NCBI GenBank assembly: GCA_964016885.1
Contig: OZ024742.1
Location: 189,534,001 to 189,598,000, forward strand
Origin: Eledone cirrhosa
Lineage: Eukaryota
Length of the DNA stretch: 64,000 nt
Direction: 5' to 3'
Each line of letters starts with the position of its first letter. Within the stretch, counting starts at the first letter, position 1. Position numbers and translations under genes: made by a program. This document shows, one piece after another, positions 1-64,000 of the stretch. The notes under the pieces were generated by a model. That model saw only the letters and a list, made by a program, of their open reading frames with translations. It searched no databases and was not told the origin of the DNA.

Positions 1-26
1 TGCCGGTCAGAATGTATATACACACA

Positions 27-88
<62 letters not shown>

Positions 89-550
89 AGCGAAAGAAAA
101 TTAGGATATTACATGTTTTGTCATCTGCAAATGATAATTATTTGAACTCAAAGAACAAAATTTTCAGAGAATGTCTATATCTAATTAGCCAACTCCTTGC
201 AAAATGGAAACACTCAATGAATTCAATTTCAACAACATTGATATTGATTTATATACTTTCTTAATCATTTTTTTACACACTCATATAATACGGTACACCT
301 TTTATACTTCTCAAGTCCATATCTTAATAAATATAAACATCCTATGTCACATACCGCCACACCGACACTGACATAGTCATTTTGATTTTACATCATTAAG
401 TTTTTTTACAACCATGTCTTCAAGCTTGTCGATGTGCTTGAAGACTAAGTCACAAATTTAATCACTCTTACAACCTGGGGAGATGGTCAAAATTGGGGCC
501 TGAAACCTGAGGTAGTACCTTTGTACCATGTATGAACACAAATAAATAAC

Positions 551-589
<39 letters not shown>

Positions 590-651
590 TACAAAAAAAA
601 ATGTTCGCGCTACATGGCTGAATACAATAAATGTAATCTGAGTTTTTTTTA

Positions 652-1026
652 ATATTAATAATAACATTCGATTTGTTTGCAATTATGAAAACAGGCCTCA
701 TTTTTAAAGTCATGTCTGTAGAATGAGCCCCTCATTCTTGCTCTTGTGTTGACATGTAAACAGAACTGCAGACACTAATGTTTCTGGGTATCACCCTTCA
801 TCAGTACAGCTAACTGTTCACCTGCCAACTGTCAGAGCTAGTGAACATATATGCTATTTTCTAAACTATACAGTGACTGATTGGCCTGATTTGCATATCA
901 GCAGACTGGCCAGTCAATTTCCTATATACGAGCGATAAATGGCCGGCTTTGCCACATTCAAATAAAAAAAAAAAAAATGAGGCTTGTTTGCAGAATTGCA
1001 AACGAATCAAATGTTATTATTAATAT
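652..1026. mobile_element. Element with ~54-bp terminal inverted repeats and an internal hammerhead-like core (PLE-derived?)
   Basis: 652-705 is an inverted copy of 973-1026. The minus strand at 770-810 reads CUGAUGA-A-GGGU gau ACCC-A-GAAAC. Confidence 0.5.
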
Positions 1027-1167
1027 GTGTGTATACACATATCTATATATGTATATATATAAGGTGAGAATGAGTACTTAATACTGAAGTAGAATTTAAA
1101 TGTTCTTTTAAGGATTTTATGGGGATTTTTATAAACATAATAAAGAATATATATATATATGTATATA

Positions 1168-1217
<50 letters not shown>

Positions 1218-1695
1218 CTAGCAGTGGTACCTGCCATTGCATGGGATAACGTATTTTGGAACATGGGCCGCCAATAGACCTAATCGTGGAAAAACTGCAT
1301 GCCTGGACAATATGTAAAGAAAATAAACCGAATACACTGATGGCTGGATAATCTTTAGGATTTTCCTCAATGAAGCAGGAAAAATGCAGGTTTTCACCTA
1401 ATGCGGGCCCTAGGGGATGGATCAAGAAAATGAATTTTTTTTATGTGCATAATATGCCTTCAAATTTCGGGAAAATCGGCTAGATGTAACGCCTCAAAAA
1501 ACCCCTAAAAAGCTGAAAAAACGCAGTTTTTCACCTAATGTGGGCCATAGTGGATCAAAAAGTTGAATTTTATGTGCATAACACTCCCTGAAACATGAAT
1601 AATACACATGTAAAGTTTGAAAAAATTTGGTTGGGTACTTCTCGAGTTTTAGGGATTCAAACTCACAGACATCCTCAGTTTTATATATATATAGA
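1218..1695 (-). mobile_element. Non-autonomous Helitron
   Basis: Minus strand starts TCTATATATATATAAAA and ends CTAG after an imperfect hairpin (cccatgcaatggcaggt); inserted between A and T in a TA tract; internal ~60-bp direct repeat (1391-1452/1528-1581). Confidence 0.7.
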
Positions 1696-1851
1696 TATAT
1701 ATATATATGACCAAAGATTAATATGGTTCATTGATTACTCAATGAATATAGTTTTACAATAGATTAAAAGCACTCTACAAGGAAGTTTTCTGGAGTTATT
1801 AATATTATTCAAAATATTAATAAATGAAGACGTTCACATAATCAAAATATA

Positions 1852-1920
1852 TGTTTTATTATATATATTTCGGAGGTACTGTGCTATTCTTCCAGTACGT
1901 CCTCATCAGATAAAATACAT
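1852..1920 (-). ncRNA. Minimal type I hammerhead ribozyme
   Basis: Minus strand: UUUUAU-CUGAUGA-GGA C GUACUG [loop] CAGUAC C UCC-GAAA-UAUAUA-UA^-AUAAAA. Complete core, G10.1-C11.1 pair, palindromic stem III loop. Confidence 0.8.
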
Positions 1921-2034
1921 GAATTGATGTATGACATACCTCAACTGTCTTGATGGTTCAATTCCAGTATTGGCAGTCAATACTGGAATTGAACCATCAA
2001 GTCAGTTGAGGTATGTCATACATCAATTCATGTA

Positions 2035-2095
2035 TTTTATCTGATGAGGACGTACTGAAAAACACCACAGTACCTCTGAAATATTTATAATAAAA
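2035..2095 (+). ncRNA. Minimal type I hammerhead ribozyme (second arm)
   Basis: ttttat-ctgatga-gga c gtactg aaaaacacca cagtac c tct-gaaa-tattta-ta^-ataaaa; G.U at 10.1/11.1. Confidence 0.7.
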
Positions 2096-2298
2096 CATAT
2101 ATTTTGATTATGTGAACGTCTTCATTTATTAATATTTTGAATTATATATATATATATATATATAAAAGAGTCATGGCCCAATGGCTGAACTCTCACCATT
2201 TCAACAGATAGTTCCACACTCTTTCTAATATAGTTATACTCTACTATCCCAAGTATCGAGATGAATAATAGTCTAACTAGTTTAAAACTGGCTCAATC

Positions 2299-2336
<38 letters not shown>

Positions 2337-2535
2337 CACACACACACATATATATCCTCATCATGAATATTTTCCATCTAATGCCTTTGATTTTGTGTTT
2401 GTTTAGTGTATTTCATATTTAGTTCATTACATTATCACTCTATATATGAATTGTTTTCAATTTGATCACAATATTTGTTAAAATGTCTTTCACAAAAAAT
2501 ATTTTCATTATATTTGTGAGGTATTATTTCTAATA

Positions 2536-2720
2536 GTGGATTGGCAGTATCGGTAGAGAGTCGGACGCCATGCTTTCCAGCATAGTTACGTCCCTTTACG
2601 ATCTGAGTTCAAATCCCGCCGAGGTTGATTCTGCCTTTCATCCTTACGGCGTCGATAAAATAAAGTACAAGTAATGTAATGTACTGGGTAATTGCTGGCC
2701 TTGTGCCTAAAGTAGAAACA
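2536..2720 (+). mobile_element. tRNA-derived SINE, family A
   Basis: A box TGGCAGTATCGG, B box GTTCAAATCC, body GCCTTTCATCCTTACGGcGTCGATAAAATAAAGTAC; 13-bp TSD attatttctaata. Confidence 0.85.
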
Positions 2721-2734
2721 ATTATTTCTAATAT

Positions 2735-3050
2735 GAAGGCATGTGGATTTGTTGTTCAGGTATTCAACTCATGATCGTAAGGTTATGAGTTTGATTCTCA
2801 GCGGTGCATTGTATCCTTGAGCAAAACACATTATTTCATGTTGCTCCAGTCCACTCAGCTGGCAAAAATGAGTTGTACCTGTAATTCGAAGAGCCAGCCT
2901 TGTCACAATTTGTGTCACGCTGAATCTCCCTCAGAACTGTGTTAAGGGTATGCATGTCTGTGGAATGCTCAGCCACTTACACGTTAATTTCACAAGCAGG
3001 CTGTTCCATTGATCATATGAACTAGACCGATTGTCATTAAAACTGACAGA
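2735..3050 (+). mobile_element. tRNA-derived SINE, family B-related (degenerate)
   Basis: CCTTGAGCAAAACAC core and GCTCCAGTCCACTCAGCTG shared with the 4280 copy; 3' part shared with 31405-31693. Confidence 0.6.
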
Positions 3051-3074
3051 GTTCCAGTTATTATCTCTGTTATT

Positions 3075-3320
3075 AATAAAATAAAGTACCAGTAATGTAC
3101 TGGTATAATTGCTGGCCTTGTGCCAAAAGTAGAAACAGTTATTTGGCAGTATCGGTAGAGGGTGGACGCTATGCTTTCTAGCATAGTTACGTCACTTTAC
3201 AGTCTGAGTTCAAATCCTGTCGAGGTTAACTTTGCCTTTCATCCTTACGGGGTCGATAAAATAAAGTACCAGTAATGTACTGGGTAATTGCTGGCCTTGT
3301 GCCAAAAGTAGAAACAGTTA
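3075..3320 (+). mobile_element. SINE family A (partial 3' copy followed by near-full copy)
   Basis: Same A/B boxes and tail GCTGGCCTTGTGCCAAAAGTAGAAAC. Confidence 0.8.
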
Positions 3321-3707
3321 TTATTATTTTTATCATAGAGCTTCTATTATCCCCCAGTTACACCTCAGTTTTTCAGAGGTGTTTCTAGTTTTGTCTCTTG
3401 CAAATATAGAATTTTGTTTGTATTTCTACATCAGATTTACACTATTGAGTGATATGGTTAGTTGTTTTGGGAATTATTTTGCTGATTTGGCAATTGTGTA
3501 GTGTGTTATGTAGCCAGGAGAGAGATGAGCTCCACTGAGCTGTATGTGCCCAAGAGACATTGCATAATGCCAAGTCCCCACAACCCTTGAGGAGCAATGT
3601 AAAAGTGAAGTTTTATGTTATGTAAGCTGTGTGTCATGTTATCTAAGTTCTGTTATTTTATTATGTGTGTGGGGGTGGGTAATTATCTTTGTATATATAT
3701 ATGAATA

Positions 3708-3930
3708 TGAGGGGGTGCTGAAAAGTTCCTGGATTTGGGTAAAAGAAAATACAGGAAGATCAATTAATTATGATTTTATTTGACATACTCCCCTCTCAGA
3801 TTCACATACTTATTAACACTTATTGCAGTGAGCCTTCAATTTCTCTAAGCCCTGTAAAAAGAACTCGGAAGGTTGGGCTTCTAGCCAGGCCTCATAAATA
3901 CCCTTAAAGCCAGGAACTTCTCAGCACCCC

Positions 3931-3934
<4 letters not shown>
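3708..3934. mobile_element. Tc1/mariner-type MITE
   Basis: TIRs tgagggggtgctgaaaagttcctgg / ccaggaacttctcagcaccccttca with TA on both sides. Confidence 0.8.
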
Positions 3935-3965
<31 letters not shown>

Positions 3966-4279
3966 TCATCATCATTTAAGGTCTATCTTCTATGCTAGTA
4001 TGGGTTGAACGGGTTTGTTTATATTCTGCATTTTTTTCCCTTTTGTTTAATAATTTTTTTTGCTCTCTCCTTTTCTTCCCCAATAACTTCCACAAGTTAT
4101 TGATGCACTGGACTTAAATATATTGTCTTTAATGCATTGAAATGTCCGTTATATCCAGCAAACAACTGAAGAAGGGATTGTCCTCCTCTTTGTGCTTTCC
4201 TTTTATCTTTAAATACACTTTATCAAGTAACCAGATAGCTCCCTGTTTCGTCCAAATTTTTATTAATATATATATATAT

Positions 4280-4595
4280 GAAGGCACATGGCTTAGTGGT
4301 TAGAGCATTGGCCTTGCAATCGAAAGGTTGTGAGTTCAATTCTCAGACCGGGTGATGTGTTGTTTCCTTGAGCAAGACACTTTATTTCACATTGCTCCAG
4401 TTTACTCAGCTGTAGAAATGAGATGATAGGGACTGAGGTCCCTATCATTCCACTGCAAAGTGGTCGTGGAGGTGCCACGGCAAAAAAGCACCCAGCACTC
4501 ACTGTAAATGAGGTTGGTGTTAGGAAGGGCATCCAGCTGTAGAAATCAAGCCAGAATCAGTTCCCTTGCAAGCAGGGAAAAGCGGACGTAAAAAT
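4280..4595 (+). mobile_element. tRNA-derived SINE, family B, with RTE-like 3' tail
   Basis: A box TGGCTTAGTGG, B box GTTCAATTC, CORE-like CCTTGAGCAAGACACTT, tail CCCTTGCAAGCAGGGAAAAGCGGACGTAAAA identical to the RTE 3' end at ~27587-27617. Confidence 0.85.
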
Positions 4596-4616
4596 GAAAA
4601 AAAAATATATATATAT

Positions 4617-4902
4617 ATTCAATGATATTAAATAATTGGAAACTATATTTATAAAACCATATTTATTCTATTATATATATTTCAAGGGTACCAAAATTTT
4701 GGTACGCTCTCTTCAGATAAAATACAGAGTTTGTTTTATAAATATTGACATAACCAGGAAGAAGATCTTAACGGTTCAAGTTTTTCCTGGAAATATATAT
4801 AATAGAATAAATATAGTTTTATAAATATAGTTTCCATTTATTTAATACCATTGAATATTATACTCCAGAAAACTTGTCGAGTGCTTTGAATCAGTTATAA
4901 AC
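4617..4902. mobile_element. PLE-derived inverted-repeat element with a minus-strand hammerhead (4664-4724)
   Basis: Inverted arms 4617-4683/4790-4856. Minus strand UAUUUUAU-CUGAAGA-GAG C GUACCAAA..UUUGGUAC C CUU-GAAA-UAUAUA-UA^-AUAGAAUA. Tail actccagaaaacttgtcgagtgcttt is shared with the 1709 and 43349 elements. Confidence 0.75.
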
Positions 4903-5124
4903 ATTTATATTTGTTGAATTACCAACAAATTAAATATCCCTTTATATATATATATACTGTGTAATTGCTGATGTGTTTAGTGACAGGTAGTGTATGATAT
5001 GTGGGTTAGAGTATATTAATGAATAGCAACAGTGTAGAATGCGAGTTGTTGATGTCATAGAATCAGGTATTTATTATGTAAGCGTTTGTGGTATATTTTA
5101 TTCAGTGTTTAGTGTGTATAGCTG

Positions 5125-5298
5125 TATCGGTAGAGGGTCAGACGCGATGCTTTGATACATATAGTTACGGCCCATGCCATTCTGAGTTCAAATCCCGCTG
5201 AGGTTAACTTTGCTTTTCATCCTTACACGGGTCGATAAAATAAAGTACCAGTAATACACTGGGTATTTGCTGGCTTTGTGCCAAAAGTAGAAACAATT
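5125..5298 (+). mobile_element. SINE family A
   Basis: B box and conserved body/tail. Confidence 0.8.
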
Positions 5299-6375
5299 AT
5301 ATGTTGTGTGAGTTGTGTCATTTTATTGAGGAATTATTGTATAAGTTATGTGTTGTGTGTATTTTGATTATTGTGGGAGCTGTGCCAATGAACTGAAAAT
5401 GTCTTTCATAGGATATACGCTGTGCCCAGAATGTGTACTTTTAGGATAGTTTATAACATTGGTATTTGTATGGGGTGTTTATTTTTGTTTATAATTTTTA
5501 TCATACCTCATACCCCAACACCCTGTTTATTTCAATCTTAAGATTCTTTGTCTTCATTACTTTGGACAGGTATGTCCCAGAGAATTGCAATGAAAAGAGA
5601 AACCCTTTGTTTCCAGCTAACATAGTATGTCCCTCACTTTTATTTGTATTCTGTTTTCACAGTCCATTCAAAAATGAGTTGAACCTGTAATTCAAAGGGT
5701 TGGTCTCGTAACATCCTATGTCAGTCTGAATCTCCCTGAGGACTACATTAAGAGTATATAACTCTGTGGAAATCTCAGCTTACTAATTTCTTGATCAGGG
5801 TATTCCATACTTTGTATCAAATTGAAAGACTTACATTGGAAGAAACAGAGTTCCAACACCATCATCCATATACATGTGTAGGGATCTGAATGAATCAATC
5901 TGAGTAGAAACTCTCTGATTCATTTATTTACTTCCCTGTCATCCTTTCAAGGTTGATGAAAAAATCTATCAGTACCAGTCTAATAGTAGGTTGATTCTTC
6001 CACTCTTTCTCCACATCTCTCTTCCCTGCCTCTCAATGTTCTAACTATTGGTTCATATACCTAGTATCCATTGTGTTTCATCCACTGACCAGTTACATAT
6101 TCATTTGAATCATATATTGCTGCATAATCCAGGACCCTATACTGGGGTCAAGAGAATTTAGTAATGCAGTGTACTCTGCAACCCTTGCAGGTGCTACTGA
6201 TCTGAATCAAAACAGACCTGGGAGGATTGTCAGTTAAGAGGTAACTCCAGTTTTCTCAATATCTGGGGTTTCCCAAGTCTTAAAGCTGGTATTGTTGATA
6301 TTTTAAAGTCGAATGACTGTTAGCTAAAGAAACTGAATCAAGTAGAGTAAGATCTTATGTCCAAGGACCATTTAA

Positions 6376-6740
6376 CTCCTAACATCCTGTAATAATTTAG
6401 CAGAAAATATCTAAAATATGTTTTTTTAATTCAAATGGTTATAGCATCTTTACTATTGGACATATCATTGTGAAAATTTGTTATATTAGAGAAAAGGCTT
6501 CAATGTTTCATATCATGCAATCTTAGTTCTGTTTTGTAATTTTCTAATTTGTTAATGTGGTTTCGTATGATTTGTTAATACAAATGTTTATAGTATCATA
6601 ACTACTGGACAGATCATTGTGAAGATTTACAGTGTTAGAGGAAAGGCTAAAATATTTCATGTAATGCTGTCATACTGCTGTTTTGTACTTGTCAGGAAAG
6701 CATTATTAATGTGGTTTCATGTAGTGCAGGATGTTAAGAG
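6376..6740. mobile_element. TTAA-flanked MITE (piggyBac-like)
   Basis: TTAA-ctcctaacatcctg ... caggatgttaagag-TTAA; related copies at 16668-17380 and ~40560-40752. Confidence 0.6.
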
Positions 6741-9700
6741 TTAAAATTCCTATATCATTAATGATATTCATGGCATACCATTTTCATCATTTTGTCAATG
6801 AAATTATATTGCTCGCAATGTAGTTTTAATATGTTTCACTTCAGGAGACAAAATTTACAAACATCTCATTCAACCAATACCTTTATACCTCGTAGTATTT
6901 GAGAGGTTGACTTTGCCTTTCATCCTTACGGGGTCGATAAAATAAAGTGCCAGTAATGCACTGGGTAATTGCTGGCCTTGTGCCTAAAGTAGAAACAAGT
7001 ATTTGAATTAATTATAGTTTTATATTATAAAATTATTAAAAAATAATTTTGTCTGAATCTATCTCTTAAGTTATTGTAGTTTTAACTGGATAATTTATGA
7101 AATATTGGATGTATATAGACAGGATTCCTGTGGGCATGACTGACCATGTGTTTGCCCATGTAAAGTGCCTGAGCAAAGTGTTTTATGGAAGACAAGCAGC
7201 CTTATATGCATTCAAGTTTCCCCTCTACATGTTACTTATGGTGTTCAAGGTAAAGGCATAGACCGATGCAACTTGGCACCAGTATTGCAGCTCACCTTTT
7301 CCAGCTGAGTGGACTGGAACAGCATGAAATCAGTGTCTTGCTCCAGTCTGATAATTGAACTCATGACCTCATGATAATAAGCTCAATACCATAGCCACTA
7401 AGACAAGCCCCTTCACAAAATATCTATAAGCAACTGAGTATCTTGAAATACTAACATTACTAATTTGGACCAATTTCCTGCATCAAGGTATTCTCTCTAT
7501 TTCTGGATATATTTAATCTGTAATTAGTATTCATTAAAGATACTCATCTGCTAATGATAAAAAATATTTGTTTCCTTTCATCATGGTAACTAGTTCTTTG
7601 TTAGTACTATTTGCTCTTTGATTAATTCCTGTTCAATTTGATAATTATTTCCATGTATAGAATTGTCTAGAATAATGATAACTCAATCATTATTGTGATC
7701 AGAAGAACAAAAATAGTAGACCTCATTCTTTAGTTAGGCACCAGATATTTGTGGAATCTATAAACAAATTATTTTTAGAGCTTCAGCTTCATAAAAATAA
7801 TTAAATTAAAAAACATGTCTAAAAATTAGTATATAATCAAGGCTTGATAAAAATAGCATAGAGCAGTGCCTCCCAACCTTTACACTACCAAGGGTCTCAT
7901 ATTTAAATGGATTTTTTTTTAAGACCCCTGATGCTACAACTATTCCTTTCCCAGATTGTTATACAGTGAGAATGGCCAGTTGACCTGAGAGAAATGTTTA
8001 TACTTATATAAAAATGGATACAGGAGAGTGTTGTGTTGTACAGTCTGTGTTGTACATGTGTGTATAAGTATTTGAAATCATGATCCACAGTACTATCTGT
8101 TGTGAGTGGATCATAGTGATCCACAGATCCCAGGCTGGGAACTTTTGACATTTGAGAGTATTGAGTGAAAGCATCAACCAATCAACTAATATATAACAAA
8201 TTAACATTTGGTTGCTTTTATATTATATCCTTGTGTGATTTATTTTGGGGTTTCAGACATTATATTGTATGAACCAATAAAATATTCATTAGAATTATTT
8301 CTTACTTTAAGAAAGCTAGCTCTAGCTTTGATAAGACACTAACATATCTGTAATGAGATGGCATGCTGAGGTATAATATATATATTGGAACCAATTCCTT
8401 TTTTCTCAACATTTTGTCTTGGCAATGCCCTGGTCTGAAAGTCACCAGATTTAAGAGATCTAAGTTGTATTGTCATTCATGTGATTGCTTTTTAAAATAT
8501 TAACATAGTTTAGGTAGAACATTATTTGTTAGGCACACAATGAAAAGGTGTAATGATTATATGTACAGTGAGTGTGTAACTAAGAAGCTCTTCTTAAAAT
8601 TAGCTACAGTATGATTAATGATAAAATGAACTTTGTTCACACAAAAACATAGTTGCTTTTCTCCATGGAGGCATTTGTTTCATATACAATTGCCATTTTA
8701 GTCACCAGTACACATGGGATAAAAACAGAAGTAACACTGTGTATGTGAGCTGACTTAAGAACAAAATATTGAAGTAATTTCAGATAGTATTCAAAGCCTA
8801 AAATCACATTAAGTAAGAAAGAAAACGTTAGCTAAATTCATTATTTCTTCTTTGTATTTTTGTATATAATATATTATATAACTTTCATTTATTTATTTAA
8901 GATAAAAATGCCTTTTCAAATCCAAAAGGTTCTTTACCTGTCTATTAGAAGGTAGGGCCATAATAAACAATATTCTCCCTGAAATGTTGTGGCCTTATGC
9001 CTATTCTATAAACCATTGTTATTAATTAATAAAAGGAATCATTATTGATATTACTTCACTCAGTTTAAATAGAAATCAAGAAACTGAATGTCGTTCAATC
9101 TAATTTCAAGTCAATTGATCTACTTCCACCTGCCAAACTTGTGATTTCTCCAGCAACATCCTAATAATGATTGGTATAAGCAAATTAATGTTTTTCTTAC
9201 TATACTATTGTTCTCCTTGTCTTTTGTATGCAGTCCCAGTGGTTTGGCGAGCTCGGGCAACGGTGGGAATACCCGGACTATCCGACGTCTTACCTTCCAC
9301 CACCACCACAGTCGTTGTGTTGGCTATTCGTTCCCGCCTCTCATCTGTGACGTGATCTTTACTCCTGCTGTCGCACCCTGCTTTTGTACCTGGCCTTCAT
9401 CCTTGCTAAAACCACAGTTTACCCTCCGATTATTGCACATTTAGCTTAGATCTTTAGCTAAAACCGAAACTCCTTGCCCTCGCTCTACCCTCCACCCTAG
9501 TAGCCATTTATCTCCTAAGTATTGGAAATAAATTAGTTCAGTTTAGATTAAACAAAATATCCTGGGGAAGCTTTTGAACAAAATATATTTTCAGCCTTAC
9601 TTAAATATTTGCGATAAAATATAATTACGGAAATTTTAAATACTTTGCTATCACACATTACTATATCATTAAACATTTTGTGAATTGATTTGCCATTGAT

Positions 9701-10434
9701 ATTTGCTAGTGTTAATTTTTGGTGATACCATTTAATTGTTATTTATAAAAATATCATATCAGTTTTTTTTTTATTAAAGTTTATACATTTTCCTACTAAT
9801 TTTTAATTGATATGGTATAATAATGTGTGATATTGCTTAGTATTTGAATATTTATTGTAGCAGTGTTGATTAACTGAAGATATTGCTTATACAATATCTT
9901 CAGTGTTCTTTATCACTTGGCAATAAATTAAATTAAATTAAATTAAATAAAAAACAGAAAGAAATAAAAATGCAGATTTTGAATTCTAAATGCTTCTTGA
10001 GAAGAACCAACTTAGAAAGAACTGCAATGAAATAGTGAAAAATTTATTCAAATTTATGAAAATGACATCATTTCATGCACCTTTCAAGTAAATTTCTAGT
10101 AAAATTCTCAGCTTCAAATTTGAAACAAAGATGAAGAAAGTCTTCATAAAGAATTTCATTTTTTTACAACTGAAGCTTCCAATCTTTGTTGATATCAGCA
10201 CATATTATTTTGATCCGAGACTGTTTAAACATTTATAACTTGAGGAGGATTGAAATGAAAATGTTAAAATAAAATACTAAATATCTTTGATGGAAAATAT
10301 AACCACATATTGATAAATTTATAAGTTCTTTTTTAACTATTAGATAGGTAGAATTTAAAATAATTAAACAAACTAAAAGTATTTTAAAGTTTATGCCCTC
10401 CTGACCATTTTTTTCTAACCATGTTTTACCACAG

Positions 10435-11509
10435 CTCTGGAGCCAGCTCAGATCGCCGGAGCGACCTCCCTTCAGCCACATCCTTGGCAGCATCTCGAAA
10501 CGCCTCGCTCCGTCACCAACAACAGCAACACCCCACATCCATAGGAATTCGCAAAAGGGACCCCACATCATCGGCCAACATAGCGGCATCCGATCACCAT
10601 CACCATTATCCACATCACCACTCACATCATCATCATCACCACCAACATCCTCCACCATTATTGTCTTCAACTAGTACAACTGCCGGAGATCCAACCACAG
10701 CCACATCAGGATCATTCCGAGCTAAACAGACTGGTCGATCCGAAGTGAAAATAGCTGATCCTGTTGTGTCTAGTGGTGTAACTGGTTCAATTCAGCTAGC
10801 GGCATCTCCAGCAGTCGTGCAACCTCCAGGCAGTGTTATTCCTGCAGGCAATAACAACCTCTCTATTCAAGGAGGTGGCAGAGGAGTTGGCAGTGGTAGT
10901 GTTGGAAGTGGTAGTGTGGTAGGTGTGGGAGTAGGAGACATGTCGTCAGCTCTGCAACGACCCTTTTATGCAACATCCTCAATAGGGAGCCCCCCCGACC
11001 CGGCTTCAATTTTGAGGAGTAGGGAAGTTTCTAAACGTGTTATCCTAAATGTGGGTGGGGTAAAACATGAGGTATTATGGCGCACTCTTGACCGTATGCC
11101 TCATACGCGGCTTGGTAAGCTGAGGGACTGCAACACACATGATGCAATTGTTGATCTTTGTGACGATTATAGCTTGGCCGAAAATGAATACTTTTTTGAT
11201 CGACATCCTCGATCTTTTGCCTCCATCCTCAATTTTTACCGCACAGGAAAACTTCACTTGGTGGAGGAAATGTGTGTGCTGGCATTCAGCGAGGACTTGG
11301 AGTACTGGGGTGTAGACGAACTTTATTTAGAGTCATGTTGTCAGCATAAATATCATCAGAAAAAAGAACATGTGTTTGAGGAGATACGCAAAGAGGCTGA
11401 GAGTCTCCGAAAGGGAGAGGATGAAGATTTTGGTACCGGCTCGTTTGCTAAATGGCGACAACGAGTTTGGGACCTCCTTGAGAAGCCGACAACGTCCATG
11501 GCCGCGAGG
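10435..11509 (+). CDS. KCNB (Shab): Kv2/Shab voltage-gated K+ channel, exon encoding the low-complexity N-terminus and T1 (BTB) tetramerisation domain
   Basis: ORF 10421-11575 contains [29 protein letters not shown]...[24 protein letters not shown]...[14 protein letters not shown], a Kv2-type T1 domain. Strong donor AGG|GTAAGT at 11509/11510. A branch-point/pyrimidine acceptor (ttctaacc...ccacag|) ends at 10434, so the exon probably starts at 10435 in phase 2. In-frame ATGs at 10421 and 10940 are alternative starts. Confidence 0.95.
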
Positions 11510-11795
11510 GTAAGTCCGAAGGTTTTTAATTACCATTCCAATGATTTTCTAACACTGTTGCATTATTTTGTTTGATTGAAATTTAATATCTTAATATTTT
11601 TTATTTTTTTATAAAAGAATATCCAAACCAAATTGTTTGTATTTGCAATTTAAAAACCAATTTGTACTTTTTTTTATTACAGATAATTATATGTATTACT
11701 ATTATTTATATGTATCTAAATAAAATGACTAATTTCTATTTTTATGTATTTATACCAATATATGAATATATGTATTTTTTATATATATGTATATA

Positions 11796-11842
<47 letters not shown>

Positions 11843-11939
11843 GTGTATATGTATATATATGTGTATATGTATATATATCTATGTATATATATATATGTGT
11901 ATATATATGTGTATATATATCTGCGTATATATATCTGTG

Positions 11940-11984
<45 letters not shown>

Positions 11985-12033
11985 ATATATATATGTGTAT
12001 ATATATCTATGTGTATATATATATGTGTATATA

Positions 12034-12111
<78 letters not shown>

Positions 12112-14995
12112 CATACATTCTGTGAATATTGTACATATTGTATATATTGTATATATATAATTTTATAAAAAAAGGTCTTTCATGAAATTAATGAGATTAG
12201 TTTTTATTGTAAAATGATTGCATTAATATTATTTTCTTTTAGATAGTTCTCTTCTCTTCAAAATAAACCTATACCTCCTATTGGTTTTTCATCTCCTAGA
12301 AGAATCCATCAAAATTGTTGTCAATGAGTGATCCGTGAATATTGATTGATTATAAACAACTTCGATCCTTTTAAGAATTTCAAAATTATAAGATAAATTT
12401 TTCCCCAGTAAAGGAGCTAAATAAGGTAAATATGTTGTTAGCAAAAACTCTGGAATCCCAAAACAATCAAATTCCAAATGAAACAGTAGAGTGCTAACTT
12501 ACTGTCAAGAAATCAACTTTCAGGAATTTTCATGTTTAACCCAAATAGTTTACTCTTTTGAGACAAAACTATTTGAAACCACCCATGGTTCCTTGATAGA
12601 AAACTGTATGGAATTTAGTAGAAATAGAAGCTTTTGTTGTATTTTGACTAAAGAAATTAGCCTGATAGTGGGATTTAAAACCCTCTAAAATGGAAAAGGA
12701 TGAGTATTAGCATACATGTACATCAATACTCATCCTTTTCTATTTAAACACTATCAGGCTAATTTCTTTTGTCAAAACACTGCGAAAGCTTCTATTTCTA
12801 CTAAATTTCAAACTTCGCTCACTGTCTTCAAAACAAAAGCTTGCTTTGACAAAACTGTATATTTTCAAGTGTTCATAGTTATCTAAAAACCTTCCATCAA
12901 AACATTTATGTAAGAAACTTAAGGCTATGCTGCAAACATGTGCTTAATAATGAAAAATTTATCTGCATTACTAAATTCTTCCAAATTCTTGATTATTTTC
13001 AAGATCATTTGAATATAATGGGTAGTGCATTTCATTAAAATATGGTGATGAATGTGTTAACATAGAACCATTAAAATATCTTTTAACTGAAAGATTTCAT
13101 TCTTAATTTGAGCTTATGGCATAGTTTCTTGCTTTCCTGCAGGTCAAGATTAGCCAAATTGTCTCCTAGTCATTTAAAAAGTCCTTAAATCAACATATCT
13201 TTTGTTTTAAGGATTGATTTGTTTGGCATTCAAAATTCCTGTCTCCCTCATACAAAACAAATGTATGCAATATTTACAAACTTGTCGTCTGCATATGCCT
13301 TTTTAAACTATTTGTGTTCATGGTATGGTCTGGATAGCATTGTTATACTGCTTGGTATTCTTTTGGCCAAACCTGGAAAGGAAAGGAGCTAATCATAAGA
13401 TCAAATGAGGGAAATTAGGCTTCTATTAGCCTTTCCATTGCTTTTACTACCTACCCGTCACAACTGGAAGGAGTGTCACTACTTTTCCAGTGATAGTGGT
13501 AGAATTTGAATTCAGAATGCACAGGGCTAGAAAACATATTGTAAAGCATCTTGGCTGATTCTTTAACAAACCTGTAAATCCATTCCCCAAGACTGGTATT
13601 TTGTTTATCAATCCTTTTAGTTGACATTGGCAAGATTTATATTTAGAACACAGAGAATCAGTTGTGATTCCATTGTCAATCAAAGGGATTTGAATTCTAA
13701 GATGGAATTTGAACTCAAAATTCAAAGTGCCTGATTTGGAACATATACTATGAGACATCTTACCCAATGCTCTAACAATTCTGCTAGTCCACTGTTATAG
13801 ATACTTAGTTTATGCCTTTAGATTATTTTGTTATCTGTTATACATAAACATACTATGTCAACCCTATTTTATAAACAGAAGTTTATACAATGATGGAAAT
13901 ATTAGAAAAAAAATTGTTTATTGATTCCAAAATGGCAAGAAGCAAAGCTCGCCTTGTTCAAATGTGGATCCAGAGGCCAAAGAGCTGAAACAAATAGAAA
14001 GGCATTTAATCCAACATTCTAACAACTCGGTCATTTTGGCACCCTGACAAACAGTCTGGTAAATAGTTATTAATTATTCAGAATCAAATAATAATAATGC
14101 CAACATGTATTGTGATGTCTCAGAATAATCATCAAGTGACAAGCCACAAGCAATTATTATGGCTGTAACATTGTGATAATCACATTTAAAATGTATCTAT
14201 CTTATTAATTTCATGAAAGTCCTTATATATATAAGTATAAACCACAAACACACTCTCACACACACACACTAATATATTGTGTGTGATTAATATATATATA
14301 TATATATATAATGTTTGTGGATACATTTGAATTGCTTATTGCAATATATAACCCAAGTTTGCATTGATGGGGTTTTTTTTTGTTTGTTTGTTGATTTTTA
14401 CTAATGCATTTTCAAGTTACATAATTTGGTTTACAACAATCCCTGGTATTAATTCATGTTTTCCTGTTGTTTTTTTCTTAATTTAGTTAGCTATTCCAGT
14501 TTTAGTAGTTTATTGTTCAATATATTTGCTAGGATGTAATGTTAGAATGATAGCTTGTGCCACATCCTGGAAGTTATTGAGGACAGATTTATTTTCATTT
14601 TTAAAGTGTATTTTCCTAGTTTGGTGGTGTATATTTATTTACAATGCTCTAATTTTGTGTAATTGGTACTACTCTTTGTAATAGCCATGTAATTCTAAGT
14701 AGCATATCTTAAAATATATTTCAGAACAATTAGGCCTACTAATATGACTTTATAAATTAATTATTAAAAACAATAGAAGGATATTATATTTTTATGTAGT
14801 GATTTAGACTACATTATTGTTTTCAATATATTGGCATGGCAATACTCTGAGAGTAAACAAACATTGTTGTTTCTATGGAGAATATTTATACAACCTCTTC
14901 ACTAGTCACTTCTGTTAGTTGGCCGTGAAGGATCATAACTTTAATATTACATTCAATAAGGTTGTTAGTTGGTGTTATTATAATTTATAAAGGGC

Positions 14996-15180
14996 AGTAG
15001 ATTGGCAGTATTGTTAGAGCATCAGACATAATTTGTGGCACAGAGTTGCGTCCCTTTACATTCTAAGTTCAAATTCTGCCAAAAGAGTCGTTAAAATAAA
15101 GTAACAGTAACGCACTAGGGTCGACGTAATCGAATTTCCTCCCTCCCCAAATTGCTGGCCTTGTTCCTATAGTAGAAATT
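14996..15180 (+). mobile_element. SINE family A variant (degenerate)
   Basis: A/B boxes and GCTGGCCTTGT tail, with the extra GGGTCGAC..AATCGA segment also seen at 50313-50527. Confidence 0.65.
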
Positions 15181-15345
15181 ATTATTTATAATTGTGTTTA
15201 AGTCTCATTACGTCACTATTAATGGTTTCTGATCAGAGATAGTTAAGTCCTAATAATATTAATACCCAATATTTTGTTGTTCATTGAGCTCCCCTTATAC
15301 ATATTCTGACCTTCCAAAGTTCTATTCTTTCTAAGTTAATCGACT

Positions 15346-15385
<40 letters not shown>

Positions 15386-15387
15386 TA

Positions 15388-15726
15388 TCATCATCATCAT
15401 CATTTTACGTCCGCTTTTCCCTGCTTGCAAGGGTGGGACGGGAACTGATTCTGGCTTGATTTCTACAGCTGGATGCCCTTCCTAACACCAACCTCATTTA
15501 CAGTGAGTGCTGGGTGCTTTTTTGCCATTGTGCCTACACGACTACTTTACAGTGGAATGATAGGGACCCCCAGTCGCTATCATATCATTTCTACAGCTGA
15601 GTAAACTGGAGCAATGTGAAATAAAGTGTCTTGCTCAAGGAAACAACACATTACCCCGTCTGAGAATTGGACTCACAACCTTTCGATTGCAAAGCCAATG
15701 CTCTAACCACTAAGCCATGTGCCTCC
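15388..15726 (-). mobile_element. SINE family B, full length with (ATG)n tail
   Basis: Reverse complement of 4280-4595. Confidence 0.85.
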
Positions 15727-15738
15727 ATCTATATATAT

Positions 15739-15775
<37 letters not shown>

Positions 15776-15776
<1 letters not shown>

Positions 15777-16290
15777 GATGGCTGCAATTCGATTTCGAGT
15801 AATGCCGTCGCTTGATATTTAAGCATGAGCATCACGGACGTGGCTTTTTAATCCTGCTAGGGACTTGCCCATGGCCAGAAATGCCATACATTGCAATAAA
15901 TGTCCCATATCAAGTGATGCCTGTGCTCGAAACTTTTTTAAGTGAGGAAAGGCTTGCACAGACCCAATCCCACTCTCTGAACATCAAATGCATTTGCTCC
16001 AAAAGAAGAACTGGTCTACATCATTGGAAGCAAATGAAGTCGCAGGTTTTATATGAGAGTGACCTTCTAGAGAGATGTCTTAATGAAGACGCGGAGTCTC
16101 TCGCTCAACAAAAAAAAAACTCTATTGGATGGCCATTGATTCTGCTGAGTTTCTCCACCCTTTGAGAGGTTTTGTTTTTCATCCCATAGGGTGTCCAAAT
16201 TCTCCCTCTTCACCAAGCAATCTTGGTGGGGTTTGCCGGTTTAGTTGCCGATGACCCAACCATGCACACGTTGTACTGGGTTACATTTAC
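15776..16290. mobile_element. Unclassified interspersed repeat inserted in (TA)n
   Basis: Homologous to 62678-62935 (same strand) and 47300-47432 (opposite strand): gatggctgcaa..cgatttcgagtaatgcc..ggacttgcccatggccag. Confidence 0.65.
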
Positions 16291-17754
16291 ATGTATATAT
16301 ATATATATATATAGTTAAAAGTTAGTGCCTGACAGTTGAACTAACACTGTTTCAATGGCAAACTGGTAACTCCCAATCTCTTCCTCACTCTCTCTCATAT
16401 ATATATATATATTTTTATCCTTCTCCTTTGCCCTCTTATTCCTGTGAGGGTCATGGTGGCAGAGTCTTCAAGCATACCTTCCAGTATGTCTTATCAGAAG
16501 CAACTGTCTCCAATTGATTTGGCCTGTTCCAAACCACCTAACATGAGGTCTCCCATGGGTCTCTTTCCAGTTAAATTTTGCTTGTAAAATCTATTCAGCA
16601 GCCTTTCACCATATATATAAATGTTATTCATGACTGTTATTCTAGTTGTTTTCTTTTTTGCTGTTAACTTTTCATATCCTGTAATGATTTAGCAGAAAAT
16701 ATCTGGCAATGAATATATAGTTGTGAAAATTTGCTGTAAACATTAATCTTTAATGTGGTGTAGTTATAGATCTTTTTTTCTTTTACTTTTCAAGAATATC
16801 TTGCTATTTGGCAAACCAGTGTGAACATTTGTAGTATTAGTGTAACAGCTTTAAATTATAATGTGATGCAGTCAAAGTTCTGTACTTTTCTAGACTGTCT
16901 TGTTTGTTTGGTTCATGTGGCTTGTTAATACAAATGTTTGCAGTATCATTACTACTGGACAGATCATTGTGATGATTTACAGTATTAGAGGGAAGGCTAA
17001 ACTATTTCATGTAATGCTGTCATACTGCTGTTTTGTACTTGTCAGGAAAGCATTATTAATGTGGTTTCGTGTAGTGCAGGATGTTAAGAGTTAAAATTCC
17101 TATATCATTAATGATATTCATGGCATACCATTTTCATCATGTTGTCAATAAAATATTGCTCACAATGTAGTTTTAATATGTTTCACTTCAGGGGACAAAA
17201 TCTCACTCATTTGGTTCATGTGGTTGGTTAATTCAAAAGTTTATATTTCTTAGTGGGAAAATAATTGTGCAAATTTTGAATATTAGAATAAAGGCCTTTA
17301 ATTATTAATTTGAAGCTGTCTTTATCCTGTTTTGTACTTTTCAATTCAGTGTCAGTAATGTGGTAGATGATATTAAGTGTTAAATTTAGTCGTGGGACAG
17401 TTCTTTGAGACTAATTTGTTAGCTGGTTCTTCCCTCATTTTTCATTCAGTTTAGAATCAATTATTGTGTTTATTATTTTTCCTGTTTTTGTTATTTATCT
17501 TATTTTCATCATCAAATCTGTAAGTTAATGAGTAATTAGGCTGTATCTATTGCTCAATCTACAATATTTAATACTCTAAATATTTCATTTTATTGGTGTG
17601 TGGTAAGTTTTGTTTTGATTTATAAATTTATCATATGTTATTTTATCTGATTTGTTTATTCAATATAATATGAGTTTTATGAGTGATTTTTTGGTAAAAT
17701 TAATAATTTAATCTTATCACAATCTGTTCATGTTAATAAATATCTGTGTGTATG

Positions 17755-17795
<41 letters not shown>

Positions 17796-20459
17796 ATTAT
17801 ATTTATATGTGTGTATGTAAAATTGTATTGTTCATCTGTGCATGTAAAATAAGTATATAATTTGTGAAGTTGTAGAGGTTCAGTATATTATTTTAAAAAG
17901 AAATATTTAAAAATTTATATTTTGAATTTCTTTAAAGATATATGTTATTAAATAAAAATATGTTAGAAATACATAGTGCAGTATTTAAGTGATATCTTCT
18001 AGCTTTCTCTCAGCTAGTTGAAATGAAGGGGTAGTTACATGGCACACACATGTTTTAAGGACATGTCTTCTACTAAAAAGAGGGTCAGCCTTGTAGAGCT
18101 TCATGACAGGCATCATATTCACCATGGTGTTTATTTTTAGGCAACACTTTATAGTTTGATTCCCTCAATGGCTCTAACCCTTTTAGTCACTTTTTATTAC
18201 CTGCAGGGTTGTGGTGTACCTGCTTTGAACAGGAGACACATGGAGACAATATCGGTGAAATTGTTTTACAAAAGTTAATACAATAGAAGATGGGAATAGA
18301 AACAAGTAAAACAAAACAACAGTTTGTACTTTTACTTTATATTTTTATATTTTGGTCTTAAGGTCCCTTTATCAAGAGAAAAAGTGAATATGCTGGTGAA
18401 GAGCTCGGGCTTTTTCTGCACAAATAGCCAACATTATTGCTTAAAAGATACCAGTACACTCTGTAAATTGGTAGTGTTGGTACCATGATTAAATTTACTC
18501 AGTACATTCTGTAATTGGTAGTACTGAAACCACACTAATATGCACCCAGTCCTCCCTGTAAGGTTCTTGACTTTAGAAAGTGCATCAGACTGTAAGGATC
18601 ATAGCAAAAATGAAACATACACGTGAAACATGATTCTCCAGCATGTCTAATCTCAAACCACGATATCCTATCCAACATGAACAGGATGTGATCCTCCTAA
18701 CCTATCCAGTCTCAGAGTATGACAACCCTTCTAGCCCAACCAAACTTAGAAAATGGATGCAAAATGATGATGATATATATAGTTCAAAAGGTAGTGTATC
18801 ATTTTGTGCTTATATATAACAAATACATTAAAATACAAAACTAGCATTCTTCCACGAGGTCTTAATGAGGTTCTAAGGAGCAAATTGAATACTAAATCAT
18901 TTCAAAATTACTCTTTAAATAACCCTTTTAATTATTTTCTATTTAAGTTAATGAAAACACATGTGCCCTGACACAAGGAAAAACATGCCAAAGACAAGAT
19001 TTATAAGTCATAATCTTTGGATCAATAGTTCATCATTTTAACCAATCACCCATCAAAGATGCTTAAGTGAAAATTTAATTTTGTTAACTTATATTGATGT
19101 AAACAAATTGTCAACGGGTTAGGCAACAAAAGTTATACTCCAATTGATTTCTCAAGCTTACGTTTAATAAAGATAATAATAATAATGCTTGCCAAATCAA
19201 TTACCTTGGGCTTAGTGTCTTGGCCAAAGATTAACAACAAATGGTAAAATAATACAGAAGCTACTCCTCTATGGGAAAACTTAATAAAAATATATAAACA
19301 AAACACAGTTCTTGATATATAATTAGAACATCTGAGACACAGCTCACTCTCTTCAACAATACTTCTATGACCCAATGCTCTCTCTTCCACAGTGGTATAA
19401 TCCTCCTACTTTTATCAAAATCACCCCAGGGGTAGTGCCATGATAAAAATACACACTATCCACATTGTAAGGCAGTTGTGCTGGAACAATGGCAAAAGCT
19501 CTCAGTCCAGCCTGTAAGATGGTAGTGCTGGAGTCATGAAATATTTCCTTTACATGATGTAAAGTGGTTGATATTAATAAGAATATCCTGCCACAGAAGC
19601 CATGCATCAGCTATAAATTATTTGGCATTTGGAAGGTCATCCAGCAGTAGAAACCACACTCCCAGTATGTGCTGTAAAGTAGTGGGCATTAGGAAAGACA
19701 TCCAACCATACAAACCGACTGCAAAATGGAATGTATGAGCAAAACATTGTTACCTAATAAGTCTAGCCTCAGAATCTGACAACCCATCTAACCTATGACT
19801 CCATCAGGAATTACGGCACCATGCCTGCATGGCCTAGTGTTTATAGTGTTGGGCTCATGATATAACGTCATGGGTTTGATTCCCTGATTGAATAATATGC
19901 TCTGTCCTTTACAAACTGTTGCTACAATTCACTTAGCAGAAAATTAACACCAGCAACAGCTGAATGTTAACCCTGCAATGGGCTAGAGTCACATCCAGGG
20001 GAAGGGTAATCTTTCACTCTCATTTGTTTAATACCCATGAAAGTAGGATAAGCTCTGAGCTCCAGGCAAAACATAGAAGTAAAGTCAGGATTTTATGTAT
20101 ATTTTTCTAATTTCTTCATTTCATATATCTTCTTCTTCTTCTTCTTCTTCTTCTTCTTCTTCTTCTTCTTCTTCTTTCTTGTTGAAAAACTTGATGACAC
20201 GAAAACACCTCAAGAAGATACCCCCCCCCTCCTATACACCACTCTTTTCAACTTTCCTTGTCACTCATTTCTCATTTACACAAATAAATAAATAAATAAA
20301 TATTGCAAAATAAAGGTAAATTAGAAAACAAAAGCAAGATGTACTAATAATGGTAGACACCGAGCACAGTAAGAGCAGCAGCAGTAGTAGCGGTAGTGGT
20401 GGTGACAGCAGCAGCGGCGGTGACAGCAGCTACCATAGTGTAGATTCAATCAATAGCTG

Positions 20460-22140
20460 GCTACTGCATGTGATCTATTAATGCCAACCTCATCCTTACC
20501 ACCAACAACAACAACAACACCATCATCATCATCCCCACTCTCACTGTGACCACCACCACTGCAGCCACCACAGCCACCACCACCACCACCACAGTCATTA
20601 CCAACCATTGCCACCACCACTACTGACACTGCCATTACCACCACTATCACCAAGACCACCATTACACCTACACCATTACAACTACAGCCACAACCATCAC
20701 CACAGTAACTACCACCATTGCCACCATCACTGGAAACACTACCATCATCACTACCAACATCAACACTACCATTACCACTGCCACCACCATCAACACTACC
20801 ACCATCGCTGGTGACACTACCATCATCACAACCAACATCAACACTACCATTACCACTGCCAACACCATCACCACTACCACCATCGCTGGTGACACTACCA
20901 TCGTCACAACCAACATCAACACTACCATTACCACTGCCAACACCATCACCACTACCACCATCGCTGGTGACACTACCATCATCACAACCAACATCAACAC
21001 TACCATTACCACTGCCAACACCATCAACACTACCACCATCGCTGGTGACACTACCATCATCACAACCAACATCAACACTACCATTACCACTGCCAACACC
21101 ATCACCACTACCACCATCGCTGGTGACACTACCATCATCACAACCAACATCAACACTACCATTACCACTGCCAACACCATCAACACTACCACCATCGCTG
21201 GTGACACTACCATCATCACTACCAACATCAACACTACCATTGCCACCACCATCGCTGGTGACACTACCGTCATCACTACCAACATCAACGCTACCACCAC
21301 CACCACCACAAGCAACACCACAATCACTACCACCATCCCCACCATCATTGGTGACATGACTATCATCACTACCAACATCAATGCTACCATTAACACCACT
21401 ACCACCAACACCATCATCACCACTACCACACAGCCTCAACCATCATTATCAACACTACCATTACCACCACCACCACCACCACCACCACCACCACCACCAC
21501 CGCCATCACTAAGACCACCAACACCATCATCACCACTACCACACAGCCTCAACCACCATTATCAACACTACCATTACCACCACCACCACCACCACCACCA
21601 CCGCCATCACTAAGACCACCAACACCATCATCACCACTACCACACAGCCTCAACCACCATTATCAACACTACCACCACCACCACCACCACCACCACCACC
21701 ACCGCCGCCATCACCAAGACCACCACCACCACCGCCATCACCACTACCACACAGCCTCAACCATCATTATCAACACTACCATTACCACCACCACCACCAC
21801 CACCACCACCACTGCCATCACCAAGACCACCAGCACCATCATCACCACTACCACACAGCCTCAACCATCATTATCAACACTACCATTACCACCACCACCA
21901 CCACCACCACCACCACTGCCATCACCAAGACCACCAACACCATCACCACCACCACTACCACACAGCCTCAACCATCATTATCAACACTACCATTACCACC
22001 ACCACCACCACCACCACCACCACCACCACCACCACCACCACTGCCATCACCAAGACCACCAACACCATCACCACCACCACTACCAGACAGCCTCAACCAT
22101 CATTATCATCATCAACACTACCACAACGAACACCAACACC
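20460..22140. repeat. (ACC/ACT/ATC)-rich minisatellite: 78-bp unit x~6.5 (20720-21240) and ~120-bp unit (21410-22110)
   Basis: atcgctggtgacactacc recurs every 78 nt; cacagcctcaacca recurs about every 110-130 nt. Confidence 0.9.
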
Positions 22141-22502
22141 ACCAACACCATATAGAATTAATGCAGCAGCAGTTGCACCATCACTGCTGCTGTCATATAC
22201 AGCGAACAACAACCAGGCAAAGCCAAGCAACCAGCCAGCCTAACAATGCCAGTTATCAAACATATATGCTTGTTAAATCCTAGCCTTTTCTTTCTTTCCA
22301 TGGTACACACACTTGCATACATGTGCACACATATGCACACATGCACATGCTTACACATGAACAGATACAGAAAGAAACACACACTCAGACACACACAAAC
22401 TCATTGCAAGCAGGGAAAAGCGGACGTAAAATGATGATGATGATGATGATGATGATGATATCTTTATATATATCCACATATAAATCACTCTCTTCCTCTC
22501 TC

Positions 22503-22548
<46 letters not shown>

Positions 22549-22565
22549 GAGAGAAAGATGTATGC

Positions 22566-22607
<42 letters not shown>

Positions 22608-22719
22608 ATATATATAGAGAGAGAGACAGAAAGAGGGGGAGAGAATGATGTGTGCATGTGTGTGAATGTACATACATCCATACACATACATGCATCCATT
22701 CATCCATTCATCCATATGT

Positions 22720-23640
22720 ACGTACATACATATGTACATGCATGCATACATCCATACATATATAGACGCACACATACATGCACATATATTCATGCACACA
22801 CGCATATATTCATACACACATATATATATATGTATATACATACATAGACACACACATACATTCATACACACACACACATATACATTCATATGCACACATA
22901 TATATATATATATACATACATATACACACACACCCATACGTACATATATGCATGCATACATCCATAGATATATAGACACACACATACATGCACATACATT
23001 TATACACACACGCATATTCATACATACACATATATATATGTATATACATACATATACACACACACCCATACGTACATATATGCATGCATACATCCATACA
23101 TATATAGACACACACATACATGCACATACATTTATACACACACGCATATTCATACACACACATATATATATGTATATACATACATATACACACACACACC
23201 CATACGTACATATATGCATGCATACATCCATACATATATAGACACACACATACATGCACATACATTTATACACACACGCATATTCATACACACACATATA
23301 TATATGTATATACATACATATACACACACACCCATACGTACATATATGCATGCATACATCCATAGATATATAGACACACACATACATGCACATACATTTA
23401 TACACACACGCATATTTATACACACACATATATATATGTATTTACATACATATACACACACACCCATACGTACATATATGCATGCATACATCCATAGATA
23501 TATAGACACACACATACATGCACATACATTTATACACACACGCATATTCATACACACACATATATATATGTATATACATACATATACACACACACCCATA
23601 CGTACATATATGCATGCATACATCCATACATAGACACATT
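22720..23640. repeat. 132-bp minisatellite built from (CA)/(TA) microsatellite, 6 or more units
   Basis: cccatacgtac at 22933, 23065, 23199, 23331, 23463, 23595. Confidence 0.9.
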
Positions 23641-24626
23641 CATTCACACACATACAATCATACACAAACACATGCACAGATATATATATATGTATATATA
23701 TACATACACATACATATACACAAACATCCATTTTCATCGTGTTTTCTACTAAGGTAGATTTCTTCTTTTATCATTTTGTCTGTTGCTCTTCTTCTTATTA
23801 TCATGGTAGCCATTGCTGGTGCATGTATTATAATTGCTATGGAAGATTCTGATCTAGTTGTCATGGCAATAGATCCACTTCATGGAGAGAGAGAGAGAGT
23901 GAGAAAGATAGAGATAGGGAGGGTATGAAACTGCTGTGAAGCAACAGTAACAACTGAAGCAGCCATCTTTAATAAGGCTTATGTTTAATTTTCAATCAAA
24001 ATGAAAATCTCGAGTAATTTATTATATTTATTCTTTTTCATTCAATATATATACATATATATTTAGAGAGAGAGAGGTTTTTTTCTGTGTATATGAGTGT
24101 ATATGATTATATATATATACTTTCATACATACACACACATATATACATATATATGTGTGTGTGTGTGTGTATATACATGTATGTATGTATGAACATGTAT
24201 GTATGTATGCGTATGTATGTACATGTATGTATGTACATATATGTATATATATATATATATATATTACATGACATTAAACTAATCTAAAGAAAAATACACT
24301 GAAAGAATATAAAATAAATTCTTGTCGTCATTGCTGGGCTATTTTATTTTATTTCATTCTATTTTATCATTATTTTTTGTCTTTTAAGAAACATGAAAAA
24401 TGGAAGATGGTATTTTATAATACCTAACAAATATCTTAAGTGGTAGCAATTATTAACTGCTAATATATTTTAATAGCTCTCCATTGATTTCTTACTTTGA
24501 AAAATAGGTTGCATCAGATACATGCGGTACATGCAGTTTAGCATGCACGTTTCAGTAGTGACCATACATATTAGCTGTAATAACTATATCATACTATATC
24601 ATAACATTATTAATATTGAATTGAAC

Positions 24627-24811
24627 GGTGGATTGGCAGTATCGGTAGAGGGTTGGACGCCATGCTTTGATGCATAGAGTTACGGCCCTTGCCATTCTGA
24701 GTTCAAATCCCGCCTAGGTTTACTTTGCCTTTCATTCTTACGGGGTCGATAAAATAAAGTACCAGTAATGCACTGGGATAATTGCTGGCCTTGTGCCAAA
24801 AAGTAGAAACA
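24627..24811 (+). mobile_element. SINE family A, full length
   Basis: A/B boxes; 18-bp TSD attattaatattgaattg at 24606-24623 and 24812-24829. Confidence 0.9.
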
Positions 24812-25559
24812 ATTATTAATATTGAATTGGTGGATCGGCAGAATCGGTAGAGCGTCGGACAACATTATGATCATAAGTCCAATGGGCCACGCACTTCCAC
24901 AATTCAACTGTACACCAGTTATTTATATATTTCTAATTTATTTACTACTGGTGACATTTATTCAACAAAAACACAAGTGGTTTCAAGCTATTTGCCCAGC
25001 TAAAGCAAGGGTTAACCTTGCAGACCCCACAAGAGGTTTCATACTCATTAAGGGCTCCTTTTCAAGTCAATGTTTAACAACCAGGTGCTCTTCTTGGAAG
25101 TAACCATTTTATTTGCATCCTATGAAAGGCAAGGATATAGTATACATATTCACTACTAGATACTGAAAAGGCTAAACTGGTTATGGTGTACCTATTCTAA
25201 ACTAGACACACACAGTTAAGTTTGATATAATGAACCTATTGTAAACTAGATACACACAAAGTTAAATTGGTTATAGTGTACATATTCTAAACTAGATACA
25301 CACAGAGTTAAATTAGATAAGCACATTATTTATTCATGAAGAGAAGCTTAGAAAAGATCAAAGCAAGGATGGATGGCTATGCAATACAACATTTCTGTGC
25401 ACATCTTATTCATGTCATTATTAAAGGCAAACATTTTCTCATCCAGCCTGAATACATCTTGCAGTCTTCTTAGGTTTATTTCACACATTGGTCAATCTCA
25501 GTATTAACTCACCAAACATTTTTCACTCATATATATATATATATATATGTGTGTGTGTA

Positions 25560-25793
25560 AAAGGTAAACAGAAATAACAAAAATAACAAAACAAACAGTA
25601 CACGGAAGAAATATATTAGTTTAACGCTTGAAATAGTAGGAAGGGAGTTTTAACGTTTCGGACACTAATCCTTCATTAGAAGATTGAGTTAGAAATAGAA
25701 GATAAGTAGAAAGTAAAGTGTGATGGGAGGAAGGAACGGGGAAAATGAGAAAAAAATTGGGGAGGAAAAACGCACATGCGTATTTAGTCGGCC

Positions 25794-25797
<4 letters not shown>
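25560..25797 (-). mobile_element. PLE pseudo-LTR remnant with degenerate hammerhead
   Basis: Minus strand 25647-25684: CUAAUGA-A-GGA uuagug UCC-GAAA-CG-UUA; TA-flanked. Confidence 0.5.
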
Positions 25798-25844
<47 letters not shown>

Positions 25845-26340
25845 GTAAAATGACATGAGGCCAAATATGTGAAATTTCCTTAATAATTTATAGCAAACAC
25901 TATACACATTTCAGTAGCCAGGTTGCGTAAGAACTCCGTGAAATATTTGGGTGTAAATTGCATATTCTGCCCAGTGGTAAACCACCAAATTTAAACATAT
26001 ATAGATTTCTGAGATAATTTTCTTTCTGATGAAGTGCAATTGCAGACAAGTAATGCATATGAATGAACATTATGCAATGTAGTCAGTGGATGTAGACTGT
26101 TGCGTAATTGTGCAGAAACATATGTTAAGGATAGATTACACAATAAATTTTTCTTTTATCCAACTCTTTCTGCCTAGTTTTTACTAATTTTTTCCTGGTA
26201 CTGTATTTATATATATATATGTTGAAGAACAGTCAGGCCCTGGTCATTGTGATTGTACCCTGAGTTGATCGATATCAAAAAATTGTAATATGCCAATAAA
26301 ATGTGTACATATGCTGCAACACTGACTTTGATTCTACTTA

Positions 26341-26375
<35 letters not shown>

Positions 26376-27559
26376 CATGCCGTATGGAAACATTAAACAA
26401 GTTACATCATTATATGACCATATCACCATAGTCATACTGCTCACATAAATCACTCAATGCTTTTAATGCCCAACTATCTTCTCAACTGACTTTGGTTTAG
26501 CTATCATATACAAATGTTTTGCTACCATATAATATCACAACACCTGTGGTATCATATAACATATATCATCATCATTTTATGTCCAGCTTTCATGCTGGCA
26601 TGGGTTGGATAGGTCATCACTGACTGAGACATGATATGCTGGATAATCATGCCTTATGCATATGCTCCATAGTTTTATATGGTTTCTATGGCTGGATGAT
26701 CTTCTTAGTACTAAATTTACAGATGTTCTAGATGCATCTTATCATGGCACTGATATAGAGATGTTGTTATGAGCTCAACAACATAAAAAATCTTCTACAC
26801 CTTATATTATCTTTGACAATTGCTAGCCACTTTACAGAGTATACTGAGTGTATTCTTTCATGGCACTAATATTTGGGAGTTTGTCAAGTTCTCAACAAAA
26901 CTATACATTAACATAAAAAGATATATATAAAAGTTGAAATTTCAACTGCTAACATCAATAAACATATCTAAACTCTTTGAAGCCAGAAAAATATCAAATA
27001 AATTGATTTACATGTGACTGTTTTAATTGAAACCAACCTGAAACCAGCCCCTTGTTTTATAACTCAAAATTGCTTGTTATTTATGCATTCTAAGCAGGTT
27101 TCTTTGGGTCAGTACATTTAGAAAATGTAGGTCTAGAGCAAATAGTCCTACATGCTTGTATATAACTATTTATGATGCACAATGGGAAAACTCATGGCAA
27201 AGCATATCGTAGGTTTCACCATTATACTACTAGTCAATGCATCTCACATAATCTATTTAATCAATCTAGTTAGAAAACAAGTAGTAATCTCTCAGTATAA
27301 TATTATCATCACCATCGTCGTTTTAAGGTCTGCTTTCCCTGTTTAGAAAGGGTAGGATGGGTCTATATAGACCAAGTCAGTACTAAAACAATGGCTACTG
27401 ATCTCAGACAATCCAGGGATCTGTTATCTCGCTTATGTACGGTCATGTACAGGGGATGTTGTCATGTCTTTGACACAGTTGAGGGTCCTCCCAGCCCTTT
27501 GTTTGCCAAGCTTTCTACAGCTGGATGCCCTTCTTATCACCAACCAATTTACAGTGTAT

Positions 27560-27852
27560 TCATCATCATCATCATCATCATCATCATTTTACGTCCGCTT
27601 TTCCCTGCTTGCAAGGGTGGGATGGGTCCTATTCAGACAGCATCTCTCCATTCGTCATGGTCCTTCATCATTTCCTCCATGAGCTTCAGCAATCTGAGGT
27701 CAGCTCTCACCACCTCCGCCCATGATTTTTGTGGTCTTCTTCTACTGCATCTTCCTTCTACTGGGATTTCTTGGCACTTCTTTACCCACTGGTCATCCTC
27801 CATGCGCATCACATGTCCATACCAACGTAGTCTTCTCTCTCGCACACTACAT
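27560..27852 (-). mobile_element. RTE-clade LINE 3' fragment
   Basis: RERRLRWYGHVMRMEDDQWVKKCQEIPVEGRCSRRRPQKSWAEVVRADL is a typical RTE ORF C-terminus, followed by a short 3' UTR and (ATG)n tail. Confidence 0.85.
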
Positions 27853-30181
27853 TAATAAAGGCAACTTAAGATATAGGTTGAAATGATATATGGCAATGTT
27901 GAATTCATTTTCTCTCTCACATTTAATGTTTTGAGACGATAAAACAAAAAAACTTTTAATGTTCTGGTAATGAGATCTTTGATTCAGTACATTACCAAAT
28001 CAAATTTTCAGAACTAGGCCATACCTGGAAAATGTCAAGAAAATATAAATGTTAACTCAATAGAACTAATAATTTGATATGATATTTTTATTTCATGCAA
28101 AAATTTGACCCTGAAAAAAATAGTAAAAACTTAAAAATTAATTCAACTGTTAATAATATTTATGCACTTTGTGAACTTTAAAGGTTGAGAAATTGTATTA
28201 TTGAGTTATTTTTAAGATTAGATGTTTGAATTAATTGAAGACCAGAAAGAAAAGTACTGAGATGTGAAGGTCAAGAACTAACTTACTAATCTTTGTTCAG
28301 AATAATAAGAGTTTCACTGGCAGACATGTATTGCATGAAGGAAGGCTGTTTTTAATAATAAAAAAATTTGTGGAAAGGTTGATGTAATATCATTAAAGGT
28401 AAATATTACTTTTTAGATGTGGAGGTGCAAATAGAAAGATAAAATAAATATAAATCAGAGATTTAGGGAGTAAAAACAGCTTCAATAAGGATCGATGTTC
28501 CTTGTAATATTTTGCCAACCACTCAGCAGAACCTTTGATGGTTTGAACCAAAATATTTTAAGTTCAAAGCTACTGGACAAATTTTGATGTGAGCAGCAGC
28601 AATTTTCTCAGCATGGCCTAAGGCTTCTGAGCAGCAGCATATTCATATGTGTAACAGCATCAAAATTTAGATGTATGCAACAACGTTATAAAGCTACAGA
28701 GTAACAACACATTTTGATATGTGTAACAACATTCTAATGTTTCTGAGCAACATATGAACAGCTTAAAAGGAATGATGATAGTGATGCAACAAGAAGAAAC
28801 CCTAGCATAGTTTCACTGTAGTTTAAAAATGTACTTAAAATTTGAATAACTGAATCACAGGGATTGTATTTCAGGAATGGTTATATTACATAATTATCTT
28901 AAAATGTCTACAAAACAATAACCATGGAATCTGCTATTACACAACAATTTTCACAAGAATTTTATTGCTGGATAAAATAGATAATAGGCCTTTTTTTCAT
29001 CATTGATATTTTTCTCTGTAGAGGACATGGGCTTAGAGCTATATAATATGAAAGAGAAAGGATTGTAGTAACTGTTTATAAAACCTTTCACTCCTATATT
29101 TTTAACGAAAATCACTGCCTTTGATGTTCAAATCATTTTTAGAAATAATTAAGAATTTTGAAGTATTTGGTAATTTAACTAAATATTCTCATTATTAGGC
29201 TGATGTTTGTAGCATAACTTAACAAACTTCTCTCACATAAGATTATTATGAAAGGGGTTAACATAAATATAAACAATTTAAAAGAAACAACTTAGTATCA
29301 TAGAACCAATGGGGTGTGTGGTTTCAGACAGTTTTGTATCAAAATGGTTAAGAAGCATTTGCAGAGATTCTTCAATAAATCAATTGATACTAACTAATTT
29401 CCTCCCATGTCAATAATGCAGAGAACTCATATTACTAATATGGCTAAGACTACAGTTACTGTTGCCAATTTTTGGCTAGACTACAATATTTGCAATACAT
29501 AAATCTTAGTTTGCCCAGTCTGCCAGGCCGATAGCAGATACCACCTTTATATCATTGTTGGCTAGTGTGTATCTGTCAAAATAATTGCTACAACTATATA
29601 TATATATGTAAATATTGAAATATGGTAAAAGCAAAACAAAACACTTATATGTTATATATTAATATATGATAGCGCCAAAAAGATACCTTGAAATAGGAGT
29701 ATGCAGCATTTCTTAGTTATTGAATAATTTTAAGAAAAACATAGAAGCAAAATGATATTACTGTATTAAATCAAACAAATAAATCCATACATAGATGTTT
29801 CTGTAAGCAGAACATAAAAATACTGATATATATATATATATATATATATATAATAGTTTAATGTTCTTCTTACAGAAACATTTGTGTATTGATTCAGGTG
29901 TTTGATTTAATATGCACATATTTCATCATCATCATCGTCATCATCATTGTTTTACATCGATTCTTCCATGCTAGCATGGGTTAGACAAATTGTCCTGTTG
30001 TGGGCTATGCTAGGTCAGACGATCATGTCTTGCTCATACAGAACTGATTTTGGATTGGTTTCTACAGCTGGATGCCCTTCCTAACACCAACCTCATTTAC
30101 TGTGGTAGAAGACTGGGAGGTTATATCAGTAGAGTCGAAGTCCTCGAAAATGGTTTATTAACTATTGTGGAATTAACCCCC

Positions 30182-30216
<35 letters not shown>

Positions 30217-30676
30217 ATCCCATCTCCCACCTGTCAGTACACTCCTGAAATCCCTACCAGCATGCCCCTTATACCATTCTCCACTCCAAACCTGAAGAAG
30301 CAGAGCGATGGTACAACTCTCAGGTCCTCATCTGCCAATACACTCCTGACTTCTTTGCTCAACCCATGCTAGCATGGAAATTTAGGAGGAACAACGGCTA
30401 ATTCTCCTTTTTCTCCTGAACTCCTGTACCCACAACATTCTCTGAACCCATAAAAGCCTAGCACATCCCTAAATGATGGACACCATCCAACCATATACCT
30501 CCATGGGTAGCCAAGCATCTTCAAGTTCCCAACCCTTTCCAGCAATAAAATGATGGACTCCAGCTTCAAACTGTATATCTGTATGTGGTTGACTGATGAG
30601 AGAAAGGAGTACTCAATACCAAAGTAGAGTTTTAATATTCATTTTATTAAGGCTGAACAGTGAGTTTAATACGGTC

Positions 30677-30740
<64 letters not shown>

Positions 30741-31404
30741 ACCCCAATGTGACATATACACAAGTATATATGCAAGCTCTTGGATAAATTTAAATAGCTT
30801 ATTTTTCTGTATCATATGCTTAAAACTACAATCCAAAACTCTAATAACAATTTAGTTGAGAGGACATAGACATGTTAATAAAACATTAATAAAGAGAAAT
30901 CTGTCAAATATAAACTTATTTAAAAGCTAATCTTCAATGTTATGCTTCTAACTATAACTGACATGCATATTAATAAAATCCACTAAAGTTTTATGGCAGA
31001 AGTTCCAGTTACATGCAGATGTACTTTGTTCAATTTATTATAAAATCAGAAGGTTAGTAAATAACCAATATAAGTTTATACGTTGCTTCAATAAGAAGAA
31101 AACCTGTGTAATATACTATACAAAGCTACATACAATATAATATTATATAATTGAATTTTCTAGAAAACAACTTTTGCTAGCAGTTCTGTTATTAAGTGAA
31201 ATCCATGTAAAAAGATTGTTTATAGCATCAGGCTACAACAAAACAAATATGTTAAGTATGTTAAAGCCATATTTCATTGATAATACAAGGGTTAGTCTTG
31301 AGGATCCCATGACATATGTACCATGAGTTCTTTTTTCGGGGTATTCTTTTCACTCCCATTTCCTTCCTGAAGCTAACCCTATTAGTCACATCATATAATA
31401 TGCA

Positions 31405-31693
31405 GGGATATGGTAGAGGTACTGCATCAGTTAAGACGAGTGTTCCAGTCGATCCAACCAATGCAACAGCCTGCTGTTGAAAATAACATGCAAGTGGCTG
31501 AGCATTCCACAGACACATGTACGTTTTATGAAGTTCTCAGGGAGATTCAGTGTGACACAGTGTGTGACATGGTTGGTCCTTTGAACTACAAGCACAACTA
31601 TTTTAGCCAGCTGAGTGGACTGGAGCAACACACAGCCAGAAATCAAACTCACAACCTCATGATTGTGAGCTGAATACCCTAACCACACAGCAT
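31405..31693 (-). mobile_element. SINE family B-related (degenerate)
   Basis: Reverse complement of 2735-3050 (cagctgagtggactggagcaac; gggagattcagtgtgacac). Confidence 0.6.
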
Positions 31694-32019
31694 GGATAAG
31701 TGGTTCAGTCTTGCTGCATGCTATCATTCGAGGACATGTGTCTTTTACCATAAGCTTTAGCTTGACACAAAACGTGTAAAAGAAATTGGATAGAGAGAAA
31801 CTGAATATAGTGCTCTATTGACAATACTCATCATCATGACTGTTATACATCTATTGTCAATGTGTGCATAGGTTAAACAGATTGTTACATTCTGTGGCAA
31901 GACAGGTAAGTTGGCAGCATCTTACACATAGTCCATTCTGACATGGTTTATATGGCTGAATGCCTTTCCTAATGCTAGCTATTTAATGGTGTGTACTCAG
32001 TGTTTTTTTTTCATGATAC

Positions 32020-32540
32020 TACTAGTACCAACTTACAGAGCGGGTTTAAGTGCATTTTATCAGAGAACCAACCCTAACCCTTAGAGAGTGGAGCAGGTGC
32101 ATCTTATCATGGCAACAGTACTACCACTTTAAGGAGTGGGCTGGGTACATTTTATCATGGCAATACCACTACCACTTTCCAGTGTGGGCTTGGTGAATTT
32201 TATCATGGCAGCAGCAGTACCACTTTACAAAGTTGGCTAGGTGCATGTATCATGTGATACCAGAGATATAACCTTACAAAGGAGCCTAAGTGCATTTTAT
32301 CATGGTACCAGCACTTCACTTTACAGTGTAAGCATGGTGCATTTTATTATGCCACCAGTTCTACCACACTACAGAGTGGGCTAGGTGCACTTACTCATGG
32401 CACCAGCACTACCACTTTATAGAATAGGCTGGGTGCTTTTTACATCTGCACTGCCACCTTGCAGTTTAGGCTGGATGCATTTTGTCATGGCACCAACATT
32501 ACCACCTTACAGGGTAGCTTCAGTGCATTTTATCATGGCT
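32020..32540. repeat. ~48-bp tandem array x~11 derived from a SINE/LINE 3' segment
   Basis: Unit ~gtgcattttatcatggcaccagcactaccactttacagagtgggctag, directly following ggctgaatgcctttcctaa. Confidence 0.8.
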
Positions 32541-33808
32541 TGATCAAAAGGAAGCAATCAAGTGCTAGGTAAACTTTCCATCCCAACTCACTAGGCCATT
32601 ATCTCTTCTAACATTGAATCATTGAATACAATCTGAGATGCTATTATTGATTTTGTAGGATACTATATGACTAACAATGCAGTGTTTATCATATTTGCTT
32701 TCTGTAAATTTGCAAGTTATAGTTATAACTAACTACAGAAATGATGCATTGTGGGATTGTTTCACTAAGAGATATAATTATGTTAATTCTTTAACAGCCT
32801 AGGCTATCCTGGATAACATGTTTATTTGTAATTTGAAACTGAAACTAGTAATCTAAAAAACATATCTAAGATTGTATGTGTGGAAATATGAAGTTGTTAC
32901 TGCTATACCTGTGAGGTTGGGGTATTAGACTCACAGTTATAAGGTCTTGGGTTCAATTCCTAGACTGTGTGGCACATTGAATTCTTAAGCAAGACATTTC
33001 ATTACTATTTGCTTGAGTTGACTCAGCTGGAAATGAGAATCAGCAGCAGTTGGGAGTTGACACTGCATGTCAATTCTAAGGATACAACCTTGAACTCCCA
33101 GATACATATCTACACAAGGCACTGGACAAATGGAAAAACAGTCTTAACAATTCATCGAAATTTTCTAATTTGCAAAATTATTTAGTCAATCTAGACATGG
33201 TATATGTGTGTGTGTGTATATATATATATGTGTGTGGGTGTGTGTATGTGTATGTGAGTTATGTATGCATGTATGTATTTATATATAAGTGTATATATAT
33301 ATATATATATATAAAGGGAAAATATTCAAAGGACCCTAAGGCATATTTTGAATATTTTGTATTACATAAAATTCTGAACCTCTTCATGTATTGTTAATGT
33401 TGATGTCCTGATTGTATTGCTGTTGCTGTTATTGTCTTCATAGTGTCGTTGTCTCTTCTTACTTTAAGAAATCCACAATTTTTCTAAAATTACTTGAATG
33501 TTTCTTATTCTTCCATTTAACAATGTTTGTGTTTTTATATTCAAAGAAATTACTTGTTGTTTTCAAGTTTCTTTGCTTTACATCATATGTTTTAACAATT
33601 GATAACATTTTACCCAAGAAAACATCTGTTTGTTCTCTATATTACTATTGCAAATGTAATTTATTAAAAGCCTGTTTTATTTTGCCAAATTAAAATGGCA
33701 AAAATATTTATTATTAAATGTCTATTTTTCCATCATATCATTTTACAAATTCCTTTCAATTACTTTCCTAATAGCATGTCTGACATTTTCTGCTTTTCTT
33801 TATATTCT

Positions 33809-33877
<69 letters not shown>

Positions 33878-33889
33878 AATATGTATATG

Positions 33890-34135
33890 TGGTTAAGTTT
33901 GTTTCTAAAACAGCCAGTACAACACAAGTTAGAAATAAAGCAGTGAAAATGGAAGTAGATAAGACAAAACAAAATGGCAGTTTACACTTTTACTTTATAT
34001 CTCCTGATATTTCGGGGATAAGAGCCCTTATCAAAAGATTTAGAAAATACAAGTTAAAAGTGTAATCTGTTTTGTTTTATCTTTACTTATGTTTCCATTC
34101 TTTAGTTTTAACTTGCATTATACTGGCTTAAACTT

Positions 34136-34137
<2 letters not shown>
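33890..34137. mobile_element. Inverted-repeat PLE remnant with decayed hammerhead
   Basis: Diverged inverted arms ~33890-33993/34052-34137; minus strand UUGAUAA-GGG..CCC-C-GAAA-UA-UC; related fragment at 18290-18385. Confidence 0.5.
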
Positions 34138-34169
<32 letters not shown>

Positions 34170-34606
34170 TAGTTCCTTACATTGCACAATTTCTTTTCCA
34201 AATGAATAATTTCATTAATTCCTCTCTTGTTCTTCACACATCTTAAAGCATCTCTCACTCTAGTTTGACAATTTCTTTTTTCTGACTTGACAGCTTGATA
34301 TTTGCATGCATTTAAGAAGTAGCACCACTTTTAGCAAATTTTTTGGCCCCTTGAGACACTTAGGTCATCCTTCTTTCAGTTAGATCACACATCTATATAC
34401 AAGAGTTGTATGCAATTAAGTCCCATTTTTACTAACTCCCTTCAAATATTCTATTTTTTTCTAATGCTGCTTGATGTTTTTATCCTACCCATTTGTCAAT
34501 GCTATATATATATACATATATCTATATATATATATAAAAATATATATACATATATATATTGATATACATATATATTTATATATACACACACACACATATA
34601 TATATA

Positions 34607-34671
<65 letters not shown>

Positions 34672-35484
34672 TGTATATATATATTGTGTTAGTTGCATGC
34701 TGGCTTTGAATATATTATGTATTATCACACTATATATTTTATTTATTTTTTTACTGTTAGAATGAATTAAAAATAATAATTATATTGTAAAGAATATAAC
34801 ATAATGTATATAAGTTATGTATTTTAAATATATTCTAAATAATAGTAATTTGAATTTGTATAATATTACATGAAAAATATCATATATTAAGGCCTTTTTT
34901 AAATAATTAGAATTTTACAAACAATTCTCTCCCACTAAAAAAAAGTGAAGACAACCAATGGAAACCCTGCTGAATAACAATCTTAGACATTTGTTTCATG
35001 CAAAAGATAAAATAGTCTACCTTATACATAAATACATGCTAAACTAATTAACATACTTCACAGCATAATCAACTGATTAGTTGCTGATAACTATATTAAA
35101 CAATATTCATAAAATAAGAATGATACATGTGAACATATACATAAATTTATGTATAAACATACATGTATACACATATATATATATATATATATATATAAGG
35201 ATATATATATAATTCTTATTTTATGAATATCGTTTATATATATAGTATAAATAAAGTTTCATACACTTAACATGTGTGTGTGGCTATTTGTTTTCTAGTC
35301 CAGTTATGGCCATCACTGTATAGTGGAGGAGGCTCTTCCAACTTGGTCCCTCATCAGGCACTTGGACACAAAAAAAATGTTAAGTGTATGAATTCTTATT
35401 TATATTAAATAAGTTCTCTTGCAATAGATTGAGCATTATTTTCCTTTTATCTATGGATATCCTATATACATACATACATACATG

Positions 35485-35520
<36 letters not shown>

Positions 35521-37429
35521 AATGCAGTATCTGTTCTGGCTCCATGCACTGGGAGTTCAAATCCTGCTGAGAACATCTTTGTCTATCATCCTTCTGGTGA
35601 CAATAATTTAGGTACTAGTCAATCTCTGGAGTCAATTCTTCTTCTATCTCACCTTCCATCATTCTCTATTTATCTTTCTCGCTCTCTTTCTTGTCCCCTT
35701 TTCTCAATTAGCTACACTACACTGGGAAAAGAGCTGGAAAAATCCCTCATAGCATTCCTTTATCCTGGAATGAAGAAGGTTCTGTCTCATAGAAAATCTG
35801 TTATGCTACTGGAACTAGCCTCAAATGGTCTGATGTACATCATTTGATATCACCTACTTTTTAATCACCTTCTTTATACTCAATTATTTGGGATCAGCCT
35901 TCTCCACTTCTTCCCAATCATTCATCTTTCACATGATCCTTCCATATTAATAACCATTTGGCATTTCTCTACCCAACTACCATTATCCATATGCATCACA
36001 TATCCATACTAGCACAGTCTTCTCTCTTGCCTTACATTCTACATCTGATTTATCTTATATCCAATATTTTCCCTCTTAACTAAGTTGTTCATATATATTA
36101 TTACATATCCAGTAAAGCTTGCTCATTTCATTTCTTTTCAGCTTTCATATTCTGTGTTCATATTTCATTGTCATACAACTTCTTATTTTATACCAAGTCA
36201 TATCTACATTTCATTCACATAATGGATGTCCTTGTTGTCAACAGAGGTAACTGGTCCCTGAACATTTTCCACTCAATTCATAAATTGGGTTCGACGTTTT
36301 AAGAACACCTGCCATAACTGCTAATTATGTCACATAGGTAACAGAAGCTGTAACCTACTTCTTAGGAATTTGCCAAGTTTTTGTGGGTACTCCTATTGCC
36401 AAGTTCCCCTTTACATCTACTACAAGCCAAGTCTTTGCCAGCCCATCTGTGATCTTACTGTATCTCTCATTTACCGGCAACAGCCTTTCCCATTTAACTG
36501 CCAGGCTCTGTTCGAATGACCTGGTTGTAAAATATCTTTAGATATTGTTTTAATGTCATCCAATGTGTTATAGAATCCATGAGATTAAGAAAAATTATGA
36601 AGTATCAGTTTTATATTAAAGAAAACTGTAAGAGTATCAGTTGTATGTTATCAATTGTAAGTGTGACTGGTTGTTAAAAGAAGAGTAGCTGTATATGGTA
36701 CATAGGTAGTAAGAAACTCTTGGGAGAGTTGGACAGCAGAAGGTCTCCAAAAAAGATCCCCCCCCCCAACCACACCACCTCAAGCGAGTGTTTTGGCCCT
36801 TAACTTCTTATACTCTAAGGGGGCTGGGCTGCATCCAGGTCATGACTCCTGAGTGCCCTTCTGTTGACATTTAGCCATTCAGATATTGGAGATTTGTTGT
36901 GTATTTAAACTGTATGGAGATTTTGTTGACAGGATCTAGCTGAAACTCCTCTCCAAGCTGAAACTCCTCTTCAAACTTATATTTAAATGCTTTCTTGAGT
37001 TTGGAAAAATAGTATTGGTAGTCATGGTAGCAGTGAGACATTAACAGCATCACTGGTGCTGCTACCAACGATACAAACCATGACTCACTCGCAGTTTCTT
37101 CCTTTAGCATGTGTTAAAATACAAAAACTATGCTTCTCATGTGATCTGGTGGTCGTTTTTGTTTCTCCTCTACTAGATGCAGCTATATCTAAATCCTAAA
37201 GTCTGTCTCAAGCCAAGAGACTCATCGGCCAGAGCTTATCAAATATAATTAAGTATTCAGTTTTTCCATACTGAATATGATAGCAGTGGTGTACCATCGT
37301 CTTTCCTTGTTGAGTCAGAATTCTGTCTTTACCAGGTTTGCTCTTAGGTTTCTTGATTCTTGGCTATGAGAATTAATTTATATATATATATATATATATA
37401 TATATCATTATTCATTATTTAATATAAAA

Positions 37430-37530
37430 ATGGCTTCTACAAGACTAGAACTGTTTCATTTGTATGAAATAATCTGGAATGCCCTGATGATTTCATACAA
37501 ATGAAACAGTTCTAGTCTTGTAGAAGCCAT
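37430..37530. repeat. Perfect 41-bp-arm palindrome containing CUGAUGA...GAAA
   Basis: 37430-37470 is the exact reverse complement of 37490-37530; a single-arm copy lies at ~50540-50600. Confidence 0.85.
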
Positions 37531-38606
37531 CTCTATATTAAATAATGATGTTTTTACTCTACAAATGTTTGGATCTACATATATACATATCCCTGAGCAG
37601 AACAAACTAGTTTTGGACCATAAAGCTTGTGGGTTTCTGGATAACTGCCCAGTATGGCCTTGCTTGAAGGTGGCACTACGCAAACACACACACACACACA
37701 CACATATACATATATATATATACACACATACACACACACACACTCAGGACATAAAGAGCCATAATAAATGCTGCAAAGCATTTTGTTTGACTCCCAAATT
37801 TACTAATCCACCTACCTTTATAGAGTCAATATAATATTTGTTATGAATAGTGACTGTTTATTTCGGCATAAGTTAAGTTCAAATATGAATATTTTGAGTT
37901 GAAGATATGTGAACTGTGTATGCCTTGTAGAAGTTGCTGGTATAATATCACATATTGTTATTGTCATTCTTGTGATAATGGTGTTGGTGGCTGCTTTGTT
38001 GCTGATGTCATTGTTATTGTTGTTATTGTGTATGTTTGTATATATTGGCTGTTTCAGAAAGAGTTGGGGTCTGATTATCAGAAGATGATGAACCGCAATT
38101 TGGAGTTCAATCATTATTTTATATAAGTGTTGGGACAAATCATTACAATTATATATAATTATGATATGCAAATCCTGTTTTATTTAATTTTTCTGATGTG
38201 ATGAAATATTTTTTGTTCTATAATCCAACCACCACCATCATCATGATCGTCATTCTTTTATGTCTGCTTTCCATGTTGGTGTGGATCAAATAGAGTGTAA
38301 TGGCTTGAGATTTGACAGACTGCAGAATCATGTCTCACTTGTATGATCCATTTTTGCCATAATTTCTACAGCTGGATACCCTTCCAAACACTAACCACTT
38401 TCCAGAGTGTACAAGGAGTATTTTAACATGGCACCAGAGATACTGTTATGCTCTAAATAATTGTTCATTGCTTTTGTTCAATTGTCACCCCTTTACAAAG
38501 TGTACTGGGTGCATTGTAGCATGGTAGCAACACTACTAAGTATGTCTTAAATCTGACAAGAATAAATGCTACTCACTATCCTGCATCATATCTTTTTAAT
38601 CATTAA

Positions 38607-38827
38607 CCCTTTAGCATTTACATTACTCTATATTTACTATTATATTTTCACGGTAAGGTCTTTACCTCCCATAATTATCTCACATAATATCAAATCTATG
38701 AGATTTTGACATTATTTATTTTGAGAACAACACATTAACATAAGTAAGAGCAGCCTGTTATGGCTAGTTTGAACAGAAAGAGATGAGAGAATTCTGGCCG
38801 GATACGGGCAGTTTAAATGCTAAAGGG
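38607..38827. mobile_element. piggyBac-type MITE
   Basis: TTAA-ccctttagcattta ... taaatgctaaaggg-TTAA: perfect 14-bp TIR and TTAA TSD. Confidence 0.85.
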
Positions 38828-41399
38828 TTAAATATCTAACCAGTTTAACAGTATTTTTCAATTTTATCACACCCTCCCTCAGTTTTCAAGTATCTGCTGT
38901 ATATCAAGGGCAGAATTTAGTCCTTTGTTCAAAGATACAGGAGAGGATATAAAATTAAAATACGCCAGAACCATTAAACTACTTTGTGGATCTCCTTTAA
39001 AAAAAAAAATAATCAAGCATCATTCCACTTAGTCATTTCTTAGCCAGTTTGTCAGCCTACAACATTTATCTGTAATTAACATATCAATACAATTTGAAAC
39101 AATGATATCACAGCTAGTCATTGAAAGCTTCTATAATAAGCTAGCACACATCATATAAAAAATACAGAAGCTCTATGGAATTTTTTCTAAAGCAAAATTC
39201 TACATTGATAAATAAAAAAGAGTTTCTAAATCTCAATATATACTAGATGTAAAACAAAAACAACAGCAAAATCTCTCCATTCATTTCATCATCCATTCTT
39301 TACTCTTAATTTCTCCTCACATTACACTTTATCTTATATTTGCATACATTCTCTTTATCTCTCTTCCATATACATTCTCATTCTTATCTTGTTTTCTTCT
39401 GTCTCTCTGTATCTCTCTATCTATCTTGACTTTTTCCTTCCTCAATCATTTTTTTTTCATATATCAATGTCACCTTTTACTTTCACTTTGTTTGCCTCCC
39501 ACTTTCTCTCAAATAATTAACTCTTTCATTCTTACTTCTTACTTTTCATCCCCTTGGGTTCTACTGTCCTGAAATAATGGTTGCTAGCAGTTTGTGGGGA
39601 AGTGAAAATCAATTAAATTAAATCAACTCCAGTACTTGACTGGTATTTTATTGCATTAATCCCAGAAGTAATGACAAAATAGAATTGGATTTGAACTCAC
39701 AACATAAAGAGCCAGAACAAATACCCCAGAATATTTCTGTCTGAATCTCTAACAAATCTGCCAATCCACTACTCTCAATACTAATAATGGTTTCTGGGGA
39801 AGGGGAAGTCAATTAAGTACTTTATTTCAACCTCAGAAGACTGAAAGACAAAGCTATCTTTGGTGGGATTTGAACTCAGAATCTAAAGAGCCAGAACAAA
39901 AAGTATAAACCATATTTTTTCAACACTCTAATGATTCTGTCAATCCATTTCTCATCTAAGAAGTAGTTAAACTGTCTGGTCAAGCTTTGTTTAGCTGACC
40001 AAAAACTAACTCATGAACAAAGATTTTCATATTTTATAGATGCATATAAATAGAAATTTATATGCATCTAAATATTTTCTGTTCTTGTGTGTTTGTGTAT
40101 CTATTGACAACCTTCAAAGCAAGTGGTGATATTTCTTTATATCCCTTATAGACACTGCAGTACACTGGTTCAATGAATGTCAGCAGCGTATATCATTCTT
40201 AAAATAAAATATGGGTTGATGTCAGGAATGGCAGCCATCTATAGAAAAACTGCTTAAAAAGTCTCACCTAACTCACATTGGTATAGAAAGCAGACATAAA
40301 AATGATGATGTATTTGTTTACGAACATGACAAATATTATCTCATAATGTGAAAGTAATATTTTGTCTGTTAAAATAAAGATTAAAACAGCTGTTAATGAG
40401 GCATCAAACAGAAACTATACAACAGATTTGGTAACAAATCTACTAATTTAGAATTTTATTAAAAATAGTTTATGAAGACCAAGCAATTTAATTAAATTAT
40501 GCTGAGAATATTAAAACTGGATTTGTAGTTGTGATATCTATCCACAAAATACATAGTCAGTACTGCGTAGAAATACATTAGCAAGACATTCTTGAAAAGT
40601 ACAAAATAGCACTAGGATTGTGTTGCATTAAACATTAAAAATTCCTTACATTTTTACAATGATCTGTACACTAGTAAAGATACTTCAAACATTTAAATTA
40701 ACAAACACATTTCTAGACATTTTCTACTACATCATTACAGGATGTTAAGAATTAATGTGAATAGGAAGAGTAAAAGCTTGAATCAGAAACAGATTCTAAA
40801 AGATTCTAAAGCTGTGATATTGATTAAGAATTTAGCAATCAATACAAAAGAATTTGTTTAATGTATGGAGAAGTGACCTCTGGTGGCCGCAGTACTCTAC
40901 AACCCAGCCTAACAATTCATAAATACTTTAATTATCAGTCAATTTTTCTCTCTCCATCTCTTCTTTTGTCCCTCCTTCTCCTTTCATTTCCCCCTCTCTT
41001 TTTCCCTCTTTCTTCTGGTCTCCATCCTCTATCCCTCCCACTACCTCTCTTATACACACACACACTTGAAAGAAGAAACTCCATTCTAGATAAAGGATTA
41101 GAATTTTAAACAATTTTCTTTTTAGAAAAATTAGAAAAACAGGTCATAGTATTTATTATTGTTATGTTCATAACATATGTTAACATGGTATACCTAGACT
41201 AATGGTTCTCAACCCTTTCACAACCATGATGTCCTTTTGTTTAAATGAATGTTCTCATGGTCTCCTTATGCTGCTCCATTTTCTCACCTTGCAGATTGCT
41301 TTGCAGTGTGAATAGAAGGAGAGAAATTTTTATTCTTAAAGATTAATGGATACTCATTAGTCTGTGTATATTATGTTTTTAACAAAGTACTGCATGAGC

Positions 41400-41915
41400 T
41401 GGTGCAATAATGCACCAGCTCCAGCACTTAGTCATCAGATGAAGCGAAGGAAGTAGATGTAAAAGCCAAAATTGCTATCTTCAGTTTGATGTTTATTCAT
41501 AATCTTACCTATGGTCATGAATGTTGGGTAACAATCACAAATATAAGCAGCCGAAATGGGGTTCCTGTGAAGGGGGTTTTGAATTATGTTACTCAATAGA
41601 TTTCATAGCTCAGAGTTCAGGGAGTTGCTCAAGGAAGAGTCACTGCTTATTTGCATTGAAAGATCACAGTTCCAGTACTATAGTCAAGTGTTTAGAATGT
41701 CTAAGGAAAGAATTGCTGGAAAGACTTTATGGGCAAATCCAACTAGCAAGCGACCCACAGGTAACACATGAGCAAGATGGTTGGACAACTTTTATGAGCT
41801 TAGCTGGTCTTGCTTTGGGGATTCAGCCAGATCATTTGAAGATGGTTGCTTCTGATAGGACCTTCTGGAAGGTGAGTCTAAGAACAAGATCCCCATGACC
41901 CTCACAAGAATAAGT
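41400..41915 (+). mobile_element. Degenerate non-LTR retrotransposon (RTE-like) 3' fragment
   Basis: Frameshifted remnants LTYGHECW, AAEMGFL and IERSQFQYYSQVFRMSKERIAGK..KRPTG. Confidence 0.65.
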
Positions 41916-42626
41916 GAATGAAGGAGAAGAAATAGAAGAACGAAGTAGTTGAAATTGCAACGAAAAGAGAGAAGTGTTTAGATTCAATAGGGTGTTTATA
42001 ACAAAGTACTGGACATTGTTATAGTGTGACAATAACAAGTGAAAGAAAGATATGCAACACAAACACATGCCAATTACTACATCACTTGAAACCCAGGGGC
42101 CAAAAACCTCATGTTTTTAACATGGTAGGCCTAGTTCAATGATGAAAACTGCAACATAATTTAAGTTTATGAGGGAGGTTGATGAAAAGTGAAGTTAACC
42201 TGGGCAGATGTTGAACTCAGAGCAGAAGGGGATGAAACAAATACTGAAAGGCATTTTGTCCTACGCTGTAACAACTCAGCCTGTTCAACACAATAAATAT
42301 GACTTTTATTTAGATATTTTTTTCAGTAGTAATACTTATTTTATTTTGATAGAAAAGGATCTGTAAGTGTTGTAAAATAAAATATAAAATAATTGATCTA
42401 GACTGTTAAGATATTATATATATTATGTATTTATTTTAATATGTAGCTTCATTTTATTTTCAAGTGTGTCATTTACTTTTTAGCTATACTTATAATATAT
42501 CTGTATATGTGTGTGTGACTATGTATATAATTATATATATATATGTATGATTATATATATACACAAATATGTGTGTGTGTGACTATGTATATAATTATAT
42601 ATATATATGTATGATTATATATATAC

Positions 42627-42667
<41 letters not shown>

Positions 42668-42774
42668 TGTATATACACATACACACACACACACACACAC
42701 ATACACACATATATATACACATATATATACACATATATGTATACATACATATATATATATATATACATATATGT

Positions 42775-42805
<31 letters not shown>

Positions 42806-42808
42806 CAT

Positions 42809-42865
<57 letters not shown>

Positions 42866-43116
42866 TACATGATATATATATATATAGGAGGGGACTGCAT
42901 GTCTTTATCTGAGTACACATCTTTCTATTATATTTATCTTTCTGTCTTTTTCTTTCTCAATGACTCCACTCTTTCTCTTTTTGTCTCTCTACACACATAC
43001 ATATACACATACAGCAAGTACCTGGAATGTGTAATGAATGCTTCTCTACATGCATCCTTAGAATTATTAGTATTATTATAAAGAAATCATTATATATATA
43101 TGAATATATATGTATA

Positions 43117-43166
<50 letters not shown>

Positions 43167-43288
43167 GATATATATATATATATTTTTATATATGAATATA
43201 TATATATATATATATATTCATATATATATATATATGAATATATATATATATATATGAATATATATATATATGAATATATATATATATA

Positions 43289-43338
<50 letters not shown>

Positions 43339-43494
43339 TATATATATATTTTAGAGAGTTAAACAAGATTCAATGAGTACATCAAAGAATGAGTTTTACA
43401 GTAGATTGAAAGCACTCTACAGTAATATATTTTCCGGAGCTATTAATATTAAATTCAAATATTAACAAAATAGATGTTCTTGTGATCAATTAAA

Positions 43495-43558
43495 TTTTAT
43501 TATACATATTTCAGAGGTACTTGAATCAAGTTCAACAGTACGTCCTCATCAGATAAAA
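43495..43558 (-). ncRNA. Minimal hammerhead ribozyme (left arm)
   Basis: Reverse complement of the 45420-45483 motif, differing in the stem II loop. Confidence 0.7.
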
Positions 43559-45419
43559 TAAAATGATACATGGCATACCCTGACATGTTAGATGGTTAAG
43601 ATTTAATCAAAGAAGTGATTAACTTATGAGAAAACTCAATATTTATACCCTGGAAATGAGAACATGGGAAAACGTAATAGAATCAATAGAGAGGTTGTGA
43701 GTAAGAAAAACATTGCTTTAATGTAACAGTTATAGAGTTTTTAAAGATTGAAATACTACTGTAGGACTATAGAGGAAGACTATAGATATCTGGAGTTATA
43801 ATTTTTTTAGTTTTTAGTTTGAGAATGCAACTGATAGATAATTAAAGAGAGGGGGAGATAAAGGGGAGTAATTTATGCACAAATATTCTTCAGACACATA
43901 TAAACATGTATAGCCTTGACAGTTAAATTTCAAAATATTTAATTTATGTTATTTTAGGGCAACAAATCAAAATTTTAGGTTTTAAAAGTTGATGGTTATT
44001 TGTGTTATAAATTTTATAAATTTTATAAATGTGTTAAATTTCTAAAATTCAAAGTTTTATGAAAACAAATTTAAAGGATTTACTAGGCCGGCAAAAGAAA
44101 AATATATACTGTTCAATATTCACGCAAAGGCTTTTGGGATATTATTAACTTTGATCCAGACCTTTATTTTTCTATCTCTCTTTTAAATATTGTTGTGATA
44201 TCTAACCTGTACATTTTTACGGACCTTATTTTGAACTGTGGATCATTCATGCGTTTACATTTTTATATATATCTATGTATTTTATAGTTATGCAAGTATG
44301 AATTTATTATCTAAGATTATAATCGTTATCCTTTACTAAATGTATACCGTCTCATTAATACTTAGTATATCTCTCTATATGCAGTTGGTGCAAATATGTT
44401 TATATTGTATAATAACATAATCATAATTATAGTTCGGTATATCTCTGTATATAGTTTTGTGCAAATATGTTTATAATGTATAATAACAGAATCATAATTT
44501 TAGTTTGGTATAACTCTATATATAGCTTGTGCAAATATATTTATATTGTATATTAACATAATCCTAATTAGAGTTCGGTTCTTCCCTAGAAGGCTGAACT
44601 AATGTAGTGATCTATTATAATATATGAACAAATAATAAAAAATAATAATTTATAGTCCTCTTATTACGATCAATGCACACATATATATATATATATATTT
44701 ACAGCTGAAAACTCTGGTTTAATTGTTAAACTTTAGACACTATAACTATTTAACAATAAATTCCTTGATAATTATAACTGTAAATACTTCATAAACTATA
44801 CATACGGAAAATGTTGACACTGTTACAAGTAATATTGTTAAAGATTACCTTTGCGTGAATATTGAACAGTATATATTTTTCTTCCACGGGCCTAGTAAAT
44901 CCTTTAAATTTGTTTTCATAAAACTTTGAATTTTAGAAATTTAACACATTTATAAAATTTATAAAATTTATAACACAAATAACCATCAACTTTTAAAACC
45001 TGAAATTTTGATTCGTTGCCCTAAAATAACATAAATTAAATATTTTGAAATTTAACTGCCAAGGCTATACATGTTTATATGTGTCTGAAGAATATTTGTG
45101 CATAAATTACTCCCCTTTATCTCCCCCTCTCTTTAATTACCTATCAGTTGCATTCTCAAACTAAAAACTAAAAAAATTATAACTCCAGATATCTATAGTC
45201 TTCCTCTATAGTCCTACAGTAGTATTTCAATCTTTAAAAACTCTATAACTGTTACATTAAAGCAATGTTTTTCTTACTCACAACCTCTCTATTGATTCTA
45301 TTACGTTTTCCCATGTTCTCATTTCCAGGGTATAAATATTGAGTTTTCTCATAAGTTAATCACTACCTTGATTAAATCTTAACCATTTAACATATCAGGG
45401 TATGTCATGTATCATTTTA

Positions 45420-45483
45420 TTTTATCTGATGAGGACGTACTGTTGAACTCCATTCAAGTACCTCTGAAATATGTATAATAAAA
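45420..45483 (+). ncRNA. Minimal hammerhead ribozyme (right arm, sense to Kv2 pre-mRNA)
   Basis: ttttat-ctgatga-gga c gtac tg ttgaa ctcca ttcaa gtac c tct-gaaa-tatgta-ta^-ataaaa; predicted cleavage after 45477. Confidence 0.72.
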
Positions 45484-45671
45484 TTTAATTGATCTCAAGA
45501 ACATCTATTTTGTTAATATTTGAATTTAATATTAATAGCTCCGGAAAATATATTACTGTAGAGTGCTTTCAATCTACTGTAAAACTCATTCTTTGATGTA
45601 CCCATTGAATCTTGTTTAACTCTCTAAAATATATATATATATATTCATATATATAGATATATATTCATATA

Positions 45672-45738
<67 letters not shown>

Positions 45739-45776
45739 ATATACATACACACACACACATATATATATATATATTG

Positions 45777-45815
<39 letters not shown>

Positions 45816-45835
45816 TGTATATACATATATTTATA

Positions 45836-45887
<52 letters not shown>

Positions 45888-45891
45888 TATG

Positions 45892-45976
<85 letters not shown>

Positions 45977-46316
45977 GATGTGACAAATTAATTTAGCATC
46001 ACTTTCAGTCTTTAGAATTTATACACTGCAACTTATTTAAATAACATTTATTTTATGCTATGCTACATTTCATTTTTTTTTTCTTACTTCCTTAATATCA
46101 TTTATCACTGTTTACTTATGCATATCAACTCTAAACTATTCTCTGATAACAGCATCTACATATATATTTATATATATATATATATATTCAGCTATGTTGA
46201 GGTTACTGAATCTTGCTTATAACATAATGATTAACAGCAATACTAAACTCTTTCTTCATATTAGTGTATATTAAAAATCATTCTAATATAGATCATTATT
46301 ATATAAAAAGGATGGG

Positions 46317-46498
46317 CGGTGGATTGGCAGTATCAGTAGAGGGTCGGACGCCATGCTTTCCAGCATAGTTACGTCCCTTTACGATCTGAGTTCAAATCCC
46401 GCCGAGGTTGACTTTGCCTTTTATCCTTACGGGGTCGATAAAATAAAGTACCAGTAATGAACTGGATAATTGCTGGCCTTGTGCCTAAAGTAGAAACA
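46317..46498 (+). mobile_element. SINE family A, full length
   Basis: A/B boxes; 18-bp TSD attattatataaaaagga at 46295-46312 and 46499-46516. Confidence 0.9.
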
Positions 46499-46668
46499 AT
46501 TATTATATAAAAAGGAATTCTCACTATATCTCAATATAAAAACAATATTGCTAATATTTGACAATAAAAATAATTAACATTAGAATATATGAATTGAGAC
46601 TTAATATTTATTGTGAATTATTTTGAAATAAAATTGTGTTTATGTGTGTGTGTTTGTTTGTATAAATA

Positions 46669-47288
46669 CATCATCATCATCATCATCGTTTAATGTCCAT
46701 CTTCCACACTTGCATGGGTTTGGACGGGAATTTTCCCACTTGAGGCAAGATTGGTTGATTTGCTCGCATAGGACTGTCTGGCGGGTTTTCTACGGCTGGA
46801 TGCCCTTCCTAACACCAACCACATTTACAGTGTGGACTGGGAGGTTTTTACCGTGTTACCTACACGGCCACATTACAGCGTGGACTGTGTGTTTTTTTGT
46901 CGTGACACCTACACGACCTCATTTGTTTCAGCCTGGATGTTGTGGTACCAACATAACTTTACATTGAAAGGGGTGGTGTGGATGGGGTGGGGTGGGGGTA
47001 GTGGGACGGGGTGTATTTTTGTTAGAGGTGCCTACTGACTGACTGTAGGTTCGCTTTGTACTTAGGCAAGGCGGGTCTTCTGTATTACTGTGTAGTGCCA
47101 AAGATCTCGGTCCAGTGACATTGTCTTGGAGAGGTGTAAGTGTGTGAGGCTGGAATTTATCAAGTCGTCCCAGGTTTTTCTGGTTCTGCCTACTAGTCTT
47201 CTCTCGAGTAAACAGCATCTGTTCCCTCTTATTCCTAATTTCTCCCTTAGTTTGTTTATGCTTTGCCGTTCACGTATATTACTGTTAC
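46669..47288 (-). mobile_element. RTE-clade LINE 3' fragment with long 3' UTR
   Basis: LREKLGIRGNRCCLLERRL..GRTRKTWDDLI..DRDLW C-terminal remnant; (ATG)n tail at 46669-46687. Confidence 0.7.
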
Positions 47289-48209
47289 ATATATATATGT
47301 GACATTTTTCGTGATGCATGGTATTGCTGGCCATAGGCAAGTCCCTAGCAAGACTAAAAAGCCATGTCCGTTATGTTCATACTTAAGTATCAAATGATGG
47401 GATTATTTGAAATCTAGTTGCAGCCATCATAATATATATATATATAAGCATAGATGATCCTGTAACTCTTGAGGGAGTCATACGGGTGCTGTATTGACAT
47501 AGGGCATTTTTAGAGCATTTTAAAATCTTGTGTGGCCCAATCCTCTCCAGGTCTGACATACATATATATATATGTACAAACCCTATTGATAAAATATCCA
47601 AATTTTGTCTAGGAAAAGTGTACGTATTTGATGGGGTTCAGTTTCTAATTCCCTTTGAAAAGGCCCCTTTACCTCCACACACATAGCCCAGTAATCTGCC
47701 TTCCATGTATGGAATGTTTCTTCTGGAAAGGCTCCCAGTTCCACCTTTAGAGTTTATATGTTGTCCACTCAGCTCTCAAAGAAATCAGAAGAAGCTATGT
47801 TGACAAATAAGTAAAATACTTTATATCAGCTATGTTGAATAAGACTGGATATTGCCATGATGCAGCTGCCGGTTTTGTAAGGTCCACAGATATGGTTGCA
47901 CTGAAGAACATCATAAAAGTGTTAGAGGACTTCCTGGCAGTACTCCATTGTAATTAGTTATCCTTCTGATGTGTATTCATGACGGACAATGCCTCTGAAA
48001 TTGAAGACAGTCTTATATGTAGCTTCACTTACAGTTCTTCACACCAAACATTTGTCTCACTCAGATTATTACTTTCCACAGGAAAATATATAGTTGGATA
48101 TTTTTTCAACAGACATCATCTATGTGCGTACATGTATGTGTATGTGTGTAAGTGTGTGTATGAGAAAGAGAGTGAGTGAGAGAGAGAGATAGATAGAGAG
48201 AGAGAGAGA

Positions 48210-48278
<69 letters not shown>

Positions 48279-48884
48279 TTTATCTGTATCGACATTCCTG
48301 AGGATTACATTAAGGGTGAAGGCTATATGTGACTCTGGAATACTCAGCCACAAAAATACTAATAGAAATAACTGGAATACTGAACATTGAAACTGACAGC
48401 CTCCATTTACCTCATTTTATATTGACAAGCATGTGTATATACATGAATGTATGTGTGTGTCTGTATATGAGTGTATTTATAGAGAGAGAGAGAGAGAGAG
48501 AGTTGAAATAGATTACCTATATATATAATATATATATAAATGAAAGGTATAGAAAACATTGTAGCAAAAAGCCAAGAGTATTCCATAATATATAATATAT
48601 ATATATATATATATATGTATATATGATGATGATGATGATGATGATATATATATATATATAATATACTATATTATATATGATGATATATATGTATATGAAT
48701 ATATATGATGATATATATGTATATGAATATATATGTATATATATATGAATATATATATATATATAATATACTATATTATATACTATATAATATATTATTT
48801 ATACTCCAGTCCTACAAATTGTAGAGTGCTACTTATCCGATATTTGCATTGCTTTATTGTGCTACAATAAAACTCACCTCCTAC

Positions 48885-48971
<87 letters not shown>

Positions 48972-48976
<5 letters not shown>

Positions 48977-50300
48977 TAAAAAGCAAGAGTAGAATAGCAC
49001 AGAAGTATTTTTAAAGAATCTTTTTGTCTGTTTTCTTTAATCTGACAGAATAAATATTACTTTCTATATTTGTTACATTAATTCAATTTAAGTTTTATCA
49101 AATATTATCGGTTTCAATTGGTATGTCAATCTTATCTAATATTAAAAAAGTCTGTTCTCATATTCTGCGATCAGTTAGGACATATGTGAATTTTCACTCA
49201 AGATCTCTTCTTATATATATATTCTTTATGATGGTGTGGTGGTGAATGTGAAAGCGGTGTTTTACAGGTCAGGATTCAATTGATTTACTAGAAAATTCTA
49301 ATGATTTAAATAGAAAATTCCCTTTCTATTCAAAATATAGGCTCTTATGGCATTTTGTTCTCCTGTGTTATGTGTGTGTAGGTGGGATTCCATTGCATCA
49401 AGATTCATGTTTTTTAGGGTTTGTAGATAAAACCAAGAAAAAAAGAGTAGATATAAATATATCATCATCATGAGACGCTAGCATGGGTTATTAATAGATA
49501 TAAAGATGATAGAAAGTAAAAAGAATAGATATAAATATATCATCATCATGATATGCTAGCATGGGTTATTAATAGATATAAAGATGATTGAAAGTTTTAT
49601 TGAAAATACAATGAAAGATATCTAAATAAAACTGGATAATATTAATGTAATAAAAAACATTTTTCTGCAAATTTTTTTTTCAATCATGAAGAATTGATTT
49701 TGATAGTGCAATGTGCTAGAAAAGTTGTGATTTTTCTTTTGTCTTGTGGTGTGTGTGTGTGTTAATAGGGTTCCATTGTGTCAAGAGTTAAAGTTTATTT
49801 GGGGTTTGAAGATAAAAACAAAAATAAAAGAATGAATAAATAAAAAACAAATATAAATTTTATTTATTATTTTCATTCTTTTCTTCTAGTTTTTACCTTC
49901 AAACACTAAATAAATTTGAACTCTTCAACTCTAGTAAGTTTGGACGTTAGTATAGCAATTAAATCCTAAACGTTTGAACCCTACTGCTACCCTCACAACC
50001 CCAGCTTCATAAATAATATATATAAAAAGAATTATTGAGAGAAAATTCACATATGTTCTAACTGCTCACAGAATATGAGAACAAACCTTTTTAATATTTG
50101 ATAAGATTGACATAGCAATCGAAACTGGTAATATTGAAAAAATTTAAATCCACTTAATGTAACAGTTATAAAAATATTTATTCTGTCAGATTTTAAAAAA
50201 AAAAAAAAAAGGATCTTTAAATATTTCCAATTTTCTAATTTTACTTTTTACCCTTTTTAACCTTTGATGTGTATGGAATGTTACCAACTTTTCCAACTAT
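48972..50300. mobile_element. Old PLE-derived element with diverged inverted arms and decayed hammerheads
   Basis: 48972-49235 is inverted at ~50005-50255. Plus strand 50090-50138: uuuaauau-UUGAUAA-GAUUG acauag CAAUC-GAAA-CUGG-UA^-auauugaa. Nested palindrome at 49780-49925. Confidence 0.7.
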
Positions 50301-50312
50301 ATATATTTATAT

Positions 50313-50820
50313 GGTGGATTGGCAGTATCGGTAGAGGGTCGGACACCATGCTTTGCAGCATAGAGTTACGGCCCTTTATGATCTGAGTTTAAGTCCCGCC
50401 AAGGTTAACTTTGCCTTTCATCCTTATAGGGGCGATAAAATAAAGTACCAGTCATGCACTGGGGTTGATTTAATCGACTTTCCCCTCCCCCCGAAAATTG
50501 CTGGCCTTGTGCCTATATGAGAAACCATTATTTTATATAGAAATGGCTTCTACATGACTAGAACTGTTTCATTTGTATGAAATCATTGGGAATGCTAGGT
50601 GAAATAGAGAGTCATTGGTACTTATGAGTTTCCTCGGTGGATTGGCAGTATCATTAGAGGGTCGAATTCCATGCTTTGACGTATAGAGTTACGGCCCTTG
50701 CCATTCTGATTTCAAATCCCGCCGAGATAAACTTTGCTTTTTATCCTTGCGGGGTCAATAAAATAAAGTACCAGTAATGCACTGGCTAATTGCTAGCCTT
50801 GTGCCAAATGTAGAAACAAT
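50313..50820 (+). mobile_element. Two SINE family A copies (50313-50527, 50635-50820)
   Basis: A/B boxes and conserved body/tail. Confidence 0.85.
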
Positions 50821-50864
50821 TTATAAATAAAGATATATATATATATCATTATTTTCATCATTGA

Positions 50865-50898
<34 letters not shown>

Positions 50899-50995
50899 TT
50901 CTTTATAAATTGTTTCTACATTTGGCACAAGGCTAGCAATTACCCAGTGCATTACTGGTACTTTATTTTATTGACTCCGCAAGGATGAAAGGCAA

Positions 50996-51037
<42 letters not shown>

Positions 51038-51039
<2 letters not shown>

Positions 51040-52087
51040 GCGTTAGCTAACAGTGGCTTCTCGCAACCTATCACTTACTCTCCCACTAACAACAACAGCA
51101 ATAAGAAAATAAAGTGTAGCAATAGACAAACTATCTGGTTCTCTCCTCCCTTCTCACTCAACATTAAAACCAATGTAAGCAAAACATTTATAGCCCTCTT
51201 AGATAGACACTTTCCCATAGGTCATAAATACTGCTCCATCTTTAACCGACACAAAGTAAAACTAGGATACTCCTGCACTAAGAACATGAAAGCCCATATC
51301 ACCAACAGCTCTAAGAGCAACACCCCACCAGGGTGCTCTTGCCGTAAGCCCAAAGCTTGTCCCCTTCAACAGCAATGCAACACACCCACTGTAATTTATG
51401 AAGCCGTGGTCACTTCCAACCGACTAAATCAACCACAGGAGGTCAAATCCTATGTGGGTATGATGGAGGGCCGATTTAAGGAATGCTTCCTGAACCACCA
51501 GTTGACCTTTAGGTATCCGGACAGACGTTCATCCACGAAACTCACGAGCCACGTATGGTCTTTCAAGGACTCAAGTATAGACTACTCCATTCAATGGAAA
51601 GCCATCACTAAGTCCAAGCCATATGCAAGGGGCAATCCATCGTGTGGACTATGTATTGATGAACGAATAAATATTCTAAAGAGATTACATAATAGCAATT
51701 GCCTAAATCAAGAAATGAATCCTTCACACGTTGTCCACACATCTGGAAACACCTCTTACATAACTACAAAGCTCCGGATTGAATTACAACAACATCCTAA
51801 TGTTCTTATCAACTAGAAACTTTCAGACTTTCACAGTTATCTCCCTTACACCTCTCGCACACAATTTAGTATTGCCTGAGTGAAGTGACCATTTTTGCGC
51901 ATGCGTGTTCATACGGTTGTCCTTCCTGTTCCGTATAACCATGTCCATTACGAGCTGAGGATCCGCTAAGGTGAAACAATTGTTCTCGGTATGGTGAACT
52001 AACTGTTGCATAACCATTTCTACCTAACTCGTCCCATGAACTGAGTGCTCTACCACTACGGATATTACCTTCCTGTGTTCTACCACT
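51038..52087 (+). mobile_element. 5'-truncated Penelope-like retroelement (linker + GIY-YIG endonuclease remnant + 3' pseudo-LTR)
   Basis: Open from 51040: IWFSPPFSLNIKTN..LLDRHFP..IFNRHKVKLGYSC..CSCRKPKACPLQQQC..VIYEA..YVG..FKECFLNH..CGLCIDE..LN. A 1-nt frameshift near 51710 restores RNESFTRCPHIWKHLL, with TGA at 51780. Flanked by (TA)n. Confidence 0.85.
51945..51994 (+). ncRNA. Hammerhead ribozyme in the PLE 3' pseudo-LTR
   Basis: CCAU ua CGAG-CUGAGGA-U CC gcuaa GG U-GAAA-CAAUUG-UU^-CUCG gu AUGG; palindromic stem III loop; predicted cleavage after 51984. Confidence 0.75.
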
Positions 52088-54134
52088 ATATATACACATA
52101 CATATATAGTGTAAACAAATTTACATGAAGAAGAATTAAGTACTCACTACCAGTGTAGTGTGAAATATTTGCATATTGGAACTGTAAATATATGAACTAA
52201 CACAGTGTTACTAATAGTTTCATGACACAGTTAAAAGCTCAATCAATCTTTGGACAATATATAACTAACAACATTCCACAACATACAAATAGTTTCCTGC
52301 CATGTACTGAGTTAAGGATAATAGAAGAACTCTCACCAAACCAATTTCACTGCTTATAATTTCTCTTTTTAACCTTTTTGGCACATATTTCTGATGTCAT
52401 ACATTGTAACTTGAAAATTTGAAAGTCCCAAATGCAGAAAATAATTGTAATAACAGTAAGTCACAATGAATTCTTTCTGAGAAAACTAGGTAAATTCCCC
52501 TTAAGAGACTAAAATAATTTACTTAATTTTCTCTTTTACTTATAGTGATCATTTCATATTACAGTCATTTTCAGCAATTGGGACTCATACATTCACATGT
52601 CAAGCTCTTCCAGTGCTTTTCTAATACATAAGTATCCATATTTGAATTTATTAATAAAGGGTTTAGAGGGATTCACTGAAATTATTAATTATTTCATTAT
52701 TAAGATGGTATTTGTAGCATAACTTAATAAGAGGTTCTTATATGAAATGTTGTTGCAAGATTTTAATCTGAACAGAAACACTTTAAGTTAGGGGGTTTTG
52801 TTTCATACAACCATGAGTAGATTTGGGAGGAGTGATATCAGAAGGCTAAATTTGTCAATCCAAGGAAGACAACTTAAATCAACTTAAATAATTTTATCAT
52901 CATGTTATATATTTTGTAACAGATACCATAGAGTCATGGTGCATGACAGGAAACTAGCAGTATCTCCCTCTAGTTGCATCATATGACTACAGGCTGTTTT
53001 GTGGAAGGTCACTAGTACTATATTAACTGAATATTGACTAAGGTTATAAGCTTTTCACGAAATTGCATGAAGTTGCTAGGATATTGGGCTTTCAATAAAA
53101 AAAATGTTGGTTTCAATTCTTAGACCATGTAGCAGATTGTTTCCTTGATTGTTTCCTTGTATTTCATTTCATGTTTCTCATGTTCATCAACTAAAAATGA
53201 GTACCAAATGGAATTTGCTTTCTAGGCAGGGAGAAATCTTGTATTCTCAGTCACTTAATGCTTCATGAAACTTGTGTAAGCTCTGGCCCATCTACAAGCA
53301 TAGATGAAGCATAGATGTGAAAACAATGACTTTCTGATAAATCTTTTAATAAAGATTTATCAGAAATGTATACATTGATTAAACCAATTTATTATTATAT
53401 GAATGTATGATTGTATGCGTGCATCCATGTATGTATATATGTATGTATGTGTGTATGTAAATGTGTTAGTATGAATGTATATATGTATGCCTGCATTCAT
53501 GCATGTATGTATGTATCTATATATACATGTGTTTTGTACATATGTTTGTTTGTATGAGTGTATGTATAGGTGCAGGCATGTGTATATGTCTATGTGACTC
53601 TCAAGAGCATGTTTGAAATATAAAATATACTATTTTATTTCAAAATGAATTTAAAACTAAAAATTCTCAAATTGATTAAGGTTTATTAGTTTATTTATTG
53701 TTCATAATTATTCCAGTTTGTCGTAGTAGAACTTAGAATCTAACCAAAATTCTTAATTATACTAATGTTGGTTGCATAATTTAAACTAAGCTTTAGTTTG
53801 CTTGAGCACTCTTAGTCCAAAGTTCAAATTATTTTTCCTTTTTCACATATGTTAGATTGTCACTTTGATCGTTGATCACCCAGTATTCATATATACATTA
53901 TGAAATATATGCTTTGAATTATGTCAACTTAAGTTTGACAAACTATAGATGTTGCAATGGTCTGTAGTTTCAATTCATGCTTGACTAAAACTATTTCATT
54001 GATTAAACTATGCCTCTTTTTTTCTCTCTCTCTCTCTTCCAATTTAACAGGTTTTAAAAAAGTAATTATGATAATTTTAATGTTAATAATAAAACTGATA
54101 ATGACAATGCAAATAATAATAATGACAATGATAA

Positions 54135-54169
<35 letters not shown>

Positions 54170-54296
54170 TTAATAATAATAATAATAGGTGTGTATTTAT
54201 ATTCTCCCATAAATGAAAACTCTGAACAATTCCAGGGAAAATCCTTTTATAACTTGCCTACTCATGAGTTAAATTTTGTTCTTTGGGTTTAATATA

Positions 54297-54321
54297 AGGA
54301 TCGTCGTCGGGTAGAAGTCAT
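54297..54321 (+). promoter_or_regulatory. Candidate ECS for outer-pore codons 57622-57646 (GDIYPTTIL)
   Basis: aggatcgtcgtcgggtagaagtca is the reverse complement of exon tgacatctacccgacgacgatcct at 23 of 24 positions, including 19 contiguous Watson-Crick pairs. Confidence 0.85.
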
Positions 54322-54881
54322 GGATGGTAGCAAAGAAATTGACCAAAAGATTTATGTCACCTTTCTCAGGGTGATACATTTATCAGTCATGTTTCTTTTC
54401 GCTACCATACATGGGTTATGGGATGAAATTTTTCTCATGATTAGGAAGTTTGTCTCACCTCCACCCGCTAATGTTTGAAATATATATTTAAAAAAATATA
54501 TTTTCTGTTCCTTTTATTTAAATTTGATATCGAATCTTACATTAAAGATGTCATGATAAATATGTAGTTATAAATAATTTGTGTTTATATGTCACTGTTA
54601 AATTTTGCAGAAATTTTAAGATTCTATAAAATGTTACTTCGTCTTCCAGTTACATGTATTTTTTTAAGCCATAAACCTGAGGACTTCTTTAGCTGTTTAT
54701 TTTTTTTTTATTTCCACTTGAAGACATTCTTCCGAATTGATTGTAAAGTTATATTCTACATATTTGAATTTGTATATATACCTACTACATTTCAATACAT
54801 TAATTACATATAAACAAAACATAGCATATATATATAAATATATAAATATAAAAATCTTATATACATATGAACATAGCACTA

Positions 54882-54936
<55 letters not shown>

Positions 54937-55189
54937 CATATATATATATACATATGATATAATATAATATGAATATGTGTATGGGTGCTTCTGTGTGTGT
55001 ATGTGAGAAAGAAAGATAAAAAGGGTAAGAATAAATGTATACAGACTCTACTTATATACACTAACTTCTTCCGAGCAGTCATTAAATCAAATGTACTTTA
55101 GGTGTTACTTTCTACATTATCGGGAAAGAAAAATGAATTGAATATGTTTTAGTCTTCTTAACATTCAAAATATAGTCACAATAGCTTTT

Positions 55190-55210
55190 GAAAACATCAT
55201 TGATGGACCT
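55190..55210 (+). promoter_or_regulatory. Candidate ECS for S5 codons 57473-57493 (GLLMMFL)
   Basis: gaaaacatcattgatggacct pairs with exon aggtctattaatgatgttttt at 21/21 positions (3 G.U wobbles). Confidence 0.75.
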
Positions 55211-55557
55211 TGAGAGGTGATTTACCTTCATCCTCTAAATATGACAAAATACAACCTAAACACTTTCACTTGCCCTTCCAGTCAGCTCCTCCCGCTTTGG
55301 TGCAAGAAAGACAAATGTATGACTTTATTACATTGAATACAATCATTAATCTAGCTTCACTTGAGTGGGAAGGTGTTCCTTATATATATATCTATATATA
55401 TATATATAAGGTCTGAAGATCACCAAATAGATTTAGAGATATATTATCTCCAATAAAGTAATCGGCATTCAGTATGAAACCAGTGGGTAATGTAGTGTAA
55501 TCTCATTACTTTGTAACCATACATTCATATATATATATATATATATAGGTATGTATG

Positions 55558-55589
<32 letters not shown>

Positions 55590-55643
55590 TATATATATAT
55601 ATATGTGTGTGCATATATATGTATATATATATATATGTATATA

Positions 55644-55695
<52 letters not shown>

Positions 55696-55723
55696 TGTGT
55701 GTATATATATGTATATATATACA

Positions 55724-55755
<32 letters not shown>

Positions 55756-56413
55756 GATAGATATAGATATAAACAGATAGATAGATACTAGTTAGTTGAA
55801 TTTTAATAGAAAACTTATTCTCACATACAACAATATTTTAACAATTATGTTAAACATACTTCACTTATTTTGCCTTAAAAAGTAGAAAGAACACAAAACA
55901 GAACTTGCATCTAACTTCTTAAAATATTAGATAATCCTGCAAGTATGAATGTTCACACTTTAGATCTACACATATACAACAAACTTATAGATCAAAATTT
56001 AGTATTCAGATACCCTAAATTTATATATATATTTTTTTTTGCAGTACAGCTTGAAAACTTGTGTATAAATGTTTTTATTATTGGTGTAACCATATATATA
56101 TTTTTCCTATCAATGGCTTTGCTTATATTCATATATATTGTTTATTTATTTTGGTTTGTTTGTTGTTGTTGTTATTAGTTGTTATTGATGTTGTTGTCAA
56201 ATTTGTTATCCCTGCTTCTGGTTCTCTCTCTTCCAGCTTTTTTATTAGTGATTTACTTCAAATTTTCAGACTTCTTTTTTTTCTTAAATATGCTTATTTC
56301 TATACATATTTATATATATATATACATATACATATATATACATGTGTGTATATATTTATGTATATGTATTTATATATTCCCATACATAGATATCTGCTAT
56401 TCTGTGGATTGTC

Positions 56414-56461
56414 AGCGTAACAGCTAGCACACCTCTTCATGTACAGCATCCACTACCAATA
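56414..56461 (+). promoter_or_regulatory. Candidate editing-complementary sequence (ECS) for S6 codons 57656-57700
   Basis: Intronic agcgtaacagctagcacacc-tctt-catgtacagcatccactaccaata pairs antiparallel with exon tgttggtagcgtatgttgtatatg-t-ggtgtgctagttattgcgct (about 41 pairs including G.U), with C56421 opposite A57693. Confidence 0.85.
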
Positions 56462-56505
56462 TTTAGTGGCTAAAGCTGGCTGCTATTTAAAAATATATAT
56501 CAAAA

Positions 56506-56521
56506 GCCGTCTCCTACTGTC
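56506..56521 (+). promoter_or_regulatory. Candidate ECS for selectivity-filter codons 57608-57623 (TVGYG)
   Basis: gccgtctcctactgtc pairs with exon gacggtaggatatggt at 15/16 positions (3 G.U, one U.C mismatch); collinear with the 56414-56461 block. Confidence 0.6.
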
Positions 56522-56545
56522 CCTTTGGATGACCCACAAATATTT

Positions 56546-56557
56546 ACTACTACTACT

Positions 56558-56604
<47 letters not shown>

Positions 56605-56730
56605 AACTACTACTACTACAACTACTACTACTGCTACTACTGCTACTACTACTACTACTACTACTACCATCAACAACACTACCTCTACCACTATAACTAC
56701 TATTGCCACTACTACTATTACTACCATCAT

Positions 56731-56772
<42 letters not shown>

Positions 56773-56820
56773 CATTATTACTACTACTACTACTTCTACT
56801 ACTATACTACTACTACTATC
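56546..56820. repeat. (ACT)n microsatellite
   Basis: Direct reading; lies between the candidate ECS cluster and the exon. Confidence 0.95.
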
Positions 56821-57047
56821 AACAGCATATTTTATATATATGCTACTTTGCTTTCAACTGTCTTTCTTCCGAAATTTTTTTCAATACTCCTTTACCCACT
56901 CCTTATCTTGTCAAAGTCATGCTTTGGTGTGAGTAACAACTTCCTATTATTTATTTAAGTCCCTAATCTAGGAGTATCTTTTAAGAGATCCGTTCGTTAA
57001 CCCTGTGTATTTTTTCAGCGTTACCAGAATTTGAAAACATTTTTCAG

Positions 57048-58124
57048 GTCTTGGCCATTGTGTCCATTCTCTTCATTGTCCTGTCTACCGTGGCGCTAAC
57101 ATTAAACACAATTCCTGGGCTCAAAGGTGAAGGAGAGCATGAAGGGGCTGATAACCCACAGCTTGCAATTGTAGAAGCTGTTTGCATTGGATGGTTTACC
57201 TTGGAATATCTGGGACGATTCTGGGCCTCCCCGAATAAGTGGAAGTTTTTCAAAGGACCTTTGAACATTATAGACCTATTGGCAATCATGCCTTATTTCA
57301 TTTCCCTAGGATTGACTGAGACCAACAAGAGTACGACGGAACAGTTCCAAAACGTCCGCAGAGTGGTGCAAATCTTTCGAATAATGAGAATTCTGCGAAT
57401 TCTAAAACTTGCAAGACATTCAACTGGTCTGCAATCCTTAGGGTACACTTTACAGAGAAGTTATAAAGAGCTAGGTCTATTAATGATGTTTTTGGCCATT
57501 GGAATACTCTTATTCTCAAGCCTTGCCTACTTTGCGGAAAAAGACGAACCAGGAACTAAGTACGTTAGTATCCCCGAAACATTCTGGTGGGCTGCCATCA
57601 CTATGACGACGGTAGGATATGGTGACATCTACCCGACGACGATCCTGGGAAAAGTTGTTGGTAGCGTATGTTGTATATGTGGTGTGCTAGTTATTGCGCT
57701 TCCAATTCCAATCATTGTCAATAATTTCGCCGAATTTTATAAAGATCAGATGAGAAGAGAGAAAGCATTAAAACGTAAGGAGGCTCTCGAGCGGGCGAAG
57801 AGGAATGGAAGCATAGTCTCCTTCCACTCCGTCAATCTGAGGGATGCCTTCGCCAAAAGTGTCGACCTGATGGATGTTGCCTCCGAAGTTCCTAGAAACG
57901 ACTGGGATACAAACAGCGTGGAGACGAAATCCATGAGTTCACCACCGCCTTGTGTGATGCGGGGATCCAACCCCAATACACCCAAGTTGAGTGGGCAAGG
58001 AGGAACGACAAACTTCAACTGCAAGGAGAATCAGGAGAACCCCAGCAACACCAACTTGTTGGATATAGATGAGGAGTCTTTGCATCGGATGACGACCCAA
58101 GCTTCAACTGATACATCAATGCAG
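57048..58124 (+). CDS. KCNB (Shab): Kv2/Shab channel exon encoding S1-S6, pore (TVGYGD) and proximal C-terminus
   Basis: Acceptor ttttcag|GTC at 57047/57048 joins in phase 0 to give AAR|[15 protein letters not shown]4 is [14 protein letters not shown], the pore is [13 protein letters not shown]6 has the Kv2-type PIP motif, followed by [14 protein letters not shown]. Donor CAG|GTGAGT at 58124/58125; 1077 nt = 359 codons. No further confident exon in the window. Confidence 0.97.
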
Positions 58125-58758
58125 GTGAGTGTTTTCAAATCTCTTTATATAATAATATTTTTATTTCCATTTCCATTTTGATTGTAATCTCAGAATAACG
58201 TGCAATTAATAATCTTTAAAAAATGTTTACTTAAATATATATTTATAGAAATTGTTATAAAATGTCTTCTGTCTTATTTAACACTCGGAATCTCATTCTC
58301 TGTTTTACTTTTTATGTTTGTTTGCTTTTGGCTTTTAATCTTTCCTCTTCTCCCCATCCCCACACACAATCTCTCTCCCCCTATCTCTCTACTTCTATGA
58401 CCCTTTCTCTCTAATTCTCTTTCATGCTTCTGCTTCATTTACTCCAATGTTTATCTGTCTTTTGCTACCTTCACTAATTGTTCATCCCTCTTTTTTACAA
58501 AAAATCTCTTCATTTCAATAATTTTTTTTCATTCACCATCTGTTAATTAAAAACATGTCTTCTAATTAATAATGCTTTAATTGCATTTGTCAAAAACCGA
58601 AAAAAAAAGCTTGTTCAAATTTACAAATTGATTTAACATTTAACTAATCATATTTCTTATATCTAACTTTCTCCATAAAAAATGTTACTTGCATTGCTTT
58701 CAGGGTGTTGCTATCTGTATATATTACTAATATACTGATTATAATAAACAGAAAAGTG

Positions 58759-58870
<112 letters not shown>

Positions 58871-59051
58871 ACATAAGTATATATATATGTATTATATATA
58901 TAAGTATATATATATATGTATTATATATATAAGTATATATATGTATTATATATATAAGTATATATATATATGTATTATATATATAAGTATATATATATTT
59001 ATTTATATATATAAGTATATATATATATATATATATGCATTTATATATATA

Positions 59052-59123
<72 letters not shown>

Positions 59124-60672
59124 CAAATATAAGTTTGTCATGTCAACAATGATGAGTACATTCTACTAACTCAAACAAAAGATTTGATGCATGCATATAT
59201 ATATATATCTTTCTCCTTCTTTCCTCTCTCTTTCTCTCTACCAAATATAAAGTTAACTCTATATCTGTCTCTCTCACTCTCTGCCTTTGTCTTTCTCTCT
59301 CACTCTCTGCCTTTGTCTTTCTCTCTCACTCTCTGCCTTTGTCTTTCTCTTTCTTTCTCGTTCTCTTTCTTTCTCTCTCTCTTTCTCTGCGTAATCAGTA
59401 GATCAGCCTGTCTCTTTCTCTATCAATGTATCATTTTTTTTTGCATATATAAATATTTTTCTTCTATATCTGCTTTACCTATCTACCCTGATATACATTA
59501 ATCAACTATCCTAATATAAATCCAATCTTCTAACTTACTATATAAACCACACTCACATACACACAAACACACACATGTGCAGGGTCTATAGAAACAGGCT
59601 CGGGGTTATATCTCACATAAAATTCCTCCCAGGAGCCCCGCATATGTACATATAAATTAGGATGCTCCTCTCAGTTGGAGCAAGAACAAGGATAATCAAT
59701 ATCCCAAATAAAATCTTTCAATACCACAAATATAGAGTTTTAGATATTTTTTCTTCATATCTATATATAAATTTGACTGATTTCCATCCGTCCGTCACAC
59801 AATGTGTGTGTGTGAGTTTGTGTGAAAATATGTGTATGTAAAAGGAAGGAAGGGAGTGGTGAAAAGATTATAGCAAAACAGTGGCTGGCGTTCCATTTGC
59901 TATGCTGTATGTGAGTGTGTGTGTGTTTGTTTGAATGTATGTGTATTTGTGTGAATGTATGTCTGTGAGTGTTTATTTTTGTGTGTCTGTGTTTGTGCAT
60001 TTATATTCGTTTATACACATATATATATAAATATGTGCATATGCACATACACACATATACATATATGCATCTGCATGTTAAAAAAAAACCTAGTGTTATT
60101 AAATTCTTCAGAACTTTTGAATCTGTAGAATACCATGAACAAAACAGATGTATAATTTTGTAACCTTATAAACTTATAAATACACACACACAAACACACA
60201 TACTTCACTATTGTATTTGTTTTGCTAGCTTCTTGATATAAAATCATGTATTGAAACAGATATTCTTATACTTTGGGTGGTCATGTTGCTAATAAAAACA
60301 CATGCACTGGTTGTGTTTCATTTCAGTTTCCATTAATATCAATTTATTAATACATCCATCACATGGTTAATCAACCATTTATCTAATTTTAAAAGTTTGT
60401 AACCTTAGCAATGACCTTTTGCTTTCTATGTCTCACTTGACTTCCAGTAGGCTGGCTGGCTATCAAGTTGAGACAGGGAGAAAACACATAGGGCAAAAAT
60501 CTTTGATACGGTCACAGAATGTGTAATGAAATAAATTTGATAATTAGGTAAGTCTATTAACCGAATGTTAATTAATCAACTGATTTATGGATTAATAAAC
60601 TGATTAATAATAAAAACTGGTGCACATGATTTTATTGGTAACAAGACCCTGCAAAAATATTATATATATATA

Positions 60673-61085
60673 TCATCATCATCATCATCATCATCTTCAC
60701 TGTTTAATGTTCAGTTTTCCATGCTGGCATGGGTTAGACGAATTATCCTGTTGTGAGCAATGCATCATCATCACAGTTTAACGTCCATTCTTCTATGCTG
60801 GCATGGGTTAGACGAGATATCCTGTTGTAAGCAATACTAGGTCAGGTGACCATGTCTTGCACATACAGAACCTATTTTGACTTGGTTTCTACAGCTGCAT
60901 GCCCTTCCAAGCACCAACCTCATTTACAGTGAATACTATGTGATTTTTGTCTTGGCGCCTACGCGACCACTTTATAGTGGGCGCTTTTTGGCGTGTCACC
61001 TACATGACCATATAACAGTGTGGACTGGGTGTTTTTTACTGTGACACCTACATGACCACATTATAGTGTGGACTGGGTGCTTTTA
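60673..61085 (-). mobile_element. SINE/RTE 3'-end fragments with (ATG)n tails
   Basis: catgctggcatgggttagac..ggtttctacagctg..gcccttcc, also seen at 29925-30105 and 26565-26760. Confidence 0.6.
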
Positions 61086-61565
61086 TATATATTTATATAT
61101 ATTTAAGATTAGTCAGTAATATGCATTGCATCTCAATGAATATATAAAATTTTGTTATAAGAATGTTTTGCCTCTAGGAATGCACTAGTGAGGTTTTTTT
61201 TATTTTAGTGTGCTTTACAGTGATCTGTCCTTTCCTCAATTCTGGGCCTTAATCAAAATGATTCTATATTTGTATTTATTTATATAATTAGTTACAACAG
61301 TCATATATAAAGATACTTAAGTTTCATTGATTTACACGCCCCAATTCAATCAGACTCTTATATAAAAAGAAAATGACTGTTTTAATGGTTGTTTTAAGGT
61401 TTGTTAGAAAATATAGCATGCGAAATTAGTTGGGGTGTATAACCCAACGAAAATTAAGTACCTGCATATGTCACTATTGTAACTAATTATACCTAACTTG
61501 TCCTATGGACTGAGTGCTCTTACCCTTGGATATTTCTCCTAAACTTATACTACAGTGTATATATG

Positions 61566-61646
<81 letters not shown>

Positions 61647-63784
61647 TTGGGGAAGTCATATTGTTGTAATAATATTGCCAGAAAAAAATAACACAACACA
61701 CTCACTGTTTGGTTGGTTTTCGCTTCTGTATCTTTTATATCTCCATAGTTAATTCATTTGGCCATCAATATATATCACTGACTGACCAACGGTCAAAATT
61801 ACAGATATAAATACATATATATATAGTCTAACAAAGTTCTTTCATTGCACATATGCAACATCATCAGTGGTACTATTATCATGTTTCCCCTGCTGTATTG
61901 TATGTATTGTAGTGTCTACGCCATTTTTATTTTATCTATTTATTTATTTATTTTTGTCCTCGCAAAAATATATATATATATATTATTATTATTGCTGTTG
62001 TTTTCTGGGTGATTAGGGAAAAGAAATATTAGTGGAAGAAAAGGTTCAACAAATAAAGCAGAGTAAAGTATTTGTTTTAAATATTGGCTAGGACTGTGAA
62101 GTTTCCCCAAGGAAAGCTTATTGGTGGAAAAGTATGAAGTGTTTCTATAGAAGTGATTGATGTTTGGTGTGAAATGGAGTAGGTTGAGGAATCTCAGCTG
62201 AAATTAGCATACATTAATGTGGGAGGGAGAATTCATATAAACGTATATAGGTAGCATAAAAGAATATGAAATTTACATACAATAATGTGAGATAATAAAG
62301 TGAGTTGTTATCATAAAAGGATTTTGAATAAGAGTGTTGAAGGATAGAGGAACAAACAAGGAGGAGAAGAGGGATGGGTTGATCTTATTTTTTCTTTAGA
62401 CTGTAGTCATGCTAGGGGACCACATTTAGTAGATTTAATTGATCATATCGACCCCAGTATTTATTGATTCAAGTATTTACGTATTTCATTGATCTCATTT
62501 TGCTGAATTTATGTTATTAGACTTAAACCGAGATGCAAGCATAAAGACATGCACACATACACATGCATACATACAAATATACACACACAGATACATTCAT
62601 ACACACATACATACACACACAGATACATTCATACACACATACATACACACATACACATACAGACACATATATGATAATATGATTACTGCAACTCAATTTT
62701 GAGTAATGCCATTACTTGATACTTAAGCATTAGCATCATGGACATGGATTTTTAGTCCTGCTATGGACTTGCCTATGGCCAGCAATACCATGCATCACAC
62801 AAAAATTATGTATCAAGTGGTGTCTATGCTTGAAGCTTTTTTAAGTGAGGAAAGGCTTGCACAGGGCCAATCCCACTCTCTGAACTTTGAATGCTTTTAT
62901 CCAAAAAATAGAACTGGTCTACATCATTGGATGCATACATACATACATGGTGGCTGCCAACTCGTTTTCGAGTACGGCCACTACTTTATATCCATGTAGG
63001 AGAACCCCTACCGATGCGCTGAACGAGTGTGACTTTTTAGTCCAGCCAGCGACTTAAAAACTCTGGTACAAACACTACACCTGTGACAATTATTGACACA
63101 TAGTGCTGGGCCCATACATACATACATACATACATACATACATGCAGAACTGATGAGAAATCTGCAGATACTCCACCCTGATTACACCTTCAGATTTATG
63201 CCTGTGATTATTGGGGCACTGGGATGTTAGTAACTGCCTCAATACAAATCTTGAGAAGCTGGGCTTCACAGGAACAGAAAGAACACAACTAGTTAGGAAA
63301 TTACAAGTACAATCCATTAATGGAACAGTAAAAATATGTAAAACATTCCAAAAATTTTGCATCTAATAACTGCATATACACATGTACAGATACAAAGCAT
63401 ATACACATGCACACATACAACTCAAAACATACACATGCATGCATGCAGACATGCATACATATCTACCTAGTTGATGTTGTGTAAATTCCAATGAGAGAGT
63501 CTTGTGTCTATGTTAGAAACCAACTCTCTCTCTATTGGTAAAACTTTGTGAAATTATAAAACCAGAAGAACATACATACATACATACATACATACATACA
63601 TACATACATACATACATACATGCATATATATATACAGTCACACAGCCATGCCTGTACTTGTGCTTGTTCAAAGAGAGATAATTCTTAATATTGCATCATT
63701 AGCATGGTAAATTCATAGTGTAAATTAACATGATGTAGTAAACTATATTGTATTAATTAACATTTAGTACATTATATTATAGTA

Positions 63785-63930
63785 AAGGTACATGGCTTAG
63801 TGGTTAGAGCAGTGGGCTTGCAATTGGTAAGTCGTGAGTTTGATTCTCAGACCGGGAGAAATATTGTCTTCTTGAGCAAGACACTTTTTTACCTGGTGCT
63901 CCAGTTTACTCAGCTGTAGAAATGAGTTGT
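63785..63930 (+). mobile_element. SINE family B head and core
   Basis: catggcttagtggttagagc...cttgagcaagacactt...gctccagtttactcagctgtagaaatgag. Confidence 0.8.
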
Positions 63931-64000
63931 GATATCACTGATGCCAAGTTGTATTGGCCATTGTCTTTTCCTTGGTCAACATCGGTACCATGATGGGGAT

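Follow-up and report, generated by a model that had tools for sequence, protein, structure and literature searches.

The intron that precedes the pore exon of Kv2 in Eledone cirrhosa probably holds two editing-complementary sequences (ECSs), each serving as its own guide. In the mechanism that we propose, ECS1 would pair in the unspliced pre-mRNA with exon positions 57623-57646 and present A57631 to ADAR (Tyr>Cys, outer pore mouth), while ECS2 would pair with 57656-57708 and present A57693 (Ile>Val, A-C mismatch) together with A57663 (Ser>Gly). Both duplexes would form before splicing, and ADAR would then deaminate A57631, A57663 and A57693. A hairpin that adjoins the ECS1 helix is predicted to fold alone at all sea temperatures. 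Coordinates refer to the window, meaning the whole 64,000-nt stretch of DNA that was analysed.

Two intronic complements of the Kv2 pore exon

Two Kv2 coding exons lie on the plus strand of the window. The upstream one (10415..11509), found by tblastn with the Octopus sinensis protein (96%), encodes the N-terminus and the T1 domain and ends in SMAAR; its 5' limit is provisional, and a GT donor follows at 11510. The other (57048..58124) is a Kv2/Shab exon of 359 codons that spans S1-S6 and the proximal C-terminus and matches the O. sinensis LOC115214995 protein at 99%. It differs from that protein at 2 of 359 residues, and at both the window residues agree with a squid-type cluster, not with Octopus/Argonauta. 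The exons are separated by a 45.5-kb phase-0 intron, also on the plus strand (11510..57047; GT at 11510, CAG at 57045-57047), in which tblastn with the O. sinensis protein detected no further Kv2 coding match and the CpG o/e is 0.27. This intron carries the candidate guides, with ECS1 and the hairpin located 2.7 kb ahead of the acceptor.

Other features of the window deserve mention in their own right. At 54020-54067, about 230 nt before ECS1, a pyrimidine tract, an AG, 11 nt and GTAATT resemble a frame-shifting micro-exon. The same intron contains a 1,040-nt inverted repeat (43091-44130 / 44848-45887, 94% complementary) that is a likely hyper-editing substrate, and near-perfect palindromes of 45-46 bp at 1926-2025 and 37431-37530 are probably foldback repeat elements. 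Within the exon, a palindrome of the S2-S3 region (57234-57280, 16/17 core) could form a local hairpin.

ECS1 (54297..54320, plus strand) can pair with 57623-57646 over 23 of its 24 nt, with a perfect run of 19 nt and A57627 facing A54316 as the sole mismatch; the predicted duplex has an energy of -44.1 kcal/mol at 37 C. It covers A57631, the A of the Tyr TAC codon (squid residue 576; Tyr>Cys), which stands in a UAC context opposite a U of ECS1 located 3,319 nt away. The sequence-only reading had pointed out this complement, and shuffling bears it out: when 2000 dinucleotide-shuffled exons were compared with ~51 kb of non-coding window, one gave a perfect run of at least 19 nt, and the other real controls gave 13-15 nt. 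ECS1 is moreover the only perfect complement of at least 14 nt between the exon and the 64-kb window, and it contains three CpG dinucleotides. Its gapped, G-U-tolerant score (43.5) was equalled by 22/214 shuffles over the whole intron plus downstream sequence and by 17/1000 over the proximal 5 kb. Since this score is less unusual, the strength of ECS1 lies in its perfect run and its landing site. These statistics, together with the squid cDNA and the published edits described below, support ECS1 as a putative distal ECS for the GDIYP Tyr, which we take to be the external TEA-site residue. The title of a cited reference calls Kv2.1 Y380 an outer-pore residue.

ECS2 (56406..56461, plus strand) is a candidate guide for S6 that was absent from the sequence-only reading and that, judged by pairing, appears to be the stronger of the two. 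Detected in a gapped scan, it pairs with 57656-57708 in a duplex of 47 bp, including 6 G-U pairs, with an energy of -61.9 kcal/mol, and its score was reached by 0/214 and 0/1000 shuffles. C56421 lies opposite A57693, the A of the Ile ATT codon (squid residue 597; Ile>Val) in a UAU context, forming the A-C mismatch, with C opposite the target A, that ADARs prefer. A57663, the A of the Ser AGC codon (squid residue 587; Ser>Gly) in a UAG context, is paired. Both candidate guides are on the transcribed strand, and opposite-strand controls reached at most 36 and 15 nt.

The elements follow one another in the order ECS1, ECS2, target 1, target 2, with 9 nt between the targets, so that the two helices cross as in a pseudoknot. 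Because they cross, each site would have its own guide and could be set separately. Where two synonymous positions differ, ECS2 fits the codons of distant relatives (AGT, CTG), not those of the window (AGC, CTT), and its pairing score with clam-like exons is 50-55, versus 58 with its own exon; the synonymous pattern, at two positions only, hints at an old element.

Two further complements were considered and set aside. ECS3 (55188..55210, plus strand) pairs over ~21 bp, G-U included, with S5 at 57473-57495, and 116/1000 shuffles reach its score, so it is not significant alone and stays within chance. A 13-nt perfect complement (55969-55981 / 57669-57681) overlaps the ECS2 target, and its length is also within chance. 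For the squid cDNA differences at residues 391, 489, 490 and 496 we found no clear intronic partner, and thus exonic structures must serve some sites.

Are the codons under the two duplexes edited? The window codons TAC, AGC and ATT correspond to Cys576, Gly587 and Val597 of squid cDNA CAA74748.1. The cluster to which this sequence belongs has seven members; five carry Tyr/Ser/Ile, and P0258 carries Cys and Val. Patton 1997 is said to have called the squid Tyr>Cys change an edit, which differs from the genomic Cys listed for squid in a later table. All three pore-S6 recoding sites of that table (Y>C, S>G and I>V; Porath 2019, Table 2, PMC6453909) fall within the two duplexes. The same paper lists Tyr>Cys editing for bumblebee and fly as well as for O. 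vulgaris, O. bimaculoides and Sepia. Ile>Val is edited in each of its four cephalopods, Ser>Gly is edited in its two decapods, and Ile>Val and Tyr>Cys of Kv2 are among the few sites common to insects and cephalopods. The sequence-only reading had taken Tyr>Cys recoding as established in squid and fly; the fly half stands (Y660C, 0.62), whereas for squid the Cys is present in cDNA but is listed as genome-encoded in Doryteuthis (PMC6453909). Alon 2015 gives 22 recoding sites for a KCNB2 homologue, as a count only, and the supplements of Shoshan 2021 and Albertin 2022 that were accessible contain no Kv2 rows (supplement sources PMC8382921, PMC4384741, PMC9699675 and PMC9068888). From these comparisons we infer that A57631 is edited in E. 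cirrhosa as well.

Genomic residues at these positions vary among species. At the Tyr position, Cys is found in 14 of 258 pattern-matching proteins (P0001-P0260), from squid and also from spider, tick and centipede. At 57663 the window encodes Ser (AGC), and Gly is the residue in proteins of O. sinensis, O. bimaculoides, O. vulgaris and Argonauta. Because decapods edit Ser>Gly, the edited residue looks genomically fixed in those octopods, and the window appears to retain the editable state.

The hairpin beside ECS1 and competing explanations

An imperfect hairpin of ~37 bp (54319..54413, plus strand) abuts ECS1 with a 2-nt overlap and is, from its folding, a candidate ADAR-recruiting stem. The four helices that the sequence-only reading had named in it are all present. 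The hairpin folds at -35.4 kcal/mol (z -7.3, 0/200 shuffles) with boundaries that were picked post hoc, and in a 151-nt context its z is -4.2. Its outer stem has a predicted probability of 0.93-1.0, and it forms a separate helix at a junction with the ECS1 duplex. A search of sequencing runs with 54260-54470 (15 sampled words) listed 7 runs, no RNA run among them, a result that bears on neither expression nor conservation. In run X1, a 761-nt contig matches 54170-54822 with 0 differences and is the sole contig on the hairpin; because X1 may be the source sample, this match gives no independent support. Run X4, from another organism (share 0.13), covers only a repeat at ~54460-54530 and the edge of the stretch, and RAD run X6 contributes 1 read at ~54270-54340, too little for use.

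What might this hairpin do? It may be a constitutive ADAR-loading (inducer) stem, an analysis-based suggestion to which we give somewhat less than an even chance, and otherwise it is incidental. That ECS1 and ECS2 are real guides and the hairpin an incidental inverted repeat, which is a sub-case of the two-guide explanation, comes close to an even call. The window holds five stronger 100-nt foldbacks elsewhere, the hairpin ranking 6th among its non-overlapping 100-nt loci and falling outside the top 10 with a coarser step; its minus strand comes close in folding energy (-32.4 kcal/mol, against -35.4); and the guides of the eight other Kv2 loci described below have no flanking hairpin (0/8). 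AT-repeat foldbacks of 40-116 predicted pairs share the intron, so ADAR may not need the hairpin. Against coincidence, however, the hairpin starts within 2 nt of the end of ECS1, for which a rough, post hoc estimate of chance is ~0.4% (~1% counting three elements), and it is single-copy in run X1 and hence not a dispersed repeat.

A further explanation would keep the editing and discard the first guide: ECS1 would be a neutral inverted micro-duplication, and editing of the Tyr would rely on a hairpin within the exon, as in Kv1.1, and might follow splicing. The near-perfect identity of ECS1 suits a young copy, but its centring on the edited codon is then unexpected. Mature, intron-free K+ channel mRNA is a substrate of squid ADAR2 (PMC7192619), and the Rfam model K_chan_RES (RF00485), which describes the Kv1.1 exonic hairpin at the same S6 Ile>Val position, matches 57612-57725 with 65 bits, above the gathering threshold of 51. 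Kv1.1, however, is intronless and pairs with itself, whereas the window exon has intronic partners and no stable local fold at the target region (z -0.39 and +0.12). Because the K_chan_RES segment (z -0.39) folds no better than its shuffles, 65/200 of which fold as well, coding similarity is the probable source of the Rfam match. By itself the exon reaches -24 kcal/mol, compared with -44 for the ECS1 duplex and -62 for the ECS2 duplex, and we regard this explanation as improbable.

That the hairpin is an intronic pri-miRNA adjoining ECS1 by chance, which could double as an inducer, seems to us quite improbable. Its ~37-bp stem and 5'-arm 22-mers with 15-19 paired bases would suit a pri-miRNA, and such stems can act as inducers (PMC5654063, accessible part), but the 4x4 and 3x1 internal loops and the 4-nt apical loop are atypical and the hairpin has no Rfam match up to E 5. 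Six short motifs of the hairpin had 0 hits in four supplement files of Zolotarov 2022, which carries no weight here because these files may lack miRNA sequences.

Finally, the sequence-only reading had proposed that the 5' arm of the hairpin swaps between its own 3' arm and an exon 9-mer (57591..57599, plus strand), which could tune editing, for example with temperature. The alternative helix does exist on paper (54323-54331/57591-57599, 9 bp with one G-U); it lies in register just past ECS1, no second helix of this kind appears among 17 exon tiles, and it forms (P 0.99) once the 3' arm is blocked, which means that protein binding could induce it. In addition, the 2-4 bp at the ECS1/hairpin junction, which ECS1 has in common with the base of the hairpin, are the only ones that breathe in folding, and they shift with temperature. 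However, the helix is unpopulated in folding: the fold lies 7-9 kcal/mol uphill over 2-37 C (6.8-8.7 kcal/mol from 37 to 2 C), co-folding at several temperatures gave it P 1e-7 (2 C) to 2e-5 (37 C), and the most favourable of six settings (three contexts, two dangle models, 4-28 C) gave P <=2.5e-3. The 3' arm is, moreover, transcribed ~3 kb ahead of the exon, and the ECS1 duplex is present in both states; since its P stays at 0.98-1.0 throughout, hardly anything would be left for a switch to alter. An RNA thermometer or conformational switch would have two folds close in energy, which were not found in the physiological range, and we regard such a switch as highly improbable. Temperature effects on editing are possible generally, by routes other than a hairpin swap. 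In fly Shab they are site-specific, site 6 rising and site 7 staying flat (PMC4299485, accessible part).

Complements upstream of the pore exon in distant Kv2 loci

We examined 80 metagenome Kv2-like loci, none of them cephalopod-like (best identity 87%), and kept 31 after dropping those with no pore motif, no long pore exon, <700 nt upstream or >95% identity to a locus already retained; flanks among the 31 are short and some loci are possibly paralogues. In eight of the 31 (L001, L003, L006, L013, L014, L016, L037 and L041), the upstream flank beats all 60 exon shuffles. The target measures ~750 nt, and all eight matches fall on pore-S6, between -18 and +104 relative to the Tyr codon; the Ile position is covered in seven of them, and antisense controls score at most 37.5. 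For nine targets, the window included, the own score was reached by 0/78 unrelated flanks. However, scores of 41.5-44.5 also arose by chance, with octopod intron blocks or with unrelated flanks as partners, which makes L016 (41) and L037 (44.5) borderline cases.

In a protein tree, L001 and L003 cluster with Mya, Ruditapes and Dreissena; L006, L013 and L014 form an unplaced clade; and L016 and L037/L041 are on the arthropod side. Because L006/L013/L014 and L037/L041 are close kin, the eight loci amount to about four independent lineages. The base opposite the Ile A is C in L006, L013 and L014 and U in L003, L037 and L041. At L016:456-518, where the score is borderline, an S6 complement is kept though the genome encodes Val at the editing site (G-C pair). 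L001:312-384 and L003:819-926 each hold a single nested imperfect complement running from the Tyr/Phe codon region through S6, where the window has two crossing guides. The flanks of L032, L037-L041 (downstream), L035 and L073 (upstream) carry same-strand copies of the pore region, with control scores of 169-237, suggesting tandem Kv2 duplicates.

Are these elements related by descent? The complements are islands of similarity within the L001/L003 and L037/L041 pairs (75% over 72 nt and 83% over 82 nt). Across seven transfers between pairs of loci, one-sided changes affected 2-5 pairs and two-sided changes 0-1, and 2-14 pairs were broken; the differences that keep a pair are mostly Watson-Crick/G-U swaps, and in most comparisons broken pairs are as common as one-sided swaps or commoner. 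With so few two-sided changes and so many broken pairs, covariation support is modest. The direct similarity of ECS2 to the distant elements is no greater than target complementarity would produce. No upstream complement was found in 23 of the 31 loci, including the termite-like L004 (2.4 kb flank) though insects edit the site, and L011 gave only a weak match (34.5). An ECS1-like Tyr guide was detected in 0 of 12 non-cephalopod loci tested, and the ECS1 19-mer in none of the 80 metagenome loci.

One account of these data is that the S6 Ile>Val guide in the upstream intron was inherited from early protostomes while its sequence turned over together with the exon, that non-coleoids including clams recode Kv2, and that coleoids added a crossing Tyr guide fused to an ADAR-recruiting hairpin, like an engineered guide RNA, which would give the pore Tyr a control of its own. 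We consider this account speculative and rather unlikely. Such inheritance would span molluscs and arthropods, more than 500 million years.

Known systems and implications for coleoid recoding

How does the two-guide arrangement compare with known systems? In engineered ADAR-recruiting guide RNAs the hairpin directly abuts the guide, as the window hairpin abuts ECS1. A crossing order of two Syt1 helices was reportedly described by Reenan 2005. The Drosophila Shaker e2 and e3 ECSs offer a close parallel, being two upstream-intron elements of a Kv channel, each with its own site(s); they differ in belonging to a fly Kv1 and in being backed by conservation across 12 genomes (PMC2606942, accessible part). 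Drosophila Syt1 and paralytic likewise use several long-range intronic elements, and paralytic combines an ECS, an intronic hairpin and a pseudoknot, as in the layout of the window (PMC5705066, PMC4299485). In paralytic, however, a hairpin loop docks on a site, as mutations have proven, whereas the window elements are upstream and predicted only (same sources, in their accessible parts). The inducers of GluA2, GluK2 and Gabra3 also place a long imperfect stem near a short edited duplex, but they are conserved and a large loop separates them from the edited stem (Daniel 2017, PMC5654063); the window hairpin, a separate helix in folding, abuts ECS1.

The conserved Shab/Kv2 recoding described in the accessible parts of Porath 2019 (PMC6453909) and Zhang 2023 (PMC9989829; Y>C, S>G and I>V) concerns the same three codons; those parts give no guide structure for it, and the word 'intron' occurs 0 times in the main text of Porath 2019. 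Ingleby 2009 stated that the structures directing squid Kv2 editing were unknown (PMC2606942, accessible part), and some squid Kv1.1 sites stay unedited in vitro, for which the lack of intronic sequence has been put forward as an explanation (PMC10278661). In the openly accessible literature that our searches covered, we found no description of Kv2 guide structures.

Kv2 has long been a classic target of recoding in coleoids, and named coordinates for its candidate guides make the mechanism testable. ECS1 and ECS2 suggest that part of coleoid recoding relies on intron sequence kilobases from the edited site and would then have to take place before splicing. Since elements of this kind also occur in clam-like and arthropod-like loci, they provide a way to ask whether the edit shared by insects and cephalopods is inherited or convergent.

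Follow-up and report, generated by a model that had tools for sequence, protein, structure and literature searches.

Intronic editing-complementary sequences (ECSs) are known for Drosophila Shaker (e1-e3), paralytic and GluCl-alpha (PMC2606942; PMC4299485; bioRxiv 10.1101/2023.05.29.542744; these and the papers cited below are referred to for the parts consulted). The element described here, which lies in the Kv2/Shab gene of the octopod Eledone cirrhosa, resembles them in several respects. It is a short conserved intron element with a coding partner about 1 kb or more away and an imperfect helix suited to ADAR, it is one of several elements in the same transcript, and the predicted arrangement is pseudoknotted, as in paralytic. 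Unlike the fly ECSs, it lies in a mollusc Kv2 gene, within the intron preceding the edited exon, and its counterparts are found across phyla and not within one insect order. Furthermore, the GluCl-alpha and paralytic ECSs are backed by deletion tests, whereas the Kv2 element is known from predicted pairing. The second system for comparison is the mammalian Kv1.1 I400V hairpin (Rfam K_chan_RES, RF00485), in which the same S6 residue undergoes the same Ile-to-Val change; the equivalence of the two residues is given in PMC3391646 and PMC6453909. However, Kv1.1 is intronless and edited through an exonic hairpin, whereas the partner strand in Kv2 is intronic.

The recoding of Shab/Kv2 itself is well described. 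The trio Tyr-to-Cys, Ser-to-Gly and Ile-to-Val (PMC6453909; PMC9989829) corresponds to codons 57630, 57663 and 57693 of the window, by which we mean the whole 64,000-nt stretch analysed, and the Kv2 Ile-to-Val change has been described as the sole recoding site known to be common to metazoa (PMC6453909). The consulted parts of these two papers report sites and levels of the trio and no guiding structure; it is a predicted structure that the window supplies. The structures behind the squid Kv2 edits were unknown at the time of Ingleby 2009 (PMC2606942), and our literature search, in which coverage of the primary papers was incomplete, found no description of an intronic guide for Kv2/Shab. It must be mentioned that genome-wide Drosophila ECS predictions, noted in PMC5705066, may include Shab. 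Thus, the Ile-to-Val edit in octopus, squid, cuttlefish and insects and intronic ECSs as a kind are already known, and what we did not find in the literature is the guide structure for the Kv2 edit. We propose that the stretch 56403..56461 on the forward strand is the intronic ECS of the Kv2/Shab S6 segment and would guide the Ile-to-Val change at A57693, a reading to which we give a probability of roughly 85%.

The host gene is present in one copy in the genome. Its exon 2 (57048..58124, forward strand) codes for S1-S6 and the start of the C-terminus, finds Kv2.1 as top match among solved structures (E 8e-130) and yields a protein 99% identical to that of Octopus sinensis. The nearest Kv subfamily is Kv2.1/Shab, and the gene consists of a T1 exon and an S1-S6 exon, as expected for this membership. 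At most diagnostic residues the protein has the octopod state; codon 57138 encodes His in the window and in decapodiform-like sequences, and Gln in three Octopus species and Argonauta. Together with the Ser at 57663, this suggests a position of the animal outside the latter group. Exon 1, with the T1 domain, ends at 11509 with a donor right after it, and RNA contigs from three runs (X4, X15, X16) join it directly to 57048. Hence, the S6 element belongs to a single intron of 45.5 kb (11510..57047, forward strand), located 587-645 nt before its 3' end and in the same transcript as the edited exon. Two other features of this intron were observed. Its last 54 nt (56994-57047) are open in frame, contain a second AG at 57017-57018 and encode a peptide near-identical to the upstream extension of the decapodiform-like ORF P0260, and the own-species assembly X4 includes an intronic contig of 56887-57045; either the end of the intron is conserved here or the segment contains an alternative acceptor. 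An open frame of 275 codons at 50989-51813 has a Cys-rich stretch and is presumably a retroelement remnant.

The sequence-only reading, from which the present analysis started, identified A57693 (forward strand) with the known Ile-to-Val recoding position of squid Kv2 and Drosophila Shab, and this identification holds. The site maps to squid residue 597 and fly I681V, the equivalent of Kv1.1 I400V. In the squid Kv2 cDNA protein P0256 (CAA74748.1), codons 57630, 57663 and 57693 correspond to residues 576, 587 and 597 and read Cys, Gly and Val; the same cluster includes five exon-type decapodiform-like ORFs, which have Tyr, Ser and Ile, and the protein of a spliced contig, P0259, reads Cys, Ser and Val. 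We take codons 57630 and 57693 to be the Y576C and I597V of the 1997 squid paper, with which the numbering agrees. RNA runs X15 and X16, which come from distant cephalopods and consist of RNA without a DNA control, have G at both 57631 and 57693. Among published data, Ile-to-Val is tabulated for O. vulgaris, O. bimaculoides, Sepia, Doryteuthis, fly and bee (Porath 2019, PMC6453909, Table 2), and O. bimaculoides reaches 75% for Ile-to-Val and 44% for Tyr-to-Cys (Zhang 2023, PMC9989829, Table S5). A57693 is thus edited in the squid cDNA, P0259, X15, X16 and the published Octopus data, and unedited in the main contig of the own-species RNA assembly X4. The latter has 0 differences over 57047-58124 and therefore no majority edit, in a sample of unrecorded tissue whose contigs keep majority alleles. 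Kv2 edits are reported to change channel closing (PMC5705066; bioRxiv 10.1101/714394), where the labels I579V and I632V are used. Among 256 homologs with a scorable pore, Cys occurs at the pore Tyr in 14 and Val at the S6 Ile in 10; since some of these are genome models (Cimex, chelicerates, myriapods), the edited states are hard-wired in some lineages.

The pairing at the site was originally described as a helix of 20 positions (56414-56433 with 57681-57700), and a position-by-position check reproduced it as claimed: 17 of the 20 positions are Watson-Crick pairs, two are G.U (56418, 56423), and the single mismatch is C56421 facing A57693, the first base of the S6 Ile codon preceding Ala-Leu-Pro. 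That an A.C mismatch favours ADAR editing is likewise in line with the literature (PMC10713624). The predicted duplex is larger than this helix and joins the 59-nt element to the S6 helix codons at 57655..57711 (forward strand) through 49 pairs (24 AU, 19 GC, 6 GU) at -64.0 kcal/mol, and the 3' splice site falls within its 1,195-nt loop. In a fold of 56300-57800 it dominates, with core pair probabilities of 0.88-1.0 and C56421 unpaired. Within the helix core (57663-57705), A57693 is the sole unpaired one of 8 exon adenosines (unpaired probability 1.0 vs 0.00-0.08), and a change of C56421 to U would gain 4.3 kcal/mol for the duplex. A second A.C mismatch, with A56452 of the intron strand opposite C57665, was observed and, if edited in nascent RNA, could report duplex formation.

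Several comparisons place this pairing beyond chance. The S6 target and the element reach -64.8 kcal/mol, compared to a mean of -22.5 (sd 5.6) and a best value of -44.2 for 3,182 other sense tiles of the window and a best value of -46.3 for 3,184 antisense control tiles, i.e. approximately 20 kcal/mol beyond all 6,366 controls. Ranked among 13 exon tiles against both strands of the 1.5 kb upstream, the S6 tile was first of 26 (z -7.0). Moreover, none of 60 synonymous recodings of the S6 peptide paired equally well anywhere in the whole 1.5 kb upstream against which they were scored (mean -38.0). The element itself is single-copy, with 1 match in the genome. By these modelled energies, an imperfect duplex beyond chance would cover the edited adenosine. 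Two other searches did not single it out: a repeat search of the window returned only TA-microsatellite pairs among the 25 longest matches listed, and with a lenient local aligner the signal was not distinguishable from noise. The element also has a weaker and mutually exclusive partner in the S1-S2 loop, where 57117-57172 pairs with 56389-56472 at -42.4 kcal/mol; this partner is transcribed about 500 nt earlier and takes bases that are bulged in the S6 duplex. In two termite-like loci (L011, L014) a neighbouring intron block pairs with the same loop, but this alternative showed no consistent position in relatives and could be due to chance.

In the mechanism that we propose, the duplex would form in the unspliced transcript, in the interval between transcription of S6 and excision of the 45.5-kb intron. 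ADAR would bind the imperfect helix of roughly 50 pairs and prefer the sole exon adenosine opposite a C, resulting in the Ile-to-Val change, and the paired A57663 would be edited less than A57693. The resulting I-C pairing would close the mismatch, splicing would discard the guide, and the new Val, lining the inner cavity, may alter closing of the channel. A further intronic stretch, 54297-54321, would act likewise for the pore Tyr, and the two helices would cross as a pseudoknot.

Two more adenosines, A57663 and A57675, had been assigned to the adjoining helices as possible targets. Both indeed lie within them, but each is paired with U (U56454 and U56442, respectively) and without a mismatch. 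For A57663 (forward strand) the proposed Ser-to-Gly edit agrees with the available data: the squid cDNA has Gly, the edit is recorded for both Sepia and squid, and the two Octopus encode Gly in the genome (Porath 2019, PMC6453909), and vertebrate Kv2.1 has Gly at this codon, as had been stated. The base is A, and the residue Ser, in the window and in decapodiform-like ORFs, and a hard-wired Gly is present in O. sinensis, O. vulgaris and O. bimaculoides as well as in Argonauta. Its conversion to G costs the duplex just 0.3 kcal/mol, as G.U. The Ile-to-Val edit suggested for A57675, in contrast, found no support and was rejected; both edited transcript-derived proteins (P0256, P0259) keep Ile, and the site is absent from the Porath 2019 table as well as from the 40 of 100 RNA differences that were listed. 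The squid cDNA protein has more differences of the A-to-G type, at 57075, 57370, 57372, 57390 and 57928 (in S1, S4 and the C-terminus), none of which has a strong intronic complement in the 92-kb scan described below.

That ungapped scan compared exon 2 with positions 11531-104000, i.e. 92 kb of the window and four downstream stretches, and its four best hits all lie within 2.8 kb upstream of exon 2. The top match, with a score of 45.7, is the pore complement 54297-54321 (forward strand), in which 24 of 25 positions pair with the pore-loop codons 57622-57646 and thereby cover the Tyr-to-Cys site A57631; it reaches -46.2 vs -21.2 for antisense (rank 1 of 32) and continues into a long hairpin at 54323-54413 (z -4.8). 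The two halves of the S6 element score 36.7 and 31.3. The remaining hit, at about 55190-55210 (55188-55210 in the scan, forward strand), forms 21 contiguous pairs with the S5 codons 57473-57493, and its score of 34.3 makes it a weak complement, because the best antisense control reached 31.5; no edit was found at these S5 codons in the data examined. An intronic hairpin follows each of the three complements, matched by 0, 4 and 2 of 200 shuffles. The one directly 3' of the S6 element (56464..56485, forward strand) is small, at -9.4 kcal/mol and equalled by 2 of 200 shuffles, is without a listed change in the relative discussed next, and may have a role in the editing context. Judged from the order of the elements, the S6 helix would cross the pore and S5 helices and give a long-range pseudoknot if they coexist, which is a matter of geometry and not of a folded model; the pore and S6 targets are 9 nt apart. 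In relatives the pore complement ranked first in 0 of 11 loci (ranks 2-30 of 32; several have less than 2.1 kb upstream).

For conservation over a short distance, 56386-56543 was compared in four runs; X4, X5 and X9 gave no contig here, and X12 gave one, from an organism close to the window (0.66 of exon words shared) that we call organism C. This contig has no listed change across 56391-56460, hence both C56421 and U56454 are kept, and one base is missing at 56461; 3' of the element, the changes cluster in 56487-56502, with one substitution and four deletions. Of the three differing letters of X12, two are unlisted. With the comparison covering the intron side, no compensatory change was seen at this range. 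The comparison is suggestive of an element conserved above its 3' flank, bearing in mind that it concerns one contig and has low power.

Much more distant counterparts were found among 80 Kv2-like metagenome loci. Of these, 45 non-cephalopod loci (12 picked after screens and 33 more) entered a tile test, in which the S6 tile was ranked against other exon tiles and antisense; the other 35 had no S6 in one frame (2) or short upstream DNA or partial matches (33). An S6-complementary element was detected in six loci of three lineages. L006 and L008 are bivalve-like, grouping with Ruditapes and Mya; L012, L019 and L021 form one clade, unplaced in a quick tree, with no named close relative in a protein search and about 70% identical to nemertean proteins; and L022 is an arthropod outside the insects in that tree, probably crustacean-like. 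In all six the S6 tile ranked 1 of 26-28 (z -3.5 to -5.8), the element begins 847-1,255 nt before the corresponding splice site, and the synonymous null gave 0 of 60 each, compared to 11-58 of 60 in seven other loci of the same test. Their 60-nt exon targets differ from that of the window at 11-18 positions, and the window exon, which pairs at -64.8 with its own element, reaches only -29 to -44 with those of other loci. At 15 exon positions both strands have changed and still pair, a count that is descriptive because each duplex was fitted per locus; the tile and synonymous nulls are the tests. Taken together, the element appears to be conserved above flanking intron in organism C, and its pairing is maintained through change in the six distant loci.

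The expected conservation of C56421 in orthologues was confirmed in part. Organism C keeps the base, and a C stands opposite the S6 site in L012, L019 and L021, where, as in the window, this A.C is the single mismatch among core adenosines; L006 and L008 instead pair the S6-site A with U, so that the A.C appears dispensable for the element itself. L022 has G at the S6 site, paired to C. In this respect, two near-identical unspliced arthropod contigs (L022:2365 and L023:764) have 2 differences in about 1,290 positions, including a G/A at the S6 Ile codon, which represents either an edit in pre-mRNA or a polymorphism in contigs that may be DNA or RNA.

The other 39 tested loci were not positive, and six of these rank first weakly (z -1.9 to -2.4). 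Among the others are divergent paralogs, genomic-Val loci, vertebrate-like Kv2 (no S6 element in the tile test for L024 and L025), two uninformative loci scored on a second pore match (L028, L030), and L013, whose 719 nt of upstream DNA end short of the element position in its twin L012. No significant S6 element emerged from seven insect-like loci, which represent a group with known editing at the S6 site; in the synonymous null, 17, 17, 35 and 58 of 60 recodings were as good in four of them, and in five of them, scanned across up to 6 kb on both sides, the best pairing exceeded antisense by no more than 5.5-6.4 kcal/mol. Near -1,340, a termite-like block reached ranks 1-2 in the tile test but failed the synonymous null and was rejected.

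The claim that this is the specific ECS for the S6 edit is supported by the duplex beyond chance, the C kept in a relative and the distant counterparts, from which we infer causation. Among other explanations, the one that survives best, although it is unlikely, is that the duplex is real and selected for something else, for example the timing or choice of splicing where the 45-kb intron ends, with editing as a by-product or in need of other elements. The position of the 3' splice site inside the loop and the weaker S1-S2-loop partner would suit such a role, as would the bivalve-like loci, which keep the duplex with an A-U pair at the site. In addition, the consulted parts of Zhang 2023 (PMC9989829) list the shared Shab edit in flies, ant and octopus only and none for oyster or Aplysia, which were sampled as whole animals. 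However, the two best intron-exon complements of the 92-kb scan coincide with conserved recoding sites, and in the window and three distant loci the single core-adenosine mismatch is an A.C at exactly the edited base.

It is marginally less probable still that an exonic hairpin of the Kv1.1 type directs the edit and the intronic complement is accessory. Human Kv1.1 is edited at the equivalent residue through such a hairpin, and 57612-57725 of the Kv2 exon scores 65 bits against RF00485, which exceeds the gathering threshold of 51. But the consensus hairpin itself was not recovered, as 9 of the 24 consensus pairs, counted from the alignment, are non-standard in the window, and the segment folds at -26.8 kcal/mol, which is at shuffle level (z -0.39; 65 of 200 shuffles as good), into a minimum-energy structure different from the consensus. 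The model also matches 17 of 20 Kv pore loci, including vertebrate-like Kv2 and genomic-Val loci, hence its score tracks the coding sequence. In the regional fold of 56300-57800, the intron duplex prevails over the exonic hairpin. Two other Kv genes of the genome match RF00485 with fewer broken pairs than Kv2 (L091:1558-1671 with 97 bits, L088:1564-1677 with 92 bits), and these stretches are candidates for true exonic hairpins. Finally, that the complementarity arose by chance, or was left over neutrally from an inverted piece of exon, is very improbable and largely refuted: the element is among the few G+C-richer islands of the A+T-rich intron and for this reason tends to come out on top as partner for several exon tiles, but the rank, the margin over all control tiles and the synonymous null speak against such an origin, as do its retention in organism C and its recurrence in three other lineages, where it tracks their own synonymous codons.

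Besides the guiding function as such, the distant counterparts raise the question of descent. We consider it tentatively, with belief and doubt not far from balanced and doubt slightly ahead, that the S6 guide is one inherited structure, an intron-exon duplex that Kv2 already had when molluscs and arthropods last shared an ancestor and that has stayed 0.6-1.3 kb ahead of the same splice site with both strands changing, and that in octopods it belongs to a pseudoknotted array of three elements. The elements of the distant loci resemble one another in sequence, and between L006 and L008 the top intron match covers the element, with its exon distance shifted by about 390 nt. This likeness cannot tell descent from convergence, because each element must match a conserved exon; the intron and distance that they share, and a bulge on the intron side close to the middle, speak for descent.

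An element of 59 nt with one targetable C would make the edit removable with protein and ADAR untouched. Moreover, it would represent a natural intron-containing substrate for cephalopod ADARs, and missing intron sequence has been suspected behind failed in vitro edits of squid Kv1.1 (PMC10278661). With a named element, the choice between ancestral and convergent editing becomes answerable from genome alignments and bivalve ganglion RNA. If the guide is indeed inherited, the edit would be expected in neurons of bivalves and other invertebrates, where it is so far unreported, and the Ile-to-Val changes of cephalopod and insect Shab would be homologous and not convergent.
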